The position numbers and the translations under genes were made by a program. A DNA stretch of 64,000 nucleotides from an uncultured Chlamydiae bacterium. GTDB lineage: Bacteria; Chlamydiota; Chlamydiia; Chlamydiales; JAJFMA01. This document shows, piece after piece, positions 1 through 64,000 of this stretch. The DNA is taken from the NCBI GenBank assembly GCA_963713615.1, contig CAVQMM010000001.1, positions 2,560,001 through 2,624,000 on the forward strand, written 5' to 3'. Position 1 is the stretch's first letter. Every line of letters starts with the position of its first letter. The notes under the pieces are model-generated. The model was given only the letters and a program-made list of their open reading frames with translations, had not been told where the DNA came from and ran no database searches.

Positions 1-165
1 ACTACTGATCCGTTTGATCCGCAGACACGTCAGGCATTGGTAGACCTACTAGAGTATGCAGACAAAGTCAAATTTGCCAAGGAACATGCCACACCAGAAA
101 ACTGCAAAACAGCTTTAGCCTATGCTCAAAAGTTTGTCAGTAGGCAAAGGGACATAAGGGACTAA
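1..165 (+). CDS. 3' end of a CDS running in from the left edge (hypothetical, BatD/DUF4381-like C-terminus)
   Basis: Frame 1 is open from base 1 to TAA at 163-165 (...LVDLLEYADKVKFAKEHATPENCKTALAYAQKFV...). The family guess rests only on the AD.VKFAK motif. Confidence 0.5.
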   Translation, partial: TTDPFDPQTRQALVDLLEYADKVKFAKEHATPENCKTALAYAQKFVSRQRDIRD

Positions 166-176
166 AAGGACGTAAG

Positions 177-597
177 GAGGTAACTACAGAAGTATTTGGG
201 CTCTCATGGATCGATTCTTTGAAAAAAAAATCACTTTTTTTTGTGAGAAGGCGATTCTGGAGAGCTTAAGTGGTATGGCACTATCCAGTCTGGAAAGACA
301 GGCGTTTCTCCCTTCCCAGGCCCGAAGGGTCGATATTGCAACAGGCCATGGTATATGCCAGGAAGGGATTTCGCAGTCTGAAGGACTGCTACAAGACGCC
401 AGTTTACAAACGCCATTTATGCATGCGCTTTATGGCAGCCCTACAGGCTGCTAAAACCGTTTTGGCATATACCATGGCGATGCCATGGCCTGTTGCAATA
501 TCGACCCTTCGGGCCTGGGAAGGGAATGACTCTCTCTTCACCGGCATCCGATTTTCAGGAAATTGACTTCGGAAAATCGGACTTCTGCAATTACCTC
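177..597. mobile_element. MITE-like palindromic element, family A (solo copy)
   Basis: Ends GAGGTAACTACAGAAGT ... ACTTCTGCAATTACCTC form imperfect TIRs, with a long internal inverted repeat. Same element as 26679-27004 and the 40817-43362 array. No transposase. Confidence 0.8.
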
Positions 598-666
598 TAA
601 GGGACTTGTAAGAAGTTGCCTCTTAAGTCCTTTTTTTAACCATTCCGCTAATTTTAAGGAGAAGTT

Positions 667-1026
667 ATGCCCAAGGAATTAAAGCCCACAGTAGCCATGG
701 AGGACTCCTTCGATCTCCTAGACATTCGTGTTGGACGAGTCCTAGAAGTCGAGTTGGAGCCTTCGGCGCCTAAACGTTCCTATCGTCTTAAAATCGATTT
801 TGGGGGCTATGGCATCAAGACAAGTGTTGCGCGCCTGACACAGCATCCTCCCGAGGAACTTAAGGGGAAGCTGGTATTGGCTGTTCTCAATTTTCCGCCG
901 CGAAAGGTGGGAGAAGTGATATCCGAAGTGCTTACTCTAGGAGTTCAGCTGCCAAAGGTCGATAGTGGAGAAGCCACGTACATCACCATAGTGCGTGATG
1001 TACGTCTTGGTAGCAAGCTATCTTAA
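667..1026 (+). CDS. csaA: tRNA-binding OB-fold protein (CsaA/Trbp111 family)
   Basis: LDIRVGRV..., NFPPRKVG..SEVLTLG motifs; 119 aa; RBS AAGGAG. Confidence 0.75.
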   Translation: MPKELKPTVAMEDSFDLLDIRVGRVLEVELEPSAPKRSYRLKIDFGGYGIKTSVARLTQHPPEELKGKLVLAVLNFPPRKVGEVISEVLTLGVQLPKVDSGEATYITIVRDVRLGSKLS

Positions 1027-1035
1027 ATTCAATTT

Positions 1036-1362
1036 CTATTGCGGAGGGTAGTAGGGCTCTTGAAAGTTCGGATCTCCCTGGTTTTGTGGCACTACGATCA
1101 CATCACCACCACTGCTCTGAGATTCCCCAGAATTGACCCCTCGTTGGTATGCGGCATCTGGGTGGTAGTAATCATTATCAGGTACACGACGATTCTGTCC
1201 CTGCTCTTGATGCTGGTAACTACCCTGCGAATGAAATTGACCTTCCCGTTCTCCACCACCTTCTCGGTAGGCTAATAAGGAAGGGTCCGAGGCCATCATA
1301 TTGGCAGAATAGATGCCAGATGCCAAGGACATGATCATTAGAGCTTTCAGTGATTTATTCAT
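1036..1362 (-). CDS. Small secreted low-complexity Q/Y/G/D-rich protein
   Basis: Signal-peptide-like N-terminus followed by SLLAYREGGGEREG; paralog of the adjacent gene. Confidence 0.7.
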   Translation of the reverse strand: MNKSLKALMIMSLASGIYSANMMASDPSLLAYREGGGEREGQFHSQGSYQHQEQGQNRRVPDNDYYHPDAAYQRGVNSGESQSSGGDVIVVPQNQGDPNFQEPYYPPQ

Positions 1363-1433
1363 AAATCCCCCTTAAAAACTACTAGGCATTACAGCCCAAT
1401 TATAACATATACTACTAATTTGGATAGCCTGAG

Positions 1434-1763
1434 TTATTCTTGTTCGTCAGCATCATCCCATTGATAATAAGGGTCTGTCTGCGCTGATGGCTCGTATTGA
1501 TTATTCGGTGCATTATAAGGGTCATATTGGAATGTTTGGGTGGGCCTAGCATAATCTTCGGCTTCATTCTGCATAATCAAACCTGGATCGTTGTAAACAC
1601 CCTCTCCATTGCGCCAGTTGTTGTCGTAGTAGCCTCGGCCTCGATCGTAGCCCCCTTCTCTCTCAAAGCCTCCATCTCGGTAAGCCAACAGAGAAGAGTC
1701 GGCATAGGACAGGAATGAGAGCAGGCCCACTAGCACTAGGGATTTTTTTAAATTTATTTTCAT
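1434..1763 (-). CDS. Small secreted low-complexity Y/D/N-rich protein
   Basis: Signal peptide (MKINLKKSLVLVGLL...) followed by SLLAYRDGGFEREGGYDR; RBS GGGAG before ATG at 1763. Confidence 0.7.
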   Translation of the reverse strand: MKINLKKSLVLVGLLSFLSYADSSLLAYRDGGFEREGGYDRGRGYYDNNWRNGEGVYNDPGLIMQNEAEDYARPTQTFQYDPYNAPNNQYEPSAQTDPYYQWDDADEQE

Positions 1764-1848
1764 GACAACTCCCATCATTTAATTGCTCATTGGTCCTTAT
1801 CTTTCTGATAGACCATCGGATGATTTCCATAAATGTTTTGTTCTACAA

Positions 1849-3852
1849 CTAACCCATGGTGAGCTCAAGCTGCTCATATTTCCGCAGTAGGTCGCGATAA
1901 TGTGCGGCATCCTCAAACCTCAACTCCTTGGATGCCGCCTTCATGAGCGCAGCATACTCCGCTATCTTGGACCTAATCTCTTCCGGAGTGATGTATGTGT
2001 GATGATGTTCCGCTGCAAACTTAACACCTCGTTCAGAAGTGTCGTATGACACTGCCTCGTCAAATTCAGCGATCAGCGGGGAAATATCACGCATTACACT
2101 CATCGGAGTGATGCCATGAACTTCATTGTAAGTCTGCTGTGCAGCACGTCGGCTATCGGTGATTTTGATGGTTTTGGCGATGGAATTGGTGATCTTGTCG
2201 GCATACATGATCACGCGCCCCTGAGCATTTCGAGCTGCGCGACCGCATGTCTGTACCAACGCAGTCTCACTACGCAGAAAGCCTTCTTTATCAGCATCTA
2301 AGATAGCTACCAACGAAACCTCGGGGATGTCGAGGCCTTCTCGTAGAAGGTTGATGCCCACAAGGACGTCGAATTCGCCTTTGCGGAGGTCTAGAATAAT
2401 CTGCATGCGCTCTACGGTATCGATGTCCGAGTGCAGGTACTTGGCCTTGATATGTAACTCCGTTAGGTAATTGGTCAAATCCTCAGCCAAACGCTTGGTC
2501 AGTGTGGTGACCAATACCCGCCCCCCTTTGCTGGTGTGGCGATGGATCTCATCGAGGCAATCATCCACCTGTCCGGAAGCGGGCCGAATCTCTATCGTCG
2601 GATCTAGTAAGCCTGTAGGACGCACAACCTGCTCAATGATTTCACCGCCAGCCTCCAAAATCTCCCAAGGGGCCGGGGTTGCTGATACATAGATCACCTG
2701 ACGAATCTTGGCATGCCACTCCTCAAACTTGAGCGGTCGGTTATCGAAAGCCGAAGGCAACCGCCACCCAAACTCCACTAGCGTTTGCTTACGAGCTCGA
2801 TCACCATTGTACATCGCCCGCACCTGCGGAACGGTTTGGTGCGACTCGTCCACAAACAGGAGAAAATCCTCCGGAAAATAGTCGAATAGGCACGGAGGCG
2901 CAGAGCCAGGAGCCCGACGGCTAAAGTGGCGTGAGTAGTTCTCAATACCTTTGCAAAAACCAATTTCGCGCATCATTTCGAGGTCATACATGGTCCGTTG
3001 ATGGATGCGTTCACGTTCTAAAATTTTCTGATTGTCTTCATAAAACTTAAGGCGCTCGGCGAGTTCCTCCTTGATGGTGATCTGAGCATGTTCCCGAACT
3101 TCTTCGGGGGTGACGTGGTGCGATCCGGGATAAATCGTGACCTCTTGGACGCGTTTGATGACCTTTCCGGTCAGGGGGTCGATCTCACTGATACGCTCAA
3201 CCTCATCGCCAAAGAATTCAATACGCAGAGCCATGTCATCTTCATAAGCTGGAAAGATGTCCAAAACATCGCCTCGAACCCGAAAGGTACCGCGATGGAA
3301 GTCGATATCATTGCGCTTGTATTGCAGTTCTACAAGATGCAACAGCAGCTCATCTCGACGATATTCCTGACCCATCACAAGGTTGAAGCGCATCTGTCGC
3401 CAATATTCCGGCATGCCCAAACCGTATATGCAGGACACCGAAGCAACGATGATAACGTCTGAGCGCTCCAGAAGAGATCGGGTGGCGCTAAGGCGCATCT
3501 TGTCGATCTTTTCATTGATCGCCATATCTTTTTCAATGAACGTGTCGGTACGTGGGATATAGGCTTCAGGCTGATAGTAGTCGTAGTAGGAGACAAAGTA
3601 CTCCACAGCGTTGTCAGGAAAGAAACCTTTGAATTCTTGATAAAGCTGTGCGGCCAAGGTTTTATTGTGGGCCATGACGAGGGTTGGACGCTGCACTTTG
3701 GAGATGATATTGGCCATGGTAAAGGTTTTACCAGAGCCAGTAACCCCCAAGAGAACCTGAGCTTTGCGGTTATCTAGAAGGCCCTGGGAGAGCTTCTCGA
3801 TAGCCTGTGGCTGATCACCTGCTGGTGCATAGTCTGACCGCAATAAAAACAT
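1849..3852 (-). CDS. uvrB: Excinuclease ABC subunit B
   Basis: [41 protein letters not shown]-terminal UVR motif. The start could instead be 3864. Confidence 0.98.
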
Positions 3853-3881
3853 AAATCTATCCATTGTAAAACAAAAAGTTC

Positions 3882-3949
3882 ATGGACTAATTGGACAAAA
3901 AGAAAAAGTCCATTTTGTCCAGTTCGTCCAATCAGTCCAATTAGTCCAT
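3882..3949. repeat. GGAC/GTCC 9-mer palindromic repeat (family C)
   Basis: ATGGACTAATTGGAC...GTCCAATTAGTCCAT; related copies at 57841-57928 and 8138-8180. Confidence 0.7.
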
Positions 3950-3963
3950 AAACACCTGTTTCA

Positions 3964-5043
3964 TCATCCATCTTTTCTAACGCCAATCCGCTCGGCCCGC
4001 TCGCGGGCCATGCGAGAGATCTTATTCCATGCACCGCGCAATCCCATGGCAGAGCGCATCTCATTGATCGTATCGTTGCCGATATCAATCATTTTGAGGG
4101 TACCTTCATAGAGGATCTGCTCAACGAGACCCTTATCCTGAGCGTATTCAACGCGCCGTTTGCGCAGGGGTTCCAAGAAGGCGTTTAGCGCGATTGCAAG
4201 CTTCTTCTTGACCTCCACATCCCCAACAGTACCCGCTTGATAACGTTCCTTGAGGTCAGCCACTTCATCTTTGAGTGGATTGAAGATATCGTGGTAAACG
4301 AATACGGGGTTCCCCTCGATAGTTCCTGGTATATGTGCATGCACACGATTGGGATCCGTATACATCGCCCCAACCTTCTTATTGACGGATTTTTCATCGT
4401 CCGACAGAAAGATGGAATTACCGGCCGATTTGCTCATTTTACCCTTGCCGTCGGTACCAATTAAAGAGGGTACTTCAGTAGGAAGGAAGCCGGGAAGAGG
4501 AAAAACCTCGCCATAGCTCTGGTTAAAGCGTCGGGCAATATCGCGAGCCAGTTCTATGTGCGCTTCGTTGTCGCGTCCCACAGGTACCAAAGTGGCCTTT
4601 GGCAGAAGGATATCGGCAGACATCAGAACCGGATAACCGATCAGCCCAAAGGGAACACTGTCGGGGTCCATGTGTGCATTACGCGCCATTTCCTTAATGC
4701 TGGGAAGTCCAGTTAAACGATTGATGGAGATGAGCATTTCAAAGATCAAATTCATCTCATAGATAGCTGGCAGGGCGGACTGTATGTAGAGAGTGCATTT
4801 AGAAGGATCGATGCCGCAAGCGAGATAATCGAGGACCATCTCTCGAGTGTGTTCGCGAATCTGCAAGATGGCTTCTTTGTCAGGCTTGGTGGTCAACATA
4901 TGTAGATCAGCCACAAAGAAGTAGCAGTCATACTTCTCCTGCAAAGCGATGCGGTTGACAATAGACCCTACATAATGCCCTAGATGGAGAAGCCCTGTGG
5001 GTCTGTCCCCTGTAACGACGATATTCTTCTTTTCTTCAGTCAT
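3964..5043 (-). CDS. trpS: Tryptophanyl-tRNA synthetase
   Basis: TGDRPTG.LHLGH, YPVLMSADIL, VPVG.D, KMSKS. Confidence 0.97.
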   Translation of the reverse strand: MTEEKKNIVVTGDRPTGLLHLGHYVGSIVNRIALQEKYDCYFFVADLHMLTTKPDKEAILQIREHTREMVLDYLACGIDPSKCTLYIQSALPAIYEMNLIFEMLISINRLTGLPSIKEMARNAHMDPDSVPFGLIGYPVLMSADILLPKATLVPVGRDNEAHIELARDIARRFNQSYGEVFPLPGFLPTEVPSLIGTDGKGKMSKSAGNSIFLSDDEKSVNKKVGAMYTDPNRVHAHIPGTIEGNPVFVYHDIFNPLKDEVADLKERYQAGTVGDVEVKKKLAIALNAFLEPLRKRRVEYAQDKGLVEQILYEGTLKMIDIGNDTINEMRSAMGLRGAWNKISRMARERAERIGVRKDG

Positions 5044-5052
5044 AGCACACCC

Positions 5053-6282
5053 CTAAAAGACAAACTGGTGGAGAAGACCAGTCTTATTTACTGTCTCAAC
5101 AATAATAATTACCAGTGATACCACCATCACGGCCACAAGTGCAAGCTTGCCGCCAGGTACCTGATAGTGCTCGCTAGAACTTAGTTTTAAACGATAACGT
5201 CCCCACCAGACCATCAGAGCTGGAAGCAATGCCAACAAGATGACAACTCCATAGGCTCCGGCATATTCCAATGCTGTAAAGAAGGCTCTTGGGCTCGTAA
5301 GGGCAAAGAGCAGTGGGGGTACGAAGGTCAAAGCATAGAGCAACACGCGCCCACGCGCATCGTTGCCAATTTTGAATCCATCGGCCAAGCAATCCCAAAG
5401 GCTTAACGATACGCCTAAAAAGGAGGTCGTCACGGCTAGAATGAGAAAACAACGCGCCAGCACATGAATCGTCGCACTACCCAGCAGATGAGTGAGTAAC
5501 ACCGGACCACTTGTACCATCAAAAAAGCCTTGGCGAATTCCAAAAGGCCCTTCAATAGGGATCACTCCCAACGCTACTGCTTGCCAGACGGTGTAGATGA
5601 CCATCGGTGCAATAGAACCGATCAGCAAGACGCGTTTCAATTTTGCCACATCGCGTTCCAAGTAGGTCGTCAATGTTGGAATGATGATGTGATAACCAAA
5701 GGAGGTTAGCACCACCGATGCTCCCACCAGCGTATATTTCCAGTTGGCATGAGCCAACAAGCTTGGATCAATGTCGGGGACCAATACAAAAGTCATGATC
5801 ACAAAGACAACCACCATGGCAACCATTAGCCAACGGTTGAAATGATCCACAGCGTGCGCACCGCGATAGACGAAAAAGCTGAAGAGAGCGAGTAGCGGCA
5901 AAGGACCAATCCAAGAAGGTAGGTCGAACCCAAAACCCACATCGACAACCTCCTTGAAGAGCTGTCCGCTAACGGCCACATAGGCTGTGGTGAGGGCATA
6001 TAGGAGGAAAAGGTAGCTAGCCCAAGCAAAAAGTCGTCCTGTTTTACCCAAGGTGCGCTTTGCCATCGTGATCATATTGGCGTTGCTGGTCATCCACAGG
6101 TTCACTTCGAGAATGAGAAATGCTGTATAGGTCAGGAACAGCCAAGCAAAGATAAAGACCACTTGAGCCGGAAAAAAACCCGCCAGGCCGGTAGCAACCG
6201 GTAGGGCTAACATAGCCGCTCCAATGGCTGTTCCCGCAACGAGGAGAACACCCCCTGTGACCTTACTACTGCGATGTATCAT
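5053..6282 (-). CDS. tyrP: Aromatic amino acid permease (TyrP/Mtr family)
   Basis: GGVLLVAGTAIGAAMLALP, SFGYH.IIP, about 11 TM segments; start adjusted to ATG 6282. Confidence 0.88.
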   Translation of the reverse strand: MIHRSSKVTGGVLLVAGTAIGAAMLALPVATGLAGFFPAQVVFIFAWLFLTYTAFLILEVNLWMTSNANMITMAKRTLGKTGRLFAWASYLFLLYALTTAYVAVSGQLFKEVVDVGFGFDLPSWIGPLPLLALFSFFVYRGAHAVDHFNRWLMVAMVVVFVIMTFVLVPDIDPSLLAHANWKYTLVGASVVLTSFGYHIIIPTLTTYLERDVAKLKRVLLIGSIAPMVIYTVWQAVALGVIPIEGPFGIRQGFFDGTSGPVLLTHLLGSATIHVLARCFLILAVTTSFLGVSLSLWDCLADGFKIGNDARGRVLLYALTFVPPLLFALTSPRAFFTALEYAGAYGVVILLALLPALMVWWGRYRLKLSSSEHYQVPGGKLALVAVMVVSLVIIIVETVNKTGLLHQFVF

Positions 6283-6301
6283 GATATATCCTCGTGTATG
6301 A

Positions 6302-7537
6302 TTATGCTGGAATCCATCCCAGCTCCCGAGCAAGCTGCAACACCACCACCGCACTGGCAAAGAGTATGACGATAATAAGTGTCACCTTTCCTCCTGGCAC
6401 CAGTGGCTTACTGACGTAATCACGCCGGTAACGGCATACCCACACCATTAAGGCAGGAATAATACCAAATAGGATGACAGCACCAAAGGCCCCAGCATAG
6501 TTGAGGGCGGTAAGGAATACTCCCGGATAGGTAATACCGATAAGATAGGGGGGACCTAGTGTCAACAAACATAGCAAAGCACGGCCCTTACTGTCGCGAC
6601 GGATGTTGAGACCATCGGAAAGGAAGTCAACAAAGCTCAAGGCTACGCTAAGAAGGGAAGTAATGATAGCAAAAAAACCAAAATACTCGGCCAACGTCAC
6701 GACCCAGGCAGACCCTACAGCATTCCTTAGGGCGGAAGTAGCCATGTTACCTTGCTGAAGAGCCTGACGAAAACCGGCCTCTCCTTCTACCGGAACGATC
6801 CCCAGAATAATCCATTCCCAGACAAGGTAGATCACCAATGGGATACCGCTACCTAATAAAATAGCCGTTTTAAGACGACGCGGATGAGCGGTCCCAAGAT
6901 AATAAGTAATACTAGGGACTAGGTTGTGATAGCCGAATGAAATAATCATCGGAGGCACGACAAACCAGGCGGCATTCCAATCCACGTGCTTGAGGTAGTC
7001 GGTATGCACATGACTGGAGCCCATTGTTACTAGCCCCACATAGGTGATGATGAGTCCACACATAAGAACGCGATTGAAATAATCGACGCGCGAGGTCCCT
7101 GAGTAGATGAGGATGCCGAACAGTAGAACACAGATCAAACTACCCGTCCAAGGGGCCATGGTAAAGCCAAGCACCTCATGAGCCATGGTAGAGATAAGAC
7201 TGCCACTTCCCACCACATAAGCAAGCATCACGGAATAGAACAAAAAGAGAAAGAGAAGCCAGCTCAACACCTTGCCATAAATGCCTAGGGTGCGATCAGC
7301 CATGGTGACAATTCCGGCGATGTCACCGAAGATGATATTCACCTCGAGGAGTAACAGTCCTGTAGTCACCATAAATAGCCAGGAAAGCACAAACATCAGC
7401 ACAGATGGCTGAAAACCCGCCAACGCTGTAAGCACGGGCAGACCAAGCATTGCGGCGCCAATACAACATCCGGAAATGAGTAGGGCACTACCAAGGACGC
7501 TGCCTTGAAGGGGAGGCTGAGGGGTTAAAGTTTCCAT
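6302..7537 (-). CDS. tyrP: Aromatic amino acid permease (TyrP/Mtr family), second paralog
   Basis: GSALLISGCCIGAAMLGLP, SFGYHNLVP; tandem pair as in Chlamydia. Confidence 0.88.
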   Translation of the reverse strand: METLTPQPPLQGSVLGSALLISGCCIGAAMLGLPVLTALAGFQPSVLMFVLSWLFMVTTGLLLLEVNIIFGDIAGIVTMADRTLGIYGKVLSWLLFLFLFYSVMLAYVVGSGSLISTMAHEVLGFTMAPWTGSLICVLLFGILIYSGTSRVDYFNRVLMCGLIITYVGLVTMGSSHVHTDYLKHVDWNAAWFVVPPMIISFGYHNLVPSITYYLGTAHPRRLKTAILLGSGIPLVIYLVWEWIILGIVPVEGEAGFRQALQQGNMATSALRNAVGSAWVVTLAEYFGFFAIITSLLSVALSFVDFLSDGLNIRRDSKGRALLCLLTLGPPYLIGITYPGVFLTALNYAGAFGAVILFGIIPALMVWVCRYRRDYVSKPLVPGGKVTLIIVILFASAVVVLQLARELGWIPA

Positions 7538-7638
7538 ATGGGTTAACTCCTGGCATGCTGCCGAAAAAACTCAGGCGGCAGGGTTTCAATTTGGCTAAGG
7601 TCTGTTGAAAAAAAACAAGGTGGCAGAGGGCTGCAAGA

Positions 7639-7731
7639 TTAGGCGTAACAACGCCAACCCCAACCCAAACTAAATCGGACATGGGCAAGTGGAATAATAA
7701 CGAATGATGATGTACTTAAGCGCTGTGTCAT
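7639..7731 (-). CDS. Putative Trp/aromatic-sensing leader peptide (30 aa, MTQRLSTSSFVIIPLAHVRFSLGWGWRCYA)
   Basis: Hand translation. RBS-like AAGGT upstream; ends WGWRCYA; lies about 100 nt upstream of tyrP-tyrP-trpS, followed by C-rich tracts, small hairpins and U-runs. Confidence 0.6.
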   Translation of the reverse strand: MTQRLSTSSFVIIPLAHVRFSLGWGWRCYA

Positions 7732-7858
7732 TGAACTACCTTAAAGAAAAAGGATATCTCATAGACTCGCTTTTGGTCAAATACTGCTTGATGAAGATCA
7801 GAGGAATTTTGAGCCGTGACATATATATATGGTTCTTGTGAAGAATTGGGCTTTGGAA

Positions 7859-8084
7859 TCACAATAGTGTCTCGGCGCGTAGCGCTTTGGAGTGCGCGTC
7901 GCTCGCGACCGCTTTGGGTTTGGGCGAGCCTCTTGAATCACGCATCGTTCTATGGAGCCTCAAACCCCCACAATTACCCCTAGAGCGGAAGGTCATGTTT
8001 CGTGTAATGCCTAGTTCACCCAAATCCAAAGCGGTCGCGAGCGACACGCACTCCAAAGCACTACGCGCCGAGAAACGATTGTGA
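7859..8084. repeat. REP-doublet (REPIN-like) element, family B
   Basis: TCACAAT..CTCGGCGCG.AGCGCTTTGGAGTGCG...CGCACTCCAAAGC..CGCGCCGAG..CGATTGTGA inverted arms; near-identical to 49003-49228. Confidence 0.85.
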
Positions 8085-8204
8085 GGGCTTTATTAATTCA
8101 TCTGACATCTCAAAAGAATTCTGCAATCGTCACAGCTGGACAAAAAAAAAGTGAAGTCCATTTGTCCATACTGTCCATACATGTTCTGGCTAACAAACCG
8201 CAGT

Positions 8205-9851
8205 TTACCCCTGACCTTGGCGCTGCTGCTTTTCGACTTGGCGCTGCTCTTGGCCGAGTCGGCCAAGCTCATAGCCATCGTAATCCACAAATTTGAAGAA
8301 GCGTTCAAACGCTGGCACAGCTGCGCACACCTGCTTAGCCATTTCCTGAGCGATCTGACGGTAAGTCGGATGCCCAGCAGCCGACGACCGCAGCTCACAG
8401 AGCCACTGTAACCCGCGCAAGTTCACGTGGAAGTACCAACGCATGTTGTAAGCCATCGGTACAAGGTATTGTGCTTCTTCCGGAAGATCTGACGCTATGG
8501 CATCGTAAACTCCCTTAGCACGAGTTAATGCTTCACAGTAGTCAGACTCAATCTCTGTGCCAACGATCTCTGGAGGTATCCAGAAGCCATAGGAACAAGT
8601 AATGCGCTGACGTTCTTGTGTGAGCATGCGATGACGATGTAGGTCGCGGTAGACACCAAAGTCAGCTAGGATTTCGAAGGTGAATTCAGCGTGCTCCAGA
8701 GCTCTGGGGGACTTGTGACGACGGTTTTCGCGCGAACTACAAGCGGCATCAAGAATGGTGGCCAGTTCTTCTTCCGTAAGCCCTTTGCAGTAGTTGCGAA
8801 GATCTTCGAGACTCTTGTCTGAATAGGCAAATAGCAATGCGGCCGCTACCTTGCTGACAGCATCTTTGTCATAACCGATGAGCTTCACACCAACTTCTGT
8901 AGGACCTGGAGTGAAATCTGTATTCTGCTCTGTAAGCAGCTTAAGCTGTGCTGCCATGGCCTCAGCATACTGAGCGAAGGCCTGATGGGTACGATGCTCA
9001 CAATCCGAACGACGCACGAAAGAAGGGATAACAATGCTGAGTTCCTCAAAAGAGCGTTTTCCAATCTCTTGGAGTTCCGCAAGATTGTTGCAGTGTAGCT
9101 TATGGATAAGTGACTCGAAAAAGCGCCCATTGCCATACATGCCCATGTTCGTCAGGGCTGAGGCTGGCAAGAGCCCCCTTAAGCAGTCGAGAACCTTTGC
9201 CCGTAAGGCCGCATTGTAGGCCACTTTGGAGACTTCCGACTCTTTGGGAAATCTCGCTTCCATAATCGCTGTCATCGGAGGAATCAACTTGCTGTAGGTG
9301 TCGAACAGCATGTTGCAGGTGTCTAAGTAGACATCGCGGAAGGCTGATGTCATCAGAATCGGTTCGCGATAGAACAGATACTCGCCCTTGACCTTCTGGT
9401 CGAAATAGATGTATCGCGTCGATTTTTCCAATGGCGAACCACCCACACGGCTGTCCTCAATGAGGTTAGCAGCCAACATGGAGATGTTTTCAATCGCCAA
9501 ATGTGCGCCGCCCAATTCGCCAATGGAGTCGTCGCCATAGCCATCCAAAATGCGGTCGTAGAAGTTCTGTGCGCGCTGTATGGCTAAGACCTGCGCTTCA
9601 GGATTCTCCTCGTCACCTTCGGAAACATGCCCAGTGATAGCCTGAAAGGCCGTTTCCTCATTATTCGTGATAAATTCCTTAAGGAGCAAAGATCGCAGAC
9701 CCAAAGTGGAGCGGGAATAGCGCGAAAAAAGGGCTCCCTTGATGACTTCGGGAAGGTTACGCAAGGCAAAGACATGACTACGCGTATTGGTCACATATCG
9801 TTCGAGGGTTTTAAGCTGACCCTCTGAAAATTCTTCATAATCGTCTAGCAT
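8205..9851 (-). CDS. thyX: FAD-dependent thymidylate synthase (long chlamydial two-domain type)
   Basis: YGDDSIGELG, EKSTRY, RDLHRHRMLTQER, ELRS..GHPTYR. Confidence 0.92.
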   Translation of the reverse strand: MLDDYEEFSEGQLKTLERYVTNTRSHVFALRNLPEVIKGALFSRYSRSTLGLRSLLLKEFITNNEETAFQAITGHVSEGDEENPEAQVLAIQRAQNFYDRILDGYGDDSIGELGGAHLAIENISMLAANLIEDSRVGGSPLEKSTRYIYFDQKVKGEYLFYREPILMTSAFRDVYLDTCNMLFDTYSKLIPPMTAIMEARFPKESEVSKVAYNAALRAKVLDCLRGLLPASALTNMGMYGNGRFFESLIHKLHCNNLAELQEIGKRSFEELSIVIPSFVRRSDCEHRTHQAFAQYAEAMAAQLKLLTEQNTDFTPGPTEVGVKLIGYDKDAVSKVAAALLFAYSDKSLEDLRNYCKGLTEEELATILDAACSSRENRRHKSPRALEHAEFTFEILADFGVYRDLHRHRMLTQERQRITCSYGFWIPPEIVGTEIESDYCEALTRAKGVYDAIASDLPEEAQYLVPMAYNMRWYFHVNLRGLQWLCELRSSAAGHPTYRQIAQEMAKQVCAAVPAFERFFKFVDYDGYELGRLGQEQRQVEKQQRQGQG

Positions 9852-10032
9852 GGGCCGTCCGATTCCTAAGCTATAGCTGTTTTTTGATGAGCAGAAACGT
9901 CAAGCGTGCCACAGAGTCGCCACTGTTTCAAGCAAAAACCGCTGCTGATGGATAATGGGGATCCTAATGAACGAGATTGGACAAACAACATTCAAAATGT
10001 TAAATTGTCCACTATTCTATGATGAGGCCCAG

Positions 10033-11199
10033 ATGTTCAAACGCTCACTCACTCCAAAGCTCAAGAACGTTGCTGCACATTTTCCAGTGGTCACGTTACT
10101 AGGACCTCGTCAAGCAGGCAAGACTACACTTGTGCGCTCGACTTTCCCTCAACATACTTACATTTCGCTTGAGAAACTGGATGTGCGGGATTTTGCCCTT
10201 TCAGATGCGAGGGGCTTTCTAGAGACTTATGCGGGTAAGGAAGGGGTTATCATTGACGAAGTGCAACATGCACCCGGTCTACTCTCTTACATTCAAACCA
10301 AGGTAGATGAGCATCGTCAGCCGGGCTGCTTCATACTCACGGGATCCCAAAACCTCTTGGTTAATCAATCGGTGGCTCAAACACTGGCCGGCAGAACCTC
10401 ATTGCAAACCTTGCTGCCATTCACTCTTGAAGAGCTCAGACAAGCACAGGCTCTCCCTGACAAGATGGAGAATGCGCTCTTTAATGGCTTCTATCCAAGT
10501 ATATACGCACAGAAAGTACCACCAGCTGATTGGTATTCCAGCTACATTCGTACTTATGTCGAACGTGATGTACGGCAGATCAAAAACATTACAGACCTTC
10601 GTCTCTTTCAAACGTTCCTGAAACTGTGTGCAGGAAGGATCGGACAACTGCTAAATATATCTTCGTTAGCAAACGATTGTGGCATAGGAGTGAGTACGGC
10701 CAAAGGTTGGCTTTCATTGTTAGAAGCGAGCTATCTGATTTTTCTTCTACAACCTCACTATAAAAACTTCAGTAAGCGCCTTGTCAAGTCTCCTAAGCTC
10801 TACTTCTATGACACAGGCCTAGCCTGCTCACTCCTAGGCCTAGAGACGTCTCAAAGCATCGCCACGCACTACCTAAGAGGCGGATTATTCGAATCCATGA
10901 TCATTTCTGACCTGATCAAACAACGCTACAACGTGGGCCTTCCTCCAAACATCTACTTTTGGAGAGACAAGCTTGGGCATGAGGTCGATTGTATCATCGA
11001 TAAAGATGGTAAGCTGATACCTATAGAAATTAAGGCTGGAATGACTATCTCTTCCGATTACTTTCAGAGTTTAGGGAAATGGTGTGCTCTTGCAGAAACT
11101 AATCCAGCCAATGGCATTGTCATCTATGCCGGAGATGCCGCTCAAAAACGGCAAAATGGCCAGGTCATCGGGTGGCAGAATATTTCAGACATTGGTTAA
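10033..11199 (+). CDS. AAA_14 ATPase with DUF4143 domain
   Basis: GPRQAGKTTL, IIDEVQ, LTGSQ, KSPKLYFYDTGL, EVD..PIEIK; start adjusted to 10033. Confidence 0.88.
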   Translation: MFKRSLTPKLKNVAAHFPVVTLLGPRQAGKTTLVRSTFPQHTYISLEKLDVRDFALSDARGFLETYAGKEGVIIDEVQHAPGLLSYIQTKVDEHRQPGCFILTGSQNLLVNQSVAQTLAGRTSLQTLLPFTLEELRQAQALPDKMENALFNGFYPSIYAQKVPPADWYSSYIRTYVERDVRQIKNITDLRLFQTFLKLCAGRIGQLLNISSLANDCGIGVSTAKGWLSLLEASYLIFLLQPHYKNFSKRLVKSPKLYFYDTGLACSLLGLETSQSIATHYLRGGLFESMIISDLIKQRYNVGLPPNIYFWRDKLGHEVDCIIDKDGKLIPIEIKAGMTISSDYFQSLGKWCALAETNPANGIVIYAGDAAQKRQNGQVIGWQNISDIG

Positions 11200-11217
11200 C
11201 ACCATGCGTGATATAGC

Positions 11218-12108
11218 CTATGCGAACTTGTAGGCCAACCGAAGGAGTCTCCATCGCAGGGTCTGGCCCGCTTGATCACGTGCATATTCCACGGTTTCCT
11301 GCCTTGACTGAGTTCCAATAAGACGAATTTCAGCGTCGGTCAGGCGATACATAACGCTATCAACGACATGATGATCATGGAAAATATCCATGAGGTGCTT
11401 ACGGCAGCGGTCAAATACGCGATGCCGCCACCAAAGACGACCCATGAGAAAGACTAGATAGGCTAGTGGTAGAAGCTTCCATGCCTGAGTAGCGACAAAG
11501 GAGTGTGGCCCCCCTTGAAACATAGCGACGACATCGACCACTATGGATAGAAGCAGGAGTCCAAGCAAAATTAAAGCCTCATAGGATGACTGAAGCAATG
11601 GACCAATCCATCGTCGCACGGGTGAAGTCGCCGTGCGGTAACTGAGCATCTCTTCAAATTTTGGCTCTTCGAACGCCATGCGCCCCACATGTGAGAGCTC
11701 ATGAGCCATCAATTCATCGCGGTGATAAATACCTAGAAAGGTCTCCTGAGAAGCAAATTCGCGACGCAATTGCAGCAAAGCCATGGGAGGGCTCTCCTTC
11801 TCCAGCTGAAATATCCAGGCACAGCCTCCATGCCAAGGCATCAGGCGGTGGTTGCTGAAAAAAAGAGGGATCCAAGTGGGAGATATGTCATAGAGACGCT
11901 TACTCGTCTCCAAGGCTTTATGTAGGGGCATCGTCGTACTTAGCTCATCGTGCACGAAGGGAACGTGTTCCTTTAACTCATTGACAATGGACTCTTTGAG
12001 TTTTAGGCAACGCTCGGTACGATCGAGAAATTGCGCTTCAGTCTCGCCTGGTCCTGGAATAAACCCCTGTTCATTGAGTTCGATAAGGCGTGCATCGGAG
12101 AGTGTCAT
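11218..12108 (-). CDS. Hypothetical membrane protein with HExxH motif
   Basis: AHELSH motif and two predicted TM helices; start adjusted to lie outside the adjacent repeat. Confidence 0.65.
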   Translation of the reverse strand: MTLSDARLIELNEQGFIPGPGETEAQFLDRTERCLKLKESIVNELKEHVPFVHDELSTTMPLHKALETSKRLYDISPTWIPLFFSNHRLMPWHGGCAWIFQLEKESPPMALLQLRREFASQETFLGIYHRDELMAHELSHVGRMAFEEPKFEEMLSYRTATSPVRRWIGPLLQSSYEALILLGLLLLSIVVDVVAMFQGGPHSFVATQAWKLLPLAYLVFLMGRLWWRHRVFDRCRKHLMDIFHDHHVVDSVMYRLTDAEIRLIGTQSRQETVEYARDQAGQTLRWRLLRLAYKFA

Positions 12109-12128
12109 TAGCGTTCGTTTCCTTTTTA

Positions 12129-12332
12129 ACAATCGTGTCTCGGCGCGCAGCGCTTTGGAGTGCGGTGGCTTGCGACCGCTTTGGGTTCCTTGCGACGGTT
12201 GTGTTAAGCGTACTAAATTATGACACCCTTAACGAACGACTGTGACGCTGTTTAACACGACCATCGCAAGGAACGAAAAGCGGTCGCAAGCCACCGCACT
12301 CCAAAGCGCTACGCGCCGAGTGACGATTGTGA
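12129..12332. repeat. REP-doublet element, family B (different internal segment)
   Basis: Same outer arms as 7859-8084; inner GGAGTGCGGTGGCTTGCGACCGC...GCGGTCGCAAGCCACCGCACTCC. Confidence 0.85.
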
Positions 12333-12408
12333 GGGTTCTAAATGTTTCCGTAGAACACTGGAGCTGACAGCTTACAAGAATCCCGTATTCTTAAGCAATT
12401 CGTGCATC

Positions 12409-13884
12409 TTACAGTAGGTAGGTGCGCCGTTGCTGGGCATTGCCGTAGCCCAGCTCCCCACGGTATTTTGCGATGGTACGCCGCGCGCACTTGATGCCAT
12501 GTTTGGTCATGAGATGGGAGATTGTCTCATCCGAAAGAGGCTTGCGTTTGTCTTCTTGTTCTACAATCCTACGCAATAGATCACGCGCTGTAGTGGATGA
12601 GACGTCATCTCCCTTCTCTGTTTCCAAAGCGCTCGTAAAAAACGAGCGCAATGGCAGCAAGCCTCGCGGGCTATTGAGATATTTGTTCGAAACGGCTCGT
12701 GCAATTGTACTCTCATGTAGCTCAAGTTCATCGGCTATGGTCCTCATCGTCAGAGGCACCAAATTGCCTTCGGCATGTAAAAAGAAGTCGGCTTGTCGAC
12801 GTGCGAGGCTTTGAGCTATCCGTAAAACCGTGTCGTTACGTTGACCGATCGTACGCATCAGCCATCTGGCTGAAGTAATTTTCTGCTTGATAAAGTCGGC
12901 TGTCTCGGAAGGTAATGTGGGATCCTCCAACATACGCATGTAGCGTCTATTCAGCCTAAATTGTGGGATCGGCTCATCATTGGTTTCAACGACTAACAAA
13001 TCTCCCTCTTTCTTGATAGTGACGTCCGGAACGATGTGTTGCACAGGGACTTGAGAATAGTATGCGCCAGGATGCAGGTCTAGCTTAACAACGTCCTGCT
13101 GAATCGTGCGAGAGACCTCATCCGAAGAATACCCTAGGTTTTTGGCAATGCTCGGAATGCGATTGTGCAGAAGATCATCGTAACACCGATTCACAATAGC
13201 GTAAGCTAACCCTCCTTGCTTTCCTTTTGTTGCTAGCTGGATTAGCAGCGATTCCTGTAGATTTACTGCAGCAACTCCCGGAGGATCAAATGTCTGAATC
13301 ACTTTGAGGATGCCAGTTAACGCCTCCTCATCATAACTGTAGAGAACCGCTAATTCCGAGAGATCTGAGCCCAAATAGCCATTTTCATCTAGCGAGCCTA
13401 TCAACGTTTCAGCCATCTGCAGGTCTGTAGGTTTCGCAAGACTTTCTCGTGCCTGACTCATAAGATGATCGAACAGAGTCTCCTGTTCACAGATAATGGT
13501 TTCCAAAAAGGTCTGACGCTTTTCATCTTCTGCTGTACGCCGCATGCCATAGTTCTCTGTTTCGGCAAAGTGATCGCGAAAGTCGTCATCTAGTTGCTTG
13601 AGAACTTCAAAATTTTGCTGTTCAAAGTCCATCTCTTTGTCTTCATTAGCTCCCCGGTCGTCATCGATCTCGCGGTTAAATGGAGAGTCTTCTTCATGAT
13701 CCTCGGAGTACTCGAGGACAGGATTTTGCTCCATTTCAAGCGCTACGAGGGTAGCCAGTTCCATGATGGGAACCTGCAGAAGCTGAATAGCTTGCTGCAT
13801 CTGAGGTAACATGATAAGACGCTGCGTCTGCTTCTGACTTTGGAGGGTTCTAGGATCCATTTTCATTGCCACTTGGTCAGCCAT
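12409..13884 (-). CDS. rpoN: RNA polymerase sigma-54 factor
   Basis: Gln/Leu-rich region I, HESTIARAV, RpoN box ARRTIAKYR. Confidence 0.97.
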   Translation of the reverse strand: MADQVAMKMDPRTLQSQKQTQRLIMLPQMQQAIQLLQVPIMELATLVALEMEQNPVLEYSEDHEEDSPFNREIDDDRGANEDKEMDFEQQNFEVLKQLDDDFRDHFAETENYGMRRTAEDEKRQTFLETIICEQETLFDHLMSQARESLAKPTDLQMAETLIGSLDENGYLGSDLSELAVLYSYDEEALTGILKVIQTFDPPGVAAVNLQESLLIQLATKGKQGGLAYAIVNRCYDDLLHNRIPSIAKNLGYSSDEVSRTIQQDVVKLDLHPGAYYSQVPVQHIVPDVTIKKEGDLLVVETNDEPIPQFRLNRRYMRMLEDPTLPSETADFIKQKITSARWLMRTIGQRNDTVLRIAQSLARRQADFFLHAEGNLVPLTMRTIADELELHESTIARAVSNKYLNSPRGLLPLRSFFTSALETEKGDDVSSTTARDLLRRIVEQEDKRKPLSDETISHLMTKHGIKCARRTIAKYRGELGYGNAQQRRTYLL

Positions 13885-14043
13885 GGTATGCCTCCCTAGA
13901 ATAGCGGATCTCTGTCTTCAGTATAGTCTTTACCGTCCACAATCACAAAAAAAATATTTTTTAGTTTCTTTTTCATTGAAGGCTAGGCAGTCCTGGCATA
14001 CAGTAAAATTTAGGGGGCGGCCACTAAATTGGCCTAGGTAATT

Positions 14044-16122
14044 ATGTCTACCATCACAGCAATTACAGATTCCCAAGCTCTAGCGGGGATAAAGTCCGGC
14101 CAGGCAAAACCAGCGGTTCTGCTCGTCGATGACGAACCATTGGTTTTAAAAGCACTGGAGAAGACGTTATTGGATCCACGCTTTGACCTCGTTATGGCTG
14201 AAGATGGTGCAGAGGCCTTAAAACTCATGCGCCAGAGGATGTTTGCGGTCATTATCTGTGATCAGCGCATGCCCGGGATAACCGGTGCCGAAGTTTTGCG
14301 TGAAGCCGTTAACATTCAAAGCCATGCCATCCGAATCCTGCTGACTGGCAGTGGAGACCTCAACACTGTCGTCCAAGCCATCAACGTGGGTCAGGCATCA
14401 CAGTTCGTCCTAAAACCCTGGGATGAAGCCTCATTGCGACAAACAGTAACGGGATGCGTCGAAAAGCACCTATTGCTGAAAGAAAACGACCGACTCCAGC
14501 AGCTGACCACGGCACAGCATGAGCAACTAGCCAAGGCCCACGATACCCTAAAACGTGAGCTAAAGCTGGGTGGGCGCATTCATGAGGTGATGCTGCTTGG
14601 ACGCGTTCCTGACAACATTCCCGGCCTTTCCATAGCAGCAGCGACGGTACCATCGCGAGATATCGATGGAGATTTCTTCGACTTCTTCCGGCCACTCCCT
14701 CAAATCTTTGATGTTGTCATCGGGGATGTGATGGGTAAGGGGATTCCTGCCGCGCTAGTAGGTACCGCTGTAAAAACCCAGCTAACCCGATTTGCCGTGC
14801 CGTTTAATCGTCTCCAAGTTTTCGATAAACACGGTATTTGGCGGGATGACGTCTTCAGTCCCCAAGAGATTTTGACGCGTGTTCAGAAGGAAGTGTCGCC
14901 TGCATTGATTGATTTAGAGTACTTTGCAAGCTTGTTTTATGGCCGCTTTGACTTGAAGCAAACGACCTTTACCTATGTAGACTGCGGCTCATCAAAACCC
15001 CTACATTACCGAGCAGCCCTCAAGCAAGCTACAGAGCTGCGAGGCGATAACTTCCCGGTCGGCGTATTGCCCTCGGAAACATTGACGTCGATCACAACGC
15101 GCTTTGACAGAGGAGACCTCTTCGTCTTTTACTCTGATGGAGTAACGGAAGCGCGTACCCCTACTGGTGAGCTCTTTGGCAGTGCTCGCCTCAAGGCTTT
15201 GGTGGAGCAAAATCATGACCTGACCGCTAATGAGCTCCTAGCTACCATTAAACGCACTGTCGTCACCTTCGCTGGTAAAGCGCAGTTTGACGACGATGTG
15301 ACCATCATCGTCGTACGGGTCGATAATACGTTGGTGCCTGAGTTCGCTAAACAAGCAACGGCCAAATTCAGTAGCGATCTTTCCCAAGCTAAGGCTGTGC
15401 GCGAATTTGTTCGAAGACTCTGTCTGCAAGCACCTGGAGATCGTGAACGTCTCGACCAAGAGCTCCAACTTGCAATCAACGAAGCCTTTTGTAATATTGT
15501 GATTCATGGCTACAAGCGAACAAAAGGCGAAATCATCCTCCGTGGCGAGCTTGGGGAAGAAGGGATTGTTTTGGAGCTTAGTGATCAAGGACCCGTATTC
15601 GACCCTTCCGCAGTGGCTGACCCCAGCTTCACGGGTGACCGAGATGATGGCTTTGGTTGGTATATAGTCAAAGAGATCGCCGACCGGGTTATCTACGCGC
15701 GCAAAGAGTCGGAGAAAGGGTGGAACCATCTAAAAATCTTTAAGAAATATCATTTAGAAGAGGGTAAGATGGAGATTTCGCATGATACCAAAGAAGGCAT
15801 CCTAATAGTGACACTAGAAGGCGAACACTTAGATGCCCGCGAGACGCCCTTCTTCAAACAGAAGGTCAACGACCTGTTGGAAGGCGAAAGCTGTAGCAGA
15901 GCGGTCTTTGATTTGCATAGACTTCAGTTCATAGACAGTTCGGGCTTAGGAGCCTTCCTGTCTATCCTCAAGACATTGCACAGCAAAGGTGGTGACCTTA
16001 AGCTATCTGGCATGAACAGAACCATCCGCACAATGTTTGAACTGGTATGCATGCATAAGATTTTCGAAATCTTTAATTCCCCAGAGGAAGCGTTACGTTC
16101 CTTCGAAATCTCCAGGCAGTAG
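14044..16122 (+). CDS. Fused REC - SpoIIE/PP2C phosphatase - anti-sigma kinase (HATPase) - STAS protein
   Basis: LLVDDEP, CDQRMP; GDFFDF, GDVMGKG, YSDGVTEA, DDVT; AINEAFCNIVIHG, GFGW; FIDSSGLG. Confidence 0.9.
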   Translation: MSTITAITDSQALAGIKSGQAKPAVLLVDDEPLVLKALEKTLLDPRFDLVMAEDGAEALKLMRQRMFAVIICDQRMPGITGAEVLREAVNIQSHAIRILLTGSGDLNTVVQAINVGQASQFVLKPWDEASLRQTVTGCVEKHLLLKENDRLQQLTTAQHEQLAKAHDTLKRELKLGGRIHEVMLLGRVPDNIPGLSIAAATVPSRDIDGDFFDFFRPLPQIFDVVIGDVMGKGIPAALVGTAVKTQLTRFAVPFNRLQVFDKHGIWRDDVFSPQEILTRVQKEVSPALIDLEYFASLFYGRFDLKQTTFTYVDCGSSKPLHYRAALKQATELRGDNFPVGVLPSETLTSITTRFDRGDLFVFYSDGVTEARTPTGELFGSARLKALVEQNHDLTANELLATIKRTVVTFAGKAQFDDDVTIIVVRVDNTLVPEFAKQATAKFSSDLSQAKAVREFVRRLCLQAPGDRERLDQELQLAINEAFCNIVIHGYKRTKGEIILRGELGEEGIVLELSDQGPVFDPSAVADPSFTGDRDDGFGWYIVKEIADRVIYARKESEKGWNHLKIFKKYHLEEGKMEISHDTKEGILIVTLEGEHLDARETPFFKQKVNDLLEGESCSRAVFDLHRLQFIDSSGLGAFLSILKTLHSKGGDLKLSGMNRTIRTMFELVCMHKIFEIFNSPEEALRSFEISRQ

Positions 16123-16179
16123 CCGCAGCTTATAGACTGGTTTGTATCTTTGCTCGCGCAGTGACGGGAGAATAATGGG

Positions 16180-16923
16180 ATGACGACGCGCACACCATTA
16201 ACGGGAGCAGCCCGGCAGCGACTCATCGCCGCACTTCATCGCCAGTATGTCGAAGGTCCCACAAAGCGGCACCGCTGGAAATACCTTGCGAAGGTATATG
16301 GGTGGGTGTTTGTCGTCACGGGCGCCAAAGCTATCAAGAGATGCAGCGATGTGATCGTATCAGTCATCCTATTAGTCATTCTTAGCCCCGCATTTCTGCT
16401 GATTGCTGGACTCATCAAAGCCACTGACAATGGACCGATCCTATACGTTTCACGCCGTATCGGCCGATGGGGCAAAGAGTTTCTATGTCCCAAATTCCGA
16501 TCCATGCATGTCGATGCCGAGAAGCGTAAAGCGGCCCTAGAAAGTAGTGAAGCATTTAAGGGTTCTGTCAGGTTCAAAATGAAGAGCGATCCCAGAATCA
16601 CGTGGATAGGAAATATCTTACGTAAAACGAGTATGGATGAACTCCCGCAGCTATGGTGCGTACTAAAAGGAGAGATGTCTTTGGTAGGACCGCGCCCCCC
16701 GCTACCTGAAGAAGTTGCCAAGTACACATTAGAAGAGCGTCGACGCCTCGATATCATCCCCGGACTCACTTGCTTCTGGCAAGTCAGTGGTCGATCGGAT
16801 ATCCCCTTTGACGAACAAGTGAAACTCGATTTACAGTACATTCAAAGTCAGAGCATCTGGGTGGACCTCAAAATCCTACTTAAAACCATTCCAGCAGTGA
16901 TTTTTGGGCGAGGAGCATACTAA
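16180..16923 (+). CDS. Initiating polyprenyl-phosphate sugar phosphotransferase (Bac_transf)
   Basis: KFRSM, DPRIT.IG..LRKTSMDELPQL, GEMSLVGPRP, PGLTCFWQVSGRS. Confidence 0.93.
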   Translation: MTTRTPLTGAARQRLIAALHRQYVEGPTKRHRWKYLAKVYGWVFVVTGAKAIKRCSDVIVSVILLVILSPAFLLIAGLIKATDNGPILYVSRRIGRWGKEFLCPKFRSMHVDAEKRKAALESSEAFKGSVRFKMKSDPRITWIGNILRKTSMDELPQLWCVLKGEMSLVGPRPPLPEEVAKYTLEERRRLDIIPGLTCFWQVSGRSDIPFDEQVKLDLQYIQSQSIWVDLKILLKTIPAVIFGRGAY

Positions 16924-16940
16924 CATTAGGGGAAAATGAC

Positions 16941-18398
16941 GTGAAAGCTGTACTTAATGCCACAGGCTACTGCTCCTCACTCACGCCACTCGTTCTGCGG
17001 CGTCCTACGCCTCTATTTCGCGTCGTCGATAAACCCATCATCGTGCATGTCATTGAATTTCTCGTTAGCAATGGGTTTTCTAAAATTGAACTCGTGCTAA
17101 GCCACTTGCCAGAAATGATCGAAGATGTCCTAGAGGAAGGCTCGCGTTGGGGTGTCAAAATCACCTATCACCTCACTAGAGACCCTAATAAACCTTTCGC
17201 TGTCCTCAGCCCCGTCTCCAGGGGTTGGAAGGATCATATCCTCCTCCTAGGACGCGCCGATGTGTTGCCCAACTTTGATCTACAAAAGCTCAAGAGTCCC
17301 AGCCACTTAAAGGCTACGCTATTGTATACAGCCAACGGCTGCTGGACCGGTTGGGGCCTACTTCCCGCCAGTGCATTGGGCAATATGCATATCGACGCCC
17401 CCTTCGATGCCTTGCCAGAGTCTATTGGAGAGCATAATCGGTTGACCACGAAGAGTTCTGAAATGGAAGCTCTTTCTTTTGCCGGATGGCAGCAGTCGAA
17501 CAATGAGCTGATTCAACGACGTACCTCCACAGCAGCCTTTCCCTCCACATCGCGGATGGTAGAACCGGGCATCTGGCTGTCGAGAGCGACGACCATTCAT
17601 CCCACCGCCATTATTACCCCTCCAGTCTTTATTGGGGATAACTGTCAGATCTTGGAAGGGGCAAGCATTGGCCCTAATACCGTTGTAGAGAATCACTGCA
17701 TCATCGACCGACAAAGTTTGGTTGAAAACTCCATCGTATGCCAAGAAAGCTACGTGGGACGTTCTTTAGAAATTCGCGACAGTGTGGTAGATCGCAATAC
17801 ACTGGTAAATCTGTCCCTGCAGACCTCGGTGATCATCCGAGATGATTTCATCTTGGCCCACCTGGCTCCACCGCCTCTAAGTCAGCAGATTTTTAATGGC
17901 GTGGAGCGCGTGACCGCCTTGCTGATTGTATTGGTACTAGCACCATTTTTACTGTTCTTCACGCTATTGTGGGGCTTAAAGTTCTCAAAAATGTTGCAGC
18001 TGCCCATCGAGCGAGAAAATGACCCATGGCCAACATTTCATTTTTATACCTTTGAAAGACCTGAAGGCAGAATCTCATCACGTATATGGAGACTGTTCCA
18101 ACACCTTCCGTCCCTCATCAATATTGTTCGTGGGGAGTTACATTTTGTAGGAGTCCACCCTATGACAGCCCTACAGCTAGAACGCATGCTCCCGGATTGG
18201 CAAAAGCTCTATCGCAAAACCAAAGTAGGCCTCATCACCCTCGCCGATGTGGACTATATGGGCTACCCATCGGACTCTGAACGCTTTGCATCCGAAACCT
18301 ATTATGCCGCCCACCAAAAAGTACGCTTTGATATTCATGTGCTCACTCGTTGGTTTGGACGCAAACTCTTCGGCGTCTTCAAAGCAGACTCAGAGTAG
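16941..18398 (+). CDS. Degenerate NTP-transferase + left-handed beta-helix + TM + sugar-transferase-like fusion
   Basis: P.PLFRVVDKPII, hexapeptide repeats (PPVFIGDNCQILEGASIGP), LPSLINIVRGELHFVGV; GTG start. Confidence 0.75.
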   Translation: MKAVLNATGYCSSLTPLVLRRPTPLFRVVDKPIIVHVIEFLVSNGFSKIELVLSHLPEMIEDVLEEGSRWGVKITYHLTRDPNKPFAVLSPVSRGWKDHILLLGRADVLPNFDLQKLKSPSHLKATLLYTANGCWTGWGLLPASALGNMHIDAPFDALPESIGEHNRLTTKSSEMEALSFAGWQQSNNELIQRRTSTAAFPSTSRMVEPGIWLSRATTIHPTAIITPPVFIGDNCQILEGASIGPNTVVENHCIIDRQSLVENSIVCQESYVGRSLEIRDSVVDRNTLVNLSLQTSVIIRDDFILAHLAPPPLSQQIFNGVERVTALLIVLVLAPFLLFFTLLWGLKFSKMLQLPIERENDPWPTFHFYTFERPEGRISSRIWRLFQHLPSLINIVRGELHFVGVHPMTALQLERMLPDWQKLYRKTKVGLITLADVDYMGYPSDSERFASETYYAAHQKVRFDIHVLTRWFGRKLFGVFKADSE

Positions 18399-18535
18399 GA
18401 GAGAGGAATTAAGATTAGAATCTTTTACCGCCGATAGTCTCACACCTTGTGAAAAAAAAGCTCTTTCAGCTAAAAGCCTGTAGAACATCATCAATAAGTT
18501 GCTATCATTATTTGAGCGAACTTTCGGGGTAGGCT

Positions 18536-20527
18536 ATGCACAAACTCATTCTGATCACTGCTTGGCTCACAGTTATCTGTGCGGCCATTGGCGGCACAGT
18601 CTGTTATCTGGCATATGAGGCCCAGAACAGACAGGAAAATGTCGATTATCGCGAGGTTGTAGCCCTACTCTCCGCGAAAAAGACCGATGAAGCACTGGAC
18701 ATCCTAAAACCTTACTCCAAAGACCTCTCAGTAACTCCTCCACAGGGTTTGGATTGGTTGCCGTTATTTATCGAAGCCTATCAACAAGCTGACAATGCTA
18801 CTGAGCTCGTAGCCCTCTATCTATCCTATCCGCGCGGCTTCGATAGCAATGAAGAAGCTACTCTCAAAGTAGCTGCAGCACTGCTGTCACAAAAAAAAGT
18901 TGACGACTTCTACCGTCTCGCCAGCAGCTGGCAGAACCGGCTGACAAAAGAGGCTGACTGGTTTGTCCTAGATGCCGATGCTCTATTGGTGGAAGGAAGA
19001 ATTAATGAAGCCCTGAAACTCTTGCAGTCCCGGGTGTTTGACGGCACTGAGGACAGTGGAAGGCTGATCCGTCTAGCCCTCATTCATGCTAAAGACAATC
19101 TTGCTGAATCCTGGAATATCCTCGGCGAAGCCTTGGAAAAAGATCCCACCAATGCCGATGTAACCACTTACCGCGCCCAAATCCTCGAAGCCATCCAAAA
19201 ACCTACTCTCGCACGTATCGAATATCTTAGCGCTATCCAGAAGGATCCTAGAAATCCTAGTCTCATCTACCAGCTCGGCGAGTTTTATCGTCGCAATGGC
19301 CACTATGAATTAGCATTAAACGCCTGGAGTCAGGGTCTCGATCTCCCTCACAGTGAGGAACTATGGCTAGCGACTCTCTTCTGGTCGAAGATGACATCGC
19401 CAATGAAATCTCAGCCTGCCGCAACACCACCCAAAAACAGTGCATTGTCACCACTCATTACTTACCTACATCAGTTGCCAGCAGATCATTTTTGGAATGA
19501 TGTCGCGTTTGATGCTCTTCCTGAAGCCGCTACGTACCTCAAGACGCGTCAAGAAACTTTCTGGCTACGGCTCGCTAACGCACTGGCCCAGAGCGATGAA
19601 GCACACGCTGCTGAGTTGCTGGATTTCAATACATTCCATAACACCAGCTGGTCTCCACAGCTACAGCTAGCATTACAACAAATTTTGGCATACCGCCGCT
19701 ATGGGATCCTACACATTGATGAGGTCAGTCCACCTAATCAAGATAATTCCTTAGCCGAGGAAGACTCTGCAACTCGCTCCTGGCCTCCGCATCAGCTATT
19801 CAGAACATTACAGACTTTGGCACAGAAAACGCCCGCTGGCCTGCCCGCCCAAGATGTCCCCTTGGATATCCAAGCGCTCCTTAATAGCAGACTAGCTTTT
19901 CCAGCCGCCTTCCTCGCCAGCGGCTGGTTAGAGGCGGCTCTGACCTTTCCCGTTCCGCGCGTAGTCCCCGAAGACTTTCCAGGATGGGTCTCGTTTGCCT
20001 ATACACAGGCCATCCGCTACGGCCGTAGCCCTCTAGAAGCGCTTAATTTCGCTACTCGGCAAACACCTAATCAACCCCTGACGTTATTGACCGGCGAACT
20101 CATGATCAGCACAGGTAGCCCAGATGCTGGCATCGAACAACTGAAACCCCTCACAGGCAACTATAATGAGATCGGCGTCCGTGCCGCTTGGCTCATCAGC
20201 CAGGTCAATTTAGATCGTAAGGACTTCCAAGCTGCCCAAGACACCGTAATGCAACATCCTATGCTATCTCGACATGTCGTAGGCAAGGAGACCCTAGCGC
20301 GTATCGCCCTTCAGCAAGGAGATATCGCCCAGGCTGATACCCTCTACGGTAAGATCGAAAAAGAGTCTTTAGAAGCGAGATTCTATCTGGCCCGCCGAGC
20401 CCTATCAGAGAAAAAATGGGACTTGGCTAGAAGACTCACTGAACAACTCGTGATTGAATACCCCGATAACCAACAACTACATAGAGACCTACAACGTCTG
20501 CGGGTCTTAACTGAAGAAGGATCATAA
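18536..20527 (+). CDS. N-terminally anchored TPR protein (paralog 1)
   Basis: N-terminal TM and TPR-like helices; shares WFVLDAD, QLxEFYRRxG, FWLRL and GELxISxGSPDAG with 22478-24658. Confidence 0.8.
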   Translation: MHKLILITAWLTVICAAIGGTVCYLAYEAQNRQENVDYREVVALLSAKKTDEALDILKPYSKDLSVTPPQGLDWLPLFIEAYQQADNATELVALYLSYPRGFDSNEEATLKVAAALLSQKKVDDFYRLASSWQNRLTKEADWFVLDADALLVEGRINEALKLLQSRVFDGTEDSGRLIRLALIHAKDNLAESWNILGEALEKDPTNADVTTYRAQILEAIQKPTLARIEYLSAIQKDPRNPSLIYQLGEFYRRNGHYELALNAWSQGLDLPHSEELWLATLFWSKMTSPMKSQPAATPPKNSALSPLITYLHQLPADHFWNDVAFDALPEAATYLKTRQETFWLRLANALAQSDEAHAAELLDFNTFHNTSWSPQLQLALQQILAYRRYGILHIDEVSPPNQDNSLAEEDSATRSWPPHQLFRTLQTLAQKTPAGLPAQDVPLDIQALLNSRLAFPAAFLASGWLEAALTFPVPRVVPEDFPGWVSFAYTQAIRYGRSPLEALNFATRQTPNQPLTLLTGELMISTGSPDAGIEQLKPLTGNYNEIGVRAAWLISQVNLDRKDFQAAQDTVMQHPMLSRHVVGKETLARIALQQGDIAQADTLYGKIEKESLEARFYLARRALSEKKWDLARRLTEQLVIEYPDNQQLHRDLQRLRVLTEEGS

Positions 20528-20533
20528 ACATTC

Positions 20534-20863
20534 ATGAAGCTCAAGACTCTATTGATCAGCCCATTATTCCTATCACTCGCTACCTGTCTGAACGCGACAG
20601 AACTCGCTTCGGATACCCCAAGTCCAGGTCATCATGGACAGCTCCTGCTGGCTCGCCGCGAAGCGATTGCTAATAACCTAAACCTACTCTATGACCGTAA
20701 TACTCGCGCAGATAGACAACGACAAGACCGTCGAGAGTACTACCGCTCCCGTCTGCAGACACGAAACTCTTGTTCCAAATGTCAACCTACTGAGGACCAA
20801 GCAATTGACGATACCGTAAGCGAACAACCCCCTACCCAAAGCGATACCACGCACGTGGTATAG
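20534..20863 (+). CDS. Small secreted hypothetical protein
   Basis: Signal peptide; LLLARRE...LLYDRN; a CxxC motif. Confidence 0.65.
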   Translation: MKLKTLLISPLFLSLATCLNATELASDTPSPGHHGQLLLARREAIANNLNLLYDRNTRADRQRQDRREYYRSRLQTRNSCSKCQPTEDQAIDDTVSEQPPTQSDTTHVV

Positions 20864-20959
20864 AGGGTCCGATCATTTAAATGTAAGAAAGCAGGAGACT
20901 AAAAAAAGGCAAAAAGATCTATAAGGGGGATAAGGAAGACATCAACCCGAGGAGCGACT

Positions 20960-21574
20960 ATGTCTATGAATTATTTGGCTTCCCTAGTCCTTCGGCTACC
21001 CTTTGCCACCGCGGTGGCTGCAGGATGCCTCCTCGCCACCTCAGGTATCGCTGATGACGATGCGATACAAAATCCCCTGATGGATGATGCCCAATCGTAC
21101 GATTTTTCGCTCAAAGATTATGACCTAACAACACCCGGGGAAAGTCTTGGTCTGAATCCAGGAGAAACTCTGGCGGATAGGGGTCAAAGTTTCTATGACC
21201 GCAATCAACACCAGAGATCTTCAAATAACCCCAGTAGCAGCAACTGGCAAAGAAGCCAGAATAGTCAAAGTTCGGATTCCCGCGACCGAAGAAGTTCATA
21301 CGACAGCTATTACCAAAGAAACGGCAATAGTACCTACCGAGACAACGATTACCGCAACAGGAACAACAACACCAACCAGAACAACAGCGACAGCGGTGGT
21401 GGATACAACCAGTACCAGTACTATCCATATGAATATGAGCGCGGAATATCACGTCAATACCAGGACGGACGCATACCCTACTACCGATCCCGCGAGTACC
21501 CGAGTACTTATGGGTCCAGGAGTGTGGAACAAGCCACGTCTCCGAATGCTAAATACTACTGGGGAGGACGATAA
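20960..21574 (+). CDS. Secreted N/Y/S/R-rich low-complexity protein
   Basis: RBS GAGGAG; hydrophobic N-terminus; TLADRGQSFYDRNQ followed by N/Q/Y/S/R tracts. Confidence 0.7.
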   Translation: MSMNYLASLVLRLPFATAVAAGCLLATSGIADDDAIQNPLMDDAQSYDFSLKDYDLTTPGESLGLNPGETLADRGQSFYDRNQHQRSSNNPSSSNWQRSQNSQSSDSRDRRSSYDSYYQRNGNSTYRDNDYRNRNNNTNQNNSDSGGGYNQYQYYPYEYERGISRQYQDGRIPYYRSREYPSTYGSRSVEQATSPNAKYYWGGR

Positions 21575-21613
21575 ACCTCTCTTTCTAAAGTAATTGCAAA
21601 ATAGGGAATTCTT

Positions 21614-21880
21614 ATGAAAAAGCATATAGCAAGCTTTCTTTGTGTCCTTTTTTGTGCTCCGGCCATCTATCTCCTGGCCCACGATGACGATTTTCATAAC
21701 CAGGATCTGCTGTATGACCGCCAACAGCGGGAATGGCAACAGAACGAGTATGAATCGGGACGGAATCAACCCCAATTTGATGCCTATTACCACCACAATG
21801 ACTACCCCGGTTCGCGCGGAAGTAACTACTACAACGACTCCAATTACAACTACGACGGGGACCCATATAACGGGTACTAA
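21614..21880 (+). CDS. Small secreted Y/N/D-rich protein
   Basis: Signal peptide ending LLA, then HDDDFHNQDLLYDRQQ and a Tyr/Asn-rich tail. Confidence 0.7.
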   Translation: MKKHIASFLCVLFCAPAIYLLAHDDDFHNQDLLYDRQQREWQQNEYESGRNQPQFDAYYHHNDYPGSRGSNYYNDSNYNYDGDPYNGY

Positions 21881-21925
21881 CAGAAAAAGAACGGTTCTTG
21901 TGAAGCATTGGGGGGCGCTTTGGAA

Positions 21926-22162
21926 TCACAAATCGTCACTCGGCGCGAAGCGCTTTGGAGTGCGGTCGCTAGCGATCGCTTTTCGTTCCTTACGATGGTC
22001 ATGTGAAACGGCATCACTATCATTCGATGCAGAATAGGGAGGATTACATCGGACAGGGGCAAGGGCACGCACACGGGCACGAAGAAGCCTCTTTAGCGTT
22101 ACTTTTGGATATTGGCGACGCAGTCGGTTGGGGCTCCAAAGCGCGCCGAGATACGATTGTGA
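21926..22162. repeat. Degenerate/chimeric family B element
   Basis: Left part is the reverse complement of 12240-12332. The interior contains GGGCACGCACACGGG as in the 62341 element. Ends CGCGCCGAG.TACGATTGTGA. Confidence 0.7.
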
Positions 22163-22477
22163 GTCAAGAAAAAGATGTGTGCAACACTATGACATAGGAC
22201 GTTGATTAGGGCTCCAAAGGCTACGCGCCAATTGATTATTTTGAGGTCCTAAAGCATTAGGTCTGTTTATGCATTCCAATAAATTTGGGTTTGTGTCAAA
22301 AAAGACTTGTACCACAATCAGCTCCCGCGATTCAACGATCGCAAACGAGTCAATATTGGAAATATGGACCCGATTGGGATCGTTGAATCCCGGGGCTTTG
22401 GCGCGGTCCAAATTCGATGTTCAGGCGGACTGTGGTATGGGCGTCGCGTTCAATGTTGACTGAGGGAGAGAGTATTC

Positions 22478-24658
22478 ATGCGCAAATTTATTATTATCGC
22501 CGTATTTTTGATCGTCATCGTCGGCGGAGCTACAGGCCTTTTTTTTCGTCACCAAATCTACAACTATCTCACAAGTGAACGCTACTCGCCAGAACAAGAG
22601 AAGAAAGATATCGCCACAGCAGAAGGCCTACTGAAAGATAGCAAGCCTCAGGAAGCTCTGGATATCATACAGAAATATCAGGAACGCTTTGTTCAAAAAG
22701 GCCCTATTCCCCGTAAATGGGTAGACCTCTTCATTAAGGGATCCCTAGCCGCTGGAGAGCCCGAGAATATTTACTTCTTATATGAACAATATCCTCATGC
22801 AATCAATGGCAATGAAGAAGCCGCGCTGATCGTCGCTGATATTCTCATCAAAAGTGGTAAGGCAAACGACTACCTTCAGCTACGTGAACAATGGAAAAAT
22901 AAAGAAGGCAAGCCAGCCAATTGGTTCGTTCTTGATGCTGACAAAGCTCTCGTCGATGGAGATCGCGCTGCTGCCCTCAAACTATTGAATTCCCGATCCT
23001 TCGAAGGTGCCGACGACGTTCCTCGCCTAGTACGTCTCGCCTTCCTCAGTGTGGACGAAAATCCGCGGCTGACCTGGGAATACCTGACAGAGGCATATCA
23101 GAAAGATCCCAAGAACGCTGAAGTGCGTTCCTACCGAGCACGACTTCTAGAAGCCGTGGACAGGACAGCTCTAGCACTCTCTGAATATGTGGCGGCAGCG
23201 AGCCTAGATCCTAAAAATCCCGCTATGAGGGACCAACTCGCAGAGTTTTACCGCCGTCATGGACGCTACAACCTAGCGCTCAAAGTTTGGGAAGATGCCC
23301 TGGAATTCCCCAACGCCGATTCTATATGGATCAAGGCATGGTTTTGGAGCAAGGTAGCTACGCCAGTCGATTTCAAGTGGAGCGATAAGAAAATCCCACC
23401 CGGTGAACTACAGCCCTTCGTGGAATACCTGGTAAGCCTGAAATCTGATCAATTCTGGGATACGGCAAAATTTGAAGCCATACCCAACTCCAACCGTTAT
23501 CTGCAAACCGAGCAGGCAACCTTTTGGTTGCGCCTCATCCAGCAGCTTAAGGATGGCCAGCAAGATAAGGCCTGGGAACTCATCTTATACAATAGCTTCA
23601 GCCCCGTCAGTTGGAATCCTGAGCTTGAAGAGATGCTCAAGCGTGTCTTAGCCTATCGCAGAACAGGCTCTCTAGCTTTCAATGAAGACACCACTAAGCC
23701 AAACGCCACCAATAACCCCTCCAAGTCAGCCAGTGATATCGCCAATCAAGCGACCAAAGATGCCTCTACAAGCGTTGTAAACAGCGCTTCTACACCACCT
23801 GACGACACAACCCAGAAACCTGCTGGGCTGGCATCAATCAAAAATCAGCATCCCTTTTACCTACAGATTCAGGAATTAGGAGCCAAGGCTGATCAACCCG
23901 GAGCCAAGGTGGATATTCCACCAGACCTTCAGAAGCTCATGACCGGCAAAGACGCCTTCTCGGCGTGTTTCTTAGCCGGAGGCTGGCTAGAAGCAGCCCT
24001 AGACCTGAATACAAGCAAAGTTCTTCCTGAGGATGCCCCTGAGTGGCTAGCCTATGGCCTCACGCAAGCTATTCGATATAACCGTGGTACGTTGCCAGCC
24101 TTGGAGTTTGCCACACAGCAAAAACCTTCGCCTTCTCTGACGATGCTTACTGGAGAACTTCTGATCTCTAGTGGGAGCCCTGACGCCGGCCTCGAGAAGC
24201 TCATCACACTGGTGAGTAGAAACGACGATGTTGGCTTCCGCTCGGCTTGGCTTGTTACCCTTCTCTATATCGAACGAAAGCAATATGAGGATGCTAAGAA
24301 GATCATTGAAAGTCATCCTCGTTTGGCCAACGATATCGTGGGAAAAGAAGCCCTTGCCCGCATTGCACTACTCGAAGGCAAAACGGAGGAAGCTGATAAG
24401 CAGTACAGCGATCTCGAAAATGACTCTTGGGAGGCGAAGTCCTACCTAGCCCGCAAGGCCTTCGATAATAAAGACTGGCAACGCGCCAAGGAGCTAACTG
24501 AGATGCTGTTACAAGAGTTCCCGAACAACACTCTGATTCAGCAAAACTATGAGAAAATTATTGAACAACAGGCCAAAGAAAATGGCCCACAAGGTTCCAC
24601 CAGCCCAGAGCAGAAGCCAGTACAAGCACAGCCTCTAAACACCAAGGGATCACAGTAA
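22478..24658 (+). CDS. N-terminally anchored TPR protein (paralog 2)
   Basis: As for 18536-20527; RBS GAGGGAG. Confidence 0.8.
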   Translation: MRKFIIIAVFLIVIVGGATGLFFRHQIYNYLTSERYSPEQEKKDIATAEGLLKDSKPQEALDIIQKYQERFVQKGPIPRKWVDLFIKGSLAAGEPENIYFLYEQYPHAINGNEEAALIVADILIKSGKANDYLQLREQWKNKEGKPANWFVLDADKALVDGDRAAALKLLNSRSFEGADDVPRLVRLAFLSVDENPRLTWEYLTEAYQKDPKNAEVRSYRARLLEAVDRTALALSEYVAAASLDPKNPAMRDQLAEFYRRHGRYNLALKVWEDALEFPNADSIWIKAWFWSKVATPVDFKWSDKKIPPGELQPFVEYLVSLKSDQFWDTAKFEAIPNSNRYLQTEQATFWLRLIQQLKDGQQDKAWELILYNSFSPVSWNPELEEMLKRVLAYRRTGSLAFNEDTTKPNATNNPSKSASDIANQATKDASTSVVNSASTPPDDTTQKPAGLASIKNQHPFYLQIQELGAKADQPGAKVDIPPDLQKLMTGKDAFSACFLAGGWLEAALDLNTSKVLPEDAPEWLAYGLTQAIRYNRGTLPALEFATQQKPSPSLTMLTGELLISSGSPDAGLEKLITLVSRNDDVGFRSAWLVTLLYIERKQYEDAKKIIESHPRLANDIVGKEALARIALLEGKTEEADKQYSDLENDSWEAKSYLARKAFDNKDWQRAKELTEMLLQEFPNNTLIQQNYEKIIEQQAKENGPQGSTSPEQKPVQAQPLNTKGSQ

Positions 24659-24662
24659 ATCG

Positions 24663-25472
24663 ATGAAGGTTAAAGATTACGCCTTCCTAGGCGCTTTAGG
24701 CCTATTGGCTATCTTTGTCTGGCTGCGAGACCGACTATGGATGTCCTCAGCAGAGGACACCCTGCCTATATTGGTAGCATTGCCGGTTTTCTTTTGGTTA
24801 GGAAGACCTTGGCATATTCTAGAAGCGCCTTTTCATTTATCCACTAAGGCAGTGGCTGCTAGCGTTATTTTGTTTCTTTTCGGCATCGTCGCTGAAAGCA
24901 CCCTTCTAATGGCTATAGGGTGGACCTTGCTTCTGTGGTCGTGGCTTAAGGTGCGTACACCTCCTGCAGACCAGAGTGACCTTAAAAAGTTATTGATACT
25001 TCCGTTGATGTCCTTCCCTTGGATTACGCTGGATATGCAAACCGTGGGATGGTACTTCAGACTTTCAGGAGCTTGGGTAACAGCACATTTTTTCTCTCTC
25101 TTAGGCTTCCCAGTCAAGTGGGAAGGTACCACTATCCTGATTGATAAGATGCCCATCTCCGTAGAAGCCGCCTGTGCAGGGCTCAATACTCTCCAGAGTA
25201 TGCTAATAGCAGGAACCGTGGTGGCCTTTGTGATCCTAGGACGCACAAATCGCTACTGGCCCAACCTATTAGTTCTAATTTTGATGGCATGGCTTGCCAA
25301 TACCTTCCGCATTGTGGTCATTAGCGCTGTTGCGTTGACATTTGGTCGAGATTTCGCTCTTGGAGCCTTCCACCAATGGGGCGGCTGGTTCATCTTGGTA
25401 TTAATGTTTGTAATGTGTTGGCTATTGTTTGAACTACAGGCTCCTAAAGTAGCACCTAAGCCGAAAACATGA
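24663..25472 (+). CDS. Exosortase/archaeosortase family protein
   Basis: About 8 TM segments; catalytic-triad motifs VEAACAGL (Cys), LANTFRI (Arg), FHQWGGW (His). Confidence 0.85.
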   Translation: MKVKDYAFLGALGLLAIFVWLRDRLWMSSAEDTLPILVALPVFFWLGRPWHILEAPFHLSTKAVAASVILFLFGIVAESTLLMAIGWTLLLWSWLKVRTPPADQSDLKKLLILPLMSFPWITLDMQTVGWYFRLSGAWVTAHFFSLLGFPVKWEGTTILIDKMPISVEAACAGLNTLQSMLIAGTVVAFVILGRTNRYWPNLLVLILMAWLANTFRIVVISAVALTFGRDFALGAFHQWGGWFILVLMFVMCWLLFELQAPKVAPKPKT

Positions 25473-25939
25473 TCAAAAAAGCAAGTTTACCAAAACCTAT
25501 TGAAATTGCGGTCCTAGGCTACTGCCTTTGGCAAGCTACCGATCTGGTACGCTCTTGGCTTACAGCTCCAGCGGAAAGATGGGCTTGGATCGCTTTTTTT
25601 ATCTGGTGCATTCCTGTCATTTGGTACCTAGCTATCACCATCCAAGAGCAGCAAATCAAACAATCAACGCCTATTCTTCTTGGTGCAGCGATTGTCGTTG
25701 CCCTCGTCGGTGGCTTAGGGTCTCTGAATATCTTGGGACACATCGGATTAGCTCTGGCGTTGGCGGGCATGCTTCCATTTCGCTGGGAAATCCTTGTCTG
25801 GTTAGCCACGGCGCTGTCTTGGTTGCCCAGTTTTGGGTGGATGATTAAAAGTCTTCCCTTTGCAATTATTCCCATCATCCAAATAGGGTTAGCCTTATTC
25901 GGAAGCGCCTTTTTGTTGTACTGTTGGCGGAGGTCCTAA
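25469..25939 (+). CDS. Small multi-TM protein (exosortase-associated)
   Basis: ATGA overlap with the exosortase; Trp-rich, about 5 hydrophobic segments. Confidence 0.7.
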   Translation: MIKKASLPKPIEIAVLGYCLWQATDLVRSWLTAPAERWAWIAFFIWCIPVIWYLAITIQEQQIKQSTPILLGAAIVVALVGGLGSLNILGHIGLALALAGMLPFRWEILVWLATALSWLPSFGWMIKSLPFAIIPIIQIGLALFGSAFLLYCWRRS

Positions 25940-26622
25940 TATGCAACAGACCGGTCGTACAATAGCACTATGGATAGGGCTAGCTGTGGCGGTAGTCCTG
26001 GGGCTTCTATGGCAATTCGCACCTTTAACAGACGCCAAGAGCAGGCTGCAGGCCCTTCCCTTGAATGGCCCTAGTTTTATTGGTCAAGATATCGCTCTTT
26101 CCGATTGGGAAAAAGGCTATTTTAAAAATGTCAATGTTCTCAAACGCGTCTACACCATCGGTAAGAAGACGTTGTTTGTCACAGCGTTAGATGGAACGCT
26201 AAATCGCCACGTGGTTCACGATCCCCTATATTGCTTCCGAGGCAGTGGCTATGAGGTCGCTAGCGAAAAAACTATCGATCTGCCAGATGGTGGCTCCGTC
26301 GCTTTCTTAAAGTTGATTAAGAACAATTCAGAACAAGATGCCATGTATTGGTTCACAAATGGCCAGACAACGTACGATAGCCCCTTACGCTATTGGTGGC
26401 AGGCAACTCTGCGACGCCTCACGCTAGGCATGTCTGGGAAAGAGCCCATTTTGATCGTCGTTCAGCCCATTGACGACCACCCTCTCGACTGGAAAGAGGT
26501 CGTGCACTACTTCCCTCAGCTTCTCACGCTATAAAAAGCTTCACAAACGCTCTAGGCTTATCTTTCAATGCTTTAAGATCTCACAATCGTGTTGAATCGT
26601 TTTCTTCGTTTTGTAAATGTCC
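25534..26622 (+). repeat. Left copy of ~1.09-kb direct repeat (partner 39724-40812)
   Basis: Base-by-base match at offset 14190; only four differences seen in the core (25849, 25876, 26099, 26439), more at the edges. Confidence 0.95.
25941..26534 (+). CDS. Exosortase-associated EpsI-like protein
   Basis: N-terminal TM, HDPLYCFRGSGY (H.P..C..G.G motif), YWF; downstream of the exosortase. Confidence 0.75.
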   Translation: MQQTGRTIALWIGLAVAVVLGLLWQFAPLTDAKSRLQALPLNGPSFIGQDIALSDWEKGYFKNVNVLKRVYTIGKKTLFVTALDGTLNRHVVHDPLYCFRGSGYEVASEKTIDLPDGGSVAFLKLIKNNSEQDAMYWFTNGQTTYDSPLRYWWQATLRRLTLGMSGKEPILIVVQPIDDHPLDWKEVVHYFPQLLTL

Positions 26623-26678
26623 ATAATTTCCATAAAGTCCATTTATACTGTGGCGAGAATGCACAACATGGACACTAT

Positions 26679-27004
26679 GAGGTAATTGCAAAATTATTTG
26701 AGCCCTTAAGGATCGATTCTTAGGAAAAAAGGTTACCCTCTTTTGCGAGAAGGCGACGCTATAAAGCTCAGATGGCATGCCACCATCTAGTCTGGAAAGA
26801 CAGGCTTTTCTCCCCTCCCAGGCCCGAAGGGTCGATATTGCAACAGGCCATGGCATCGCCATGGTATATGCCAAAACTGTTTTAGCAGCCTGTAGGGCTG
26901 CCATAAAGCGCATGCATAAATGGTGTGTGTAAGCCGACGCCTTATGGCATCCCTACGAGGCTGCTAAATCCATTTCTGACATATACCGTGGCGATGCATG
27001 GCCA
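26679..27004. mobile_element. Truncated family A MITE-like copy abutting the CRISPR array
   Basis: Starts GAGGTAATTGCAAAATT after ...ACAACATGGACACTAT; the second arm is degenerate and ends at the first CRISPR repeat. Confidence 0.8.
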
Positions 27005-27007
27005 AAT

Positions 27008-29085
27008 GTTTCAATCCACGCCCCTGCGTGAGGGGCGACGCCTTAAAGGCGAGCAAAAGGCGAACGCTATCATGTTTCAATCCACGCCCCTGCGTGAGGG
27101 GCGACGGCATGGTCAACTTGCGAGAAGACCAATCGTTAGTTTCAATCCACGCCCCTGCGTGAGGGGCGACCATGACTCCAGAGCAAATTATTAGTGAAGT
27201 GGCTGTTTCAATCCACGCCCCTGCGTGAGGGGCGACATAGCAGCCGAACAACTAGGTCGCAAATGCACCGGTTTCAATCCACGCCCCTGCGTGAGGGGCG
27301 ACGGTAGCACCTTGGACCTGTGCGTTTCTAAAGGCTGTTTCAATCCACGCCCCTGCGTGAGGGGCGACCAGCTAGTAACTGGCTCTGGACAGGGACAAAC
27401 ACGTTTCAATCCACGCCCCTGCGTGAGGGGCGACCTTGTGTGCTAAGAATCCCGAAGTTGGGTTGGGGGTTTCAATCCACGCCCCTGCGTGAGGGGCGAC
27501 TTTGTGTTAACCTACCGGCTTTGCGAATCCATAGTTTCAATCCACGCCCCTGCGTGAGGGGCGACTTTGAGCCGTTGGTAAATGCGTATACCTATCGTGG
27601 TTTCAATCCACGCCCCTGCGTGAGGGGCGACGTAACTAAGTAACAAGCAAGCAAGGAATAAGTAGTTTCAATCCACGCCCCTGCGTGAGGGGCGACAAAC
27701 GAGCACGGTGAAGCGTGCAATATTGGTCAACGTTTCAATCCACGCCCCTGCGTGAGGGGCGACCCAGCGTTTCGCGCAATTCATCGTCCATGTAATGTTT
27801 CAATCCACGCCCCTGCGTGAGGGGCGACGTGTGAAGCGAATTTGTTGCGCAAAGTGTCCACTTGTTTCAATCCACGCCCCTGCGTGAGGGGCGACGTAAA
27901 TACTGGTTGACCACATTACCCTTCCTATGTTTCAATCCACGCCCCTGCGTGAGGGGCGACGTGACGGCTTCTGGGGACCTGTCCACAGCAGCGAGTTTCA
28001 ATCCACGCCCCTGCGTGAGGGGCGACAACGATGTTAGCCTATACATCAGTGCAATAACAGGGCGAGTTTCAATCCACGCCCCTGCGTGAGGGGCGACGCG
28101 GCGTGCTTTGCCGCTTGCCTGGATATCGTGGTTTCAATCCACGCCCCTGCGTGAGGGGCGACGTCCCGATGCTTATTCCCGCTTGGTTGTTACTGGTTTC
28201 AATCCACGCCCCTGCGTGAGGGGCGACACACCGCAGCCACCGCAGCAACTAGCTGCATAGTTTCAATCCACGCCCCTGCGTGAGGGGCGACGCCTTTAGC
28301 CTTGGCCTTTTTGCCAGCGTTTCAAGTGTTTCAATCCACGCCCCTGCGTGAGGGGCGACAAACCAGATAGAGTTTGCCTTTAGCGGGAATGATGTTTCAA
28401 TCCACGCCCCTGCGTGAGGGGCGACCCGCCGCCCCCGCCGCCCCAATTGTGACTGCTTGAGTTTCAATCCACGCCCCTGCGTGAGGGGCGACATGACGGA
28501 AGAGTAGCCGTAAGGCCATTATTGATGTTTCAATCCACGCCCCTGCGTGAGGGGCGACCTACCATTTGTTTTTGCAGGTATGGCCCCATTCCTGTTTCAA
28601 TCCACGCCCCTGCGTGAGGGGCGACGATGTTAGCCTATACATCAGTGCAATAACAGGGTTTCAATCCACGCCCCTGCGTGAGGGGCGACGGAAAAGCCGT
28701 CGGTTCATCTTCGATCCACGAAGTTTCAATCCACGCCCCTGCGTGAGGGGCGACCGTAGCCGCTTGGCCCGCGGGAGCCACTGTCGGGTTTCAATCCACG
28801 CCCCTGCGTGAGGGGCGACTGGGAGCCGATTTTGATCTGTTCCAAACCCTATGGTTTCAATCCACGCCCCTGCGTGAGGGGCGACGCTGCTTTGACGCTC
28901 ACCTTACCAAATGGACCGGTGTTTCAATCCACGCCCCTGCGTGAGGGGCGACCTATGCAGTTGAACTTATGGACGACGACATACGGGTTTCAATCCACGC
29001 CCCTGCGTGAGGGGCGACTCAACATTGAATTCAAAGCGCTCAGTGTCCACGTGGTTTCAATCCACGCCCCTGCGTGAGGGGCGAC
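27008..29085 (-). CRISPR. Type I-C CRISPR array, 32 identical 32-bp repeats (GTCGCCCCTCACGCAGGGGCGTGGATTGAAAC), 31 spacers of 32-39 nt
   Basis: Repeats counted by eye; canonical I-C repeat ending ATTGAAAC on the minus strand; adjacent to cas2. Confidence 0.98.
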
Positions 29086-29300
29086 CGCGAACAGTATAAC
29101 ATACTGAAGTTTAGCTCGGTAGAATTAATCCAGCGCGGATCTGACTTGCCGAAACAACTTAAAGATATTTATTACACCTATGAAAACGGAAATAGTTCAT
29201 TCACAAGGAATAGTGATTTGCGCGAATCTCTCGCGTTTGCTATGGGCAATGTGGGTCCGCGCTCCAGATTCTATACTCTAAAAAAATGGATGCCGCAAGA
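29086..29300 (-). promoter_or_regulatory. CRISPR leader
   Basis: AT-rich non-coding stretch between cas2 and the first transcribed repeat. Confidence 0.75.
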
Positions 29301-29591
29301 TTAGACGATTAATACACCCTCAGGGTCGTAGGAAGGCTTAGCACCTGTATGCTCAACTCTGCGATGCCAATTGTCCCCAAGAAAATAAAACCTCAGACTA
29401 TCCGTTTCTGGGTCTATGGCTTTATATAAGCTATTGGAAACTTTCACCCAAAGTGTAGAATCGATCGAACATTCAAAAACCGAATGTTGCACTCTTTGGC
29501 CATAGTTCACGCAGATTCGAGCTACGCGCCGCAACCTACGCCGACCCGCAGCAGTTTCTGTATTAACATCATAGGTAATCAGGATAAGCAT
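29301..29591 (-). CDS. cas2: CRISPR-associated endoribonuclease Cas2
   Basis: LITYDV...RRLRRVA...YGQRVQHSVFEC...DSLRFY. Confidence 0.96.
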   Translation of the reverse strand: MLILITYDVNTETAAGRRRLRRVARICVNYGQRVQHSVFECSIDSTLWVKVSNSLYKAIDPETDSLRFYFLGDNWHRRVEHTGAKPSYDPEGVLIV

Positions 29592-29605
29592 ATCATTCCC
29601 TAGTA

Positions 29606-30637
29606 TTACTTCCACAGAAATGGAGGATATGCCTCCAAGTCACCTCTAATATAACGAGCCAATAACATAGCCTGAACATGAGGTATTAGGCCGATTGCAA
29701 TTTTCTCGCCTAAAAACGGATGCTCGACTTCTTCTTTCTTTCGGTTTTGATAGGCGACTAAGACTTCCTTTCGTGTTTCATCATTCATGATTACAGCACC
29801 ACTTTCGGACATCTTAAAGCCCCTTCCTTTGATTTGCTGACGATTGACTAATGTTAACGCTACACGATCTGCGAAATGGGGGCGTAGCTCTTCCATTAAA
29901 TCCAAGGCTAGACTGGGCCTTCCTGGACGATCGCGATGTAAAAAACCAACAGCAGGATCCAAACCAACAGTTTCTAATGCAGATGAAACATCATGAGCAA
30001 GCAATGTATAGTAAAAGGAAAGTAGCGCATTCATATTGTCTAGAGGTGGACGTCGCGTCCTTTGTCGAAAGTAAAAGTCCTGTTTCTGCGCTAATATGAG
30101 ATGATCGAAAGCCGAAAAATAGAGCTGCGCAGCTTCTCCCTCCACACCACGCCAAGAATCAACCGTCTGTTCTTCCTTCATTTGCTTTAAGCGATACCCC
30201 ATTGAATCTGCTACCTTCGTAAGTACTTTTGCGGCATCGCTATCATTATGCTCACGCGCAGCTCTCATTAACACCGTACGGCAATTTGCCACCTTACCAT
30301 AAACGATAAGTCTAGCAATTTTAGCACTCGTGACACCACAGTCTGCAAATCTATACTGTTGACGTCGAAGTAGGACATTGCCTGAAACAGGACCTTGCAC
30401 CTTCGCTATGAACCGTCCATACTGACTTAGAAAAGATAACGATACTTTGCTCTCAACACATAACTGCATTAACGGCGGACTACACATAACCTGGCCAATG
30501 CAGACAATTCCCCCTAGAAGATGTATTGGAAATCGACCCTTTGTTTCATCCTTCACACGAATAAGAACTGTTTCCCCGTCTCTACAAAGATATGAACCCT
30601 CTGTTGTCACGAATAGTGTGTTCAATAATTTTTTCAT
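29606..30637 (-). CDS. cas1: Type I-C Cas1
   Basis: MKKLLNTLFVTT, GVEGEAA..YF, RRPPLD..NALLS, GFLH.DRPGR.SLALDLMEE, YPPFLWK. Confidence 0.97.
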   Translation of the reverse strand: MKKLLNTLFVTTEGSYLCRDGETVLIRVKDETKGRFPIHLLGGIVCIGQVMCSPPLMQLCVESKVSLSFLSQYGRFIAKVQGPVSGNVLLRRQQYRFADCGVTSAKIARLIVYGKVANCRTVLMRAAREHNDSDAAKVLTKVADSMGYRLKQMKEEQTVDSWRGVEGEAAQLYFSAFDHLILAQKQDFYFRQRTRRPPLDNMNALLSFYYTLLAHDVSSALETVGLDPAVGFLHRDRPGRPSLALDLMEELRPHFADRVALTLVNRQQIKGRGFKMSESGAVIMNDETRKEVLVAYQNRKKEEVEHPFLGEKIAIGLIPHVQAMLLARYIRGDLEAYPPFLWK

Positions 30638-31341
30638 GGTGCCCTCCAATCGCCTTCTGCCGCTTTCTCTAAGACGTCCATGTACCTTCCCATAGAGGCT
30701 TCCGCTTGGGTGAATCGAGGCATACAGAGCTCAATGAGCGAACAGCGTTTGCATGCTGATTTCCAAACTGCCGGTGGCGTTTTTCGGTTTCGATCAAGTT
30801 CATGTAATCGCAACGCAGCAGCCTCAGTAGTTGCCCTCAAGCAAGCGTTGAGTTCGATTTCTAAGCGTTTACGCGGTTCTCCATAAAATATAGCTCCTAC
30901 TGACAGGCTTGTCTGAAGCATTTCTTCAAGACAGAGAGCCTGAGCACATACCTGTACGCGATCGCAGTCGCTAACCTTGTCTCGGCCTCTTTTATACTCA
31001 ACCGGGACTGGCCGCCAGAGTCCTTCTAGATCCGCCAGTCTTACAGCACCTGCTGCCATGCAGATGTTAGGATCTGAGCCATCAATTCGAATAAACTCCA
31101 CTACATCGGCTTGACCGGTAAGTCCTAAACGCAGACTTCTCAGCCGTAAACCACGGGTGATACGAAGACCATCACGAACTTCCGTAGATGGATCATGTGC
31201 CTTTGCATGTAGCAAATTGCCTTCTGCAGTTAGCTTATTGTCAAGCCACTGCTGTTCCAAATGGATTAAGGCCCATTGACGTTCACAAAACATCAGGTGC
31301 TGCAAAGCGGAGATCGGTAAAAGTTCATCCTCCTGAAACAT
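30634..31341 (-). CDS. cas4: Cas4
   Basis: ISALQH..FCERQWALIH, G.ADVVE, PVEYKRG, C..CSL...C. Confidence 0.95.
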   Translation of the reverse strand: MFQEDELLPISALQHLMFCERQWALIHLEQQWLDNKLTAEGNLLHAKAHDPSTEVRDGLRITRGLRLRSLRLGLTGQADVVEFIRIDGSDPNICMAAGAVRLADLEGLWRPVPVEYKRGRDKVSDCDRVQVCAQALCLEEMLQTSLSVGAIFYGEPRKRLEIELNACLRATTEAAALRLHELDRNRKTPPAVWKSACKRCSLIELCMPRFTQAEASMGRYMDVLEKAAEGDWRAP

Positions 31342-31364
31342 AGCTATATGCCTTGTATGGATAT

Positions 31365-31404
31365 TGACCAAAACGAGATCGACCATTGGATCTCGTTTTG
31401 GTCA
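31365..31404. terminator. Perfect 16-bp stem-loop between cas7 and cas4
   Basis: TGACCAAAACGAGATC-N8-GATCTCGTTTTGGTCA; no clear U-tract. Confidence 0.5.
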
Positions 31405-31430
31405 CGTTGACGTTGATGTCTGCGGATTCT

Positions 31431-32315
31431 CTACATACGTAAAAGTTCTACACCTAAAGGAAGTTCGGTATCGTTAATTTGAATATTATAGTCCTCAAAT
31501 TGACGTACGGACTGAACCTCATTTTTTTGCGCAATGGATATTCTATCGAATAATTTGTGAGCAGGGGCATTACCCAGCTGACTGCCATGTTTGAACACAT
31601 ATAATCCCCTGGTCGACATATGCCCTCTAGCAGCGGAATGATCATGTTCAAACATCTGCAAAAGTGCTTCCCAAAACAAATCAAGATCTTCTTCAGAAAA
31701 GCCTGTTTGTTTTGCTAAAGCTGCAGAAATAAAGCCGTGTGCCCTGTACAGGCCATAGGAAACAGTATGTTTCCTTCCCATAGTACGGTTGTCCCCGTCC
31801 TGTTCTTTGGCCTCTTTTTCTGTGGTAACTGCCATTCTCGTAATGGAATGTTCGATGGGAAATATTGGACTAATAGACCTAGCAAAAGTCAACTGCACAG
31901 GTCCACGAACCTGACCACAGCGTTTATCTTTGTCTCCTGTGCTCATGACAGCGCCAAAAGTTCGGATGTCATAGAAATTTTGACACATCCAATCTCTCGC
32001 TTTGTCCACCTTATTTCTCGGCCCTTCATCTGCTTCTGAGAAAAGCCCTTCGTCCAATGCCTTATGGGCTCGTTCATGTTGATGATTTAAGATGGCTTTT
32101 TCCTTAACGTAAATCTCATAAGGAGGTTTGGGGTTACCCTCCATTTTTAGCCCTATATAATTTCTCACCTTTCGCTTAAGACATACATCTGTTATCAAAC
32201 CACAACCGGTTTCGGAATCTACTCGAGGAGTATTACCTCCATCAGGATCACCATTCGGATTGCCATCTTTAACATCGAATAAAAGTACAAAATCATAACG
32301 ATTGTTTATAGACAT
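31431..32315 (-). CDS. cas7: Type I-C Cas7 (Csd2)
   Basis: [47 protein letters not shown]. Confidence 0.97.
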
Positions 32316-32319
32316 GAAT

Positions 32320-32688
32320 CTATTCTCCTTTATCTTGTATCTTAGCACTTGAGAAAAACTGTTGGCGCTGATGGTAATATCCCAGGGCAAAGCGAGCCTG
32401 TTCTTCTAATCCTAGTTGTGTCGGAAAATCGGTAAGGCCTCCCAGAACACTCCCTAATTGCCTTTCAAATGATATCGCCAAACCCTTATCTAGCTTTGGA
32501 AGATGATGATTTTTCAGATTTAGCAATGTTGGAAAAACGATAGTGGGTCTTGTTGCGGCAGTGCCATAATACCGCTGACGAATGGTTGCATTAATTCCTG
32601 GCAATGCCTTTTCCTGAATACGTTCCAGAACAGCAAACAGTCGCCCTAGTCGATAGCCTGGGTCGTTATTTGTTTCGTCTAGTGACAC
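32320..32688 (-). CDS. cas11: Internally translated small subunit Cas11c
   Basis: In-frame AAGGAG-N6-GTG giving (M)[15 protein letters not shown]..., 122 aa, matching the known hidden Cas11 of type I-C. Confidence 0.7.
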
Positions 32689-34059
32689 TTGAATCTCCTT
32701 ATGTTGAGTTCCTTGAGAACGAACCTGTCGGTTCAAATAGGCTTTTAGCATAGCTGCACGAGGGTACGAGATAGTATGATCATCCCCTCGCTCAGCGCGA
32801 ATACGCGCAAGCACACTCAATAACATTATTCGCGGATAGGCCCCCCCGTCCAATATTGCTTTGATGAGAGCACTCGTTATTGATGGGTGCAGATTGTCTA
32901 GTTTTCCTTGCAACGCGGTTGCTCGAAGCAATGTCATTAAGGAAAGATGATCTGGTTCACGCGTGCCATGAACTATGAAGAGATCATCAAAATGCCTTCT
33001 GATATTGCTAGTGAGCTCCTCTACGGGTAACACCCGCCAAAAACGAATAGCTAACCTGGAAGCATTTGGCGAAAGGCCCAAGATGTAAAAAAGGGTTTTG
33101 TCTTTATTGTTAGCAAGAACTCCTGCATATGGAGCAGCATAAATACTTCTAACAGCAGACGCATTGCGATCAGGATTATCCTTTTCAGGCTCTGCGAATA
33201 AGTCAGCAAAACTTTCCTCCAAATCATGCTTTTGGCCAGCCCAAAATACTACTGAAGTATCTCCATTAATAATGAGCCGTTGACGACTTTCTTTGTCGAG
33301 CAAATGATTTAACGCAGTCGTGTAGGAAAATGCGGCTTCTTTTCCTACGGGTGCATTATGTCCCTGATTCTTTCTAAAAGATCTGAAGGACTCTTGCTGA
33401 AAACTAACGATGTTGGTCCCGCTCGGCTGTCCACCTCTCACTCCTTTGATCGATGGATGAACCCTTTCAATAGGCCCTAGGTTACCTGTCACTAAACATA
33501 GCCCTAGGGGTTCATCCTCTTTATCATCTATTTTTTTTAGAGCATTCCTTACGCATGGAGCTTCACAAACCGGTCTGTTGTAGCCTTGAACGAAAAATGA
33601 AGTATTGGCTTTTTTTAGAGTTAAATCATCCCATAATGAATGAGTTTCTAATTCCGAAAGATTACCCTTCTCCAAAAAAGAAAGAACAGCTGCTATCTCA
33701 TCATCATTGCCTATAAACTCTGCCAGACGTTGAATTCCCTTTATAAAAGCCGTTTGCTTCTTCTTTCCATCGTCTGGCTTGTCAGAAGCAATGCCCAACA
33801 CCCACTGCGCATTATCCCACAGAAGGTTTGGCAGTAATTGGGTGGAAGTACGCTTTACTCCTTTGGGAACCAGAAAACGCTTTGGAATAGACTTCTGTCC
33901 TTTCTTCTCACGAGTATCATGAATGTCAACGAAGTAACCATCTCTACTCAGAACTATAAGAAAAGGAATTTCCTTCCATTCCAAACCTGGAGGGGCAATG
34001 CCACTATCCGGATCAGCAGCCTTGCGATTATAGTAGTCGTAGAGTGCCTGCAAAATCAT
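32320..34059 (-). CDS. cas8c: Type I-C Cas8c (Csd1)
   Basis: [45 protein letters not shown]. Confidence 0.96.
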
Positions 34060-34721
34060 CCTCTTACCTCTGGGCTGTTGGGTGATGGAACCAACAATAC
34101 TCCCTTGTCTAACGTAGCTCTAAAAAACAAGGGTCGAATATTGTCTGGATCCGAGTAGTTTAGATCATAGAGCATCCATCCAAGATCACGTGACTCGTCA
34201 ATAGGTTCAGGAAGGTCATTGCGATGGTCAAGCAACTCAAAAGAAGCCGCGAATTCACGGCAACCGAGATAAGGTTGATTGAAGCATTGACCATTGTTAG
34301 CCCTACGACGAAACATTTCCGAGAACTTTTGTGTGGTGTTTTCAGGCTTAGCTTGTGAATCAATGTCAAACCTTCCATGAATCAGATAGGCGACATCCCT
34401 CAGTAGCAGGGAGGCTCGCTGTTGTCTGTCTTCTTCAATGTATTGTCCTAGAGACCCTACCCCTCGAGTCATGGCAGTACGTACAGTTCCTCTGGGAATA
34501 ACACTCCCGACTTCATTGCGAAGCACTGACAACCACTTAATGGGATTTAAAATCTCAATCTTGGTAATTCGCCATCGAATTGCGGGTTTCCACAAAACTG
34601 CCTCAAAGATACTCCTGGCCGCAGAAGGGGTCATTATGTCATATGACACCCGTTCTGCCTTCATCTCCGGTCGGGTGAAGCAGGCAAGATCTCCCCATAC
34701 CTTTAAACAAAATTCATTCAC
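34056..34721 (-). CDS. cas5: Type I-C Cas5
   Basis: GDLACFTRPEMKAERVSYD..TPSAAR, QPYLGCREF, DLGWMLYD. Confidence 0.97.
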   Translation of the reverse strand: MNEFCLKVWGDLACFTRPEMKAERVSYDIMTPSAARSIFEAVLWKPAIRWRITKIEILNPIKWLSVLRNEVGSVIPRGTVRTAMTRGVGSLGQYIEEDRQQRASLLLRDVAYLIHGRFDIDSQAKPENTTQKFSEMFRRRANNGQCFNQPYLGCREFAASFELLDHRNDLPEPIDESRDLGWMLYDLNYSDPDNIRPLFFRATLDKGVLLVPSPNSPEVRG

Positions 34722-34732
34722 TGATTTCCCTC

Positions 34733-36994
34733 CTAACAGATAAAAACTTCTGGCTCTTGGTAATGTTCGTCACCTCCCAAAAAGCCCAACTCGTGGTGAT
34801 AAAGCCCCTCAACCTGTGCAAAGTACCCAGGACTCGCAGGTCGAAGTTCTTGAATCTTCTTCTCAGATAAAAGTTGTAGAAACAAACCACGCGGAATATT
34901 TACGGAATATCGTTGTAGTCGGCGCAACACATCTCTGCTTGGACCACCGTCGAAAAGGGCCTTAATCCGCTCCTGAGCATCACCATAATGCACAAAAACC
35001 GAAGCCTGGCTGGAGTCGTCGATGAGTTTGAATTTCTCAGCAGCAGTTCGAAATTGAAACTCTAGATCTCTCGACTCAAGGTCATCCAAGATTCTCTCGG
35101 AATCAAAGTCATTTATGGATGAATAAAACTGTTGAAAGTAGCTGCTTATAGACTCTGGATGAAGAGGGTCTGCCTTGTTCGTTTGGAGCATTTGCCGGGC
35201 TATGGTTTCTCCCTTTCTAAGGATCCCCTGTGAAGCTGGCTTGGGAGGAATAAAAACTACGACCTTTCCCAAATCAAGGCGACCCTCACGATTGCATCGA
35301 CCTGCAGCCTGAGTGATGGAATCAATGCCTGCCAAGGCTCGGTATACAACTGGAAAGTCGAGATCAACGCCTGCTTCCACTAGTTGGGTGCTAATCACCC
35401 TAATAGGCTCACCAGCCTTTAATTTTTGCTTGATTTCACTAATGACATCGGAACGATGCTGCCCACACATGAGCGCTGAAAGATGGTACGTGCCTACTGG
35501 CATGAGTCTGAATAGTTCTCTACAATCATCTCGGCGATTAACAATGCACAATACCGAAGGATAAATTTGCAGCTCCTGTGCAATGTCCTCCCATGAACGT
35601 TTTTCGGATAGGGAGTCGGGTACCTGCACCCGAACTCTTTTCAGCTTGTCATACAGCAAATGCGGTTCATCAATAATTTCCCGTACATTCCTGAGTCCTT
35701 GGAACCGTCTCCCATGTTGAATACGCTCCACAAATTCTGGCTGGGTGGCGGTACAGAGAACCGCTGTCATGTTGTAGTAATCACTCAGAGCCTGTAGCAT
35801 TTTATTGATGGGTCCCAAAAATTTTGTTTCCAGGAGTTGGACTTCATCCAGAATCACTACGCTATTAACGATGTTATGTAACTTACGAGTGCGACTCGAA
35901 CGTGCTGCAAACAGGGATTCAAAAAATTGAACATTCGTAGTTACTATGATAGGAGCATCCCAGTTTTCACTAGCAAGACGACTCTGCGTTGTTTCCTTTT
36001 CTGAATCGAAATTGCTATGATGTTCTACAACGGCATCTCCAAAAATAGATCTAAACTCGTTAGCTGTCTGTTCAATGATGCTTGTGTAAGGAATCACATA
36101 AATAATGCGCCGCTTGCCATGCATAAGGGCATGGTTTAAGGCAAAGGCCATACTAGATAGTGTTTTACCACCTCCTGTCGGTACGGACAGAGAAAATATT
36201 CCCGACTCCCACTCCGCAGCCTGCTTGCAACGTTTTAAGACTGCTGCTCGAAGCTGATTCAATGGGTTTGACTCAACTTTTTGCAGCTTATTGGCCATAA
36301 AGGTTGAGAATTTCACCTCAAGCTCACTTAGAGATGGATACCCCCCACGCAGAGCATTCCTTTCAGCGTTCATGAAAGATTCAGTATCCAGAAAGTCCGC
36401 ATCAACTAAGCAGGAGAACAACATACGAATCCACAGAGCATGCGCATCGCACCCTGGTGGCTTCGAAACAGGAACAGGTAAGTCGTCGGACAATCGAACT
36501 TGATCTAAGCAACAAACCCTATCATACAAAGATGTGTTGGAGATTCGCGTAGAGAGTGAACTTGCACCCGCTTTTTCTGAATTCCAGTCCGGTAAACCTG
36601 CGTGGTGCCCTGCTATTAAATAGGCAATAATCTGACCACGTTTTTTGAGCTTCTCTATAGAGTGAATTGCTCCTGCTGTAGAATGATCCACGCGCCCCTT
36701 TTGTTGTTCAAGGTGCGCCTCGGAATCATACCCACTCTTACTCTTGATGTAATTTTGAAATTCAGATGAATATTTGCCCAAGTCATGCCATAGGCCAGCT
36801 AAAAAGGCCCAATCACCGCAACCAAATTCATCGGCAAAGTTCTTGGCGAGGTGTGCTACACTGCGTAGGTGATCGCCTAATTCATGCGTTTGCCAAGCTC
36901 CGTTTTTTCCTAAACAAACATGGGCCAAGTAACATTGGGATTTTTTGTTATCATCTAGCGCTCTCCTATCCATCCTTATCTCCTCATCATCCAA
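34733..36994 (-). CDS. cas3: Cas3 HD nuclease-helicase
   Basis: HDLGK, HHAGL, LVDADFLDT, VPTGGGKT, DEVQ, STQLVEAGVD, QAAGRCNREG; start uncertain. Confidence 0.96.
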   Translation of the reverse strand: MDDEEIRMDRRALDDNKKSQCYLAHVCLGKNGAWQTHELGDHLRSVAHLAKNFADEFGCGDWAFLAGLWHDLGKYSSEFQNYIKSKSGYDSEAHLEQQKGRVDHSTAGAIHSIEKLKKRGQIIAYLIAGHHAGLPDWNSEKAGASSLSTRISNTSLYDRVCCLDQVRLSDDLPVPVSKPPGCDAHALWIRMLFSCLVDADFLDTESFMNAERNALRGGYPSLSELEVKFSTFMANKLQKVESNPLNQLRAAVLKRCKQAAEWESGIFSLSVPTGGGKTLSSMAFALNHALMHGKRRIIYVIPYTSIIEQTANEFRSIFGDAVVEHHSNFDSEKETTQSRLASENWDAPIIVTTNVQFFESLFAARSSRTRKLHNIVNSVVILDEVQLLETKFLGPINKMLQALSDYYNMTAVLCTATQPEFVERIQHGRRFQGLRNVREIIDEPHLLYDKLKRVRVQVPDSLSEKRSWEDIAQELQIYPSVLCIVNRRDDCRELFRLMPVGTYHLSALMCGQHRSDVISEIKQKLKAGEPIRVISTQLVEAGVDLDFPVVYRALAGIDSITQAAGRCNREGRLDLGKVVVFIPPKPASQGILRKGETIARQMLQTNKADPLHPESISSYFQQFYSSINDFDSERILDDLESRDLEFQFRTAAEKFKLIDDSSQASVFVHYGDAQERIKALFDGGPSRDVLRRLQRYSVNIPRGLFLQLLSEKKIQELRPASPGYFAQVEGLYHHELGFLGGDEHYQEPEVFIC

Positions 36995-37186
36995 CGATTT
37001 GGATCAAACGTCCATGGAATTTACCAACATTACCCTTATTTATCAAGACTAAAGATAATGAATTAATTATTCTACATACAGTCTATAGTTAATCTTATAT
37101 TTTTTAGTTATGCTTGTTGAGCTGTTGTGTCAGAGACTATCAACAAACGCAAAATACTCTCACGTCTGACCAAACTTGAGATTATG

Positions 37187-37346
37187 GGCCTTGTTCACCT
37201 TTACGGTCAGAATTTCGGTCGGACGAAAAAGGTCGGATGTCGTGGTTTGTGACGAGGGCATAGCGCCAGCTATGTCCGAGGAGCAAAACGCGACAGACGA
37301 TCCTTTTGCAGTCGACCGAAAACTGACCGCAAAGGTGAATAAGGCC
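37187..37346. repeat. Palindromic intergenic element (family D)
   Basis: GGCCTTGTTCACCTTTACGGTCAG...CTGACCGCAAAGGTGAATAAGGCC long imperfect inverted repeat. Confidence 0.7.
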
Positions 37347-37419
37347 AGATTATGCATCGAAGAGATAAGATAGAGAACGGGCAACAGATACCCAGGCTAG
37401 CCTAAGGTAAACAGAACTT

Positions 37420-39183
37420 TTATACATTCGTTGCAGCGGACTGCTCAGGGTTAAAATAGATTTTCCAATGAATTTGATTCACCAAGTCTTGTTCGTCATA
37501 AGTCAATGGGGATTTGACCACACCAGTCACATGGTAAGAACGAAGGTGATTCTCTATTAAGGATAGATTTAATTTGTCACACTTTCTCAAATAGCGAGCA
37601 ATGTCTACAGCGCGTTCAACAATCGCCTTTCTGTAATTATCCTCTATTTTTTTTAAATAATCATTACTTTTAACATAACCCAAATCCAGTTGATTTATTT
37701 TTAAATCAAATTCACTATTGTTTTTAATATCGATCAATCCGACAATTGCCCTCAAATAAATACACTTATCTAAGGAGGTCTCGAATCCGTAAGCCAAAGT
37801 GGGATGGATAAGGATTTCTCTTGTCTCCCCTAATTGCATCCCTTTAACTCCTAAAGCCAGTCCAGGAATTGTATTTTTTAAATTAATAACAACGTTAGCC
37901 TCTGTGGCTAGACAATGACCCATCGGTGAAAAGATGCTATAACTTAGTGAAACATGGCATCCTTTGCATTTGACGTCTCCATTTCCACTTTTAATCATTC
38001 GATAGCTAAGTTTCGCAGGAATAACTGTACGGTAATTTGAATCTAGCTTCAATCTTTCAAAAAGTTCGTCTGCCTCTTGCAGGTTAGCCTTGGCTTCCAA
38101 AAATGTTCTTCTATATGCAGGAAATCGAGCCAGTCGGTCTCCACTACCTTGGCTTTCTGTCGCTTTTAATCCTTCAAAAAAGTAAGGCAAATAGTCGGAA
38201 TCATATGTCTGTATTGCTTCCCAAACAGCCTTTGCCATTACCTCATTGATATCGTGTTGTGTGATGAAAGAATCGGAGTTATTTTTTCGAAACGTATGGT
38301 TTTTTTTTCCAAACTTTTGAAGGATTTCCTCTAATGAGAGGGATGACAAAAGGGATTTATTAATTAAATCTTGAGTGTTTTCCAGTTCAGAGATAATTTT
38401 TCGAGAATTGTCTGAACTCTTTACCCAGCCAAAGACAAATTGAGGGGTTTGTGTGATCAATTTGGTCGAAGATGTCGTCGTTTGACTCTGAAGCGTATTT
38501 ATTTCATCGCCAATGGACTTAAAGCTAAAGCTAGGAGAAAATGGCAAAAACTCTTCGTTGTAGTCCTGTCGTATTAACGAGGCTGACTGGAAAGGAGGAA
38601 CATCTTCATCCATAGCCTCTTGAATATTTTCCTTACGAGCAATGTACAATGAATTCTGTTCACCATAACCCAGAAGCTTTCCGATTAGAACTTTGTCTCC
38701 CTTAAGCAGGGAATAAAACGTTTGCCGATTAGATAGTAAGGCATCTAAAAGAGCTTGAGAGGTCACTGCAGGACCCAAGACGTATTGAAATAGTGGTAGG
38801 CTTTCGTTGACAACTTGGTGAAAAAGTGGAATGTTGATCACAAGAACATGGATATAGCCCGGTATGCGGGGATCTTCCCTATTGCAAATGTGAATGATCA
38901 CGTCGGAAGGTGAATCTACTAGATCCTTCCATATACCAGCCCCAGCTCTCAAAGCGGTTGATTGCCTGTGAGTGGTGGAATTAACAGGTAGAGGGTCTTT
39001 GGAGAAGTATCCTTCAACACATACAGGTTTTTTGTTTAAAACTGCATAACCCGACTCGGAATGTTCTAGAAGGGTTTCAACAAAGACCTTTAAAACAGCT
39101 TGCTGTGTTAAAGAAAGATCATATGTTTCCCCGATACAAATTGTCCTTGCCAATATGAAAAATATCATTAAGAAACGAAACAT
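37420..39183 (-). CDS. Secreted protein with a C-terminal FKBP-type PPIase-like domain
   Basis: Signal peptide; TIPGLALGVKGMQLGETREILIHPTLAYG; visibly AT-rich. Confidence 0.7.
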   Translation of the reverse strand: MFRFLMIFFILARTICIGETYDLSLTQQAVLKVFVETLLEHSESGYAVLNKKPVCVEGYFSKDPLPVNSTTHRQSTALRAGAGIWKDLVDSPSDVIIHICNREDPRIPGYIHVLVINIPLFHQVVNESLPLFQYVLGPAVTSQALLDALLSNRQTFYSLLKGDKVLIGKLLGYGEQNSLYIARKENIQEAMDEDVPPFQSASLIRQDYNEEFLPFSPSFSFKSIGDEINTLQSQTTTSSTKLITQTPQFVFGWVKSSDNSRKIISELENTQDLINKSLLSSLSLEEILQKFGKKNHTFRKNNSDSFITQHDINEVMAKAVWEAIQTYDSDYLPYFFEGLKATESQGSGDRLARFPAYRRTFLEAKANLQEADELFERLKLDSNYRTVIPAKLSYRMIKSGNGDVKCKGCHVSLSYSIFSPMGHCLATEANVVINLKNTIPGLALGVKGMQLGETREILIHPTLAYGFETSLDKCIYLRAIVGLIDIKNNSEFDLKINQLDLGYVKSNDYLKKIEDNYRKAIVERAVDIARYLRKCDKLNLSLIENHLRSYHVTGVVKSPLTYDEQDLVNQIHWKIYFNPEQSAATNV

Positions 39184-39270
39184 AGTTTAAAAAATCAAAG
39201 TCCATTTAGCATTACATTCATTTTTTGTTTAAAACGGCACAAAACTTCGCCGTAACCTAAGACAAAGCCT

Positions 39271-39639
39271 TTAAGGCCAAGCTACACAATTACAATGATA
39301 AGGACAGTCCCTCACAACGCAACCCCAGCAGCGTGTGCACCACACTCGATGCCCCATGCGACATCGATCGGTAATTGAGTCTATCATTAAATCTTCAATG
39401 AGACAATATATCCCATTTCTATCCCAGGCGATTTTTTCCGCAAAAACTCGCGCTCCATCAACAAAAAAATAGAGACCTTCATCGGTGATCCATAGTTGAG
39501 TGGGATCAAGATAGATCTTTTTATCAATAATTTTATATTCCTCTGCAAATCGAGCAAGAGGAATTTTGTCGATAGTCGGTGTACCAAAAATAGGGCAGAA
39601 CAGCACGTTAAGCAGGCAGAGGAGAATATTTTTTTTCAC
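39271..39639 (-). CDS. Small secreted protein with a Cys/His-rich C-terminus
   Basis: Signal peptide; CRMGH...CTRCWGC....CPYHCNC. Confidence 0.65.
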   Translation of the reverse strand: MKKNILLCLLNVLFCPIFGTPTIDKIPLARFAEEYKIIDKKIYLDPTQLWITDEGLYFFVDGARVFAEKIAWDRNGIYCLIEDLMIDSITDRCRMGHRVWCTRCWGCVVRDCPYHCNCVAWP

Positions 39640-39723
39640 AACAAACCCTCGCTAGTCCAATAAAAACATATATATATATAAAACACTTTCTTTAAGAGCA
39701 CGCAAAAAGTCGGATTTGGTCAC

Positions 39724-40129
39724 AGTTACCGATCCGGTATGCTCTTGGCTTACGGCTCCAGCGGAAAGATGGGCTTGGATCGCTTTTTTTATCTGGTGCA
39801 TTCCTGTCATTTGGTACCTAGCTATCACCATCCAAGAGCAGCAAATCAAACAATCAACGCCTATTCTTCTTGGTGCAGCGATTGTCGTTGCCCTCGTCGG
39901 TGGCTTAGGGTCTCTGAATATCTTGGGACACATCGGATTAGCTCTGGCGTTGGCGGGCATGCTTCCATTTCGCTGGGAAATCCTTGTCTGGTTAGCCACG
40001 GCGCTGTCTTGGTTGCCCAGTTTTGGGTGGATGATTAAGAGTCTTCCCTTTGCAATTATTCCCATAATCCAAATAGGGTTAGCCTTATTCGGAAGCGCCT
40101 TTTTGTTGTACTGTTGGCGGAGGTCCTAA
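39724..40129 (+). pseudogene. 5'-truncated duplicate of the 25469-25939 membrane protein gene
   Basis: Identical protein from SWLTAPAERW onward; lacks the first ~22 codons. Confidence 0.8.
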
Positions 40130-40130
40130 T

Positions 40131-40724
40131 ATGCAACAGACCGGTCGTACAATAGCACTATGGATAGGGCTAGCTGTGGCGGTAGTCCTGGGGCTTCTAT
40201 GGCAATTCGCACCTTTAACAGACGCCAAGAGCAGGCTGCAGGCCCTTCCCTTGAATGGCCCTAGTTTTATTGGTCAAGATATCGCTCTCTCCGATTGGGA
40301 AAAAGGCTATTTTAAAAATGTCAATGTTCTCAAACGCGTCTACACCATCGGTAAGAAGACGTTGTTTGTCACAGCGTTAGATGGAACGCTAAATCGCCAC
40401 GTGGTTCACGATCCCCTATATTGCTTCCGAGGCAGTGGCTATGAGGTCGCTAGCGAAAAAACTATCGATCTGCCAGATGGTGGCTCCGTCGCTTTCTTAA
40501 AGTTGATTAAGAACAATTCAGAACAAGATGCCATGTATTGGTTCACAAATGGCCAGACAACGTACGATAGCCCCTTACGCTATTGGTGGCAGGCAACTCT
40601 GCGACGCCTCACGCTAGGCATGTCTGGGGAAGAGCCCATTTTGATCGTCGTTCAGCCCATTGACGACCACCCTCTCGACTGGAAAGAGGTCGTGCACTAC
40701 TTCCCTCAGCTTCTCACGCTATAA
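40131..40724 (+). CDS. Second copy of the EpsI-like protein
   Basis: 197 aa, identical to 25941-26534 except one K->E change (GMSGEEP). Confidence 0.8.
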   Translation: MQQTGRTIALWIGLAVAVVLGLLWQFAPLTDAKSRLQALPLNGPSFIGQDIALSDWEKGYFKNVNVLKRVYTIGKKTLFVTALDGTLNRHVVHDPLYCFRGSGYEVASEKTIDLPDGGSVAFLKLIKNNSEQDAMYWFTNGQTTYDSPLRYWWQATLRRLTLGMSGEEPILIVVQPIDDHPLDWKEVVHYFPQLLTL

Positions 40725-40816
40725 AAAGCTTCACAAACGCTCTAGGCCTATTTTTCAATGCTTAAGGACCTCACAATCGTGTTGAATCGTTTTCTTTGTT
40801 TTGTAAATGTCCCTAG

Positions 40817-43362
40817 GAGGTAATTGCAAAATTATTTGAGCCTTTAAGGATAGATTCTTAGGAAAAAAGGTTACCTTTTTTTGTGAGAAGGCGATTCTGG
40901 AAAGCTCAAATGGCATGGCACTATCTAGTCTGGAAAGACAGGCTTTTCTCCCCTCCCAGGCCCGAAGGGTCGATATTGCAACAGGCCATGGCATCGCCAT
41001 GGTATATGCCAAAACGGTTTTAGCAGCCTGTAGGGCTGCCATAAAACGTCAGTATTCACACGCTATTTATACAAGCGCCTTATGGCAGCCCTACAGGCTG
41101 CGAAATCCCTTCCTGGCATATACCATGGCGATGCCATGGCCTGTTGCAATATCGACCCTTCGGGCCTGCGAAGGGAATGGCTCTCTCTTCACCGGCATCC
41201 GATTTTCAGGAAATTGACTTCGGAAAATCGGACTTCTGCAATTACCTCCTATGGACAACATGAACACTATGAGGTAATTGCAAAATTATTTGAGCCCTTA
41301 AGGATCGATTCTTAGGAAAAAAAGGTTACCTTTTTTTTGCGAGAAGGCGGTTCTGGAGAGCTCAGATGGCATGCCACTATCTCGTCTGGAAAGACAGGCT
41401 TTTCTCCCCTCCCAGGCCCGAAGGGTCGATATTGCAACAGGCCATGGCATCGCCATGGTATATGCCAAAACGGTTTTAGCAGCCTGTAGGGCTGCCATAA
41501 AACGTCAGTATTCACACGCTATTTATACAAGCGCCTTATGGCAGCCCTACAGGCTGCGAAATCCCTTCCTGGCATATACCATGGCGATGCCATGGCCTGT
41601 TGCAATATCGACCCTTCGGGCCTGGGAAGGGAATGGCTCTCTCTTCACCGGCATCCGATTTTCAGGAAATTGACTTCGGAAAATCGGACTTCTGCAATTA
41701 CCTCCTATGGACAACATCAACACTATGAGGTAATTGCAAAATTATTTGAGCCCTTAAGGATCGATTCTTAGGAAAAAAAGGTTACCTTTTTTTGTGAGAA
41801 GGCGACGCTATAAAGCTCAGATGGCATGCCACCATCTAGTCTGGAAAGACAGGCTTTTCTCCCCTCCCAGGCCCGAAGGGTCGATATTGCAACAGGCCAT
41901 GGCATCGCCATGGTATATGCCAAAACGGTTTTAGCAGCCTGTAGGGCTGCCATAAAACGTCAGTATTCACACGCTATTTATACAAGCGCCTTATGGCAGC
42001 CCTACAGGCTGCGAAATCCCTTCCTGGCATATACCATGGCGATGCCATGGCCTGTTGCAATATCGACCCTTCGGGCCTGGGAAGGGAATGGCTCTCTCTT
42101 CACCGGCATCCGATTTTCAGGAAATTGACTTCGGAAAATCGGACTTCTGCAATTACCTCCTATGGACAACATGGACACTATGAGGTAATTGCAAAATTAT
42201 TTGAGCCCTTAAGGATCGATTCTTAGGAAAAAAAGGTTACCTTTTTTTGTGAGAAGGCGACGCTATAAAGCTCAGATGGCATGCCACCATCTAGTCTGGA
42301 AAGACAGGCTTTTCTCCCCTCCCAGGCCCGAAGGGTCGATATTGCAACAGGCCATGGCATCGCCATGGTATATGCCAAAACGGTTTTAGCAGCCTGTAGG
42401 GCTGCCATAAAACGTCAGTATTCACACGCTATTTATACAAGCGCCTTATGGCAGCCCTACAGGCTGCGAAATCCCTTCCGGCCTGGGAAGGGAATGGCTC
42501 TCTCTTCACCGGCATCCGATTTTCAGGAAATTGACTTCGGAAAATCGGACTTCTGCAATTACCTCCTATGGACAACATGGACACTATGAGGTAATTGCAA
42601 AATTATTTGAGCCCTTAAGGATCGATTCTTAGGAAAAAAAGGTTACCCTCTTTTGTGAGAAGGCGACGCTATAAAGCTCAGATGGCATGCCACCATCTAG
42701 TCTGGAAAGACAGGCTTTTCTCCCCTCCCAGGCCCGAAGGGTCGATATTGCAACAGGCCATGGCATCGCCATGGTATATGCCAAAACGGTTTTAGCAGCC
42801 TGTAGGGCTGCCATAAAACGTCAGTATTCACACGCTATTTATACAAGCGCCTTATGGCAGCCCTACAGGCTGCGAAATCCCTTCCTGGCATATACCATGG
42901 CGATGCCATGGCCTGTTGCAATATCGACCCTTCGGGCCTGGGAAGGGAATGGCTCTCTCTTCACCGGCATCCGATTTTCAGGAAATTGACTTCGGAAAAT
43001 CGGACTTCTGCAATTACCTCCTATGGACAACATGGACACTATGAGGTAATTGCAAAATTATTTGAGCCCTTAAGGATCGATTCTTAGGAAAAAAGGTTAC
43101 CCTCTTTTGCGAGAAGGCGACGCTATAAAGCTCAGATGGCATGCCACCATCTAGTCTGGAAAGACAGGCTTTTCTCCCCTCCCAGGCCCGAAGGGTCGAT
43201 ATTGCAACAAGCCATGGCATCGCCATGGTATATGCCAAGACGGTTTTAGCAGCCTGTAGGGCTGCCATAAAACGTCAGTATTCACACGCTATTTATACAA
43301 GCGCCTTATGGCAGCCCTACAGGCTGCGAAACCCCTTCCTGGCATATACCATGGCGATGCCA
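40817..43362. mobile_element. Head-to-tail tandem array of six family A MITE-like units
   Basis: Units start at 40817, 41271, 41727, 42182 (internal ~49-bp deletion), 42588 and 43043 (truncated); joined by 22-bp linkers CTATGGACAACAT(GG/GA/CA)ACACTAT. Confidence 0.9.
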
Positions 43363-43454
43363 CATAGGCCTCAACCTAACAAGCCCTTTGGGCTTATGTT
43401 TCAATGCTTTAAGGCTTTCTAGGCAACTCAAAAGGTTGGCTGGCGCAATTTCCT

Positions 43455-43482
43455 ATGTGGCGCAGTCATTCCATGACTGCGA
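43455..43482. repeat. Short REP-like hairpin (family E)
   Basis: ATGTGGCGCAGTCATTCCATGACTGCGA, identical at 52617-52644. Confidence 0.7.
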
Positions 43483-43546
43483 ACAATCCGTTGCAATTGA
43501 GTTACTTGGAAGCCCTCGGTGGTGGAGAAGATCGCAAACCCTCAGA

Positions 43547-44500
43547 TTATTCTCTTACCTTGCGCTCAAAGAAGGCCACTGTGGTGTAATCAGAGATATG
43601 CTGAACCGCCAGGGTCCATGAACCTTCTACAGGGATTTGTTCCCAGTTCCTACTTCGCTCCTCAAAGAAGGAACTCTCTGCCATAACATATAAATCTGCA
43701 CCCTCAGAAGTCTCCACTCCAGCATAAATTAAATAGTTACCCGCAAAACACTGGAGGGCTATGGTCGCTACAGGACCACATGCATGAGTTGGCTTTGGTG
43801 GCCAAGCGAGAAGCAAAACGTCTTTCGAATCAGCTCTTTGCAAATGCTCGACAAAGTCGTCTTCTGTAGTATGATCAAAAAAGCTCTCTTCTTTGCTATA
43901 TGCCCCTGCCTTCTCATAGCCCTGCACGTTAATTCCATTTTGCTCAAGAAAACAAGCCACATATCCACGTCCACAACCAACATCATGAACAACATTAGCG
44001 GAATCTTTGCTAACCTGAGGAAAAGTACTCAAAATTGCAACAGGAAGTCCTCTGCCAGGCTTAAACCAGGAATTTCCACCATAGCTACCAACCAACCTAG
44101 GAAGCTGCCCGCGTTGCTCTGCAGTAGGCTCGACTTCCGGATTTTTATTGATGTTTGGAAATAATAATCCTGCCATCAAGTCTTTATAATATGCAACCCG
44201 TTCGGTTTCTGGATTGGGCTTCATCCCTGGATGTTCTATGTTATATGGATAGATAGCATCCTTAAAAACCATATTGAGAACTTCATAGTTTAACGAATTC
44301 AATTTTCCATAAGTGTATAGTTCAAAAACCTGCTTTATTGCATTATTATAACAAATTTTTTCGCTGTCATTTAAAACGGTTTCGAGAATTTTTGCATAAA
44401 AAACCATTGCGTTCATAACGGATTTACGATTATGTTGTAAATCTCCAGTTCTTACATTTCCCGGAACAATTTCTATGTTATTAAAACCAAGTTCCATCAC
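43547..44500 (-). CDS. Class I SAM-dependent methyltransferase-like protein
   Basis: HDVGCGRGY motif I, LLLAWPP; AT-rich. Confidence 0.65.
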   Translation of the reverse strand: MMELGFNNIEIVPGNVRTGDLQHNRKSVMNAMVFYAKILETVLNDSEKICYNNAIKQVFELYTYGKLNSLNYEVLNMVFKDAIYPYNIEHPGMKPNPETERVAYYKDLMAGLLFPNINKNPEVEPTAEQRGQLPRLVGSYGGNSWFKPGRGLPVAILSTFPQVSKDSANVVHDVGCGRGYVACFLEQNGINVQGYEKAGAYSKEESFFDHTTEDDFVEHLQRADSKDVLLLAWPPKPTHACGPVATIALQCFAGNYLIYAGVETSEGADLYVMAESSFFEERSRNWEQIPVEGSWTLAVQHISDYTTVAFFERKVRE

Positions 44501-44642
44501 AATCCCTTTTTAAACAGATTTATTGTTGTTTTTTGATGTTTATCATTATATAAAGTAGTAAATATGCATCAATTTAATTATAAAAGCAATAGAAACATGC
44601 CAACAAAAGAAGGTTACCTTCTGCGTAAATCAAGTGGCGCAA

Positions 44643-45815
44643 TCATGGAATGACTGCGCCACAAGGGATCTCTATTCCTAACTCCTGTTGCATGATTTGA
44701 AAGATGTGATGAATGATTGTCACATCCGTGGGCAAGGCTCGATTGCTGAGCATTGCTGCATAGGAATCCAGATCTTTGGGATGGTATCCGTGCATTCCTG
44801 GAATGCGCCTTTGTCCCATATAACTAGGAACGATCAGCCAACCCGACCTCATTAAGAATATCGTCTCTCCATAGCGGTGGTCTTCAAAGTAGACTCCAAA
44901 GCTTCTTAATTCATCGTCGCTAACCACAGCGCCAACATCTAGCTCATCTAATAGCGCCTGAATTTTCTTGCGCGCATCATCGTTTAAAAACCAAAAGCGC
45001 GCCATGGTAGAATCAAACATGGCGGCATAGTCCTCGCCATATTTGAGGCCAAGTTTATCGATGTCACGCTGAAGATCATAACTCCCCGTCACCTCATGCA
45101 TGCCATGGTCAGCAAAGATATACAAAGCCACTTCATCATAAGCATTCTCAGCGGTAGCTACGATGGACTGAATCTGCTGTTCATACCATTGAAGGAGCTC
45201 ACCGACCTGTACGTGATAGGGTCCTACGCGATGCATGAGGGCATCAAGCTGCCCTAGGGTGACATAGGCTAGCTCAATATCCCCTTTTTTTAAGTCCGCA
45301 ACTAAAGCTTTGATCTTGGTAACATCATCGACACCGGCGGCAGCCATATGGTAGGAGATATTCCTTTCTACCAGCAAATCAAAAATGCTCTTTTCCTTTG
45401 GAAGCCCTCCAGGAGCATAGATACGCTTTTTCTCAGCATAGTCAAAGTAGGGTAGGTGTGCGAAAGGAACATTATAGAGCTGAACATAGCCCGAGTATCC
45501 CAACTGTTGTGCTACTAAGCGACTGAGGCGGCTACGTACGCGGTGATTATTCATAATAAAGCCAGGAAGGATGCTTAGCCATCGGTAGGATGCAAAAGGA
45601 GATGTCTCTGGAGAATAGTAAAACGATGACCAGAGTGTATGTTGGTTGGGGAGCTTACCGGAAATAATCGAGGGATCACAAGCGCTAGAGTACCCAAAAA
45701 TTGTTTCTAGAGGCTTTCTGGCGGGAGCTATGTCGCTTAGAAAGTTGGGAAAACGCTGTATCACCTCCCAGCCCATAGCATCGATGAATAAAAATAGTGC
45801 AACTTTCCGTTTCAT
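44643..45815 (-). CDS. Alkaline phosphatase superfamily nucleotide pyrophosphatase/phosphodiesterase
   Basis: FIDAMG, LDALMH, FADHGM, GMHGY. Confidence 0.85.
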   Translation of the reverse strand: MKRKVALFLFIDAMGWEVIQRFPNFLSDIAPARKPLETIFGYSSACDPSIISGKLPNQHTLWSSFYYSPETSPFASYRWLSILPGFIMNNHRVRSRLSRLVAQQLGYSGYVQLYNVPFAHLPYFDYAEKKRIYAPGGLPKEKSIFDLLVERNISYHMAAAGVDDVTKIKALVADLKKGDIELAYVTLGQLDALMHRVGPYHVQVGELLQWYEQQIQSIVATAENAYDEVALYIFADHGMHEVTGSYDLQRDIDKLGLKYGEDYAAMFDSTMARFWFLNDDARKKIQALLDELDVGAVVSDDELRSFGVYFEDHRYGETIFLMRSGWLIVPSYMGQRRIPGMHGYHPKDLDSYAAMLSNRALPTDVTIIHHIFQIMQQELGIEIPCGAVIP

Positions 45816-46957
45816 GCCAATCTTGCCCGTAAGTAATAGAATTGTTTGATCAACTTATTATAATCGCGCTCACCATACAGGAGCTGCTGGATAAGGCCGA
45901 GATCTAGGGCAATGCTACTTTCGAAACTCAGTAACAGCCAAAGGGCGGGATAGAGACGATTCCTAGGGTGCAGCGTGGACCATCGCCATGTGGGACTGAA
46001 CATGCCTAGCTGAAGTAAACGGGCATTGCGAAGAAAATTTTTGCACTGTTGGGATAAGGCTTCTTGATGTCGCGGTAACATATTGCAGTACGTTTGTAGG
46101 CTAGGTAAAGCAGTTCCAAGGCGTCTTCCCTCATACCACAACAGGAATCCCAGATAATAACGTACGGTTTCGCTATAAGTGCGAAAGAGATCGTCCACCT
46201 CCAATAATTCAACGTTTCCCTTAAATTTAAACTCTATGGCTTTGACATAGTGATCAACCATCCAACTAGCATCTGGAATGTCTGTGTAATTGCGATATGC
46301 TGTAATACGATTAAGCTTTGTCTTGTAGCTGATATCGTAGTCTCCATGAGCAAGAAGGATGCAGTCACCAAAGGCTAGGTGGTTTTTCCATAGAAATTTC
46401 TGGAATTTTTGCACCTGCTGTCTTTCTAGAGGGATCTCTCCTCCTAAGCCCATCTTGACATCCAGCAAGAGTTTGCCGCGATTTAGCAATAACCTCGTTC
46501 CTTCGTCGAGGCGAGGATATTCCATACACTGCACAGGCATCAGAGAAAGGATATTCTCCTCACCATACAAAACCTGATGACCATAACGCATTTCGTAGTT
46601 CATTAAAGACGGTTCAGCGTATTTCAGAGTCTCAGTGGTATGCAAATAGAGGTCTACCGGCAGGTCCAAGCTTTCGCTAAGCTGCCTTTCAAGCTTGTGA
46701 AGACGTTCCTGAAAGTCTTGACGACGTCCCCAAGACAGGGGTTCACTGATCACTAAAAGGTCATAGTCATTAAAGGGTTTTTGCACGCCCTCGTCTTGAA
46801 ACGGCGTGCCTTCGCCGCGTCCATAGCCTCCTAAGAGCACGATGCCTTCGATTTTGGGCGCATCAGGTAAAGCACAAACGGCCTTGACAATCTGCTGCAG
46901 ATCCTTTTCAAGGTGTTCTTCGAATTGCGGAGTTCCGTATAAAGTATATTTTCCCAT
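45812..46957 (-). CDS. Pol-beta-like nucleotidyltransferase domain protein
   Basis: LLGGYGRGEG...NDYDLLV...VDL; coupled to its neighbours. Confidence 0.7.
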   Translation of the reverse strand: MGKYTLYGTPQFEEHLEKDLQQIVKAVCALPDAPKIEGIVLLGGYGRGEGTPFQDEGVQKPFNDYDLLVISEPLSWGRRQDFQERLHKLERQLSESLDLPVDLYLHTTETLKYAEPSLMNYEMRYGHQVLYGEENILSLMPVQCMEYPRLDEGTRLLLNRGKLLLDVKMGLGGEIPLERQQVQKFQKFLWKNHLAFGDCILLAHGDYDISYKTKLNRITAYRNYTDIPDASWMVDHYVKAIEFKFKGNVELLEVDDLFRTYSETVRYYLGFLLWYEGRRLGTALPSLQTYCNMLPRHQEALSQQCKNFLRNARLLQLGMFSPTWRWSTLHPRNRLYPALWLLLSFESSIALDLGLIQQLLYGERDYNKLIKQFYYLRARLA

Positions 46958-46959
46958 CT

Positions 46960-47829
46960 TCAGGATCGGCCGTAACGCTTGATTCCTTCTTTGTGCCCCT
47001 GATGGTAAGCCAGGTGAATTACCGATCGATAGAGCAGGTTATAGGGAATCGTAAAGGGTCTACCATTTTTCAATGCACAATAGGTGTCTCTAGCAAGTTC
47101 CTTGCCAACTTGGTAAAGACGTTCAAGGCCAGGAGTTTTCGATCCATAAATATATCCAAAGGCAACGCCTTGGCGATAACGCTTTTGGTATAGACCCTTA
47201 ATCGAGTAGTTGTGAGAGTGCTCAACAACGGAATCGCACACCATCTTAAATCGAGCTCCCTTGGCCTGACACTCTCTACACCAAGCGAGATCTTCAGCAT
47301 ACCCCGTCGTATAAAACTTTGTACCTTGCCATAAACAACGCTTAAATGCACAAGCTACCGCGGAGAAGAAATTGGTCAAATCCCCGTTGGGGAAACGCTC
47401 GGGCGCATAGGCGCGAAGATAGTCCTGCTGAACAATAAAATGCGCATCGTTGCGCGCAATCTGTCGACTCATGGTCGCATCGGCAACATCTTCAAGAATG
47501 GGCTCTAACAATCTCTCTAGCCAATAAGCACTTTGGGGAATGGCATCAGCGTTTAAAAATACGGTGATACATTGCGGGGCTTGCTCAATCATCATGTTGA
47601 GCACCTTGCCAGGGACGTAATCGCCGGGTGGAATGCGAATGATCTTCGAGGCATCAGGATTATTCTTTTCGATACACTCCAGCGTCCCATCAGTTGAGCC
47701 GGAATCCACATTGTAGAGAACGAAATTCCTATAGGTTTGCCTTTCCAAGGCCTTAAAAACCTCAGGGGTATAGGGCATCTCGTTCTTGGAACGCATAATA
47801 ACTGCGACCTGTGGTCCAGTAATAGCCAT
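46960..47829 (-). CDS. Glycosyltransferase family 2 (rhamnosyltransferase-like)
   Basis: VDSGSTDGT, FLNADAIP, AEDL, VEHSHNY. Confidence 0.9.
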   Translation of the reverse strand: MAITGPQVAVIMRSKNEMPYTPEVFKALERQTYRNFVLYNVDSGSTDGTLECIEKNNPDASKIIRIPPGDYVPGKVLNMMIEQAPQCITVFLNADAIPQSAYWLERLLEPILEDVADATMSRQIARNDAHFIVQQDYLRAYAPERFPNGDLTNFFSAVACAFKRCLWQGTKFYTTGYAEDLAWCRECQAKGARFKMVCDSVVEHSHNYSIKGLYQKRYRQGVAFGYIYGSKTPGLERLYQVGKELARDTYCALKNGRPFTIPYNLLYRSVIHLAYHQGHKEGIKRYGRS

Positions 47830-47852
47830 TATCTCACCGCTTTGGCTAATTC

Positions 47853-48983
47853 CTAACACACAGCGCTGTACACTTTCAACACTTGCTGTGCTGCTGCTGC
47901 CCAACTAAACGTCGCCGAATAGGCCATGCCTTTCTCAATGCGACTCTGACGATCTGAATAACCTGCTGCTACCACCATAGCACGGCAGATTTCCTCGGGC
48001 TGAGAAGGATCGAAAGTATCAGCATAGCCAGTTGCTAACTCCCCTAACGATGTTGTGTTGGAACAAATCACTGGCGCACCACAAGCCATGGCTTCCAACA
48101 ATGGAAAACCAAATCCTTCAAACAACGAAGGAAAGACCATAAAGTCACATGTGGAATACAACCTGACAATGTCCTCACGTGGAATAGACCCCAAGAAATG
48201 AATGCTCTCCTTGACACGACTAGCATTTGCGTACTGCTTGACAACCTCTGCCCCAGACCAATCAGGCCCTGCTAAAACCAGTTGGTGGGTGGAGGGATGT
48301 CGGGCCTTGAACAGCTCGAAGGCCTTGATAAGATTGAGGTGATTCTTGGCCGGATGTTCCACGCGGGACACGTACACAATGAATGGACGTGCAATGCCAT
48401 ATCTCTCTTGGAGAACTTCTAGAGCCTCATCTTTAGGCAAGGGCTTGTATGTTTCGCGGTCTATACCGGAGTAAATGACGGTGATTTTTTCTGCAGGGTA
48501 TCCTGTGAAACGAATCAGATCACTTTTGGTGTAATGACTGACTGTGATGACATGATCGCAGCGATGGACAAGCTTAGCGAGGATGTGCCTGTGATAAAAA
48601 GTGCGTGCTTGGTCGTACTTACCAGCGAGAGCAAGAGGGGCCATGTCATGAACCGTAGCGACGACCGGGCATCCTTTGATGAGGGGAACACGGCGAATAC
48701 TTGGGATATGCACCACGTCGTAGTTCTTCGCGCTGGAATACCAAGGCAGTAGGCTATTATGCCAGAGAATATTGACCAGGGGTTGTTCCACAAAAGAAGG
48801 GGAAAGAGCAAAGCTAAAATTGCTGGGAAGGGGTGGAAATAACTCTTCACAGCCGCTCGGAGTATAGATTTGGAATGTGTCGACCTGGTCAAGTTTGCCC
48901 AAGGCGTTTAGCATGCTGAAGATATACGTCGCGATGCCGCTGCGACCTCTATCCAAAACGAACGCTGTCCAGGCTATTTTCAT
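47853..48983 (-). CDS. Glycosyltransferase family 4
   Basis: TVHD, KNH..L, FPSLFEGFGFPLLEAMACGAPV. Confidence 0.93.
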   Translation of the reverse strand: MKIAWTAFVLDRGRSGIATYIFSMLNALGKLDQVDTFQIYTPSGCEELFPPLPSNFSFALSPSFVEQPLVNILWHNSLLPWYSSAKNYDVVHIPSIRRVPLIKGCPVVATVHDMAPLALAGKYDQARTFYHRHILAKLVHRCDHVITVSHYTKSDLIRFTGYPAEKITVIYSGIDRETYKPLPKDEALEVLQERYGIARPFIVYVSRVEHPAKNHLNLIKAFELFKARHPSTHQLVLAGPDWSGAEVVKQYANASRVKESIHFLGSIPREDIVRLYSTCDFMVFPSLFEGFGFPLLEAMACGAPVICSNTTSLGELATGYADTFDPSQPEEICRAMVVAAGYSDRQSRIEKGMAYSATFSWAAAAQQVLKVYSAVC

Positions 48984-49002
48984 CCCACCCTCTGCTTTGG
49001 AG

Positions 49003-49228
49003 TCACAATCGTATCTCGGCGCGCAGCGCTTTGGAGTGCGTGTCGCTCGCGACCGCTTTGGATTTGGGCGAGCCTATTGAATCGCGCACCGTTCTTTGGA
49101 GGCTTAAACCCCCACAGCTACCCCTAGAGCGAAAGGTTACGTTTCTTGCAATGCCTAGTTCACCCAAATCCAAAGCGGTCGCGAGCGACGCGCACTCCAA
49201 AGCGCTTCGCGCCGAGTGACGATTGTGA
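49003..49228. repeat. REP-doublet element, family B
   Basis: Near-identical to 7859-8084. Confidence 0.85.
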
Positions 49229-49309
49229 CTCCAAAGCGCCCCCAATTCTAAGCCAATTATGCAGGTTCATAACCTTTAGGTCCAGCTCCCCTCCTATGAA
49301 TGTCCCTTC

Positions 49310-52300
49310 TTAATGCCTTGGCGTTAAGATTTGACATGCATCCTCGGCTAGTTCATTTCGTCCATCATAGTATTTTCGTTTTTTGGGTAAAATACGTACT
49401 AAATAATTATTTTTTTGAGCAGAGTTCATCCTACTGTATTCCAATAGATTGATAATTTTCATCCCATAGTTCCTTGATCTCAAAAATCTCATCTTTAATT
49501 TGTCCTTTCCAGGGAAATCTCTATGCGAAGGACCATCAACCTCTATCAACAAATTATGTTTGGGAATATGGATATCGACGGAATAGGATTCGATTTTACT
49601 TTCAGAAACCGGCTCATAACCTAGCACTTCAATGGCATCAAAGATTTCTTGCTGTAATAGAGATACGCAGGTCGTCGATGGGATATCCAACATTTCAATG
49701 GCTTCCACTAGCTCCTTTGGCCAGAGGTCTTGTGACCATTTTAACACTTCACAACACTCTAAATACACCTGCTTCAGCTGTGCCAGATATTCATCGCTTA
49801 GAACATCAGGATTCACTTCTTTCAGACATTCAGTCAGAAATGTTTCATTCAAAAGCCCCAAGGATGCAAAGGAATGAAGTAACAACGACATCTCCTCTGA
49901 CCCATATTGGGCAGCCAAATTTGTCTTCTCCGCAAATTTTACCATGCTTGGACACTGCACAGTATTTACCCCTCTTCGCGCACAGGCATTTGCAACAACA
50001 GCGAGTTCCGGTAATTGAAAAGCATTAGGGTTACTAAAAGCGCGCTCGGCCAATTTTGATACAAAATTTTGCGCAATGACTACATTGTCACCAAATACCT
50101 CAAGCGATGACAGGCCGCTTGCCATCGCGCTAATCGAGGAGGGGTCAAATGTATCGATCCGCCGACTTGCTAGCTCTAGCAACGAGGCCACATGGAGCTT
50201 TACTTCCCTTCTCGCCATTTTGACATAATGTAAAGACGACAGTCCCTTTAAAATCATACCGATGTTCAATGGAGTAAGTTCATCAGCCCTCGTTGCAGCC
50301 TCCTGAGCAATTGCTACCATAAGAGACCGTATCGTAGCAGTGTCGGCTTCATCGAATTGGAACTTAGCAAAGGCATTTGCTGCTACCGCCAATCCCAGGT
50401 GATCGACATCTTTCAGCTTTTCTTTTAATTCTTTTGCAATGAGTACCATTAGTGAGGTTATCTCTTGCAGACCATCTTGGGCTTCAAAATCAATTTTGGA
50501 GAACCCGCCGGTCATCATAGTGAGCTCACGGGCCTTGAACGTTGTTATGCAGTCTTTAGACCGTCCGGCAAACTTCATCACAATCTCGTGAGCCACAGCC
50601 CTTTGCGCTACTGTAAACCCACATTTTACCAAAGTACTGCAAAGAATTGCTAAACTACGATTACTAAATGTAAATGAATTCGAATTTAAGAGGATAAGAA
50701 TACCACTTATACATTGATGAACACTAATTTCTTGTTCTGGATTGAATTTATAATTCGAAAATACACTTACCAACATCGCCAATCCACGCTCATCCAGAGT
50801 CTTCATATCCGTATCCCCACGCTTGGCTACATTAGCCAGAAACTCCTGTATCGTCCCGAGATTGTCGTCACAGAATTGAGGCCTTGAAAGTGCTGATGCA
50901 ATCACAACCGCTTGAGAAAACTCCATATTCCCCAGCGAATATGTGGCACGCTTGGCCAAAGCCAAGGCAAAGGGCTGAATTGCGAGAAGCTCTTCTTCGC
51001 TAAAGGTGAATTTAGACATACTATTAGCAAACATCAGAAGTACTTTGGCGGAAAACTCATTGACATTAACAATGCTCTGAGTCGCTATAGACTCGAAAAG
51101 GCGGCGCACCAATTTGCATTCATCTAAACTAAGCTCCTGTTTTGATAGAAAACTAATTAAAGTAGCAAGTTCAGCTATTTTAATCTCCCCAACCAAATTC
51201 TCGGAAATTATTTTTTTAGAAATATTTATTCCAGCATTAATTAAAACCGGCAATTCGTTTTCACTACAGTCCTTTTTAAAAAGCGGTCTAATCGCTTTAT
51301 CTAAATCAAGATTATTACATTTTCCTATATTATCAGATATTATTTTAGCCGTTGTTACTATAAGATTCCGAATAGGAACAGCATCTGCCCCTTCATATTC
51401 GAAATTTGACATTCCTTTTGCGAACAAAATAAGATGGCTTAATTCAAAAGTTTCGATCATTGTTAAGGCTTTGTTCGTTAAATCTAATAAACGTGTCTGA
51501 ATAATTAGCAATTCCTCAGGACCGTAGTCAAATTTGGCTATTCCGTTAACGATCATCCCTATGTCAAACGAGTTTAAAGAATCGTTATTTAAAATTTTTA
51601 GCAGATTGAGCACTGTTATTTTAAAACCCTGCTTCTCGGGTAACATTCCAAGGTTATTAACCATGTTCGAAATATTTTTAGGACGAAAATCGTCATATCC
51701 TCTCGTAATGAATCGATTCTCTAGCCTACGCGTGATTCTCAAATCAAGTTGATCGGTGAACTTGCGTAGTGTCTCTTGATCGGCCCTTTCACCTTCGTTT
51801 GAGAGTTTGCAAATAGCCATAGCAATAGCACCTGAACAAAGCAGATTCATTCTCTTGCTATTCTTAGACACTTTCTGAAGGTCTTGCAAGGTGCAATTAC
51901 CATTAAGACGTTCATAGGCTTGATTCGTATCTACCACGTCCTGCTCGCCTATGTTTCTGTTGTCCCCTCTTGACGATTGAAAAGGCTTGGGAAAGGTACC
52001 TCTCGTGATATTAGAGACCCGTCTGTCTGAATGGCTACCTCCTCTACCTATGTCACGACCACCATAGTGAGGGCTTGGGGAATCTTGTGGAGCGGGAAAT
52101 CGATTTGAATTCCCATAGTCCATTCTGTTAAAATTAGAACTACTTGAATTAGAATTTGTGTTGCGGTTCCCACGATAGGTATGCCCATCACCGCCCCCCC
52201 GGCTAAAGCCACGACCACGATAAGTAGAGCGTGGAGGATGGTCTCGTCTGTCATTTTGAGGGGAATATTCTCTGTCGGTGGATCGATTAAAATTCCCTCG

Positions 52301-52402
52301 GTTTGATCTACTGCTGTCCTGAAAATCTGAATTAGAATTCAGGCGTTGATTTCTGTTTGTATTGAGACGATTACTATTATATAAATCATTAACATTATCC
52401 AT
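49310..52402 (-). CDS. RAP-domain protein with helical repeats and an N-terminal RG/N/S-rich disordered region
   Basis: C-terminal SLLQQEI...YSVDI....LIEVDGPSH...LK; ~40-aa helical repeats (F...EL..A.A.SK); RGG motifs. Confidence 0.75.
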   Translation of the reverse strand: MDNVNDLYNSNRLNTNRNQRLNSNSDFQDSSRSNRGNFNRSTDREYSPQNDRRDHPPRSTYRGRGFSRGGGDGHTYRGNRNTNSNSSSSNFNRMDYGNSNRFPAPQDSPSPHYGGRDIGRGGSHSDRRVSNITRGTFPKPFQSSRGDNRNIGEQDVVDTNQAYERLNGNCTLQDLQKVSKNSKRMNLLCSGAIAMAICKLSNEGERADQETLRKFTDQLDLRITRRLENRFITRGYDDFRPKNISNMVNNLGMLPEKQGFKITVLNLLKILNNDSLNSFDIGMIVNGIAKFDYGPEELLIIQTRLLDLTNKALTMIETFELSHLILFAKGMSNFEYEGADAVPIRNLIVTTAKIISDNIGKCNNLDLDKAIRPLFKKDCSENELPVLINAGINISKKIISENLVGEIKIAELATLISFLSKQELSLDECKLVRRLFESIATQSIVNVNEFSAKVLLMFANSMSKFTFSEEELLAIQPFALALAKRATYSLGNMEFSQAVVIASALSRPQFCDDNLGTIQEFLANVAKRGDTDMKTLDERGLAMLVSVFSNYKFNPEQEISVHQCISGILILLNSNSFTFSNRSLAILCSTLVKCGFTVAQRAVAHEIVMKFAGRSKDCITTFKARELTMMTGGFSKIDFEAQDGLQEITSLMVLIAKELKEKLKDVDHLGLAVAANAFAKFQFDEADTATIRSLMVAIAQEAATRADELTPLNIGMILKGLSSLHYVKMARREVKLHVASLLELASRRIDTFDPSSISAMASGLSSLEVFGDNVVIAQNFVSKLAERAFSNPNAFQLPELAVVANACARRGVNTVQCPSMVKFAEKTNLAAQYGSEEMSLLLHSFASLGLLNETFLTECLKEVNPDVLSDEYLAQLKQVYLECCEVLKWSQDLWPKELVEAIEMLDIPSTTCVSLLQQEIFDAIEVLGYEPVSESKIESYSVDIHIPKHNLLIEVDGPSHRDFPGKDKLKMRFLRSRNYGMKIINLLEYSRMNSAQKNNYLVRILPKKRKYYDGRNELAEDACQILTPRH

Positions 52403-52565
52403 GAATTAACCTAAGGCAAAGTTTACTTATTATTTTTTGCTTTTGTTTACTTTACGTTTTTCTACTATTACTGTCAATAGCACAATTAAGTGCATAGAAA
52501 ATTCTAATTTGTGCGGTTCGATTCTTCGTAGTTAAGTGTCAATATCTTACACATCAGCGAATAAC

Positions 52566-52663
52566 ACGCGCGCAGCGCTCTGTAGCCTGGAGTGCGGTGG
52601 CTTGCCACCGCACTCCATGTGGCGCAGTCATTCCATGACTGCGAGAACGGTTGAAATTACCTC
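52566..52663. repeat. Composite remnant: collapsed family B hairpin + family E REP + possible family A end
   Basis: GGAGTGCGGTGGCTTGCCACCGCACTCC (52589-52616), family E (52617-52644), TTGAAATTACCTC (52651-52663). Confidence 0.6.
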
Positions 52664-52689
52664 ATGAGCTGGACTATGTCCTCATCGTC

Positions 52690-53214
52690 TCAACCACCAG
52701 TTTCGAGTTGTCGAGACCTGGAGGGCCGATCCATCATATAGAGCTCTAGAAGTGCGAAGGCTCCCAGAACGACAAAAACCACAAAGACATAGGGTGGGAT
52801 TGCATAATGAAAGGTAAGTGCCATAAGCACAAAAAACTGAAAAGAGGTGACGACTTTACCGCTCCAAATGGCCCTAACAAAATACTTGCCCCATTCTCCA
52901 GCAAAGTAAAGGTAGGTAGCAAAGATAACGACAGCAAAGTCTCGTCCAAGCATAGCGGCCATCTGAAGAGGTGTCAAATTCCCCTCCAAGATGAAGACAA
53001 TGAATAGAAAAACGACGAAAAATTTGTCCATCAGAGGGTCAAGGACAGCCCCTAGCTGACTGGTGTTGCGAAAGCGTCGTGCAAAATACCCATCCATGCA
53101 ATCGGTAAGCATGGCCAAAATGATGGCAACGCATCTGAGCGTTTGATTTTCGCTCAAGAAGGCAAACGCCAAGGGCGCGCGAAGAAGAGATAAGAGATTG
53201 GAAACATTGATCAT
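52690..53214 (-). CDS. CDP-alcohol phosphatidyltransferase (PgsA-like)
   Basis: SNLLSLLR, TDCMDGYFARR...SQLGAVLDPLMDK. Confidence 0.88.
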   Translation of the reverse strand: MINVSNLLSLLRAPLAFAFLSENQTLRCVAIILAMLTDCMDGYFARRFRNTSQLGAVLDPLMDKFFVVFLFIVFILEGNLTPLQMAAMLGRDFAVVIFATYLYFAGEWGKYFVRAIWSGKVVTSFQFFVLMALTFHYAIPPYVFVVFVVLGAFALLELYMMDRPSRSRQLETGG

Positions 53215-53255
53215 TATAAGGCTTTGATTGCTCCTATACACCCATGCGTGGTCTA

Positions 53256-53873
53256 TTAGAAACAGCTCCTTGCCCACCTCCTATAGCTGACAACTCCGAT
53301 GATAGTAATCACTAGCAATACCACAAGGCTAAGGATCACCTCTTCATAAGTTCGAAAATAGTGAAATAGTACATGATAGTTTTCCCCAAACGAATACCCA
53401 ATCTGATAAAGCACAGAGATCGCACATAAGGCTCCGAGGCCATCCCGAAAAATAAAGCGAGGGAATGGCATGCGCCATAAGCCACACGTCATAAATAAGC
53501 AATTGCGCAACCCTAGCGGCATAAAACGTCCGATTAAAAAAGTAAAAATCCCATATCTTTCCACCCAATCACCCGCTTTATGAACACGAACAGGAGTAAC
53601 AACACGACGAAATAAGGCCATGTCATAGAGCTTGGGTCCCAGTATTCGACCCAACCAGTAAGCCTCATACGCCGATAAAATTGCGGCTAGGTAGAGCCAT
53701 CCCCACATCAGCCAGTAATGCTGTGGGACACAAGTGCTCACCAAAACACCACCTAGCATGACCAAAATATCCTCACTGAAAGGCAAATTCAACCCTGCCA
53801 GCAGGATTAGACCAAAGATCACATAGTGAGCTTGGCCTGCGTTATTACATAAAAATGTGGCTATTGACTCCAT
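53256..53873 (-). CDS. DedA family membrane protein
   Basis: LPFSED, YWLGR, IGRFMPLGLR. Confidence 0.88.
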   Translation of the reverse strand: MESIATFLCNNAGQAHYVIFGLILLAGLNLPFSEDILVMLGGVLVSTCVPQHYWLMWGWLYLAAILSAYEAYWLGRILGPKLYDMALFRRVVTPVRVHKAGDWVERYGIFTFLIGRFMPLGLRNCLFMTCGLWRMPFPRFIFRDGLGALCAISVLYQIGYSFGENYHVLFHYFRTYEEVILSLVVLLVITIIGVVSYRRWARSCF

Positions 53874-53982
53874 GCGTCCGGCGTAAAAAAAAAATTCCTG
53901 GATCTTTCCCAACTCCTATGATAAGAGGAGGTTTTTCATTGTAACCCGCTAGGGGTGAAAAACTCAAGGTCCCCCCGCTATC

Positions 53983-55995
53983 ATGAATTCCAACCTGCTA
54001 TCATCTCCTCGCACCAGTGATCCCGCAGTGCACGGTTGGGCTATCGCCACGCGTGGCAGTCAAGATCACCCGTTGTGTCTAACCGAAGCCGCTCGGTCTC
54101 CATTAGTTCTCCAGTTGGAGCCGTACATAGGCGACTACTTGTTACCGATAGACCTGCGTTTGAAGAAGCCTTTTCGAGCTGTCTGTCATCATATCTACTC
54201 CAAAGAAGATTCCTACACGACGCCTCGCTTTATTTCACGATTACCTGAGATCTCTCCACATAGTTTTTTATTACTGGCTGAAGATGCTACTGGATATACA
54301 TGCCTTTGGTGCCTCTCTCATGCCGATCAAGTTGTGGAACTATTGCCCCTCGATGACGATACCATTTTATGTAAAGCGACCAGCGGTACCAGTCGCCGTG
54401 CAAACCAGCCCCGTCCGGCATTGGTGTGTGTCAAAGGGTCCGATCCCTACGCTACTCTTGAGCAGGCGATCTCGATCGCTTTACAACTGACTAGTGGGCA
54501 TGGAAAACTCTATGCCGATAAACCTGCCCCTCCGCCATGGTTGCGCTGTCTGGGTTGGAACTCACGCCTTTACTGTGGATGTTCACCAACACACGATAAA
54601 ATTATCGCGGCGGTACGAAGTCTTCGCGATGAGGGACAATCTCCCACCTATGTGATGATCGAGGAAGGTTGGCAGCAGCTGGCTGTGAACTCTAAAGATC
54701 GTCTATTACGTCCCTGCCTCTCTAGCTTTGATGCCGATAATAAACGTTTCCCCTATGGTCTTAGGGGATTAGTTGAAGCGCTACACCAGCTCGGTGTTAC
54801 TCAGGTAGGTGTGTGGCATGCCATCATGGGCGCACGTCATGGCATTCATCCCGACATCGCACGTCGCTATAATTTACCGCCTGATGACCAGGGCCGGTTT
54901 CTGCTAGGATACCACCTCGGACAGACGTTTGAATTTTTTAGCGATTACTATGGCCATCTACGCGAACAAGGCATTACCTTTGTAAAAGTCGGCGACCAAA
55001 TTAGCACCCGCACCTACCATCGTCCTGGAATGGATCTGACCCTTCTTCACCAAAACCTGCAGATTGCCCTCCAAGGAGCCACGGGAATTCACTTCAATAT
55101 AGGCCATTTAAATACCGATTGTTTAAATAGTGAAAACCTTCTCTATTGGACAACCTCAGCGATAGCGCGTGCCGCCGAAGATATCGATCGAGCTAACCCT
55201 GTGGGCATCGCGCGGTCTATCCGCAATAATTTGTCCAACGCGCTCTGGTTGCATTCACTGATGCTTCCCGATTTCGATACGTGGCGCACTGATGCCGATC
55301 CGCATGATATTTTGGCGACCTTTCATGCACTTAGTGGCTCCTTGGTTGCGGTAGGAGATGCCCCAGGGCATTGCCTTAAGACAACTCTCAATAAAATGGT
55401 CTTGCCCTCTGGCAAAATCATGAGTGCTGACGCTCCCTTAACGCTGTGCCGCGACTCAATCTTCTGTAATCCCCTGGAGGAAAAACAAGCTTACAAAGCC
55501 TTTACGCACAAGGGAAGCGCTGGTGTGATTGCCGCCTTTAATTTATGCGCTGGTAGGCATACCTTGCATGGTCGTGTGGCGAGTAGCGACATCGAAAAAT
55601 TACCGGGTGAACGCTTTGCCGTTTTTAGCCATCTTCATGGCTTCGTTGCCGTGGTAGATGCTGGCGAAGCCATTGAGATAACCCTCAAACCTAAGCAGTC
55701 TGATATCTTCATATTCGCTCCAGTCAATCATGGTGTGGCAATCCTTGGGTGTCATCAACTGTTTCTACCGCCTGGACCTATCAACGAGGTGGTCATAGAA
55801 GATGAAAGTGTACACATCAGTTCACTCATCGCTGCACCCCTGCTTCTCTATTGCGAAAGACAGGTCCTAGAAGTGCGCTGCAATGGACAAGTCGTCCCTT
55901 GGGCACATGATGCTAGAAGACACCTCCTTAGCCTTGATGAACGCACACACATCGAGGAAACCTCCTCCATGTACTCTATTCTGTTCGAAGCGTAG
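53983..55995 (+). CDS. Sip1/raffinose synthase-like (GH36) protein
   Basis: LGWNS, MIEEGWQ, RFPYGL, VGVWHA..G, FVKVGDQ, PDFD, HALSG...VGDAPGH. Confidence 0.75.
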   Translation: MNSNLLSSPRTSDPAVHGWAIATRGSQDHPLCLTEAARSPLVLQLEPYIGDYLLPIDLRLKKPFRAVCHHIYSKEDSYTTPRFISRLPEISPHSFLLLAEDATGYTCLWCLSHADQVVELLPLDDDTILCKATSGTSRRANQPRPALVCVKGSDPYATLEQAISIALQLTSGHGKLYADKPAPPPWLRCLGWNSRLYCGCSPTHDKIIAAVRSLRDEGQSPTYVMIEEGWQQLAVNSKDRLLRPCLSSFDADNKRFPYGLRGLVEALHQLGVTQVGVWHAIMGARHGIHPDIARRYNLPPDDQGRFLLGYHLGQTFEFFSDYYGHLREQGITFVKVGDQISTRTYHRPGMDLTLLHQNLQIALQGATGIHFNIGHLNTDCLNSENLLYWTTSAIARAAEDIDRANPVGIARSIRNNLSNALWLHSLMLPDFDTWRTDADPHDILATFHALSGSLVAVGDAPGHCLKTTLNKMVLPSGKIMSADAPLTLCRDSIFCNPLEEKQAYKAFTHKGSAGVIAAFNLCAGRHTLHGRVASSDIEKLPGERFAVFSHLHGFVAVVDAGEAIEITLKPKQSDIFIFAPVNHGVAILGCHQLFLPPGPINEVVIEDESVHISSLIAAPLLLYCERQVLEVRCNGQVVPWAHDARRHLLSLDERTHIEETSSMYSILFEA

Positions 55996-56181
55996 ACATT
56001 TTCTAACACTATTCTTCCTCTATTTTTTAAATCTTAACATTCCGCTTAAGAAATAAAAATATCTATCATCAATACTTTACCATTAAAGTTATTAATTTTT
56101 TACATTAATTAAAGATCTGTATTATCGCTCAACAGACAAACTTACTTTTAAACAAAGACAATCAAATTTAGGAGTTATTGA

Positions 56182-57819
56182 ATGGATATCATTAGATCGC
56201 TTGTTCCCTGGTCAATCGCGGCGCCACCTCCCGCACCAACTTTTGGAGAGAAGGCAGTAAAAGTTGCCATTTTCACTGGAAAGATTGTCGTACGTGGACT
56301 CGCTGCAGCAGCGGTTTTGTATGTCACTGGACTAGCATTATCACAACTGGGTCATGCGTTAGCAGGAGCTGCCACTTCAGGCTCATTTACAGCGTCTTCT
56401 CTAGAACTTGCTTCAAAGGCTCTAGTCAGCACTGCTGATGTCGTCAGCTGGCTAGGAGGCGTGGTATTTAAGTGCATCGCCGTCCCTATTTACGCTGTGG
56501 GTTATGTGTTGCCGCGGTGGATTATCACCGAAGGACTGCCACAACTGGCTACAGATCTTCGAACCATTGCTGTCATGGCTACCGATATCGCTTGGCAAAG
56601 TCTTCAGTGGCTTGCTCGCGAGGTGATTGCGCCTGCCGCCGAATTCGTGATTACGGTACTCAAGGAACTTCCAAGCTTCCTCAAATCGGTCGCTGAGACC
56701 ATTTTTGCGCATGTTCTCCAACCTGTCTATACCTATCTTGTCCAACCGGCATACCAGTTTGCCGTACAAACTTTGCAAACAATTGGCACTATCTTGGCGG
56801 ACTCGTTAGCTTGGTCCTTTGATAAGATAGTGACGTGCCTGTACATGGCTAAAGATGCCATAACCTATGTTTTCTCCCAGGCCGTTGATACGTTAATCTA
56901 TATGTCTGATCTGGCCTGCCGAGCGTGGAGTAATATCCGTCCAATGGCTGAGTGGGTCGTGCAAGAAGTCATCCATCCTGCAATACAGGGTCTTGTGGAC
57001 GGCTGCACATGGATAGGCAACAATGTTCTGCAACCCCTCGCAGAGGCTGCAAAAACAGCAGTTGTGTGGATGGCCACGACAATGCTTGAATGCGCCAAAA
57101 CGGCGTGGGGATATCTAACATTGGCCATGGAAACAGCTGCTCTGTGGGCAAAAACACTCCTAGAGGGTGCAGAGATGTTGGCTCGTTGGACTTTTACCAA
57201 TGTGATTTCGCCTGCTTTGGAGACTGGTATCTGGGCCTTAAAACAAGCGTGGCAAGCGACTTCCTATCTTGTTGAGCAAATATTTCACACCATCTCCAAG
57301 CTGTGGAACACCACCGCTGCGGCGATTGAATGGCTAAGAGACCGCATTGTTATTCCTGCGATCACGGCAGCGATCGAAGCTGTTGTTTGGGTAGCAAAAA
57401 ACGCTATCTGGCCAGTCATTAGTGGTGCATACAGCATTTTGAGCTGGATTGCCATGAAAATTGTTGTACCAGCAGCTATGAACCTGTGGTATTTGGCTCA
57501 GCATGCTCTCAATGGGATGATCAGCATTGGATCAGTTATTGCTAATACCGCCGGAAACCTTTGTCAGTGGGTAGTAGATACTCTACCACCGATATTGCAA
57601 ACGGTAGCAGATGCTGCAAGCAGTGTGTGGATGACCGCTAGTGTTGTCTTTGAGCAGACAGTACAGCCAGTATTAACCTCTCTTCAAGAGGGATTGTGGA
57701 CCGCCCTAAACGTAACGCAGACATCACTTGTTTCGCTACACGAATGGATCGTGGAAACGCTACAAGAGCTTGGTAATAGCATTGTAGCAACCTTCAACTC
57801 TCTTCCTAAGCCGGTGTAA
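56182..57819 (+). CDS. Hypothetical protein with periodic Trp-containing amphipathic helical repeats
   Basis: RBS AGGAG; W...I.P motifs recurring every ~11/22 aa; hydrophobic N-terminal region. Confidence 0.7.
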   Translation: MDIIRSLVPWSIAAPPPAPTFGEKAVKVAIFTGKIVVRGLAAAAVLYVTGLALSQLGHALAGAATSGSFTASSLELASKALVSTADVVSWLGGVVFKCIAVPIYAVGYVLPRWIITEGLPQLATDLRTIAVMATDIAWQSLQWLAREVIAPAAEFVITVLKELPSFLKSVAETIFAHVLQPVYTYLVQPAYQFAVQTLQTIGTILADSLAWSFDKIVTCLYMAKDAITYVFSQAVDTLIYMSDLACRAWSNIRPMAEWVVQEVIHPAIQGLVDGCTWIGNNVLQPLAEAAKTAVVWMATTMLECAKTAWGYLTLAMETAALWAKTLLEGAEMLARWTFTNVISPALETGIWALKQAWQATSYLVEQIFHTISKLWNTTAAAIEWLRDRIVIPAITAAIEAVVWVAKNAIWPVISGAYSILSWIAMKIVVPAAMNLWYLAQHALNGMISIGSVIANTAGNLCQWVVDTLPPILQTVADAASSVWMTASVVFEQTVQPVLTSLQEGLWTALNVTQTSLVSLHEWIVETLQELGNSIVATFNSLPKPV

Positions 57820-57840
57820 ACAAGTTTTGAATTTGTCTCT

Positions 57841-57928
57841 ATGGACTAATTGGACGAACTGGACTGAATGGACAAATTGGACAAAAGTCCATTTTTGTCC
57901 AATTCGTCCATTCGGTCCAGTTCGTCCA
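57841..57928. repeat. GGAC/GTCC 9-mer palindromic repeat (family C) between convergent genes
   Basis: Five TGGAC units at 9-nt period followed by five GTCC units. Confidence 0.8.
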
Positions 57929-57947
57929 CAGCCCCAGGCCATGCGTG

Positions 57948-59483
57948 CTATTTGGCTTCTAGGTTAGCTTCCTGATCCTCTTCGACTAGGCAGAAGGTGC
58001 AGTCGCCAATATCATAGCCCTTCTTGAGCATATCGAGCTTCTTCCTAGAAATACCACCGACAAACTCAATAGTCTTTAAAAAGCGCGCGCGCGCTGTGAA
58101 CTTACCCAATATGCCTACAGAATCAAACAATGGAGGCCCGAAACGCTTGCCCATGATACTCGCAAACAACAATGGCATCACAACCTTTTTGTGGTTTACG
58201 CTGAAGAGCTTTGCCACTTCCTTGGATGCTTCAAATAATGCTGTAGAGCCCCAATCCTCTGCGACATCTAACTTCCATATGATTGTCTGGAAGATATAAG
58301 CCACCTGAGGTAGGGTGAGAGCATCTACTTTGAAAAGCTCAGGCGTATACTTGAGGTCATTGATAAAAAAGAAATCGCATAAATCAAAGAAGTCACCGAA
58401 ATTCTTGATGCGCGTATGAATCAAAGGCATCAATTTGGAAATTCGATCATCTCTAAAACTCCATTCTTGGAGGCGTCCCCACAACTGATCTACAGGAATG
58501 TTATTGATGATATAGTGCTGATTAAGCCAATCAAGCTTTTTAAGGTCAAATACTGCCCCAGAAACACCCACGCGAGAGACATCAAATTCTTTGATGAATT
58601 CCTCAAGACCATAAATTTCTTTATCTCCAGGCATGCTATAGCCCATCAAAGACAAGAAATTCAGAAAGGCCTCTGGCAGATATCCAGAATCGCGGTAATA
58701 AAAAATTGAGGTTGGGTTTTTACGCTTCGAGAGCTTCTTGCCGTCAATACCCAAGAGCAAGGGCATGTGCATAAAGACTGGCGGAGTCCATCCAAATGCC
58801 TCATAAAGGTACACGTGCTTTGGTGTGGAACTCATCCATTCATCACCACGAATGACATGCGTAATCTGCATGAGGAAGTCATCGACAACATTGGCCAGAT
58901 GATATGTCGGAAAGCCATCAGATTTCATCAATACTTGATCATCCACGTCGGCCCAAGGCACCGATATGCGTCCCTTGATGGCGTCTTGATAAACACACTC
59001 ACCGCTTAATGGTACCTTCAGACGTATCGTATAAGACTGACCAGCATCCTGCCGCAGCTGGATCTCTGCCGGGCTTAGATTGCGGTAACGACGGTCATAG
59101 CCGCTACGCTCACCTTGTGCAGCCATCACCTCACGCATTTCCTGCAGTTCCTCGGGTGTGGCAAAGCACTTATAGGCTTTTCCCTGATCCAAAAGTTTCT
59201 GACAATGCTTGCGGTAAATTTCCGTTCGTTCCGACTGACGATAAGGTCCATAGGGTCCGCCAACATCAGGTCCCTCATCCCAGTGAATCTGGCACCAATT
59301 CAAGCTATCAAAAATGCTCTGCTCGTACTCTGGCCGGCTACGGGTGCGGTCGGTATCTTCAATTCGTAAAATAAACTTCCCGCCATGATGTTTAGCAAAA
59401 ACCATGTTAAAAAGAGCCATGTAAGCTGTGCCTACGTGGGGATCGCCAGTAGGCGAAGGAGCAATACGCACGCGAACGGTCAT
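57948..59483 (-). CDS. gltX: Glutamyl-tRNA synthetase
   Basis: RIAPSPTGDPHVG, LRIEDTD, THVIRGDEW, KLSKR. Confidence 0.97.
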   Translation of the reverse strand: MTVRVRIAPSPTGDPHVGTAYMALFNMVFAKHHGGKFILRIEDTDRTRSRPEYEQSIFDSLNWCQIHWDEGPDVGGPYGPYRQSERTEIYRKHCQKLLDQGKAYKCFATPEELQEMREVMAAQGERSGYDRRYRNLSPAEIQLRQDAGQSYTIRLKVPLSGECVYQDAIKGRISVPWADVDDQVLMKSDGFPTYHLANVVDDFLMQITHVIRGDEWMSSTPKHVYLYEAFGWTPPVFMHMPLLLGIDGKKLSKRKNPTSIFYYRDSGYLPEAFLNFLSLMGYSMPGDKEIYGLEEFIKEFDVSRVGVSGAVFDLKKLDWLNQHYIINNIPVDQLWGRLQEWSFRDDRISKLMPLIHTRIKNFGDFFDLCDFFFINDLKYTPELFKVDALTLPQVAYIFQTIIWKLDVAEDWGSTALFEASKEVAKLFSVNHKKVVMPLLFASIMGKRFGPPLFDSVGILGKFTARARFLKTIEFVGGISRKKLDMLKKGYDIGDCTFCLVEEDQEANLEAK

Positions 59484-59488
59484 AGGAA

Positions 59489-61447
59489 CTAACCTTTATT
59501 AAAATTCATGAACCACAGGAGGTCTCTCATGATGTTGTAAGTTTCGTTTAATTGAAAATCATTTTGGACAAGCTTGTCAGCGGCATCATCTTCGTCGATG
59601 TCTTTGTCCTTGTCTTTGTTCATTACCTCTTTCATGAATGCTGTATAACCCTTGTCTTCTTTGATGCGCAGCTCAGAATTCTTCTTTAGCCGCTCGAGAT
59701 AGGGTTGATACATATCCATGCGAGGTTGGAGGTCGTACCGATATAGCTTCGCAACACGCGCTCGTTGGATAAAGGGGATGTCGAGGAGCTTGTCGTCATA
59801 GCTTGGATCGATGTGATCCGGTGGAAGGGGGTACTTCGACGTCTTTTCGCCTATATCAGAAGCTGCCAAGCTACCGGGAACGACAATATCCGATGCGACA
59901 CCAACCATCTGAGGTGTTTTACCTGAAACGGTGTAGTAGCGACCACGTGTAACTTTGTATTCGCCTTCCGGGTTAACAGCGCTTTCCTGTGTTCCATTCA
60001 AGGTAAAGGTCTGAAAGGATCCCTTACCATAGGAATGATCGTCACCCGCAATAAGCGCCCTTCCATAATCTTGAAGAGCTTGTGCAACGATTTCAGCGGC
60101 GGAGGCACTGGCTTTGTTAATTAGCACGATCATAGGGCCTTGCCAGATGGGCTGTCCCTCTAGATTACGTAAATGCTGCACCTTGCCGGTTTCATCCTTG
60201 ATAGAAACGACAACGCCTTTTTTGATAAATAAACCAGTCACGGTCACGGCTTGTGCTAATAAGCCTCCGGAATTGGAGCGTAGATCAAGAACAACGCCCT
60301 TAACATTATAGTTCTGTTTCATGCGTTTGAGCTCTTTGTCCAAGTCAGCAGTCGAAGAGGTCTCTGGGTCTTGATAGAAGGTATGCAAGCGGAGGTAGGC
60401 GATGACACCATCGCCATAGGGCTCAATAGACGATTCATAGCGCGCATCAGTAATAACCACTTCGCCACGCTCAATAGGGATCTCAATATGCTTTTCCTTG
60501 ACACCATTTTCGCCGTTGTCTTCTTCACGCACAACTGTCAAACGCACAGTGGTTCCATTTTCACCGCGAATAAGTTCAACGGCATCGGAGATGTCCATGC
60601 CTACAATAGGCTCACCATTTACGGCAATAATGCGATCCTTAGTCTTAAGCTTACCATTACGTGCTGCAGGACCTCCTTCTACAATCTTGACGACTGTGAG
60701 GCCCGTGATATCATCGCGGAGTTGCGCTCCAATGCCAAACAAACGCTGTTGGACGCCAATGAGAAATTGCTTGGCTTCATCAGGCGTGAAGTAGTTGGTG
60801 TGCGTGTCGAAGGCTGACGCTGTCGCTTTCAAAACGTTCGAATAAATTTCGAGCTTCTTCTTCGTAACATCTGTCGTCAACACTTCGTCTTCGGATTTGG
60901 CTTGATACTTGTCAATACGCTGCAAAGCTTTTTCTTTCAGCTCAGGAGTCATTTTTTCCGTTACATCGCGCTGCAGAGCTTTAATTTTTTTCAAACGGTC
61001 AATCAAATCTGCTTCAGTAGCCACCCAGTCAGGGTCCTTGAACTCCTTACGATCTACCTTAAGCGGTAGTTGCTCGGGTGTGATCTGCTTCATCAGCAGG
61101 CGTCGGCGCAGAATAGCTTTGCCCATAGCATCCTGAATGGCTGCGAATACTTCATAGTTAGCCGTGTCGTAATCCTTCAATACCTCTTGAATCATCTGAT
61201 CATTGGGATCAACCCACTGCTGAATATCACTCTTGATAAAGTAGGTCTTGGATGGATCTAAAAGCTCCAAATAATTATTAAGAGCTCTTTTGACAATAGT
61301 GGGATCAAGCTGCTTGACCATAGCATGAGCTTGCATAATCTCATTTAGCTTCCTCTTCACCCCCTGGGAATCGATCTCTGGAAGCTTGGCAGCAAAGGCC
61401 AGCGGCATCAAAACTGTAATCAAGACGAAAAGGAATCTTCGAAGCAT
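59489..61447 (-). CDS. tsp: Tail-specific (S41) protease with PDZ domain
   Basis: GIGA PDZ, DLRSNSGG, SASAAEI, YGKGSFQ. Confidence 0.93.
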   Translation of the reverse strand: MLRRFLFVLITVLMPLAFAAKLPEIDSQGVKRKLNEIMQAHAMVKQLDPTIVKRALNNYLELLDPSKTYFIKSDIQQWVDPNDQMIQEVLKDYDTANYEVFAAIQDAMGKAILRRRLLMKQITPEQLPLKVDRKEFKDPDWVATEADLIDRLKKIKALQRDVTEKMTPELKEKALQRIDKYQAKSEDEVLTTDVTKKKLEIYSNVLKATASAFDTHTNYFTPDEAKQFLIGVQQRLFGIGAQLRDDITGLTVVKIVEGGPAARNGKLKTKDRIIAVNGEPIVGMDISDAVELIRGENGTTVRLTVVREEDNGENGVKEKHIEIPIERGEVVITDARYESSIEPYGDGVIAYLRLHTFYQDPETSSTADLDKELKRMKQNYNVKGVVLDLRSNSGGLLAQAVTVTGLFIKKGVVVSIKDETGKVQHLRNLEGQPIWQGPMIVLINKASASAAEIVAQALQDYGRALIAGDDHSYGKGSFQTFTLNGTQESAVNPEGEYKVTRGRYYTVSGKTPQMVGVASDIVVPGSLAASDIGEKTSKYPLPPDHIDPSYDDKLLDIPFIQRARVAKLYRYDLQPRMDMYQPYLERLKKNSELRIKEDKGYTAFMKEVMNKDKDKDIDEDDAADKLVQNDFQLNETYNIMRDLLWFMNFNKG

Positions 61448-61740
61448 TTTTATCTCCACTAGCCGCATCATTGGGGGGCCGGTTATAATAGCCTATTGTT
61501 TATCATAACCCAGGGGTTCTTTTCATTCCAGATTAAGCGCCCGAGAGCAATGAAGGAAAAAAGGTAAAGAAGTGAGGAGGAGAGGAAGGCCAAAAAATCC
61601 TAATCTAGTCTTAATCCCTAATTCCCCTCTGCTTTTCTATTCTCCTACCCATTTTTCTTTCTCTTATGCCTCTTCTTTATCCTCCTCCTAGGACAACAAA
61701 TAAAAATTTTCGATCTCGCTACACTTTTTTGCAAAAAAGC

Positions 61741-61768
61741 TTGCCTTCAATTCATTAATATGTAAAAT
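61741..61768 (+). promoter_or_regulatory. Putative sigma66 promoter of euo
   Basis: TTGCCT-N16-TAAAAT about 80 nt upstream of the euo start. Confidence 0.4.
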
Positions 61769-61848
61769 AGATGTTTCGATATTATGAATCAGTTAACTGT
61801 TTGAAGAGTTTTAAAGATTATTTAAAGGAATGGCAATAAGGAACAATC

Positions 61849-62304
61849 ATGGCAAATAAAACAAAATCAAAAGGATCCGGTCAGGGCTCCAAAAAAGCGA
61901 TCATTGGCAAGGAAATCCTGTCTATTACGGAAGCAGCGAAGCTTAATAATGTTACGCGGCAAGCGATCTATGTTGCTATTAAGCTAAACAAGCTAAAGGC
62001 TAAGAAAGAAGAAGCGCGTTGGGCGATCCATATTAATGACTTGGAAGAATATCGCAACAACAAATATTCACGTACTAAGTCGGTGTTCGATGGCCAGCTA
62101 TTATTTGACAATAAGAAGGGCTATTTCTCGGTCAATCAAGTAGCGCGAATGCTGGGTGTACCACCACAAAAGATTTACTATGCCACTCGCGTTGGTAAGC
62201 TTAAAGCGCACCGTAAGGGAGCTGCTTGGGTGATTCATGTCGAAGATGTGAAGGAATATCAGAAAAGCGCAGAAGGTAAGAGTACCAAACTCGTGGCCTG
62301 CTAA
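61849..62304 (+). CDS. euo: Chlamydial developmental regulator EUO
   Basis: SITEAAKLNNVTRQAIYVAIK, YSRTKS, QKIYYATR, RKGAAWVIH; two HTH repeats; gltX/recJ synteny. Confidence 0.93.
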   Translation: MANKTKSKGSGQGSKKAIIGKEILSITEAAKLNNVTRQAIYVAIKLNKLKAKKEEARWAIHINDLEEYRNNKYSRTKSVFDGQLLFDNKKGYFSVNQVARMLGVPPQKIYYATRVGKLKAHRKGAAWVIHVEDVKEYQKSAEGKSTKLVAC

Positions 62305-62340
62305 TTCACGAAGTTTATAACATGCGGTCAAGGGGTAGAA

Positions 62341-62477
62341 GAATCCGAGCCCGTGTGCATGTCCGAGCCCGAAAAACCGTAACTTAAATACGCGTTTCCA
62401 ATTCGTCGAGTTCATTCAGCCGATGGAAGCACCGATTTTTCAGGCTCGGGCACGCACACGGGCTCGGGCTCGGATTC
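62341..62477. repeat. Palindromic element between convergent euo and recJ (family F)
   Basis: GAATCCGAGCCCGTGTGCATGTCCGAGCCCGAAAAA...TTTTTCAGGCTCGGGCACGCACACGGGCTCGGGCTCGGATTC. Confidence 0.7.
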
Positions 62478-62509
62478 CTACCGTGAACGTTTACCTCGTA
62501 AACGTGTTT

Positions 62510-64000
62510 TTAGAGTAAATCGTTTTCATCATCTTCAGCATCCTTTCCTTCTCCAATAACCTGAAAATCACGAATGAGAAGTTGGATACTAGCTTTATTT
62601 TGAAAGATATTGATCTGAGGGGTAAAGGCAACACGAAGGGTAAGATTCTTGCGTCTTAGGTTGCGATAATGGTCCGCTTTTCCGAAGGCTACTCCCTCGA
62701 GGATACGATCACCCTGCTGCAAGTACATGCGGAGATGTGTCTTGCCAATGACCTTTGGGGGCCATGCCTGCAAGGCATCGCAATAGAGTACGGGAGGGGA
62801 ATTTTCATTACCAAACGGCTCTAGGAGTTTGATAGACTCCATAAAATCGAAAGTAAGCTCTTCAAAGCTAACTTCTGCATCCAAGTAAAGCTTGCTGATG
62901 ATGTCTTCATCGCCCAGCTTTTCCTCTACAGCCTTGATAAAGCGCGCCTTAAATTCATCAATATTCCGCAATTGAATAGTCAACCCTGCGGCGTAATCGT
63001 GACCGCCGAAATTAAGCAGAAGATCTGCACTGTCTTTAAGGGTGTTGAGCAGGGGGAATTCGCGAATAGAGCGCAAAGAACCTTTACCGATCTTCCCATC
63101 AATAGCGATCATAATGGTTGGTCGATTGTATAACTTACAGAGGCGTGTACAAACGATTGCAATAACGCCTGGATGCCACTTATCTGAGGCCATCACAATG
63201 CCTTTTCTAGACAAAATTTCTTTGTCAGTAACAAGGCTCTGTTCAACATCGGTAGACATCGTGCGTTCAATACGCTGACGTTCGATATTGTTTAGATCTA
63301 GCTCGCGCGCCAAATTTTCGGCATCTTGTTCATTCTTAAGAAGGAGTAGTTCAACCCCTTTTTGAGGATCGTCGATGCGGCCTAAACTGTTAAGCCGAGG
63401 GGCTATCTTAGAAGCGATATCAAAAGTCGTCAGATCAGCGCACTGAATCTCGCAAACCTCCATGAGCTTAGCCAAGCCCATACGCTGCCCAGCGCGCAAT
63501 TGGCGAAGTCCATAGTGGACGAGGATACGATTTTCACCCAACAAGCTACCCATATCAGAAACGGTACCGAGGGCTACAAGATCGAGGCAACGTTTGAGGT
63601 CTATAGCATCCGAACTAAGCTTGCCTTGAGCTACGCGTACATTAGTAATCGCATGCGCGAGCTTGAATGCCACTCCAACACCGGTTAGATCTCGATTAGG
63701 ATAAACATTGCCCACGAGCTTGGGGTTCAGTGTCGCCACACAATGGGGAATTTTATCCGTCGGCTCATGGTGATCGGTGATAATGACGTCGAGATTTTTT
63801 TCGATGACCTTAGCGATCTCCACGGCAGCAGTGATGCCGCAGTCTACCGTAATCATCAGCTTACATTCGTGCTGAAGAGCATACTCCAGAGCGTCTACAA
63901 ATAAACTTTCCCTGAGAAGCGTGCGGCTAGAAATGAAAAAATGGGCGTTAGCACCGATATCGCGTAGAAATTCGGTCAGCAAAGCTGTCCCAGTCATCCC
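62510..64000 (-). CDS. recJ: Single-stranded-DNA exonuclease RecJ (5' part outside the window)
   Basis: ITVDCG, ITDHH, ALGTVSD, PRLNS.GR, GSLRS, GGH..AAG, EPFG..N. Confidence 0.96.
   Translation of the reverse strand, partial: GMTGTALLTEFLRDIGANAHFFISSRTLLRESLFVDALEYALQHECKLMITVDCGITAAVEIAKVIEKNLDVIITDHHEPTDKIPHCVATLNPKLVGNVYPNRDLTGVGVAFKLAHAITNVRVAQGKLSSDAIDLKRCLDLVALGTVSDMGSLLGENRILVHYGLRQLRAGQRMGLAKLMEVCEIQCADLTTFDIASKIAPRLNSLGRIDDPQKGVELLLLKNEQDAENLARELDLNNIERQRIERTMSTDVEQSLVTDKEILSRKGIVMASDKWHPGVIAIVCTRLCKLYNRPTIMIAIDGKIGKGSLRSIREFPLLNTLKDSADLLLNFGGHDYAAGLTIQLRNIDEFKARFIKAVEEKLGDEDIISKLYLDAEVSFEELTFDFMESIKLLEPFGNENSPPVLYCDALQAWPPKVIGKTHLRMYLQQGDRILEGVAFGKADHYRNLRRKNLTLRVAFTPQINIFQNKASIQLLIRDFQVIGEGKDAEDDENDLL

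Follow-up and report, generated by a model that had tools for sequence, protein, structure and literature searches.

On its minus strand, the window (the whole stretch of DNA that was analysed, 64,000 nucleotides from an uncultured Chlamydiae bacterium) carries two tandem tyrP-family permease genes followed by trpS and uvrB, and upstream of them a short open reading frame (uORF) containing Trp codons. The features are given below in the direction of transcription.

9851–8205, minus: thyX, farther upstream of the leader
7751–7780, minus: predicted sigma66/70-type promoter, TTGACC-18-TATCCT, 9 of 12 hexamer matches
7739–7743, minus: SD-like TAAGG, 7 nt upstream of the leader ATG
7639–7731, minus: leader uORF of 30 aa with Trp residues 24 and 26, kept in relatives
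7628–7666, minus: extended lineage stem GGGUUG...CAGCCC around both Trp codons and the stop, −20.5 kcal/mol
7654–7662, minus: both TGG codons (7662–7660 and 7656–7654), predicted stall site
7642–7655, minus: conserved core hairpin GGCGU/UGUU/ACGCC, from the last Trp codon to just 5' of the stop, with covariation across the family
7600–7627, minus: C/U-rich, G-poor tract including a U8 run (7615–7608), candidate Rho-loading or pause region
7558–7581, minus: CUGCCG/CGGCAG hairpin 5' of the RBS, without a U-tail, not conserved
7551–7547, minus: tyrP RBS motif AGGAG
6302–7537, minus: tyrP-family aromatic amino acid permease 1, 411 aa, araaP 290 bits
5053–6279, minus: tyrP-family permease 2, 408 aa from ATG, araaP 318 bits
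3964–5043, minus: trpS, tryptophanyl-tRNA synthetase, TIGR00233 302 bits against a cut-off of 177
1849–3864, minus: uvrB, 99 nt 3' of trpS, from the NCBIfam search

The trpS gene was the single match in the genome, the tyrS model reaching only 30 bits at this position. Both permeases scored below every substrate-specific NCBIfam cut-off, and no substrate was assigned to them by NCBIfam. It is possible that uvrB shares a transcript with tyrP–tyrP–trpS. A tandem tyrP cluster near uvrB has been described previously, with the neighbour called tyrS, and the accessible part of that paper makes no mention of a leader (PMC3937554). Promoter matches numbered three in 1.4 kb where 2.0 were expected, and the site at 7751–7780 is weak on its own and not above chance; similar hexamer pairs also precede the leader ATG of many relatives. 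A fuzzy TrpR operator pattern derived from the trpR promoter matched nothing near 7751–7780, and a strict pattern missed the trpR promoter itself.

Between thyX and the leader promoter lies a MITE-like element (7859–8084) whose inverted arms of 69 nt are 91% complementary and which has at least 17 other copies in the genome, at about 87–94% identity. Two DNA contigs from sequencing runs span part or all of the leader with no listed differences; they are silent on its function. Two further tyrP paralogues of the source genome have no comparable leader, though a repeat at one of them holds an ORF that contains Trp. At locus L215 (G001:C23), in another genome of the genus, a tyrP paralogue stands directly 5' of trpR–trpD–trpC.

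The leader ORF and its conservation

The preliminary description had proposed a Trp leader peptide of 30 aa, ending FSLGWGWRCYA, before the permease genes. This ORF is present at 7731–7639 (minus strand), its stop lying 101 nt before tyrP–tyrP–trpS–uvrB, and on re-checking of the sequence every motif quoted along with it was found in its place: the G-rich Trp segment at 7665–7652, C-rich tracts at 7630–7619 and 7584–7574, and, before the tyrP RBS, the U8 run (7615–7608) and the CTGCCG/CGGCAG hairpin (7581–7558). The leader-peptide reading itself was supported by comparison: ORF and Trp codons are kept in 3 of 3 same-genus genomes and across at least 11 family codes, and the same element also stands before trp biosynthesis genes. 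A second ORF, which overlaps the leader in a different frame with its ATG at 7682 and extends into tyrP, was rejected, being absent from three of the four nearest relatives and matched in the fourth only by an unrelated short ORF. A Rfam scan of the window region returned three chance matches and no trp-leader, T-box or other leader family, and an NCBIfam search with the leader peptide returned no match.

The chance level of such uORFs was taken from 1657 crudely called genes of the source genome with an upstream gap of at least 100 nt, counting uORFs of 10–40 aa with Trp in the last 11 residues. On this definition an ATG-initiated Trp-tail uORF precedes 263 of the 1657 genes, and one with at least two Trp precedes 22; two of these 22 stand before Trp genes, namely the tyrP–tyrP–trpS leader and a leader before trpD.

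Among 29 other best tyrP loci, 12 have the leader, including all three from the same genus and one of three from other genomes of the same family. The wider set comprised 101 non-redundant chlamydial loci in which tyrP precedes trpS, 25 non-chlamydial trpS loci having been dropped. The gap is shorter than 100 nt, leaving no room for a leader, in 25 of the 101, and about 30 roomy loci are without one. A Trp-tail uORF was found before the first tyrP at 46 of the 76 loci with a gap of at least 100 nt, compared with 263 of 1657 background genes. Removal by eye of four candidates without a pyrimidine run (L042, L062, L086 and L094) left 42 leaders, 20 of which have at least two Trp, compared with 22 of 1657 background genes; these figures, like all cross-genome leader statistics given here, are inflated by related genomes. 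Three leaders missed by the cut-offs (L059, L147 and L162) were counted in the tree only, and L056 and L067 were omitted from the tree only, the second permease having been mistaken for the first. On the FastTree phylogeny of 97 first-permease proteins the leader label needs 28 changes, so either the leader is old with many losses or it has been regained many times; at least 15 of the changes are forced by strong branches, and the label is therefore not one clade of near-copies. The element before tyrP–tyrP–trpS is very likely a conserved Trp-sensing leader of some kind.

Two loci (L051 and L055) retain the Trp-hairpin motif with no open ATG frame into it, through decay or assembly error. At several others (L008, L019, L037, L039, L054, L077, L107 and more) the leader ATG lies 6–8 nt past the −10 hexamer, and many copies are probably leaderless mRNAs with the ATG close to the −10; the source-genome copy differs from these in having an SD. 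Outside the phylum, T-box-like motifs were seen by eye before the Chlamydia-like trpS of Anaerolineae (L093, L103 and L109), and the Chlamydia-like trpS of Armatimonadota appear leaderless, so that in both groups the same gene appears to be under different control.

Anatomy and placement of the leader family

Three parts are common to the copies: a pyrimidine coding run, a hairpin that takes in the Trp codon and lies over the stop, and a C-rich, G-poor tract. In the run 5' of the first Trp, the C/G ratio is 3.5 at −30 to −15 across the 42 leaders, and four-fold degenerate third positions hold G at 4 of 146 sites (5 of 118 in the trpR-linked leaders described below). The tract 3' of the hairpin has C/G ratios of 4.7 and 2.8, the 31 loci that have no leader giving about 1.2. 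The 5' arm of the hairpin starts in the last TGG, with the stop usually within or adjoining the loop or the 3' arm. In 41 of 42 leaders the predicted probability that the GG of this TGG pairs with sequence 3' of it exceeds 0.5; the mean is 0.95, compared with 0.79 when the downstream sequence was shuffled, and 29 of the 42 leaders exceed the 90th percentile. Next to TGG on its 3' side, 37 of the 42 leaders have C, and the pairs at +4 are G–C in 18 and C–G in 10. At least four Watson–Crick pairs are formed by a locus's own arms in 20 of 41 cases, against a mean of 8.4 (maximum 17) in 2000 swaps of arms between loci. A five-sequence family alignment held one compensatory pair only, equalled by 96 of 500 shuffles and not significant, and the full 216-nt leader of the source genome folded no better than its shuffles (z 0.72).

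The peptide itself is variable in length and spacing. The stop comes 0–9 codons after the last Trp (0–1 in 16 of 42 leaders), and the residue after this Trp is R in 17, P in 11, L in 6, Q in 3 and another in 5. A conserved arrest motif of the TnaC type (free-Trp binding with a Pro-stop stall) was not found among the 42 leaders. In the source genome the core hairpin (7655–7642) is nested in the extended stem (7666–7628), with the U8 run 12 nt farther on, and arms resembling the extended stem were read by eye in four relatives (G001–G004). A preset anatomy filter (hairpin plus G-poor, pyrimidine-rich flanks) was passed by 22 of the 46 family candidates and by one of 1657 genes on the main contig of the source genome, this one being the trpD leader; the tyrP–tyrP–trpS copy narrowly failed, the 30 nt that lead up to its first Trp codon containing 7 G where the limit was 5.

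The trpD leader belongs to a second locus of the source genome (G000:C1:1016493–1021370), arranged trpR–leader–trpD–trpC–trpF–trpB–trpA with no adjacent trpE or trpG. It ends WWRLTA 96 nt before trpD, is rich in Ser and Ile and has no Phe; that it starts inside the end of trpR suggests translational coupling to trpR. Across 71 trpR loci, a Trp-tail uORF follows trpR in 25, of which 22 were kept after L176, L201 and L228, which had no pyrimidine run, were removed by eye. Where a next gene was seen, it was trpD, trpB or a tyrP, or else encoded a probable ABC substrate-binding protein or a protein without an assigned name. By eye, we take the protein at L188 to be this probable ABC substrate-binding protein and that at L194 to be an unassigned protein with a flavin-binding-like motif; the two genes are candidate members of the Trp regulon. 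The peptide encoded at L171 is identical to the TrpL of C. trachomatis, and that at L175 nearly identical to the one of C. felis, as given in the accessible part of PMC3937554.

Proposed mode of action

The position of the element after trpR and before trpD, trpB, tyrP and the gene for the probable ABC protein favours induction by starvation, and its placement before biosynthetic genes points to Trp shortage, not excess, as the signal. During Trp shortage, a ribosome would stall at both TGG codons on the 5' side of the hairpin and, by covering the pyrimidine-rich RNA around it, would keep Rho off, allowing RNA polymerase to read on into the permease and TrpRS genes. When charged tRNA-Trp suffices, translation would finish within a few codons and the ribosome would be released; the hairpin, likely a polymerase pause signal, would then form again, and Rho, gaining access to the C-rich, G-poor RNA on either side of it, would end the transcript before tyrP. 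That the uORF is translated, that ribosomes stall on it, that Rho takes part and that shortage is the inducing condition are all things that we infer from these patterns. Because the stop is so near the Trp codon, the switch would more likely be between a ribosome present and one released than between two ribosome positions.

Rho was detected in 41 of the 42 leader-bearing genomes, including the source genome. C-rich, G-poor RNA in or beside the uORF occurs family-wide, the source copy being borderline on the upstream side. Against this reading, the excess of C over G fits a rut site without proving one, and rho is nearly universal among these genomes. We lean, if only slightly, towards Rho shielding by the stalled ribosome as the output of the leader, which is probably a Rho-dependent variant of leader-peptide attenuation, TrpL-like in its sensing and failing the classical terminator tests.

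The best surviving alternative, which we nevertheless consider unlikely, is translational attenuation, in which the pyrimidine-rich leader pairs with the Shine–Dalgarno region of tyrP, a stall frees it, and loss of mRNA is secondary polarity. Purine-repeat RBSs in several relatives could pair with the C/U tracts, and when the whole uORF was blocked in silico 19 of the 42 leaders showed RBS opening of more than 0.1 and 2 showed closing. With a realistic ribosome footprint, however, RBS opening rose by +0.048 where shuffling of the flanks gave +0.013 (p 0.22; nine leaders up and one down), and the source-genome copy moved the opposite way (−0.05).

Less likely still is intrinsic attenuation, classical or simplified, with the Trp hairpin or a stem to the U8 run acting as a factor-independent terminator that the stall prevents. 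Such a switch, built from the U8 run and the CTGCCG hairpin, was what the preliminary description had implied, and neither part is kept in close relatives. A U8 run does lie 3' of the stem in the source-genome copy, and a hairpin with a U-rich tail occurs in 5 of 42 relatives; at L171, the C. trachomatis TrpL, a 15-bp hairpin with U6 lies near a mapped 3' end. Against this, no intrinsic terminator was called in the tyrP–tyrP–trpS leader, 37 of the 42 leaders are without one, and the U8 run, not kept in the four nearest relatives, lies 12 nt beyond the stem, an adjoining stem costing 4.1 kcal/mol if forced. The Trp segment can pair with the two C-rich tracts, as had been proposed (duplexes of −13.7 and −12.8 kcal/mol), but these are neither its preferred nor its conserved partners; the arm next to it, ACGCC...CAGCCC, which spans the stop codon, is favoured instead. 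As a terminator, the proposed pairing with the distal C-rich tracts was rejected: it is absent from the 25 best folds and 4.1 kcal/mol worse. Blocking of the uORF in silico left only weak local hairpins, with no antiterminator and no terminator to oppose. Since a terminator-like hairpin with a U-run is present in only 5 of 42 leaders and absent from the source copy, the classical terminator/antiterminator reading is unsupported.

It is improbable that the ORF arose by chance across a conserved hairpin, or that the element is a TnaC-like sensor of free Trp inducing in excess: some Trp-tail uORF does precede 16% of background genes, the peptide is poorly conserved and its W-[RP] is largely explained by the need of the hairpin for C after TGG, but TGG is in frame with the ATG and near the stop across families, gaps in the coding part of a five-way alignment are mostly of 6 nt, codon use is frame-specific, and the occurrence of the element before trp synthesis genes disfavours induction by excess.

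Possible amino acid inputs, known systems and meaning

The tyrP–trpS leaders are also rich in Phe. Over the 10 codons that lead up to the first Trp, Phe occupies 167 of 405 positions in the 42 leaders where base composition predicts 99, and Leu occupies 20 where it predicts 79; Phe makes up 41% in frame compared with 21% and 28% in the other frames. The 22 trpR-linked leaders have no such excess (40 of 218 against 39.5 expected), and in four genomes with both leaders Phe is higher in the tyrP–trpS one (4:2, 5:3, 3:2 and 1:0). The source copy is Phe-poor, with one Phe in these 10 codons. Of the 42 leader genomes, 5 were found to have prephenate dehydratase, among them the source genome (G000:C1:1968909–1969442), and their leaders average 0.27 Phe compared with 0.43 (one-sided p 0.034), a comparison that is small (n = 5), uncorrected for kinship and includes one leader with 5 Phe in 10. 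We regard the chances of Phe co-sensing at tyrP–trpS in the family, though not in the source-genome copy, as evenly balanced; alternatively, the Phe excess is an effect of the peptide on ribosome speed. It is plausible, as the preliminary description held, that the tandem permeases carry Trp, and the excess of Phe codons across the family suggests that Phe is a substrate too. The full combination, in which a phylum-wide, terminator-less, Rho-dependent Trp attenuator includes the C. trachomatis TrpL as a divergent member, its two-input Phe/Trp copies before tyrP–tyrP–trpS mark importers of both amino acids, and the Phe input is relaxed where Phe is made, as in the source genome, is put forward only tentatively and is rather doubtful as a whole.

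Comparison with known systems draws on the accessible portions of the cited papers. Like E. coli trpL, the chlamydial leader is a short uORF before Trp genes with Trp codons near its end and inside a hairpin; derepression by stalling is likewise predicted, with TrpR acting alongside in the trpR-linked copies (PMC7755916). Unlike trpL, 37 of 42 chlamydial leaders have no terminator/antiterminator pair or U-tailed terminator, the stop is often 0–1 codons past Trp, and permeases and TrpRS are the genes controlled. The putative TrpL of C. trachomatis and C. felis share the pyrimidine-rich run and W(W)-[R/A/P] near the stop, and differ in being single annotations before trpB or trpD (PMC3937554, PMC7755916); the C. 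trachomatis copy diverges from the family in its 3-bp local stem and in flanks that are not G-poor. In tnaC, speFL and cruR, as proposed here, a ribosome stalled near the uORF stop masks rut RNA that is adjacent or intragenic, with no intrinsic terminator, but there the stall comes from a ligand binding to the nascent peptide or ribosome (PMC12360218), whereas the chlamydial trigger would be uncharged tRNA-Trp. The chlamydial leader further differs from tnaC in its opposite sign and in having no conserved arrest peptide that we could see. Leaders with Cys runs before actinobacterial cys operons also have the sensing codons near the stop, no terminator hairpin, and poly-pyrimidine tracts proposed as Rho sites; they concern another amino acid and phylum and have no conserved hairpin, unlike the covarying chlamydial hairpin that starts at the sensing codon (PMC1262725). 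No description of a chlamydial tyrP–trpS leader was found in a literature search whose reach stopped short of the Merino and Yanofsky lists, Lopatovskaya 2010 and supplements.

Cis-acting TrpL attenuation in Chlamydia is debated in print (PMC6504234, PMC7755916, accessible in part). In the portions available, C. trachomatis is said to lack TrpL attenuation, PASIFIC finding no terminator or antiterminator (PMC7755916 and a preprint), and the position of its Trp codons inside a hairpin is also cited against it (PMC7755916). Another study, as far as its accessible part goes, reports broad 3' ends in a 348-nt intergenic region, with means at 511,810, 511,889 and 511,986, and leaves attenuation open (PMC6504234). 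L171 (G069) shares this 348-nt gap; its Trp codons map to 511,870, 511,888 and 511,903, its stop ends at 511,911, and its 15-bp hairpin with U6 ends near 511,975. The coincidence of hairpin and 3' end is suggestive only, and the C. trachomatis copy may use an intrinsic terminator. Within the region 185–300 nt past the trpR stop of L171, the 3' ends with mean 511,889 fall at the TrpL Trp codons, as do promoter-less 5' ends with mode 511,898, in the available part of the same study (PMC6504234); ends at these codons could reflect cleavage at a stalled ribosome.

Chlamydial persistence is driven by tryptophan starvation, according to the accessible parts of PMC6504234 and PMC7755916. TrpL has been doubted mainly through failed terminator-based prediction and through its Trp codons lying in a hairpin, and dozens of conserved copies show that this layout is the normal one of the chlamydial leader family. 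The family offers, in stalling combined with Rho, a testable mechanism, and hints at the substrates of the tandem tyrP permease pair. A leader that senses uncharged tRNA and uses Rho for the readout would be a rarity, and this one may respond to two amino acids.

Follow-up and report, generated by a model that had tools for sequence, protein, structure and literature searches.

The window analysed here, a stretch of 64,000 nt, carries eleven plus-strand open reading frames (ORFs) that run divergently from rpoN between positions 14044 and 26534 (Table 1). An earlier note had listed them as a regulator, sugar transferases, TPR proteins, small proteins, an exosortase, a transmembrane (TM) protein and an EpsI-like protein, and all eleven were found in place and in that orientation. 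The adjacency of rpoN and the regulator recurs in stretches fetched from G006, G026, G384, G236 and L088. A recent duplicate of the end of the run (8 mismatches over 1007 bp against 25534-26540) is followed by convergent genes, which belong to the original locus because their counterparts directly face EpsI in G001, G003 and G004. The core ORFs are all intact with a GC content like that of the genome, and near-identical contigs from peat metatranscriptomes, in which DNA carry-over is possible, span several of the locus genes; contig starts lie at 21593 and 21598, just before s3. The host is very likely a chlamydia when three features are taken together: a Chlam_OMP6 match (E 7e-7; 31.3, slightly under the cut-off of 34.1) that is absent from 14 controls, exosortases of same-order genomes bearing the source labels Parachlamydiales and Chlamydiales, and an ORF at 61849 that we take to be EUO-like.

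Table 1. Features of the exosortase locus and its flanks (window positions).
Feature	Position	Strand	Evidence or remark
rpoN (sigma-54)	12409..13884	-	TIGR02395 392.9 bits (cut-off 277)
Receiver-PP2C(SpoIIE)-HATPase_c_2-STAS partner-switch fusion	14044..16122	+	Pfam
Initiating polyprenyl sugar-phosphate transferase (Bac_transf)	16180..16923	+	PF02397 218.8 bits
NTP_transferase/hexapeptide/C-terminal Bac_transf fusion	16941..18398	+	Pfam
TPR1, N-terminal membrane segment	18536..20527	+	TPR protein
s1, small predicted-secreted polar protein, LYDRN motif	20534..20863	+	Hydrophobic N-terminus; without TM-basic tail
s2, small predicted-secreted S/Y/N/R-rich protein, FYDRN motif	20960..21574	+	Hydrophobic N-terminus
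s3, small predicted-secreted Y/D/N-rich protein, LYDRQ motif	21614..21880	+	Hydrophobic N-terminus
TPR2, N-terminal membrane helix, without catalytic domain	22478..24658	+	AF2: all-helical TPR-like solenoid
Exosortase, unnamed subfamily, C171/R216/H237	24663..25472	+	PF09721 90.5 bits (cut-off 25.7); TIGR04178 46.5 (cut-off 23)
156-aa TM protein, unnamed family	25469..25939	+	No Pfam or NCBIfam match
EpsI-like protein	25941..26534	+	PF11984 37.8 (cut-off 26.1)
Recent duplicate: 5'-truncated TM gene and intact EpsI gene	39724..40724	+	Beyond CRISPR-Cas island; tblastn
GT4, GT2, nucleotidyltransferase-like and phosphodiesterase-like genes, convergent	44643..48983	-	Pfam

The exosortase passes both family models, and its C171, R216 and H237 are invariant in 53/53 aligned relatives, and in 52/52 alignment rows they coincide with the C/R/H of an annotated XrtD, XrtB and xrt, in agreement with the Cys/Arg/His triad proposed earlier. 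It is the only exosortase over cut-off in the genome (99.1% complete), and its family membership suggests that it cuts target proteins. Among the 16 NCBIfam families that it matches, no named subfamily cut-off was passed (XrtA, B, C, D, N, Q, S, T, V and W, cyanoexosortases, archaeosortases and TIGR02602 were tried); the best scores and their cut-offs were 56.5/105.55 for TIGR02602, 53.2/208 for XrtA, 49.1/313 for XrtV and 21.4/300 for XrtC. The idea of a distinct subfamily in a host-associated lineage thus stood as to the subfamily but not as to its confinement, since the same enzyme type and cassette occur in records labelled with free-living groups (labels found: Verrucomicrobiae, Lentisphaeria, Planctomycetota and Syntrophus).

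The cluster is conserved in relatives: a TPR gene lies directly upstream of the exosortase gene in 22/22 loci from 21 relatives, and EpsI with the TM gene is present in 17 of these 22. Natural fusions join the parts in several ways, as exosortase-TM (P0195, P0263), TM-EpsI (P0232, P0238, P0287) and exosortase-TM-EpsI (P0280). The family of the 156-aa TM protein, with 483 representatives, is elsewhere fused to exosortase and/or EpsI, and the protein weakly resembles the N-terminal 100 aa of the exosortase (hhalign probability 55%, E 1e-4). The EpsI-like protein scores 22.3 bits with TIGR02914, under the cut-off of 42.8, and among NCBIfam models it best matches XrtO and XrtN, in their C-terminal parts. 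TPR1 shares 39.5% identity with TPR2 and is an old paralogue of it. The AF2 model of TPR2 has a pLDDT of 85.5, and its sole Foldseek matches are generic TPR solenoids; neither TPR protein passes the PrsT model (TIGR02917, cut-off 312), with scores of 64.9 (TPR1) and 55.

No PEP-CTERM tail lies within the window, as had been noted, but this does not extend to the genome, in which a motif scan recovered 12 canonical (V/A/L)PEP-TM-basic tails, all outside the window, and TIGR02595 gave nine matches over cut-off. The sorting signal, which the earlier note had called unknown, is ordinary, because twelve likely targets with the standard tag are encoded elsewhere in the genome; this is an outcome that the note itself had named as refuting its reading. 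Eleven of them have 209-355 aa and one is a 72-aa remnant, with an N-terminal signal (judged by eye) and the PEP-TM-basic tail; three (C1:41060, 42040 and 1165504), scored over their full length, stay under the Pfam PEP-CTERM cut-off. When 69 targets of this genome and its relatives are pooled, the tail consensus is (V/I/A)PEP-x-T-Y-hydrophobic-RRRK, and the mature parts contain 17% Ser+Thr and 7.8% Asn, compared with 12% and 3.9% genome-wide. Known PEP-CTERM families account for several of the targets (THxN, 140 bits with a cut-off of 85; choice-of-anchor A, K and N), and a matrixin-like protease and an adhesive-domain protein are among them. A PEP-CTERM gene stands immediately 5' of the TPR gene in 6/22 chlamydial loci and 8/9 loci of the non-chlamydial clade.

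The small proteins s1-s3 could suggest another reading, in which the exosortase would recognise some novel signal other than PEP, such as one on these neighbours. Consistent with it are the failure of all named subfamily cut-offs, the confinement of the LYDR-type motif to the locus (3/83 short polar signal-bearing ORFs in the genome, namely s1, s2 and s3), and the fact that LYDR proteins occupy the slot held by a PEP-CTERM gene in other lineages. Among short polar signal-bearing ORFs, the motif occurs in 11/21 in cassette loci versus 0/7 in control loci, by a pattern derived from most of the sequences counted, with only L113 and L119 as new finds; the small proteins are in this sense a recurring part of cassette loci, as the earlier note held, and s2 (32%, E 1e-20) and s3 have orthologues in G001. 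Nevertheless, s1-s3 have no C-terminal TM-basic tail and carry the motif within the first half of the mature chain, LYDR proteins adjoin the cassette in only 7/21 relatives and 0/9 non-chlamydial loci, no second common tail emerged among 33 candidates in a genome-wide C-terminal scan, and canonical targets are present in all 22 exosortase-positive genomes found. A non-PEP signal is therefore very improbable.

The glycan side of the system is carried by Bac_transf, GT2 and GT4 genes in the window and by a further EPS locus (C1:2725596-2738691) with Wzx, two Wza, a Wzc-like protein and Wzy_C. The earlier reading of an exosortase and surface-glycan locus in a chlamydia is supported. Comparison of exosortase-positive with exosortase-negative genomes, which include kin and are hence non-independent samples, gave Wza matches (E<1e-11) in 21/21 versus 1/23, the NTP-transferase/sugar-transferase fusion in 21/21 versus 0/23, and the receiver-SpoIIE-HATPase-STAS protein, likely the regulator of this glycan arm, in 21/21 versus 3/23. 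No sigma-54 -24/-12 site was found in the gap between rpoN and the regulator or just 5' of any gene in the run. By a pattern fixed after this genome's sites had been viewed, 10/69 targets have a site within 300 bp upstream (7/57 without this genome) and 59/69 lack one, against a background of 12/1409 genes with free upstream DNA (~1%), a shuffle mean of 0.26 and none on the reverse strand. Among cassette-adjacent targets 6/22 have a site, which in G343, G375 and G189 heads the cassette-adjacent PEP gene. PrsK, PrsR and PrsT orthologues were not found over cut-off in the genome: TIGR02916, scored only on the kinase beside the activator, gave 90.5 (cut-off 300), and the best genome-wide TIGR02915 score was 402.5 (cut-off 502.6).

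According to the part of the C. trachomatis study available (PMC12282069), sigma-54 is bound only late, so the layer may arise when cells convert to elementary bodies and may form a coat on them. The sigma-54 sites ahead of a minority of the targets lend this coat indirect support, whereas the ChIP-defined regulon of just two genes in C. trachomatis counts against it. It is quite conceivable, at somewhat under even odds, that the product is instead a matrix of loose EPS or of floc type, or a layer that faces the host during intracellular growth. Such a layer would involve the same sorting mechanism and differ only in timing and purpose. PEP-CTERM proteins of free-living bacteria tie EPS to cells and form flocs (PMC9850573, in the sections available), most targets here are without a sigma-54 site, and the protease and adhesive protein among them would suit a matrix. 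The strong enrichment of sigma-54 sites and their position at the head of the cassette-adjacent PEP gene point the other way, as does the description of the elementary body, in the portion of PMC9816063 consulted, as the only extracellular chlamydial form.

Exosortase was found in 20/401 chlamydial genomes (~5%, about 1 in 20). In a 61-genome set, again with kin among the samples, 13 genomes have exosortase, 15 PEP-CTERM and 12 both; the 13th exosortase genome, G034, has a match of 16.3 bits. Targets occur in 9/9 further exosortase-positive genomes, giving PEP-CTERM matches in 22/22 (one marginal), whereas a real PEP-CTERM ORF is present in 1/48 exosortase-negative genomes of the set and none of the five small-genome f36 members scored passed the PEP-CTERM cut-off. 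No exosortase was found in G032, which does carry the regulator, a strong Wza match and, on a contig of 2.6 kb, a PEP-CTERM gene. Was the cluster recently acquired by horizontal transfer, or is it decaying as a relic? The spread is patchy, with at least 7 changes on the RpoB tree, a CRISPR island and the duplication break up the locus, and one target is truncated. The intact core ORFs, genome-like GC and metatranscriptome contigs speak against this origin, and so do the trees: inside the family, those of exosortase and TPR branch in the same order as RpoB, and the one for TPR largely matches that of RpoB overall, recovering the family pairs f17, f21, f38 and part of f32. The exosortase tree lacks resolution at depth, and outgroup rooting places the root inside this genome's family. 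Import or decay thus seems most unlikely, and the cassette appears to have passed down vertically in chlamydiae, with many losses.

We consider it likely, with a probability of roughly 0.82, that this environmental chlamydia has a PEP-CTERM/exosortase core in which a single exosortase processes the 12 targets and a surface layer of polysaccharide or glycoprotein comes from the linked sugar genes. After export, the targets would stay anchored in the inner membrane through their PEP-TM-basic tails, and the exosortase would cleave them at the PEP motif through its triad, probably forming a single unit together with the 156-aa TM protein and EpsI, as the fusions suggest. The adjacent membrane-anchored TPR solenoid may serve as a periplasmic scaffold in a PrsT-like role. 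The glycan would be made by Bac_transf, the NTP-transferase fusion, the glycosyltransferases and the distant Wzx/Wza x2/Wzc/Wzy-like locus, and part of the targets would depend on sigma-54 for their transcription, presumably along with the sole AtoS/AtoC-like pair of the genome. The cassette represents an unnamed subfamily common to free-living PVC bacteria and chlamydiae. A far more speculative proposal, which we regard as unlikely, is that an old PVC-type TPR-exosortase-TM-EpsI machine was kept through endosymbiosis in one environmental chlamydial branch, wired to late sigma-54, and builds a glycoprotein-polysaccharide elementary-body coat for survival outside the host; the exosortase would be multi-part with a non-catalytic half-copy partner, TPR solenoids would bind a second, tail-less cargo (LYDR) and deliver it to the coat, and the small-genome (pathogen-sized) lineage would be without the module.

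That ~5% of chlamydial genomes carry this module, whole and co-inherited, suggests that some chlamydiae bear a layer of glycan and protein on their surface that is missing from the well-studied ones, and it provides named candidate genes and promoters for elementary-body persistence outside hosts. The analysis defines an unnamed exosortase subfamily, a partner family and a small motif-defined protein family; there is no new sorting signal, and the unusual part is an enzyme subfamily that may coat the infectious cell form. Our literature search found no paper describing a chlamydial exosortase, PEP-CTERM or EPS system. In the sections available of PMC1569441 and bioRxiv 2023.06.07.544157, PEP-CTERM systems are described as a trait of free-living bacteria from sediment, soil and biofilms that known pathogens lack; the former does not mention chlamydiae in those sections, whereas the host here belongs to an obligate endosymbiont phylum.

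The PEP-CTERM/EpsH (exosortase) system of Haft et al. 2006 (PMC1569441, as far as available), with XrtA and XrtB types, EpsI and PrsK/PrsR/PrsT, shares with the chlamydial system a Cys/Arg/His exosortase, an adjacent EpsI-like protein, EPS genes, a TPR protein, dispersed and diverse Ser/Thr/Asn-rich PEP-TM-basic targets (12 here, median 8 there) and sigma-54 sites ahead of some targets, at 14% here compared with 99/167 with a regulatory box in Proteobacteria. It differs in that the chlamydial enzyme passes no named subfamily cut-off, PrsK and PrsR are absent, and the cassette is fixed as TPR-exosortase-TM-EpsI with the extra 156-aa membrane protein; unlike PrsT, the chlamydial TPRs have an N-terminal membrane segment, lack a conserved Cys and score far under the PrsT cut-off. 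Fused exosortases with C-terminal extensions (XrtD, XrtN, XrtO, XrtT) resemble the exosortase-TM-EpsI fusions of this subfamily, although scores are far under their cut-offs (e.g., 43.4 versus 250) and the targets here are many, with plain VPEP tails rather than VPLPA or VPDSG. In the floc locus of Aquincola tertiaricarbonis, an RpoN-dependent pepA lies upstream of prsT (PMC9850573, sections available), and the same arrangement of a sigma-54 promoter and a PEP-CTERM gene 5' of a TPR gene is seen in G343, G375, G189, L089, L093 and L099, with another TPR family and exosortase subfamily, whereas in the present genome the slot before TPR2 holds the tail-less LYDR proteins.

Eleven co-directional open reading frames, divergent from rpoN, make up the run described in the earlier note, and all are present as claimed. 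The exosortase scored 90.5 bits against PF09721 (cut-off 25.7) and 46.5 against the family signature TIGR04178 (cut-off 23), and it fell below cut-off for the other 15 NCBIfam exosortase/archaeosortase models matched. As no named-subfamily model passed in this HMM classification, the enzyme is outside every named exosortase subfamily, in keeping with the distinct subfamily proposed earlier. Residues C171, R216 and H237 are invariant in every one of the 53 homologues that were aligned out of 120 listed, and the triad aligns with those of annotated XrtD, XrtB and a Nitratidesulfovibrio exosortase. Its AlphaFold2 model is a confident, multi-helix structure (pLDDT 91) for which fold searches against solved structures gave no match at E≤0.001 and none at Z≥8. 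The window spans C1:2560001-2624000 of the host genome (G000; 3.97 Mb, 99.1% complete). That genome has no second exosortase over cut-off, and a single-protein search of genome contigs returned one uninformative match of 15 residues to an actinobacterial record. Another genome, G343, has two exosortases of this subfamily on its contigs C6 and C1 (loci L117 and L118), each preceded by a TPR gene and a PEP-CTERM gene.

What, then, does this enzyme process? The earlier note saw no PEP-CTERM substrate in the window and supposed an unknown sorting signal, a view that it set against the outcome of a genome-wide tail search. TIGR02595 identified nine tails above cut-off in G000, none of them within the window. 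Among 16,812 ORFs a motif scan picked out 136 loosely, and 12 of these proved on inspection to end in a PEP-TM-basic tail. Eleven of these 12 targets have 209-355 aa and a hydrophobic N-terminus; the remaining one is a remnant, probably a broken gene, whose family is full length in relatives. Among 61 genomes, exosortase was above cut-off in 13, PEP-CTERM in 15 and both in 12, and the thirteenth exosortase genome has a marginal 16.3-bit PEP-CTERM match. No PEP-ending ORF was found in two of the PEP-only genomes (G017 and G036), and the third has a genuine PEP-CTERM gene on a 2.6-kb contig. Targets are also carried by all nine exosortase-positive genomes newly found in a phylum sample, in a scoring that left out G062. 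A set of 69 targets, drawn from a subset of matches, shares (V/I/A)PEP-x-T-Y-hydrophobic-RRRK and is enriched in Ser, Thr and Asn, and some of the 32 targets scanned belong to known PEP-CTERM families. Since canonical tails accompany the exosortase in G000 and in its exosortase-positive relatives, the supposed new signal was rejected and we consider it very improbable; the exosortase most likely processes canonical PEP-CTERM targets (probability roughly 0.8, judged from sequence).

Coordinates of the features discussed
Feature	Location	Content
Metatranscriptome contig ends	window 13896-13900	12-16 bases upstream of rpoN start codon
Flagged run	window 14044-26534 (+)	Regulator to EpsI-like gene
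s1, s2, s3	window 20534-20863, 20960-21574, 21614-21880	Small LYDR proteins
Exosortase	window 24663-25472	
Direct repeats	window 25534-27015, 39724-41150	~1.45 kb each
CRISPR island	window 27008-39700	CRISPR array (32 exact repeats), cas genes, two further ORFs
Tandem unit	window 40813-43362	~455 bp, non-coding; 228-bp internal palindrome (86% arms)
Glycan genes	window 44643-48983	GT4, GT2, nucleotidyltransferase-like, phosphodiesterase-like
Sigma-54-headed targets	G000 C1:41-43 kb	Two targets
EPS locus L190	G000 C1:2725596-2738691	Wzx, two tandem Wza, Wzc-like, GtrA/PMT-like, Wzy_C, GT4
L027	G000 C1:3270815-3271744	PEP-CTERM target with matrixin (M10) peptidase domain
L029	G000 C1:3670760-3670978	72-aa PEP-CTERM remnant
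L028	G000 C1:3796658-3797725	PEP-CTERM target, choice-of-anchor A / ice-binding-like adhesive domain
Insertion in G001	L013:3053-9785	1672-aa ORF and short repeated ORFs
Sigma-54 activators	L093:4863-6230, L112:5698-7128	Non-chlamydial; no receiver-domain match

The gene cluster is conserved in relatives: all 22 loci, drawn from 21 of them, place a TPR gene immediately upstream of the exosortase, with TM and EpsI genes downstream in 17, two TPR paralogues in eight and a PEP-CTERM gene upstream of TPR in six. TPR likewise precedes the exosortase in 24 of 28 metagenome loci, and the other four start within the exosortase gene. Nine loci and the homologous protein P0100 form a separate branch (support 92/92, in a tree that left out three metagenome rows, two duplicates and one partial) labeled Verrucomicrobiae, Lentisphaeria, Planctomycetota and Syntrophus, a taxonomy outside chlamydiae that rests on four source labels and Atlas 'commonest phylum' rows; eight of the nine loci have a PEP-CTERM gene ahead of TPR. 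Locus L107, which nests among chlamydial rows in two trees, was left unassigned.

The family of the 156-aa TM protein has 483 representatives, and the 150 listed include Xrt-TM, TM-EpsI and Xrt-TM-EpsI fusions, which argue that exosortase, TM protein and EpsI would function as one working unit. A weak likeness of the TM protein to the exosortase N-terminus (probability 55%) is a possible lead only. TPR2 was modeled as a purely helical solenoid after an N-terminal membrane helix, and its fold search matched generic solenoids only; TPR1 and TPR2 score 55-65 bits against a PrsT cut-off of 312, and TPR2 may at most be PrsT-like in role. In a genome of the same genus (G001), an insertion separates TPR1 from the small proteins.

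These small proteins, s1-s3, have no C-terminal sorting tail and share the motif [LF][YF][DEN][RVQ][NDEQ] (consensus LYDRN). Among 83 short, polar, signal-bearing ORFs of G000 only three have it, namely s1-s3 themselves; in cassette loci (584 kb) it occurs in 11/21 such ORFs against 0/7 in control loci (487 kb), the motif having been derived from most of the sequences counted. LYDR proteins adjoin TPR genes in 7/21 relatives and one metagenome locus, and none were found in the non-chlamydial loci. At a best guess, s1-s3 may be secreted and serve as accessory proteins of the coat or as ligands of the TPR proteins.

The cassette travels with a glycan arm. The NTP/Bac_transf fusion is present in 21/21 exosortase-positive against 0/23 negative genomes, the partner-switch fusion in 21/21 against 3/23, and Wza matches at E<1e-11 in 21/21 against 1/23; the genomes are kin and were selected by exosortase status, so these counts reveal a module inherited together and should not be read as independent trials. 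In G000 an EPS locus lies ~140 kb away, and in non-chlamydial locus L093 homologues of the G000 Wza/Wzc genes adjoin the cassette. In genome G032 the partner-switch fusion, a strong Wza match and, on a contig of 2.6 kb, a PEP-CTERM gene were found, but neither exosortase nor NTP fusion; the module may have been lost in part there, a contig may be missing, or binning may have added noise.

A CRISPR island, accompanied by a duplication of 1.45 kb, parts further glycan genes in the window from EpsI. Its cas genes, by appearance, we take to be type I-C, and its flanking direct repeats differ by 8 mismatches in their first 1007 bp. Since EpsI directly faces the phosphodiesterase/GT genes in G001, G003 and G004, the island is read as a recent insertion with duplication. 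Pieces of the tandem unit match 225 sites (~65 kb) in G000, and 7 of these matches exceed 700 bp; none was found in the relatives' loci compared. The unit resembles a miniature mobile or REP-like element.

No -24/-12 site was found ahead of the flagged-run genes. At the targets, TGGCA-N7-YGCH, a pattern shaped by the G000 sites, lies within 300 bp of 10/69 targets, or 7/57 without G000; the background is 12/1409 G000 genes with free upstream DNA (3 of the 12 being targets), and controls gave 0.26 for shuffles and 0 for the reverse strand. The pattern also precedes 6 of the 22 targets next to cassettes, a set that overlaps the 69 by one. A search upstream of targets for a shared enhancer-like k-mer returned AT-rich words only. 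PrsR and PrsK orthologues were not found in G000, whose single sigma-54 activator scores best as AtoC and lies beside an AtoS-like kinase. In L093 and L112, activators divergent from a cassette-heading PEP-CTERM gene are candidate dedicated activators. In C. trachomatis, sigma-54 is reported to be bound late only, at two genes only, with consensus TGGCACAATTTTCGCT (PMC12282069), and an earlier study ties sigma-54 to membrane remodelling at conversion (PMC7482065). Target sites and this literature give the only, and indirect, support for an elementary-body role; for an elementary-body timing of the coat the odds are roughly even.

Peat metatranscriptome contigs, with identities of mostly 99-100%, match parts of rpoN, the regulator, TPR1, TPR2, s2 and s3, with low depth at the exosortase, and also cover both sigma-54-headed targets; these are assembled contigs in which DNA carry-over is possible and gaps say nothing on silence. 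Contigs from three studies end just upstream of the rpoN start codon, which weakly suggests that a transcript ends there.

How did this system come to its present distribution? In the phylum sample, exosortase occurs in 20/401 genomes, and in 0/30 of family f36, whose listed genomes are 1.0-1.2 Mb and, judged by that size, may be Chlamydiaceae. Within G000's family, branching order is the same in the exosortase, TPR and RpoB trees. The TPR tree also recovers the pairs of families f17, f21 and f38 along with the G274/G375/G189 group; like RpoB, it sets G034 and G046 outside. On the RpoB tree (without G006, G299 and G384, which have no usable rpoB), 17/19 positive genomes share one branch (97) with 11 negatives, and exosortase presence needs at least 7 changes. 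This tree agreement and concentration of positives fit old vertical descent with repeated loss. Deep branches of the exosortase tree are weakly supported and its outgroup root is unreliable, so the trees do not discriminate between descent from a PVC ancestor and one old transfer as the possible origin. The label 'Nitrosomonas sp.' of homologue P0007 was set aside, as P0007 groups with G002 (support 99). Exosortases of same-order genomes are labeled Parachlamydiales and Chlamydiales, and G000 has an OmcB-like Chlam_OMP6 match just below cut-off; together these make a chlamydial host very likely.

No description of a chlamydial PEP-CTERM/exosortase system was found in the open literature, a search covering few subscription papers, and PMC9816063 mentions neither in its main text and one supplement, though its large data tables could list the family. 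This analysis adds the definition of the cassette with its fusions, its occurrence in records of free-living PVC bacteria, an enrichment of sigma-54 sites at targets, the agreement between the trees, and the family of LYDR proteins. The system is not a member of the PrsKRT set. The features tested place it within the PEP-CTERM/exosortase kind, and it would work alike, as that kind is described in Haft 2006 (PMC1569441), PMC9850573 and bioRxiv 2023.06.07.544157.

Follow-up and report, generated by a model that had tools for sequence, protein, structure and literature searches.

Three small ORFs, S1, S2 and S3, lie between two TPR genes of an operon that also encodes an exosortase, within a 64,000-nucleotide stretch of DNA from an uncultured Chlamydiae bacterium (the window). 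This arrangement raises the question of whether their products are cargo of the exosortase, as a sequence-only reading of the window had proposed, or serve a different pathway. All three ORFs were found where that reading had placed them, on the + strand and with the peptides that it quoted (Table 1), and each encodes a protein that is, by a crude hydropathy rule, hydrophobic at its N-terminus and hydrophilic thereafter, in keeping with the signal peptides that it had described. The operon order is receiver-PP2C-kinase-STAS fusion, sugar transferase, nucleotidyl-transferase-like protein, TPR1, S1-S3, TPR2, exosortase, membrane protein and EpsI-like protein. S1 starts 7 nt past the stop of TPR1, and the divergent gene at 12409-13884 is one that we take to be rpoN from features of its sequence.

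Table 1. Features of the locus (window positions) and related genes elsewhere in the source genome. Sampled genomes are labeled with G-numbers; G000 is the source genome and C1 its contig.
Feature	Position	Strand	Remark
Upstream operon: receiver-PP2C-kinase-STAS fusion, polyprenyl-phosphate sugar transferase, nucleotidyl-transferase-like protein	14044..18398	+	
TPR1, N-terminally anchored TPR protein	18536..20527	+	40-44% identical to TPR2
S1, small predicted-secreted protein, 109 aa	20534..20863	+	no Pfam/NCBIfam match
S1 internal hydrophobic-Ala pairs: LA residues 39-40, IA 45-46	20648..20671	+	candidate second processing site
LYDRN core of S1	20687..20701	+	
S2, predicted-secreted, 204 aa, Ser/Tyr/Asn/Arg-rich	20960..21574	+	
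Internal LA (residues 71-72) and FYDRN (residue 78) of S2	21170..21205	+	FYDRN at 21191
S3, predicted-secreted, 88 aa, Tyr/Asn/Asp-rich	21614..21880	+	
LLA at likely signal-peptidase site, acidic spacer and LYDRQ of S3	21674..21724	+	LYDRQ at 21710
Terminator-like hairpin 3' of S3	21962..21979	+	consensus match only
TPR2, all-helical TPR solenoid with one N-terminal anchor helix	22478..24658	+	pLDDT 87.5
Exosortase	24663..25472	+	PF09721 90.5 bits vs cut-off 25.7
Small membrane protein and EpsI-like (DUF3485) gene, completing the exosortase module	25469..26534	+	
Rhs arrays, source genome	G000:C1 2368899-2433823 and 3071523-3085610		
PEP-CTERM genes, source genome	G000:C1 41060-42789, 101351-101992, 655336-655974, 1165504-1166163		
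PEP-CTERM genes, source genome (continued)	G000:C1 1343039-1343950, 3270815-3271744, 3328000-3330492, 3796658-3797725		
Motif-less small signal-peptide proteins, source genome	G000:C1 100765, 1672140, 1949910-1950814, 2316328, 3624939-3626031		

Properties of S1, S2 and S3

Searches of Pfam and NCBIfam with S1, S2 and S3 returned no match. Orthologs of S1 lie immediately 3' of TPR1 in G101, G064, G167 and G419, and an ortholog of S2 is present in G101 (E 4e-9), the only one of five genomes in which single-protein searches with S2 and S3 found orthologs. The Tyr/Asn/Gln-rich tails ascribed to all three proteins are found in S2 (12% Tyr) and S3 (17% Tyr) but not in S1, which has 3% Tyr and, downstream of the motif described below, an Arg/Gln-rich predicted helix with a CxxC. 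The mature chains are 25-28% charged and their tails are unconserved.

S3 is covered without differences by RNA-library contigs in four of four peat metatranscriptome studies, although these runs were found by using this stretch as query and DNA carry-over in RNA libraries is possible. A fifth RNA run covered the end of S2 only, three DNA runs gave scattered cover, and RNA cover of S1 and of the sugar-transferase genes was little or none, which carries no weight as evidence. Terminator-like sites, scored by consensus match only, number 4 in the region compared to 2.3 in shuffled sequence. No sigma-54-like site (GG-N10-GC) was found to precede S1-S3 or the stand-alone motif genes; such a site occurs upstream of three PEP-CTERM genes of the source genome.

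S1-S3 and the exosortase module

The PEP-CTERM/exosortase (EpsH) system, with EpsI, the TPR protein PrsT and the Cys/Arg/His triad motifs of the exosortase, is described in the available part of Haft et al. 2006 (PMC1569441). To the extent of that description, the window module is of the same kind, with a triad-bearing exosortase (Cys171, Arg216 and His237 are invariant in 18 sequences), an EpsI-like protein, TPR proteins, polysaccharide genes and about 11 PEP-CTERM proteins that the genome encodes (11 matches, 6 of them over the cut-off; 11 convincing cases among 12 flagged ORFs). The exosortase reaches the NCBIfam cut-off of none of the named subfamilies (XrtA, B, C, D, N, V, W and others) and passes only the TIGR04178 family signature. 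TPR2, which is the fixed upstream neighbor of this exosortase subfamily, found only generic TPR solenoids in Foldseek; unlike PrsT, the window TPR proteins are membrane-anchored and score 65 and 55 bits against a PrsT cut-off of 312.

Among 400 chlamydial genomes sampled, the TPR family occurs in 56 and this type of exosortase in 20, always directly 3' of the TPR gene. The closest exosortase loci are from Chlamydiales or Chlamydiae, and the TPR-exosortase module is also present in Verrucomicrobia, Desulfobacterota, Chlorobi and others, with a TPR gene in 72 of 78 loci. Our literature search, supplements and subscription journals apart, found no relevant paper on exosortase or PEP-CTERM proteins in chlamydiae; the complete system in 20 of the 400 genomes is thus one for which that literature gave no description. 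Over several phyla (L158-L235), a conserved cassette comprises a DUF4114-like PEP-CTERM gene, an anchored TPR gene, the exosortase, the membrane protein and the EpsI-like gene, and its exosortases pass no named NCBIfam exosortase cut-off.

S1-S3 themselves are not canonical exosortase substrates. All three lack a C-terminal Pro-Glu-Pro motif and a PF07589 match, as well as a C-terminal membrane helix with a basic cluster (the highest 19-residue hydropathy past residue 35 is 0.07, -0.29 and -1.62, respectively); instead of the PEP-CTERM tail of the system described in PMC1569441, they have an N-terminal tag. Of 63 exosortase loci that have an upstream ORF, 40 encode a PEP-CTERM protein, often DUF4114-like, immediately before the TPR gene. 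Since S1-S3 stand where the operon of other bacteria has a PEP-CTERM gene, their position points to co-expression rather than to substrate status. The expected co-occurrence with the exosortase also failed: in 10 of 21 motif-positive genomes, some of them incomplete, no exosortase of this type was found (e.g., G303, G414, G406 and G401), and this occurrence of motif genes where no exosortase was detected is the outcome that the sequence-only reading had itself named as counting against cargo. With G000 as the positive control for PEP-CTERM detection, no exosortase, TPR-family or PEP-CTERM gene was found in G303, G118 and G239 (94%, 99% and 92% complete).

A conserved LYDRN motif

The proposed family proved real, with a conserved core that extends to [DSTN]-L-Y-D-R-N. 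In 43 copies, the core frequencies are L 0.91, Y 0.93, D 0.77, R 0.79 and N 0.81, position -1 is D, S, N or T in 82%, and the Tyr is replaced by Phe or Trp in 7%. The probability of an [LF]YDR core in shuffled S1, S2 and S3 is 0.003, 0.014 and 0.008, respectively, and that of the originally proposed full pattern is 0.0005 for each. The full pattern also occurs twice, against 0.03 expected, among 408 signal-peptide-like small ORFs, a post hoc test in that the pattern came from the earlier reading and one in which S2 was missed by the ORF filter. A further small signal-peptide, Tyr-rich protein of the window (1434-1778, - strand) has LLA followed by GYDR; it lacks the core L, is unscored by the profile and is consistent with the looser motif first proposed.

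We assembled the motif family from 40 TPR loci read individually and three rounds of profile search, the last of which covered 44 chosen genomes, 43 of them TPR-positive, so that the distribution is biased toward TPR. Verified motif genes are present in 21 of the 400 genomes (18 with TPR, 11 with exosortase), and the motif is conserved across at least ten chlamydial families. The members are low-complexity signal-peptide proteins, mostly of 56-140 aa and up to 288 aa, for which the motif is the sole shared feature; it is followed in one subtype by an Arg/Gln-rich helix with CxxC or CC and in a second by D-[FW]-N-x-Y-x-Y-P. One protein (288 aa) has three copies, another has two, and in G333 one copy is fused to the C-terminus of a TPR protein. 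G303, a single contig, contains three motif genes. Stand-alone motif genes often adjoin polysaccharide genes (rmlC/rmlD, GT2, WecB), and the copies in family f41 adjoin recA without sugar genes. In the small proteins an Asp-rich flank precedes the motif.

When 1.84 billion representatives were searched with the profile, 23 hits were returned, many of them profile training sequences: 21 small signal-peptide proteins, one TPR fusion and one unrelated repeat sequence (P0127), which was dropped. Weak profile hits without a recognizable signal peptide and motif were likewise dropped, in 14 genomes in one round and, in a later round, in all but G346, G285, G422, G395 and G201. In five genomes, LYDR taken alone as a DNA pattern occurred about as often as in controls, and 20 of its hits read as chance matches or unrelated proteins. 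The motif matches no Pfam or NCBIfam family (14 members gave nothing meaningful in NCBIfam), a PDB sequence search returned one hit (E 0.31) that we treat as chance, and two members searched in the ESM Atlas gave only hits under 0.8. The literature search, within the limits given above, found no relevant paper on LYDRN, and the family is apparently undescribed.

Candidate processing sites upstream of the motif

The suggestion that LLA is a shared processing site held in part. In S3 the LLA (residue 22) is likely the signal-peptidase site, but the LA of S1 (residues 39-40) and of S2 (71-72) is internal, and LLA is thus not one kind of site. Among motif copies at least 26 residues beyond the hydrophobic region, a distant class that includes the internal repeats and the TPR fusion, 16 of 18 have [ILVW]A 2-15 residues upstream, compared to a mean of 4.0 in shuffled sequences (0 of 5000 shuffles reach 16) and to 9% of other sequence windows; the pattern was set after inspection of the sequences and related copies are not independent. 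The LA before the motif therefore looks, from its placement, like a processing site.

Hydrophobic-Ala sites also occur in other small secreted proteins of the source genome that lack the motif, which suggests that hydrophobic-Ala may be a general second trimming site. Further Tyr-, Gly-, His- or Cys-rich small signal-peptide proteins that lack the motif were noted in that genome, some of them encoded in tandem pairs (Table 1).

The motif at the start of Rhs toxin tips

Rhs/YD polymorphic toxins with a PxxxxDPxGL autoprotease are described in the portions of PMC8765631 and PMC3482391 available, the former placing the start of the released tip just past the core end motif. An unexpected link to these toxins emerged when the source genome was searched with a profile made from the small proteins only, in which Rhs proteins ranked next and made up 13 of the 16 hits that scored at least 8 bits. 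LYDR[NSD] lies 2-3 residues past the DxxGL core end in 16 of 24 source-genome Rhs core ends; the released tip would, by that published boundary, begin 2-3 residues before LYDRN. Outside Rhs, no ORF of at least 150 aa in this genome contains exact LYDRN, and the region around the S2 motif is similar to the start of some Rhs tips of the same chlamydial family.

Like polymorphic toxins, the motif-bearing Rhs genes combine a core end motif with a variable tip and a small downstream ORF, and they have RHS_repeat matches. The sequence after the motif is variable and Arg/Ser/Gly-rich, without the acidic flank of the small proteins, and a small ORF (84-174 aa) lies 3' of 12 of 13 motif-bearing tips, as with immunity genes. 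One of seven tips examined with Pfam gave a match (DUF4258) and the rest none. As in toxin translocation boxes, the motif is short and lies within an N-terminal region of the predicted released toxin that is polar and of low complexity. The available parts of PMC8765631 and PMC3482391, in which the pre-toxin elements are named domains, contain no short motif common to released toxin tips and non-toxic secreted peptides.

Motif variants follow the Rhs core in 9 of 27 parsed ends of four kin genomes (G064, G101, G167 and G422; 30 of 63 matches fetched) and in none of 18 from G118, G264, G277, G303 and G333. The strict motif is present in 7 of 176 unique Rhs tip starts, against 0.2 expected, although three are from the source genome and the query favored the motif. 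In a quick tree of 126 cores, which included 70 of 120 database proteins, motif-bearing Rhs fall in two core clades (the starred branches force at least 4 changes), and in both the motif is fixed while the flanking Rhs linker diverges. The 16 source-genome copies represent one paralog expansion. Small motif genes occur in families f36, f41, f6 and f24, where none of the Rhs parsed has the motif; related variants (LYEQN, LYETN) are seen in the small proteins as well as in the Rhs tips of genus g2.

Large arrays in the source genome (Table 1) consist of Rhs genes that encode a signal peptide and of orphan tip cassettes, with small ORFs downstream, and most tips have no Pfam match. In G101 (L031:7053-13981), S1 and S2 are separated by an insertion of four ORFs, one of them an Rhs gene whose tip start lacks the motif. 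No relevant paper connecting Rhs with environmental chlamydiae was found in the literature searched, again apart from supplements and subscription journals.

LYDRN as a putative N-terminal docking tag

The motif lies a few residues past a known or predicted cut, whether by signal peptidase, at an internal hydrophobic-Ala or by the Rhs autoprotease, and we therefore read LYDRN as a helix-capping docking tag at a newly cut N-terminus, recognized by a putative envelope partner. This is the explanation that we favor, at a likelihood we judge to be just short of even. S1-S3 and their kin would be exported by Sec and trimmed at the signal-peptidase site or, when the motif is further in, at the internal hydrophobic-Ala by a periplasmic protease, so that the repeat proteins would each yield several tagged peptides. 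The residue before the L would cap a short helix, and L, Y, R and N would bind an envelope protein common to these chlamydiae, which need not be the TPR protein and would not be the exosortase. The Rhs tips may use the same tag and the same partner once released, whether to be exported or to enter related cells. Several results count against a docking tag. These profiles, with their limited sensitivity for a short motif, found no motif gene in 38 of 56 TPR-positive genomes, and hydrophobic-Ala sites are also present in small secreted proteins that lack the motif. On the Rhs side, the 16 source-genome copies are a single expansion, only 7 of 176 unique tip starts have the strict motif, its DNA pattern gave no Rhs case in 300 other genomes, and four families with small motif genes (f36, f41, f6 and f24) showed no motif in the Rhs parsed. 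In the model of the G333 fusion, the motif residues themselves have pLDDT under 50.

The colicin TonB and TolB boxes and the CsgA N22 export tag are short linear motifs in a disordered N-terminal region that engage an envelope protein, and colicin-type toxins imitate a native ligand. LYDRN would work likewise, a likeness by description that claims no membership, and is unlike them in being predicted helical and in occurring also as internal repeats. A small disordered protein linked to an Rhs-family protein is also seen at the Bdellovibrio hit locus, where, according to the part of the source available, Bd0108 binds the neighboring Bd0109 (PMC4267844). Here the link is instead a shared motif; S1-S3 and the Rhs genes are not neighbors, no Rhs gene having been found next to S1-S3 in the source genome.

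A tag common to small secreted proteins and Rhs tips would provide a handle on its partner and on a second processing step, and bears on how signal-peptide Rhs toxins reach their targets and on the role of the small secreted proteins of amoeba symbionts. A wider proposal, which we regard as speculative and on the whole unlikely, is that environmental chlamydiae have an undescribed peptide-tag pathway in which secreted propeptides and polyproteins are cut at hydrophobic-Ala and the exposed LYDRN is read by an envelope receptor; the Rhs toxins of one family would have taken over the tag as a means of reaching related chlamydiae, with that family's additional small genes acting as native ligands or decoys.

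Alternative explanations

The motif could instead be a ligand of the co-encoded membrane-anchored TPR protein, with peptides that tune or chaperone the TPR/exosortase module and are not cleaved by the exosortase. Gene order favors this: a motif gene directly adjoins the TPR gene in 14 of the 18 TPR-positive genomes that have one, the reading frames are coupled or overlapping, and G333 provides a natural fusion. However, that fusion has a candidate release site of its own, and while 6 of the 12 genomes found by profile rather than by neighborhood have TPR (base rate, 14%), the other six gave no TPR-family gene. Moreover, about 52 non-chlamydial TPR-exosortase loci had no motif gene within the DNA fetched, a count limited by the sensitivity for so short a motif. 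AlphaFold of the G333 fusion placed a helix (688-710) that begins at the motif, in line with the favored docking tag, with motif residues at pLDDT under 50 and no confident docking. When TPR2 (residues 35-702) was modeled in complex with the motif segment of S1, the score was 0.00, which is evidence neither way. We consider a TPR ligand unlikely.

We hold it to be improbable that the motif is a conserved helix cap that serves the self-association or the stability of low-complexity secreted proteins with no other relation, its presence at Rhs tip starts being a coincidence fixed by paralog expansion. Only five residues are shared and the tails are unrelated, the Rhs cases are in one family and largely near-copies, and the strict DNA pattern gave no Rhs case in 300 other genomes. 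Coincidence does not sit well with the fixation of the motif amid a diverging linker in two core clades, with the lack of the exact motif in any other long ORF of the source genome, or with the paired variants of genus g2.

The near-invariant Tyr (93% of copies) with its Asp-rich upstream flank, and the polysaccharide genes beside many stand-alone copies, would also fit a modification site (glycosylation, sulfation or phosphorylation) for neighboring sugar-transfer genes or a host enzyme, a very improbable reading in view of the copies with Phe or Trp, the Rhs copies without an acidic flank and the f41 copies without sugar genes.

Finally, it is remote that S1-S3 are TPR/exosortase cargo that builds an amyloid-like or Tyr-crosslinked matrix, since their operon position, the composition of S2 and S3 and the motif genes in 11 of 20 exosortase-positive genomes are set against the missing PEP-CTERM tail and membrane helix, the existence of canonical substrates, the motif-positive genomes in which no such exosortase was found, the charged, unconserved tails and S1-type members that are not Tyr-rich. 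Functional amyloids of the curli CsgA or Fap type have conserved imperfect beta-arch repeats and low charge; S1-S3 have 25-28% charged residues, unconserved tails and a motif predicted to be helical in the one copy modeled.

Other features of the window

The membrane-protein and EpsI-like genes are duplicated (25534-~26534 and 39724-~40724, 14,190 nt apart and 99% identical over the 300 nt compared), with a second DUF3485 ORF at 40131-40724. The duplicated pair flanks a CRISPR array (32 repeats from 27008) and cas genes, as if insertion of an island had created a long direct repeat. At ~40700-43400 there are six to seven units of about 455 bp in tandem, and part of this unit is also found once at ~26660-27020, beside the CRISPR array. 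A glycosyltransferase cluster (GT4, GT2, unknown, phosphodiesterase) follows at 43547-48983 on the - strand; in G101 and G064 it lies directly 3' of the EpsI-like gene.

Follow-up and report, generated by a model that had tools for sequence, protein, structure and literature searches.

The window analysed here is a stretch of 64,000 nucleotides of the chromosome of an uncultured Chlamydiae bacterium. It contains an exosortase operon followed by a CRISPR-Cas system of type I-C, a pair of chlamydial genes and a second, headless copy of the end of the same operon (Table 1).

Table 1. Features of the CRISPR-Cas cassette and its flanks (window coordinates).
Feature	Coordinates	Strand	Basis and remarks
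Exosortase (EpsH-type), 269 aa	24663..25472	+	PF09721, E 1.5e-25; unduplicated, single copy in genome
Gene for 156-aa membrane protein, left copy, intact	25469..25939	+	ORF; orthologs 49-65% in six relatives
Left copy of duplicated target	25534..26622	+	Gapped match to 25527 and ~27003
EpsI-like gene, 197 aa, left copy	25941..26534	+	PF11984; TIGR02914 weak, under cut-off
One dispersed 433-bp palindromic repeat unit, shortened by CRISPR array	26680..27003	+	Sequence comparison
CRISPR array: 31 spacers between 32 identical 32-bp repeats	27008..29085	-	Spacers 32-39 nt
Presumed leader	29086..29300	-	By position; single copy in genome
Type I-C cas operon: cas3, cas5c, cas8c, cas7, cas4, cas1, cas2	29301..36994	-	All open; 44.6% GC
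160-bp palindromic high-copy element (MITE-like)	37186..37346		Identical to many genome copies
587-aa protein gene, FKBP-type domain, chlamydial family	37420..39183	-	PF00254; 38.5% GC
122-aa gene, FKBP-gene partner	39271..39639	-	41.5% GC; both G003 copies match at 61%, in the same gene order
Right copy of duplicated target	39724..40812	+	Starts at membrane-gene codon 22; first 31 bp decayed
EpsI-like gene, right copy	40131..40724	+	Open frame; one residue changed, K167E
Six tandem units of 433-bp palindromic repeat	40818..43362	+	Fourth internally deleted, sixth shortened
Gene block: phosphodiesterase-like, nucleotidyltransferase-like, two glycosyltransferases	44643..48983	-	Directly after epsI in relatives

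Contents of the cassette

All seven I-C cas genes exceed their NCBIfam cut-offs, and a profile search of the locus gave no match to cas6, which agrees with the type I-C pattern; the system is complete by gene content and interference is predicted. Presumably the leader end of the array faces cas2, an orientation that we take from the 3' end of the repeat. The best match of an I-C spacer outside the array in its own genome is 19 nt, no spacer target was found in 50,697 phage records, and spacer 25, the one of the 31 that was tried, has no target in viral contigs; two viral contigs have the same CRISPR repeat, but neither a cassette gene nor a spacer match. Cas8c occurs in 2 of the 61 genomes searched; of 401 genomes from the phylum, five contain this Cas1 at E<=1e-20, its best other match being 67%. 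At a distance of 440 kb from the cassette is a second CRISPR-Cas system, of type I-F and likewise complete, which has 48 repeats and whose spacers have no genome match at E<=0.01. Loss of the cassette would therefore not abolish immunity outright, and the view of the first-pass annotation that immunity is gainable or losable here is too strong.

The remainder of the cassette consists of a 160-bp element, found in the genome at 130 loci that are 140 bp or longer, and the gene pair, of which the FKBP protein matches two copies in the congener G003 at 65% and 64%; the AT-rich likeness to G003 upstream of the 122-aa gene extends, by eye, to ~39712. No integrase, transposase or phage genes were found among the scanned cassette ORFs (NCBIfam, Pfam), no recombinase gene or remnant among those of at least 80 aa, and no tRNA genes within the window. 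The earlier statement that integrase and transposase are lacking is thus accurate for genes, with the qualification that a non-coding high-copy element is present. No Rfam family matches 24000-44500, and the right junction shows neither a promoter nor a terminator consensus. The 156-aa membrane protein has no family match in Pfam or NCBIfam, and the closest EpsI elsewhere is at 71%.

The duplicated operon end and the empty site

Sequence self-comparison aligns 25534-26622 with 39724-40812 at an offset of 14,190, over 1,089 bp ungapped and with 14 differences in total. In left-copy numbering, four lie at the 5' start (25536, 25545, 25550 and 25564), four in the core (25849, 25876, 26099 and 26439) and six at the 3' edge (26558, 26562, 26574, 26576, 26579 and 26607), corresponding to 4/31 bp at the 5' edge, 4/993 bp in the core and 6/65 bp at the 3' edge (edge versus core P = 4e-5 and 7e-6, for windows picked post hoc, after the data had been viewed). 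The difference-free stretches left between the copies are 284, 222 and 339 bp long. Three of the four core differences are synonymous (P ~0.075), and four are too few to reveal a donor allele. The segment 25534-26534 is, among low-copy DNA, two-copy in the genome and present in only these two places, and the insert between the copies is 13,101 bp (<20 kb). The first-pass annotation described a duplication on both sides of the I-C system, an intact left operon with a right copy beginning mid-gene, and four core differences between more divergent edges, all of which are borne out. Its repeat size of 1.09 kb describes the ungapped match; the shared DNA is longer, ~1,480 bp with gaps (25534-27015 versus 39724-41150, 92.6% identity). 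At the 5' end it reaches 25527/39715 once two 1-bp gaps are allowed, and at the 3' end it continues to ~27003, inside a dispersed palindromic repeat cut by the CRISPR array, such that the additional 3' shared DNA is a genome-wide repeat.

On the left side, exosortase, 156-aa membrane gene and epsI are all intact. In the right-copy stub of the membrane gene all four changes are transitions, and they include A->V and L->P, both of which affect residues invariant in six of six relatives. These changes are damaging in kind, so that any recent entry would have involved a stub that was dead by then; the start of the right copy has decayed and its core has not, a sign of recombination at the time of arrival or later. 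Chance likeness of the stub to DNA upstream of the 122-aa gene was considered and rejected, the two upstream regions in G003 having no convincing match and the four changes all being transitions.

The right 3' edge consists of repeat-family DNA with a turnover of its own. The 433-bp unit, a long hairpin that the genome carries at 171 loci of 150 bp or more, has copies adjoining one of six Y1_Tnp loci, and it may be akin to the REP/REPIN-type repeats, which are palindromic, intergenic, high-copy and found beside a Y1/RAYT-type transposase. In the left unit the last 103 bp carry the loop of another subfamily (83/103 against the right-hand units), which rules out a loop inversion; its first 221 bp match right units 3-6 at 217-219/221, versus 208 for right unit 1. 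High-copy repeats constitute 10.7% of the chromosome, so that a junction inside a repeat is weak evidence of cause.

The relatives G001, G003 and G004, compared at the genus and family level only (~56-63% DNA identity), have a single copy of the target and no insert, with epsI followed within ~0.4-0.8 kb by the gene block that in this genome lies beyond the tandem repeats and that marks the ancestral right flank. The possibility raised earlier that CRISPR is ancestral at this site is contradicted by these insert-free loci and by the presence of Cas8c in none of the six genomes of the family. No same-species empty site, circle or amplified form was found in contigs C2 and C3 or in metagenome pieces at depth 2-4. 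There is no second genome of the species in the protein collection, where eight clusters looked up contain only proteins of this genome, and the metagenome scan for same-species relatives gave one distant locus only. Contigs C2 and C3 were rejected as an excised circle, as they share nothing but repeats with the cassette. Two candidate excision joints, 26932->41075 (skipping 14,142 bp) and 26932->42847 (15,914 bp), were also rejected as belonging to a dispersed repeat subfamily: their depth is 5.5-44 versus 2-4 for unique DNA, four other letters lie in between, and the form has 67 genome copies, 36 of them with exactly the 2+6 differences of the piece from run X3.

How the cassette may have arrived

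The account towards which we lean begins in an earlier host, where the block would have come to follow epsI, with the joint inside a palindromic repeat at the old end of the array. A fragment that stretched from membrane-gene codon 22 as far as a point shortly upstream of the 122-aa gene would then have been circularised or end-joined by illegitimate recombination, and one crossover in the shared DNA would have brought it into the empty site, leaving the left operon whole and the right copy headless. Since then the two cores would have been kept alike, as the edges aged, by exchange from one copy to the other or by the cassette leaving and re-entering repeatedly. Single-crossover integration appears the likeliest route; a circle explains the spread of the cassette, not its first placement beside epsI. 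The Campbell-type integration proposed in the first pass is favoured by the presence of recA, by the long repeats and by a core crossover that leaves genes whole (at three test core positions both genes stay open), although it is indistinguishable from local duplication plus gene conversion. A ComEC-family gene is also present. A reverse crossover would lose 14,190 bp scar-free, or double the block; the proposal that RecA could excise or amplify the cassette is likewise compatible with recA and the long near-identical repeats, although no circle or amplification was seen. In the E. coli experiments described in PMC3240628, linear DNA that had homology at one end got in mostly by circularising and then recombining through a single crossover, with duplications of 109-950 bp. 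As presented there, that system resembles the present locus in its one homologous anchor, one illegitimate joint, RecA dependence and partial duplication of the target gene; it differs in being laboratory E. coli, and in that genuine homology-facilitated events, both in that system and in competent species, usually remove target DNA, which here is duplicated.

Similar structures are found elsewhere in the chromosome. Low-copy repeat pairs 2-80 kb apart number 54, of which 22 in one repeat-protein cluster (2.36-2.44 Mb) were left out and 32 examined, and a clear parallel layout is seen in only 2 of the 31 others. An intact gene, cargo and a headless copy are arranged in this order at a K+ antiporter gene around an Rhs block (33/40 differences synonymous) and at a DAHP synthase gene around ribonucleotide reductase genes (21/25). 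The synonymous share expected for a dead copy is ~30%, and the excess in both pairs is the pattern of two working alleles from different strains; these blocks fit uptake of DNA from related strains. A C1 pair at 2,919,266/2,933,953 (74/97 synonymous) is, by eye, apparently a duplicated integrase-type gene and was excluded from the count. A 151-aa pair is a whole-gene duplicate and is uninformative. With these parallels, the layout looks more like a habit of the genome at large than like a peculiarity of CRISPR. Close long repeats in competent bacteria, reportedly treated by Rocha et al. in 1999, would be relevant here.

A credible, if less than even, alternative keeps all events in one lineage, with insertion at a palindromic repeat after epsI, a replication template switch or a tandem duplication later trimmed by deletion between repeats, and then gene conversion. 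It gains from the palindromic units found at each copy's 3' end, where the right copy has six in tandem, and from the closer match of the left unit to right units 3-6 than to unit 1, which implies local exchange or rearrangement of repeats. The decayed stub and clean core are compatible with conversion, and conversion in place would explain the dead stub equally well; repeat-mediated duplication is moreover documented in pneumococcus, to the extent described in PMC3784515. Against this, two or three rare steps are required at one site, and the synonymous excess of the two parallel structures is unpredicted, though their origin need not be common. Descent from an integrase-driven island or mobile element that targeted the 3' part of a gene and lost its recombinase is improbable. 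Integrative genomic islands leave the target gene whole on one side and a 3' duplicate on the other, which is the layout seen here, and integrase-type genes and IS elements occur elsewhere in the chromosome (by eye). However, the usual attachment sites are far shorter than 1.1-1.5 kb and are often at a tRNA gene. The present duplication, by contrast, takes in one and a half genes and intergenic DNA over that length, with neither a site-specific recombinase gene nor a tRNA target, and inspection of 33 other I-C loci, the majority clipped by contig ends, showed no related locus with the same ends.

Mis-assembly, in which the haplotype of a strain carrying the cassette and that of a strain lacking it were written one after the other, is very improbable. 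Marker genes put contamination of the assembly at 2.1%, and none of the metagenome pieces listed spans either whole copy or the junction of array and repeat, yet a 151-nt piece (39607-39757, run X5) bridges the mid-gene right junction with zero differences, all four stub changes included, and the left and right alleles both occur in the short pieces of runs X2 and X5. A haplotype chimera would also not yield a headless, decayed copy. These pieces come from 4 of 16 runs listed, at depth 2-4, and may include the source sample, and so constitute sequence support, not independent biology. The refuting artefact envisaged in the first pass is thereby made unlikely.

Relation to known systems and biological meaning

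Insertion with long target duplication was reportedly described by Nobusato et al. in 2000. In the later treatment by Furuta, Abe and Kobayashi (2010, PMC2853133), as far as the portions cited extend, such insertions are bounded by long imperfect direct repeats of the target, their mechanism is unsettled, and amplification is reported while release is not. The present cassette is like that class in having defence genes, a length of <20 kb, no integrase or transposase and a single-copy site in a relative, and the features that delimit the class there (a direct duplication >30 bp that is not a high-copy element, an insert <20 kb, no mobile-element genes in or next to it and an empty site in relatives) are all found. 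Its cargo does not follow their restriction-modification rule, consisting of cas genes, an FKBP-domain gene and a 122-aa gene, that is, CRISPR-Cas and a chlamydial gene pair rather than restriction-modification genes. The repeat of 1,089 bp (~1,480 gapped) compares with a 423-bp maximum in their Table 3, from a screen covering 1 kb on each side; unlike in those cases as described, one end lies within a dispersed palindromic repeat, and the empty site comes only from the genus level. The cassette is a variant of the long-target-duplication rearrangement, not a restriction-modification case, and is an unusually long example. The literature searched, mostly titles and abstract openings, gave no report of a target duplication of kilobase size around a CRISPR-Cas cassette.

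In the excerpts cited of PMC5010888 and PMC8242063, the CRISPR-Cas systems of environmental chlamydiae are class 1, horizontally acquired, patchy and located between conserved genes, and type I-C is listed for two chlamydial MAGs, with spacers lacking database matches. The present locus is like these in being an acquired class 1, type I-C system between conserved genes with unmatched spacers; it is unlike them, as there described, in its flanking target duplication, and the present genome differs in having I-C and I-F together.

It is doubtful, although conceivable, that the cassette is an enzyme-free mobile unit carrying its own homology arms, which RecA would pop out and in among strains by a routine uptake route (three cases in one chromosome), each round of entry refreshing the arm cores while the edges age. 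If true, it would be a test case for the proposed release and reinfection of defence genes with long target duplications. No new immune or mobility mechanism is revealed, and the exact junctions render excision and amplification directly testable. The locus is a clear, long example of how CRISPR-Cas can be gained without a mobile element. Its host lineage is obligately intracellular and rarely has such systems (five of 401 genomes for this Cas1). The cassette's aged edges and fresh core form a record of recombination between or through the repeats.

Structure of the cassette and support from public reads

The window covers C1:2,560,001-2,624,000 of the studied genome (G000; 3.97 Mb in three contigs), which belongs with the environmental chlamydiae according to the database names of homologs and the gene content of the window, in which family searches identify a CT441-type Tsp, two TyrP-like transporters and a gltX-recJ neighbourhood. 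The 1.09-kb direct repeats that the first-pass annotation placed around a 14.19-kb cassette are present: the left copy recurs 14,190 bp further downstream. Duplicated are the membrane-protein gene from codon 22 to codon 156, the entire EpsI-like gene and the 88 bp that follow it, and the right copy starts mid-gene as described. The two copies differ at 14 positions, with 4 in the first 31 bp, 4 in the next 993 (the core) and 6 in the last 65, in agreement with the four core differences and more divergent edges noted earlier. Beyond a 52-bp indel the match continues to about 27003 and 41140, an extension formed by a single unit of a palindromic repeat that is 433 bp long and occurs at 171 genomic loci; at the left copy the unit is interrupted by the CRISPR array, and at the right copy six units lie in tandem. 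Family searches of the cassette ORFs gave no match to recombinase or transposase families, as had been claimed, and the window has no tRNA genes.

Coordinates of the cassette and of other features mentioned in the text
Feature	Location	Remarks
Exosortase operon	window 14044-26534	with response regulator, sugar transferase, two TPR genes
Left copy	window 25534-26622
Type I-C operon	between copies	full; family search
CRISPR array	between copies	32 identical repeats, 31 spacers
Spacer 16	window 28027-28065	39 nt
Spacer 25	window 28626-28657	32 nt
160-bp element	window 37186-37346	130 loci in genome
587-aa FKBP-domain gene and 122-aa gene	window 37420-39639	family search
Right copy	window 39724-40812	headless
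317-aa gene	window 43547-44500	no family match
1030-aa repeat protein	window 49310-52402
Palindromic-repeat copies	window 7850-8084, 26680-27003, 37186-37346, 40818-43362
K+ antiporter locus (L076)	C1 1,737,158-1,750,162	intact gene, palindromic repeats, cargo, headless copy
DAHP synthase locus (L077)	C1 1,083,623-1,090,951	P450 and class Ia ribonucleotide reductase cargo
Distant FKBP paralog	C1 1,081,122-1,083,496	preceded by 116-aa gene (likeness by eye)
Type I-F system (L081)	C1 3,029,170-3,040,475	48 identical 28-bp repeats
Tandem array, period 243 bp	C3 17,419-28,098	10 kb, in a 52-kb contig
FKBP/122-aa pairs in congener G003	L058 8757-10912, L059 9168-11352
Partial phosphodiesterase-like gene in G003	L014 13650-14045	40% identical
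I-C repeats in viral contigs	L082 1-93, L083 5001-5098	two-repeat mini-array or contig end

Four public metagenome runs, the source sample possibly among them, were compared with positions 24500-44400 at a depth of 2-4. In these runs, pieces of 151-290 nt agree letter for letter with cas genes, with the FKBP gene and with both copies; one error-free piece from run X5 (39607-39757) bridges the right junction, extends 34 letters into the repeat and shows all four changes of the right copy's first 31 bp, and left and right alleles are both present in X2 and in X5. Among the matches listed at this depth, none reaches across the array junction or from end to end of a copy. Mis-assembly of the cassette region, named earlier as a possible explanation, appears unlikely on these reads, and we consider it very improbable that the arrangement is an assembly artefact. 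Apparent cassette-skipping joints in these runs were considered as an empty site and rejected, since they represent a repeat subfamily with 67 copies in the genome.

The genome has at least three long palindromic repeat families, with 171, 130 and 85 loci. A Y1 transposase-family gene (L063) adjoins copies of the 433-bp family and a second (L066) sits among copies of the third, an arrangement like that of REP/RAYT systems. The exosortase operon is conserved across this chlamydial family, and EpsI homologs are also present in Verrucomicrobia-labelled records. Elsewhere in the window, the 1030-aa repeat protein has a below-cut-off XopAD/skwp match and a weak C-terminal RAP/DUF559 match, and looks like a secreted effector.

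Ancestral state of the epsI site

The epsI regions of six genomes of the same family (G001-G006) were compared, and all six fetched regions contain a single membrane gene and a single epsI. The gene block found beyond the right copy in G000 comes after epsI at a distance of no more than about 0.4-0.8 kb in G001, G003 and G004, and in G006 epsI adjoins a later gene of that block; no window gene lies downstream of epsI in G005, and the G002 contig stops at epsI. Cas8c is present in 2 of 61 genomes searched and in none of the six relatives (its relatives from other phyla, at 30 loci, reach 48%), and a search of 401 genomes of the phylum gave the Cas1 of the cassette in 5, with the best other match at 67%. 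Given these single-copy sites and the rarity of Cas8c and Cas1, the cassette is, by gene order and content, an acquisition of the G000 lineage, and the suggestion that CRISPR might be ancestral here is not borne out.

The FKBP/122-aa pair is present twice in the congener G003, at two other sites, and these pairs match that of G000 at 65% and 64% and each other at 69%. The two AT-rich genes are, on these likenesses, chlamydial, and the block would therefore have been assembled in a chlamydial background, not acquired whole from a distant donor. Apart from the FKBP domain the pair belongs to no named family; distant full-length relatives occur in several chlamydial families, a distant FKBP paralog lies in G000 itself, and the pair, found at unrelated sites, seems to change place often. 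None of the six relatives yielded the 317-aa gene that borders the tandem repeats on the right, so the site has received more than one insertion. In G003 the intact phosphodiesterase-like gene is separated from epsI by a partial copy of itself, possibly an older scar at the same site.

Differences between the copies and proposed route of entry

The first 31 bp of the right copy carry Ala to Val and Leu to Pro changes at positions invariant in all six relatives, and for this reason the headless copy is judged to be the derived, decayed side. All four changes in this 31-bp stretch are transitions, and if two 1-bp gaps are allowed the match lengthens by nine bases. The core has diverged by 0.4%, with three differences synonymous and one at a variable residue. 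Edges and core differ with P values of 4e-5 and 7e-6, for windows picked after inspection, and the 3' edge is less informative because it is made of repeat-family DNA. An old edge beside a young core points to renewal of the core by recombination, either by conversion from copy to copy or by crossover, at the time of entry, with a fresh allele, two routes between which the 3:1 synonymous ratio (P about 0.075) does not by itself discriminate.

Comparison of C1 with itself gave 54 direct pairs of low copy number, spaced 2-80 kb apart, of which 22 in one repeat-protein cluster were left out; among the 32 examined, two besides the cassette locus combine an intact gene, cargo and a headless copy of the 3' part of that gene. 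In one, a K+ antiporter gene flanks an 11-kb Rhs block (a 1720-aa Rhs-type gene and three similar ~300-aa genes), with copies 96% identical over 982 bp and 33 of 40 changes synonymous; in the other, a DAHP synthase gene flanks ribonucleotide reductase and P450 genes, with 96% identity over 622 bp and 21 of 25 changes synonymous. Simple decay of a dead copy would give about 30% synonymous changes, so until recently both headless copies were probably functional alleles elsewhere, in keeping with DNA entry from related strains. Relatives have only scattered single matches to these loci. Both headless copies start beside a repeat, that of DAHP synthase at a fragment of the same palindromic family, in a chromosome of which high-copy repeats make up about a tenth (10.7% of C1). 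Upstream of the reductase genes, the sequence resembles a cobalamin riboswitch.

For the cassette itself we lean towards entry of circularised incoming DNA by a single crossover. Such an event has a counterpart in E. coli, where DNA with one homologous end is described (PMC3240628) as mostly circularised and integrated by a single crossover that duplicates 109-950 bp of target. The host has recA and a ComEC-family gene, and a ComEC homolog is reported to matter for DNA uptake in C. trachomatis (PMC6686042). The circle would require a prior molecule with the block already placed after epsI, and that first step probably left its scar at the array end, which lies within a palindromic unit whose loop is foreign. 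A local duplication with later conversion, which would equally leave a young core, is a less probable account, and a relic island is improbable. When a reverse crossover is computed at each of three test points, 14,190 bp are lost and both genes stay open, so removal of the cassette would be scarless. The proposal of Campbell-type entry and RecA excision thus stands in part: recA is present and a scarless reversal can be computed, but no loss was seen and the entry route is a reconstruction.

Immunity and comparison with known insertions

None of the 31 I-C spacers targets the host's own genome. Spacers 16 and 25 have 32 nt in common with different ends, which suggests two captures from one invader. 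A second complete CRISPR-Cas system, of type I-F, lies among IS-like genes, and a related operon is present in G003 (C35; Cas1 66%). With this system retained, loss of the I-C block would take 31 of 78 spacers and not CRISPR immunity as such, and the view of immunity as gainable or losable goes too far. Two viral contigs carry an identical I-C repeat, and no cas genes of the cassette lie nearby.

Insertion with long target duplication has been described for restriction-modification genes, with inserts below 20 kb, repeats above 30 bp, no mobility genes and a relative with an empty site (Furuta, Abe and Kobayashi, PMC2853133). The G000 locus agrees with this description in all but its cargo, and its repeat exceeds the longest one tabulated there, 423 bp; the same study reports amplification through such repeats and no evidence of release. 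Among environmental chlamydiae, type I-E CRISPR-Cas is reported in Protochlamydia (PMC5010888) and type I-C in two MAGs (PMC8242063), and the portion of PMC4760077 considered describes no CRISPR cassette with a long target duplication. The observation in the first-pass annotation is therefore confirmed and its interpretation supported in part: the cassette is real, and as a long and well-defined variant it belongs to a known kind of rearrangement; it reveals no new mechanism, and the locus provides a useful record of recombination that has two parallels in the same chromosome.

Follow-up and report, generated by a model that had tools for sequence, protein, structure and literature searches.

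The window, a stretch of 64,000 nucleotides from an uncultured Chlamydiae bacterium (contig CAVQMM010000001.1, positions 2,560,001 to 2,624,000), contains a type I-C CRISPR array of 32 exact repeats and 31 spacers on the minus strand (27008-29085). The genes cas2, cas1, cas4, cas7, cas8c, cas5c and cas3 (29301-36994, minus strand; type I-C) were recognised with Pfam and NCBIfam models, and all are open frames. Because they lie on the far side of the array, position 27008 is its leader-distal end. Together with a 587-aa gene of 38.5% GC that carries an FKBP domain (37420-39183, minus strand; Pfam), the array and the cas operon form a 12.7-kb island, which sits between two copies of a ~1.5-kb segment.

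The left copy of this direct duplication (25534-27003, plus strand) comprises the 3' part of a 156-aa ORF, a DUF3485 gene, intergenic DNA and a truncated copy of a multi-copy element, element A. The right copy (39724-41150, plus strand) was delimited by BLAST of 25534-27015 against 39724-41150. The copies differ at 4 of 949 coding nucleotides, 3 of them within the first 46, and at 6 of 88 intergenic nucleotides. Alignment places the right island junction, where the sequence enters the second copy inside the 156-aa ORF, at 39716-39760 (plus strand). Assembled contigs from seven runs were compared with the locus, X1 being possibly the source sample and hence not independent; a 151-nt X6 contig (39607-39757) bridges the right junction without a difference.

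The relatives G001, G003 and G004 carry the segment once, with the DUF3485 gene followed directly by a phosphodiesterase gene, which here lies at 44643. Neither cas1 nor the element was found in any of five close relatives, and of 401 genomes of the phylum, this one included, four have cas1 at E≤1e-40. The exact repeat occurs at 59 loci in named unrelated genomes and in 76 metagenome stretches. Of 133 loci with this repeat, none has a spacer, leader or element in common with the window, so that neither a donor nor a sister array was found among them. Since the segment is single in relatives, cas1 is rare and the repeat occurs in unrelated genomes, this lineage most likely gained the island horizontally, and two novel joins bound it.

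No further copy of the repeat was found elsewhere in the genome at up to 6 mismatches. The spacers match nowhere else in their own genome beyond chance hits of 14-19 nt, and there is therefore no canonical self-targeting of the element. Spacers 16 (39 nt; 28027-28065) and 25 (32 nt; 28626-28657) share one protospacer, the shorter nested in the longer, a pattern that points to repeated, imprecise acquisition. The FKBP domain of the low-GC gene is weak; two homologues with 65% identity lie at different loci in G003, and no close one was found in G001, G002 or G004. Between cas3 and this gene lies a ~165-bp multi-copy palindromic repeat (37180-37350) with at least 39 other matches, an exact piece of which is contained in X6. 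A 317-aa ORF (43547-44500) separates the tandem copies of element A from the phosphodiesterase gene; it had no Pfam or NCBIfam match, and none was found in four relatives. Promoter and terminator scans gave chance-level results, and Rfam at the gathering threshold gave no match in 26400-44000.

Junction of the array with the truncated element

Positions 26990-27003 read GGCGATGCATGGCC and are followed by AAA (27004-27006), T (27007) and the first repeat, GTTTCAATCCAC..., at 27008-27039; the initial annotation had described the junction accurately. Intact units of element A read GGCGATGCCATGGCC-TGTTGCAATATCGACCCTTCGGG / GGCGATGCCATGGCC-TGTTGCAAT in the alignment. The junction (27004-27015, plus strand) thus consists of AAA and TGTTTCAAT, the latter agreeing with the element's TGTTGCAAT at 8 of 9 positions with an offset of 3 nt, and the first repeat lies no more than 3 nt from register with the element's GTTGCAAT. 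Position 27008 is at the same time the left edge of the island, a point that was absent from the initial annotation, as were the duplication and the decayed right arm of the element. A literature search gave no report of a fusion, at such a repeat-like motif, between a CRISPR array and a MITE or REP, most subscription papers being outside its coverage.

It had also been put forward that the leader-distal repeat is perfect rather than degenerate. The repeat is exact, and a degenerate repeat sought one period beyond 27008 was absent. As an argument, however, this is weak, as a perfect repeat is found at 27 of 41 distinct distal ends of arrays with the exact repeat (21 of 41 when ends with partial repeats further out are scored as degenerate; 30 of 56 before de-duplication), counted among those of the 133 loci with at least three exact copies and 150 nt of flank and with orientation assumed from the sense of the repeat. 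Type I-C terminal repeats are on average more mutated, at 55 versus 4 per 1000 nt, in one survey (PMC12839519). The perfect terminal repeat is consistent with truncation and is no proof of it.

The right arm of the truncated element (26940-27003, minus strand) is decayed and is cut immediately ahead of its own linker motif. Over 70 nt it lies 10 events from the nearest other arm, which makes it the second most divergent of 189 arms; the left arm lies 1 event away. Its many private changes include two 1-nt indels, and its centre shares letters with hairpin units beside a Y1 transposase gene elsewhere in the genome.

A repeat-rich metagenome assembly could have joined a copy of the element to the array via the short match, or have produced a faulty consensus in the last 50 nt. 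The ~130 near-identical copies of the element, the hairpin with its 97-bp arms and the divergence of the very arm beside the join would all fit such an artefact. However, an X1 contig matches 26900-26959 exactly, private letters included, other contigs match 26512-26662 and spacer 3, the intergenic allele of the left copy is present in both X1 and X6, and the other island junction is bridged. Moreover, noise would not explain why the centre of the variant arm keeps letters that it has in common with the Y1-flanking units. Among the matches listed from the seven runs, no contig extends over 26960-27038, so the join, with the final ~50 nt up to the first repeat, is neither confirmed nor contradicted by them; a 28-nt pattern of the variant arm had no match in JGI metagenomes. 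An artefact seems to us quite improbable, and we take the junction for a real sequence feature, probably with an ordinary cause.

Element A and its hairpin arms

Element A is ~430 bp long and non-coding, without a transposase ORF, and has the imperfect terminal inverted repeat (TIR) GAGGTAATTGCA at both ends. Genome-wide, 134 left and 130 right ends were found, corresponding to ~130 copies. The truncated copy (26679-27003, plus strand) has its left TIR at 26679 and lacks the outer right arm and the right end; its left half differs from the unit at 43043 at 3 of 227 nucleotides. Six tandem copies occupy 40817-43362 (plus strand), the last of which ends at an insertion hot spot, where the left end of a nested element, element B, follows at 43363. 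Of 97 end pairs, 34 span 420-440 bp and 28 span 740-760 bp, the latter with element B inside.

The initial annotation called the element a MITE, a name that suits its outer shell. Like a MITE, that is, a non-autonomous IS derivative, it is short, non-coding and multi-copy, with TIRs and a 4-bp target-site duplication: identical 4-nt flanks were found in 21 of 62 full-length copies, and 5 more are off by one base. It differs in the unlike flanks of 35 of the 62 copies, which presumably reflect shuffling by recombination, in its nested elements, and in that no cognate or autonomous transposase was found among 13 multi-copy ORF families or TIR pairs, nor any plasmid match. The arms, in contrast to the shell, belong to a hairpin repeat linked to a Y1 transposase. 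Two shell matches, in G249 and G354, are short and look like chance. The MITE is almost always inserted in short 9-bp-period repeats with GGAC/GTCC (156-185, 597-612, 26660-26678, 41250-41270), and unequal exchange at these repeats appears to be the way in which its tandem arrays, of 6 copies here and 5-9 elsewhere, expand.

The core of element A is a hairpin with arms near 100 bp (97-bp arms; z=-20), and the shell contains a doublet of an ~86-nt three-hairpin unit. The left arm of the truncated copy is one such unit (26822-26906, plus strand), made up of hairpin 1, a linker with ATTGCAAC (26837-26844), hairpin 2 and hairpin 3, and it matches the units beside the Y1 gene as well as those in other genomes. 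The motif that resembles the end of the CRISPR repeat is thus the linker between hairpins 1 and 2. A search of 400 genomes, which left out G044, gave arm matches in 10 others; in 8 of these genomes the ~86-nt arm is matched, with 71-82% identity. The motif ATTGCAAC is conserved in G216, G400, G365 and G191 and variable in G015, G281 and G167.

Fourteen three-hairpin units at 3243845-3248958 lie beside a Y1 transposase gene (G000:C1:3243391-3243843; L186:1480-1932), and no arms were found beside the 4-5 other Y1 loci of the same genome. The three closest homologues of this gene (57-63%; G216, G167 and G191) are flanked by the same units, in genomes in which Cas1 was likewise not found, and seven more distant homologue loci were without arms. 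The protein has HVH and YIRNQRQHH (Y---Q--HH) motifs; it scores above the cut-off of the IS200 model NF033573 (57.6 vs 55) and below that of the REP transposase model NF047646 (22.4 vs 80). Neither a relative of the Y1 protein nor a match to the arm pattern was found in viral contigs.

The sequence Y---Q--HH is the signature of TnpA-Y1 subclass 1.2 (PMC6006769), and by this motif and its IS200-like core the gene is a putative subclass-1.2-type Y1 (HUH) transposase. It also agrees with the subclass, as described by Quentin et al. (2018; PMC6006769), in being present here in a single copy with arms per genome. In their account subclass 1.2 is generally without typical terminal IS200 structures, whereas the gene here and those in three other genomes are flanked by ~86-nt three-hairpin units, and a doublet without the gene lies in the MITE. 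These flanking units are one more case against the published view of the subclass as generally lacking terminal structures.

The arrangement resembles the REPtron/BIME/REPIN system (PMC8266576) in that palindromic units are arrayed next to a Y1 gene, with inverted doublets of variable linker, also in tandem and genome-wide. It differs in that the units are ~86 nt with three hairpins, as compared to 20-50 nt for REPs, that the protein fails the REP transposase model, and that most doublets here are in a TIR/TSD shell, so that they were likely moved by a DDE enzyme. The Y1-flanking array of 14 units is likely the source of the doublet inside the MITE, which a DDE-type shell would have captured. 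Among Rfam families, Acido-Lenti-1 (RF01687) showed a weak match to hairpin 2, linker and hairpin 1 of the G216 Y1-flanking units (L190:1404-1449, 1996-2041; E=0.0049, 26.7 bits, below the gathering score of 37), but the Y1 locus of the present genome had no match to it at E≤1.

The arms are themselves sites of insertion. In 84 of 273 arms, element B (310 bp; 16-bp TIR starting CATAGG; 43363-43430 and G000:C1:789230-789539) is inserted at one and the same position of hairpin 2, which lies 7 nt upstream of the linker motif, and the insertion goes with an 11-bp duplication. Ten copies of 2612 bp contain an IS66 transposase (Pfam) and four of ~2.2 kb a DDE_Tnp_1 transposase, which gives a four-level nest. 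The hairpin repeat has a second site-specific invader: six arms (G000:C1:2060004 and five others; L202) are split, all at one base of the hairpin 1 loop, by a different element that has a 398-aa ORF present in 9 copies and is putatively IS110-like. A MITE that carries a doublet of a subclass-1.2 Y1 hairpin repeat has thus spread to ~130 sites and become a landing pad for further elements, and this composite is a more interesting by-product of the analysis than the junction itself.

Resemblance of the arm to the CRISPR repeat

The initial annotation ascribed repeat architecture to the arm, and offered, beside microhomology, a join made by Cas1-Cas2 at a repeat-like site or, more speculatively, a role of the element as a source of decoys. 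The layout of hairpin and motif, CCCTTC-N8-GAAGGG-TCGAT-ATTGCAAC, can indeed be read on the minus strand in right arms that are intact; the left arm of the truncated copy has CCCCTC (26812-26844). The likeness to the repeat, in contrast, is at chance level. Arm and repeat agree at 15 of 32 positions in register and at 17 of 32 at best, a score equalled by 39.5% of 1000 dinucleotide shuffles, and local alignment of element and repeat gave p=0.093. The pairing probability of the "repeat-like" stem in the full element was 0.0 on both strands, and the stem is predicted to be sequestered in the long hairpin. The 6-bp stem moreover depends on bases that belong to the MITE shell, and the Y1-flanking units lack it.

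An action of Cas1-Cas2, in which the arm took the place of a repeat or of a long prespacer, would be in keeping with an array that begins exactly at a repeat border and with an arm in which a possible 6-bp stem is followed by a terminal ATTGCAAC. CRISPR spacer integration occurs at the leader end, however, whereas the junction is at the distal end. Of the 273 arms, 186 run through the motif, 84 have element B nested in them and 3 do neither (the junction, a 1-nt insertion and an internal deletion). A single arm of the 273 is broken at the motif, which is therefore no hot spot. No same-orientation pair of motifs closer than 150 nt was found among 357 matches, and thus there are no neo-arrays. 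Similarly, instead of a neo-CRISPR or a product of off-target integration, the array has 32 canonical repeats that are common to unrelated genomes. The motif also occurs in genomes in which no Cas1 was found (0 of 5 tested, from the 8 arm-bearing genomes, which are 79-99% complete). These results do not bear out a join by Cas1-Cas2.

The stronger form of this idea, in which the arms mimic the repeat and so divert Cas5c or Cascade as decoys, could appeal to two reports. The Cas5c substrate has a 7-nt stem, a 5-nt loop and an 11-nt tail, with UGG after the cut, and S. mutans Cas5c tolerates changes downstream of the cut (PMC8524198). Racrs, repeat mimics found by alignment to known repeats, are known for type I-C (PMC10651486). 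The arm, however, would have a 6-bp stem, an 8-nt loop and a 13-nt tail starting UCG, a geometry unlike that of the substrate. It shares with RNA anti-CRISPRs and solitary repeat units the status of a repeat look-alike outside an array (PMC10651486), but Racrs as described there match known repeats over most of their length and are borne by phages or plasmids, whereas the arm is at chance level, chromosomal and within a long hairpin. On the present numbers, an alignment of the kind used for Racrs would probably pass the arm by. With the likeness at chance and the stem sequestered, the decoy role is not supported, and we consider any part of Cas1-Cas2 or of repeat mimicry in the join highly improbable. 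The repeat likeness of the element most likely stems from an unrelated family of transposase-linked hairpin repeats. Short ATTG(C/A)AAC matches beside hairpins are common and should not be taken as evidence of repeat mimicry.

The junction might also matter for what the array expresses. For Cas12a it has been shown that sequence downstream of a perfect terminal repeat can give rise to an extraneous crRNA (PMC6610086), and by analogy the same might apply to type I-C. Cas5c processing of the terminal repeat would then give a guide against the ~270 chromosomal arms, and either selection for escape from self-targeting would account for AAA and the other changes in the first 34 nt, or Cascade would use the guide to police the MITE. 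If so, the array would have gained a guide against a resident transposon by rearrangement instead of spacer acquisition, a route to anti-transposon guides that dispenses with Cas1-Cas2. The 34 nt after the terminal repeat match 139 sites at 24 of 34 positions and 2 sites at 25 of 34, ungapped, with 3 of the first 4 bases mismatched, and the PAM position at these sites is GCA, not TTC, the type I-C PAM (PMC8406640). A clean join would have given a full match to the arms, yet the PAM position would then have been taken by AAC, the end of the repeat itself. As this should already be non-permissive, selection against self-targeting is possible but not needed. Such a guide strikes us as a far-fetched prospect.

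Origin of the join

The join probably arose by ordinary short-homology (microhomology) recombination between the end of the repeat (TGTTTCAAT) and the linker of the element (TGTTGCAAT), through a template switch or a later deletion and with no need of a Cas protein. A microhomology origin, one of those offered in the initial annotation, is supported by two observations. First, a random breakpoint in the element would seldom come as near to the register, 14 of 788 (1.8%) being no more than 3 nt away, which makes a short-homology join likely, although 1.8% is only modest for a post-hoc pattern from a genome-wide scan. Second, internal deletions elsewhere among the copies of the element commonly involve short homology, with identity of 7/9 or better at the breakpoints of 5 of 13, as compared to ~1% of random ones; placement of the deletions against the best reference copy is noisy, and the remaining 8 show little homology. 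A check on whether the match is expected by chance gave a divided answer: a 7/8 site for the first 8 bases of the repeat is common, occurring in 19.8% of 5000 shuffled elements on the given strand and in 35.6% on either strand, whereas the position is rare. The position of the join is thus modestly beyond chance, and the presence of the motif in the element is not.

The AAA speaks against a clean join. It parts the match from the last element-like base, and the crossover does not lie cleanly within the homology. After a homology-independent break, the element would end at 27003, AAAT would be left over from a spacer now lost or from the old flank of the island, and the 8/9 match would be coincidental; a 7/8 site is common enough in shuffled elements, and 1.8% of breakpoints come near it. 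Moreover, 5 of the 13 internal deletions are without any perfect homology. Nevertheless, 98% of random breakpoints are further from the register, and a later 3-nt insertion is plausible in an arm so full of private changes, its two 1-nt indels included. We consider such a break unlikely.

Alternatively, the subclass-1.2 Y1 (HUH) transposase may have cut the hairpin repeat at its linker and transferred the strand to the look-alike in the CRISPR repeat. The genome encodes such a gene beside a unit array, and in vitro the TnpA-REP protein of E. coli cuts REPs in single-stranded form and recombines them (PMC8266576). Against this, the linker motif is broken in only one arm, the linker is internal to the unit, and hairpin 1 is outermost around the gene, so that we rate the transposase a very improbable agent. 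To our knowledge, no cleavage site is known for subclass 1.2.

The CRISPR-cas island most likely entered horizontally, and a short-homology join could have come about by either of two courses. A template switch from the palindrome arm into the repeat, and then back to the chromosome 1.5 kb upstream, would have produced the island and the duplication in one event. Otherwise, a later deletion would have taken the right end of the element together with the former distal end of the array. The AAA may be a later insertion in the changed arm or what remains of the end of a spacer since lost. As no sister strain was found that still has the state before the junction, the order of events is a reconstruction. 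The junction would accordingly be an example of a CRISPR-cas island that landed in a repeat-rich genome and lost its distal end.

Exchange through the palindrome is recorded in seven left-left and two right-right hybrids of element A. Spontaneous bacterial rearrangements with microhomology at their junctions have been documented (PMC3411829), and the present case resembles them in its short match at the join and in an island with two novel joins and a direct duplication. It differs in that the 8/9 match with its 3-nt offset is shorter and less clean than the 8-12-bp cut-offs given there, and in that one partner here is a CRISPR repeat.
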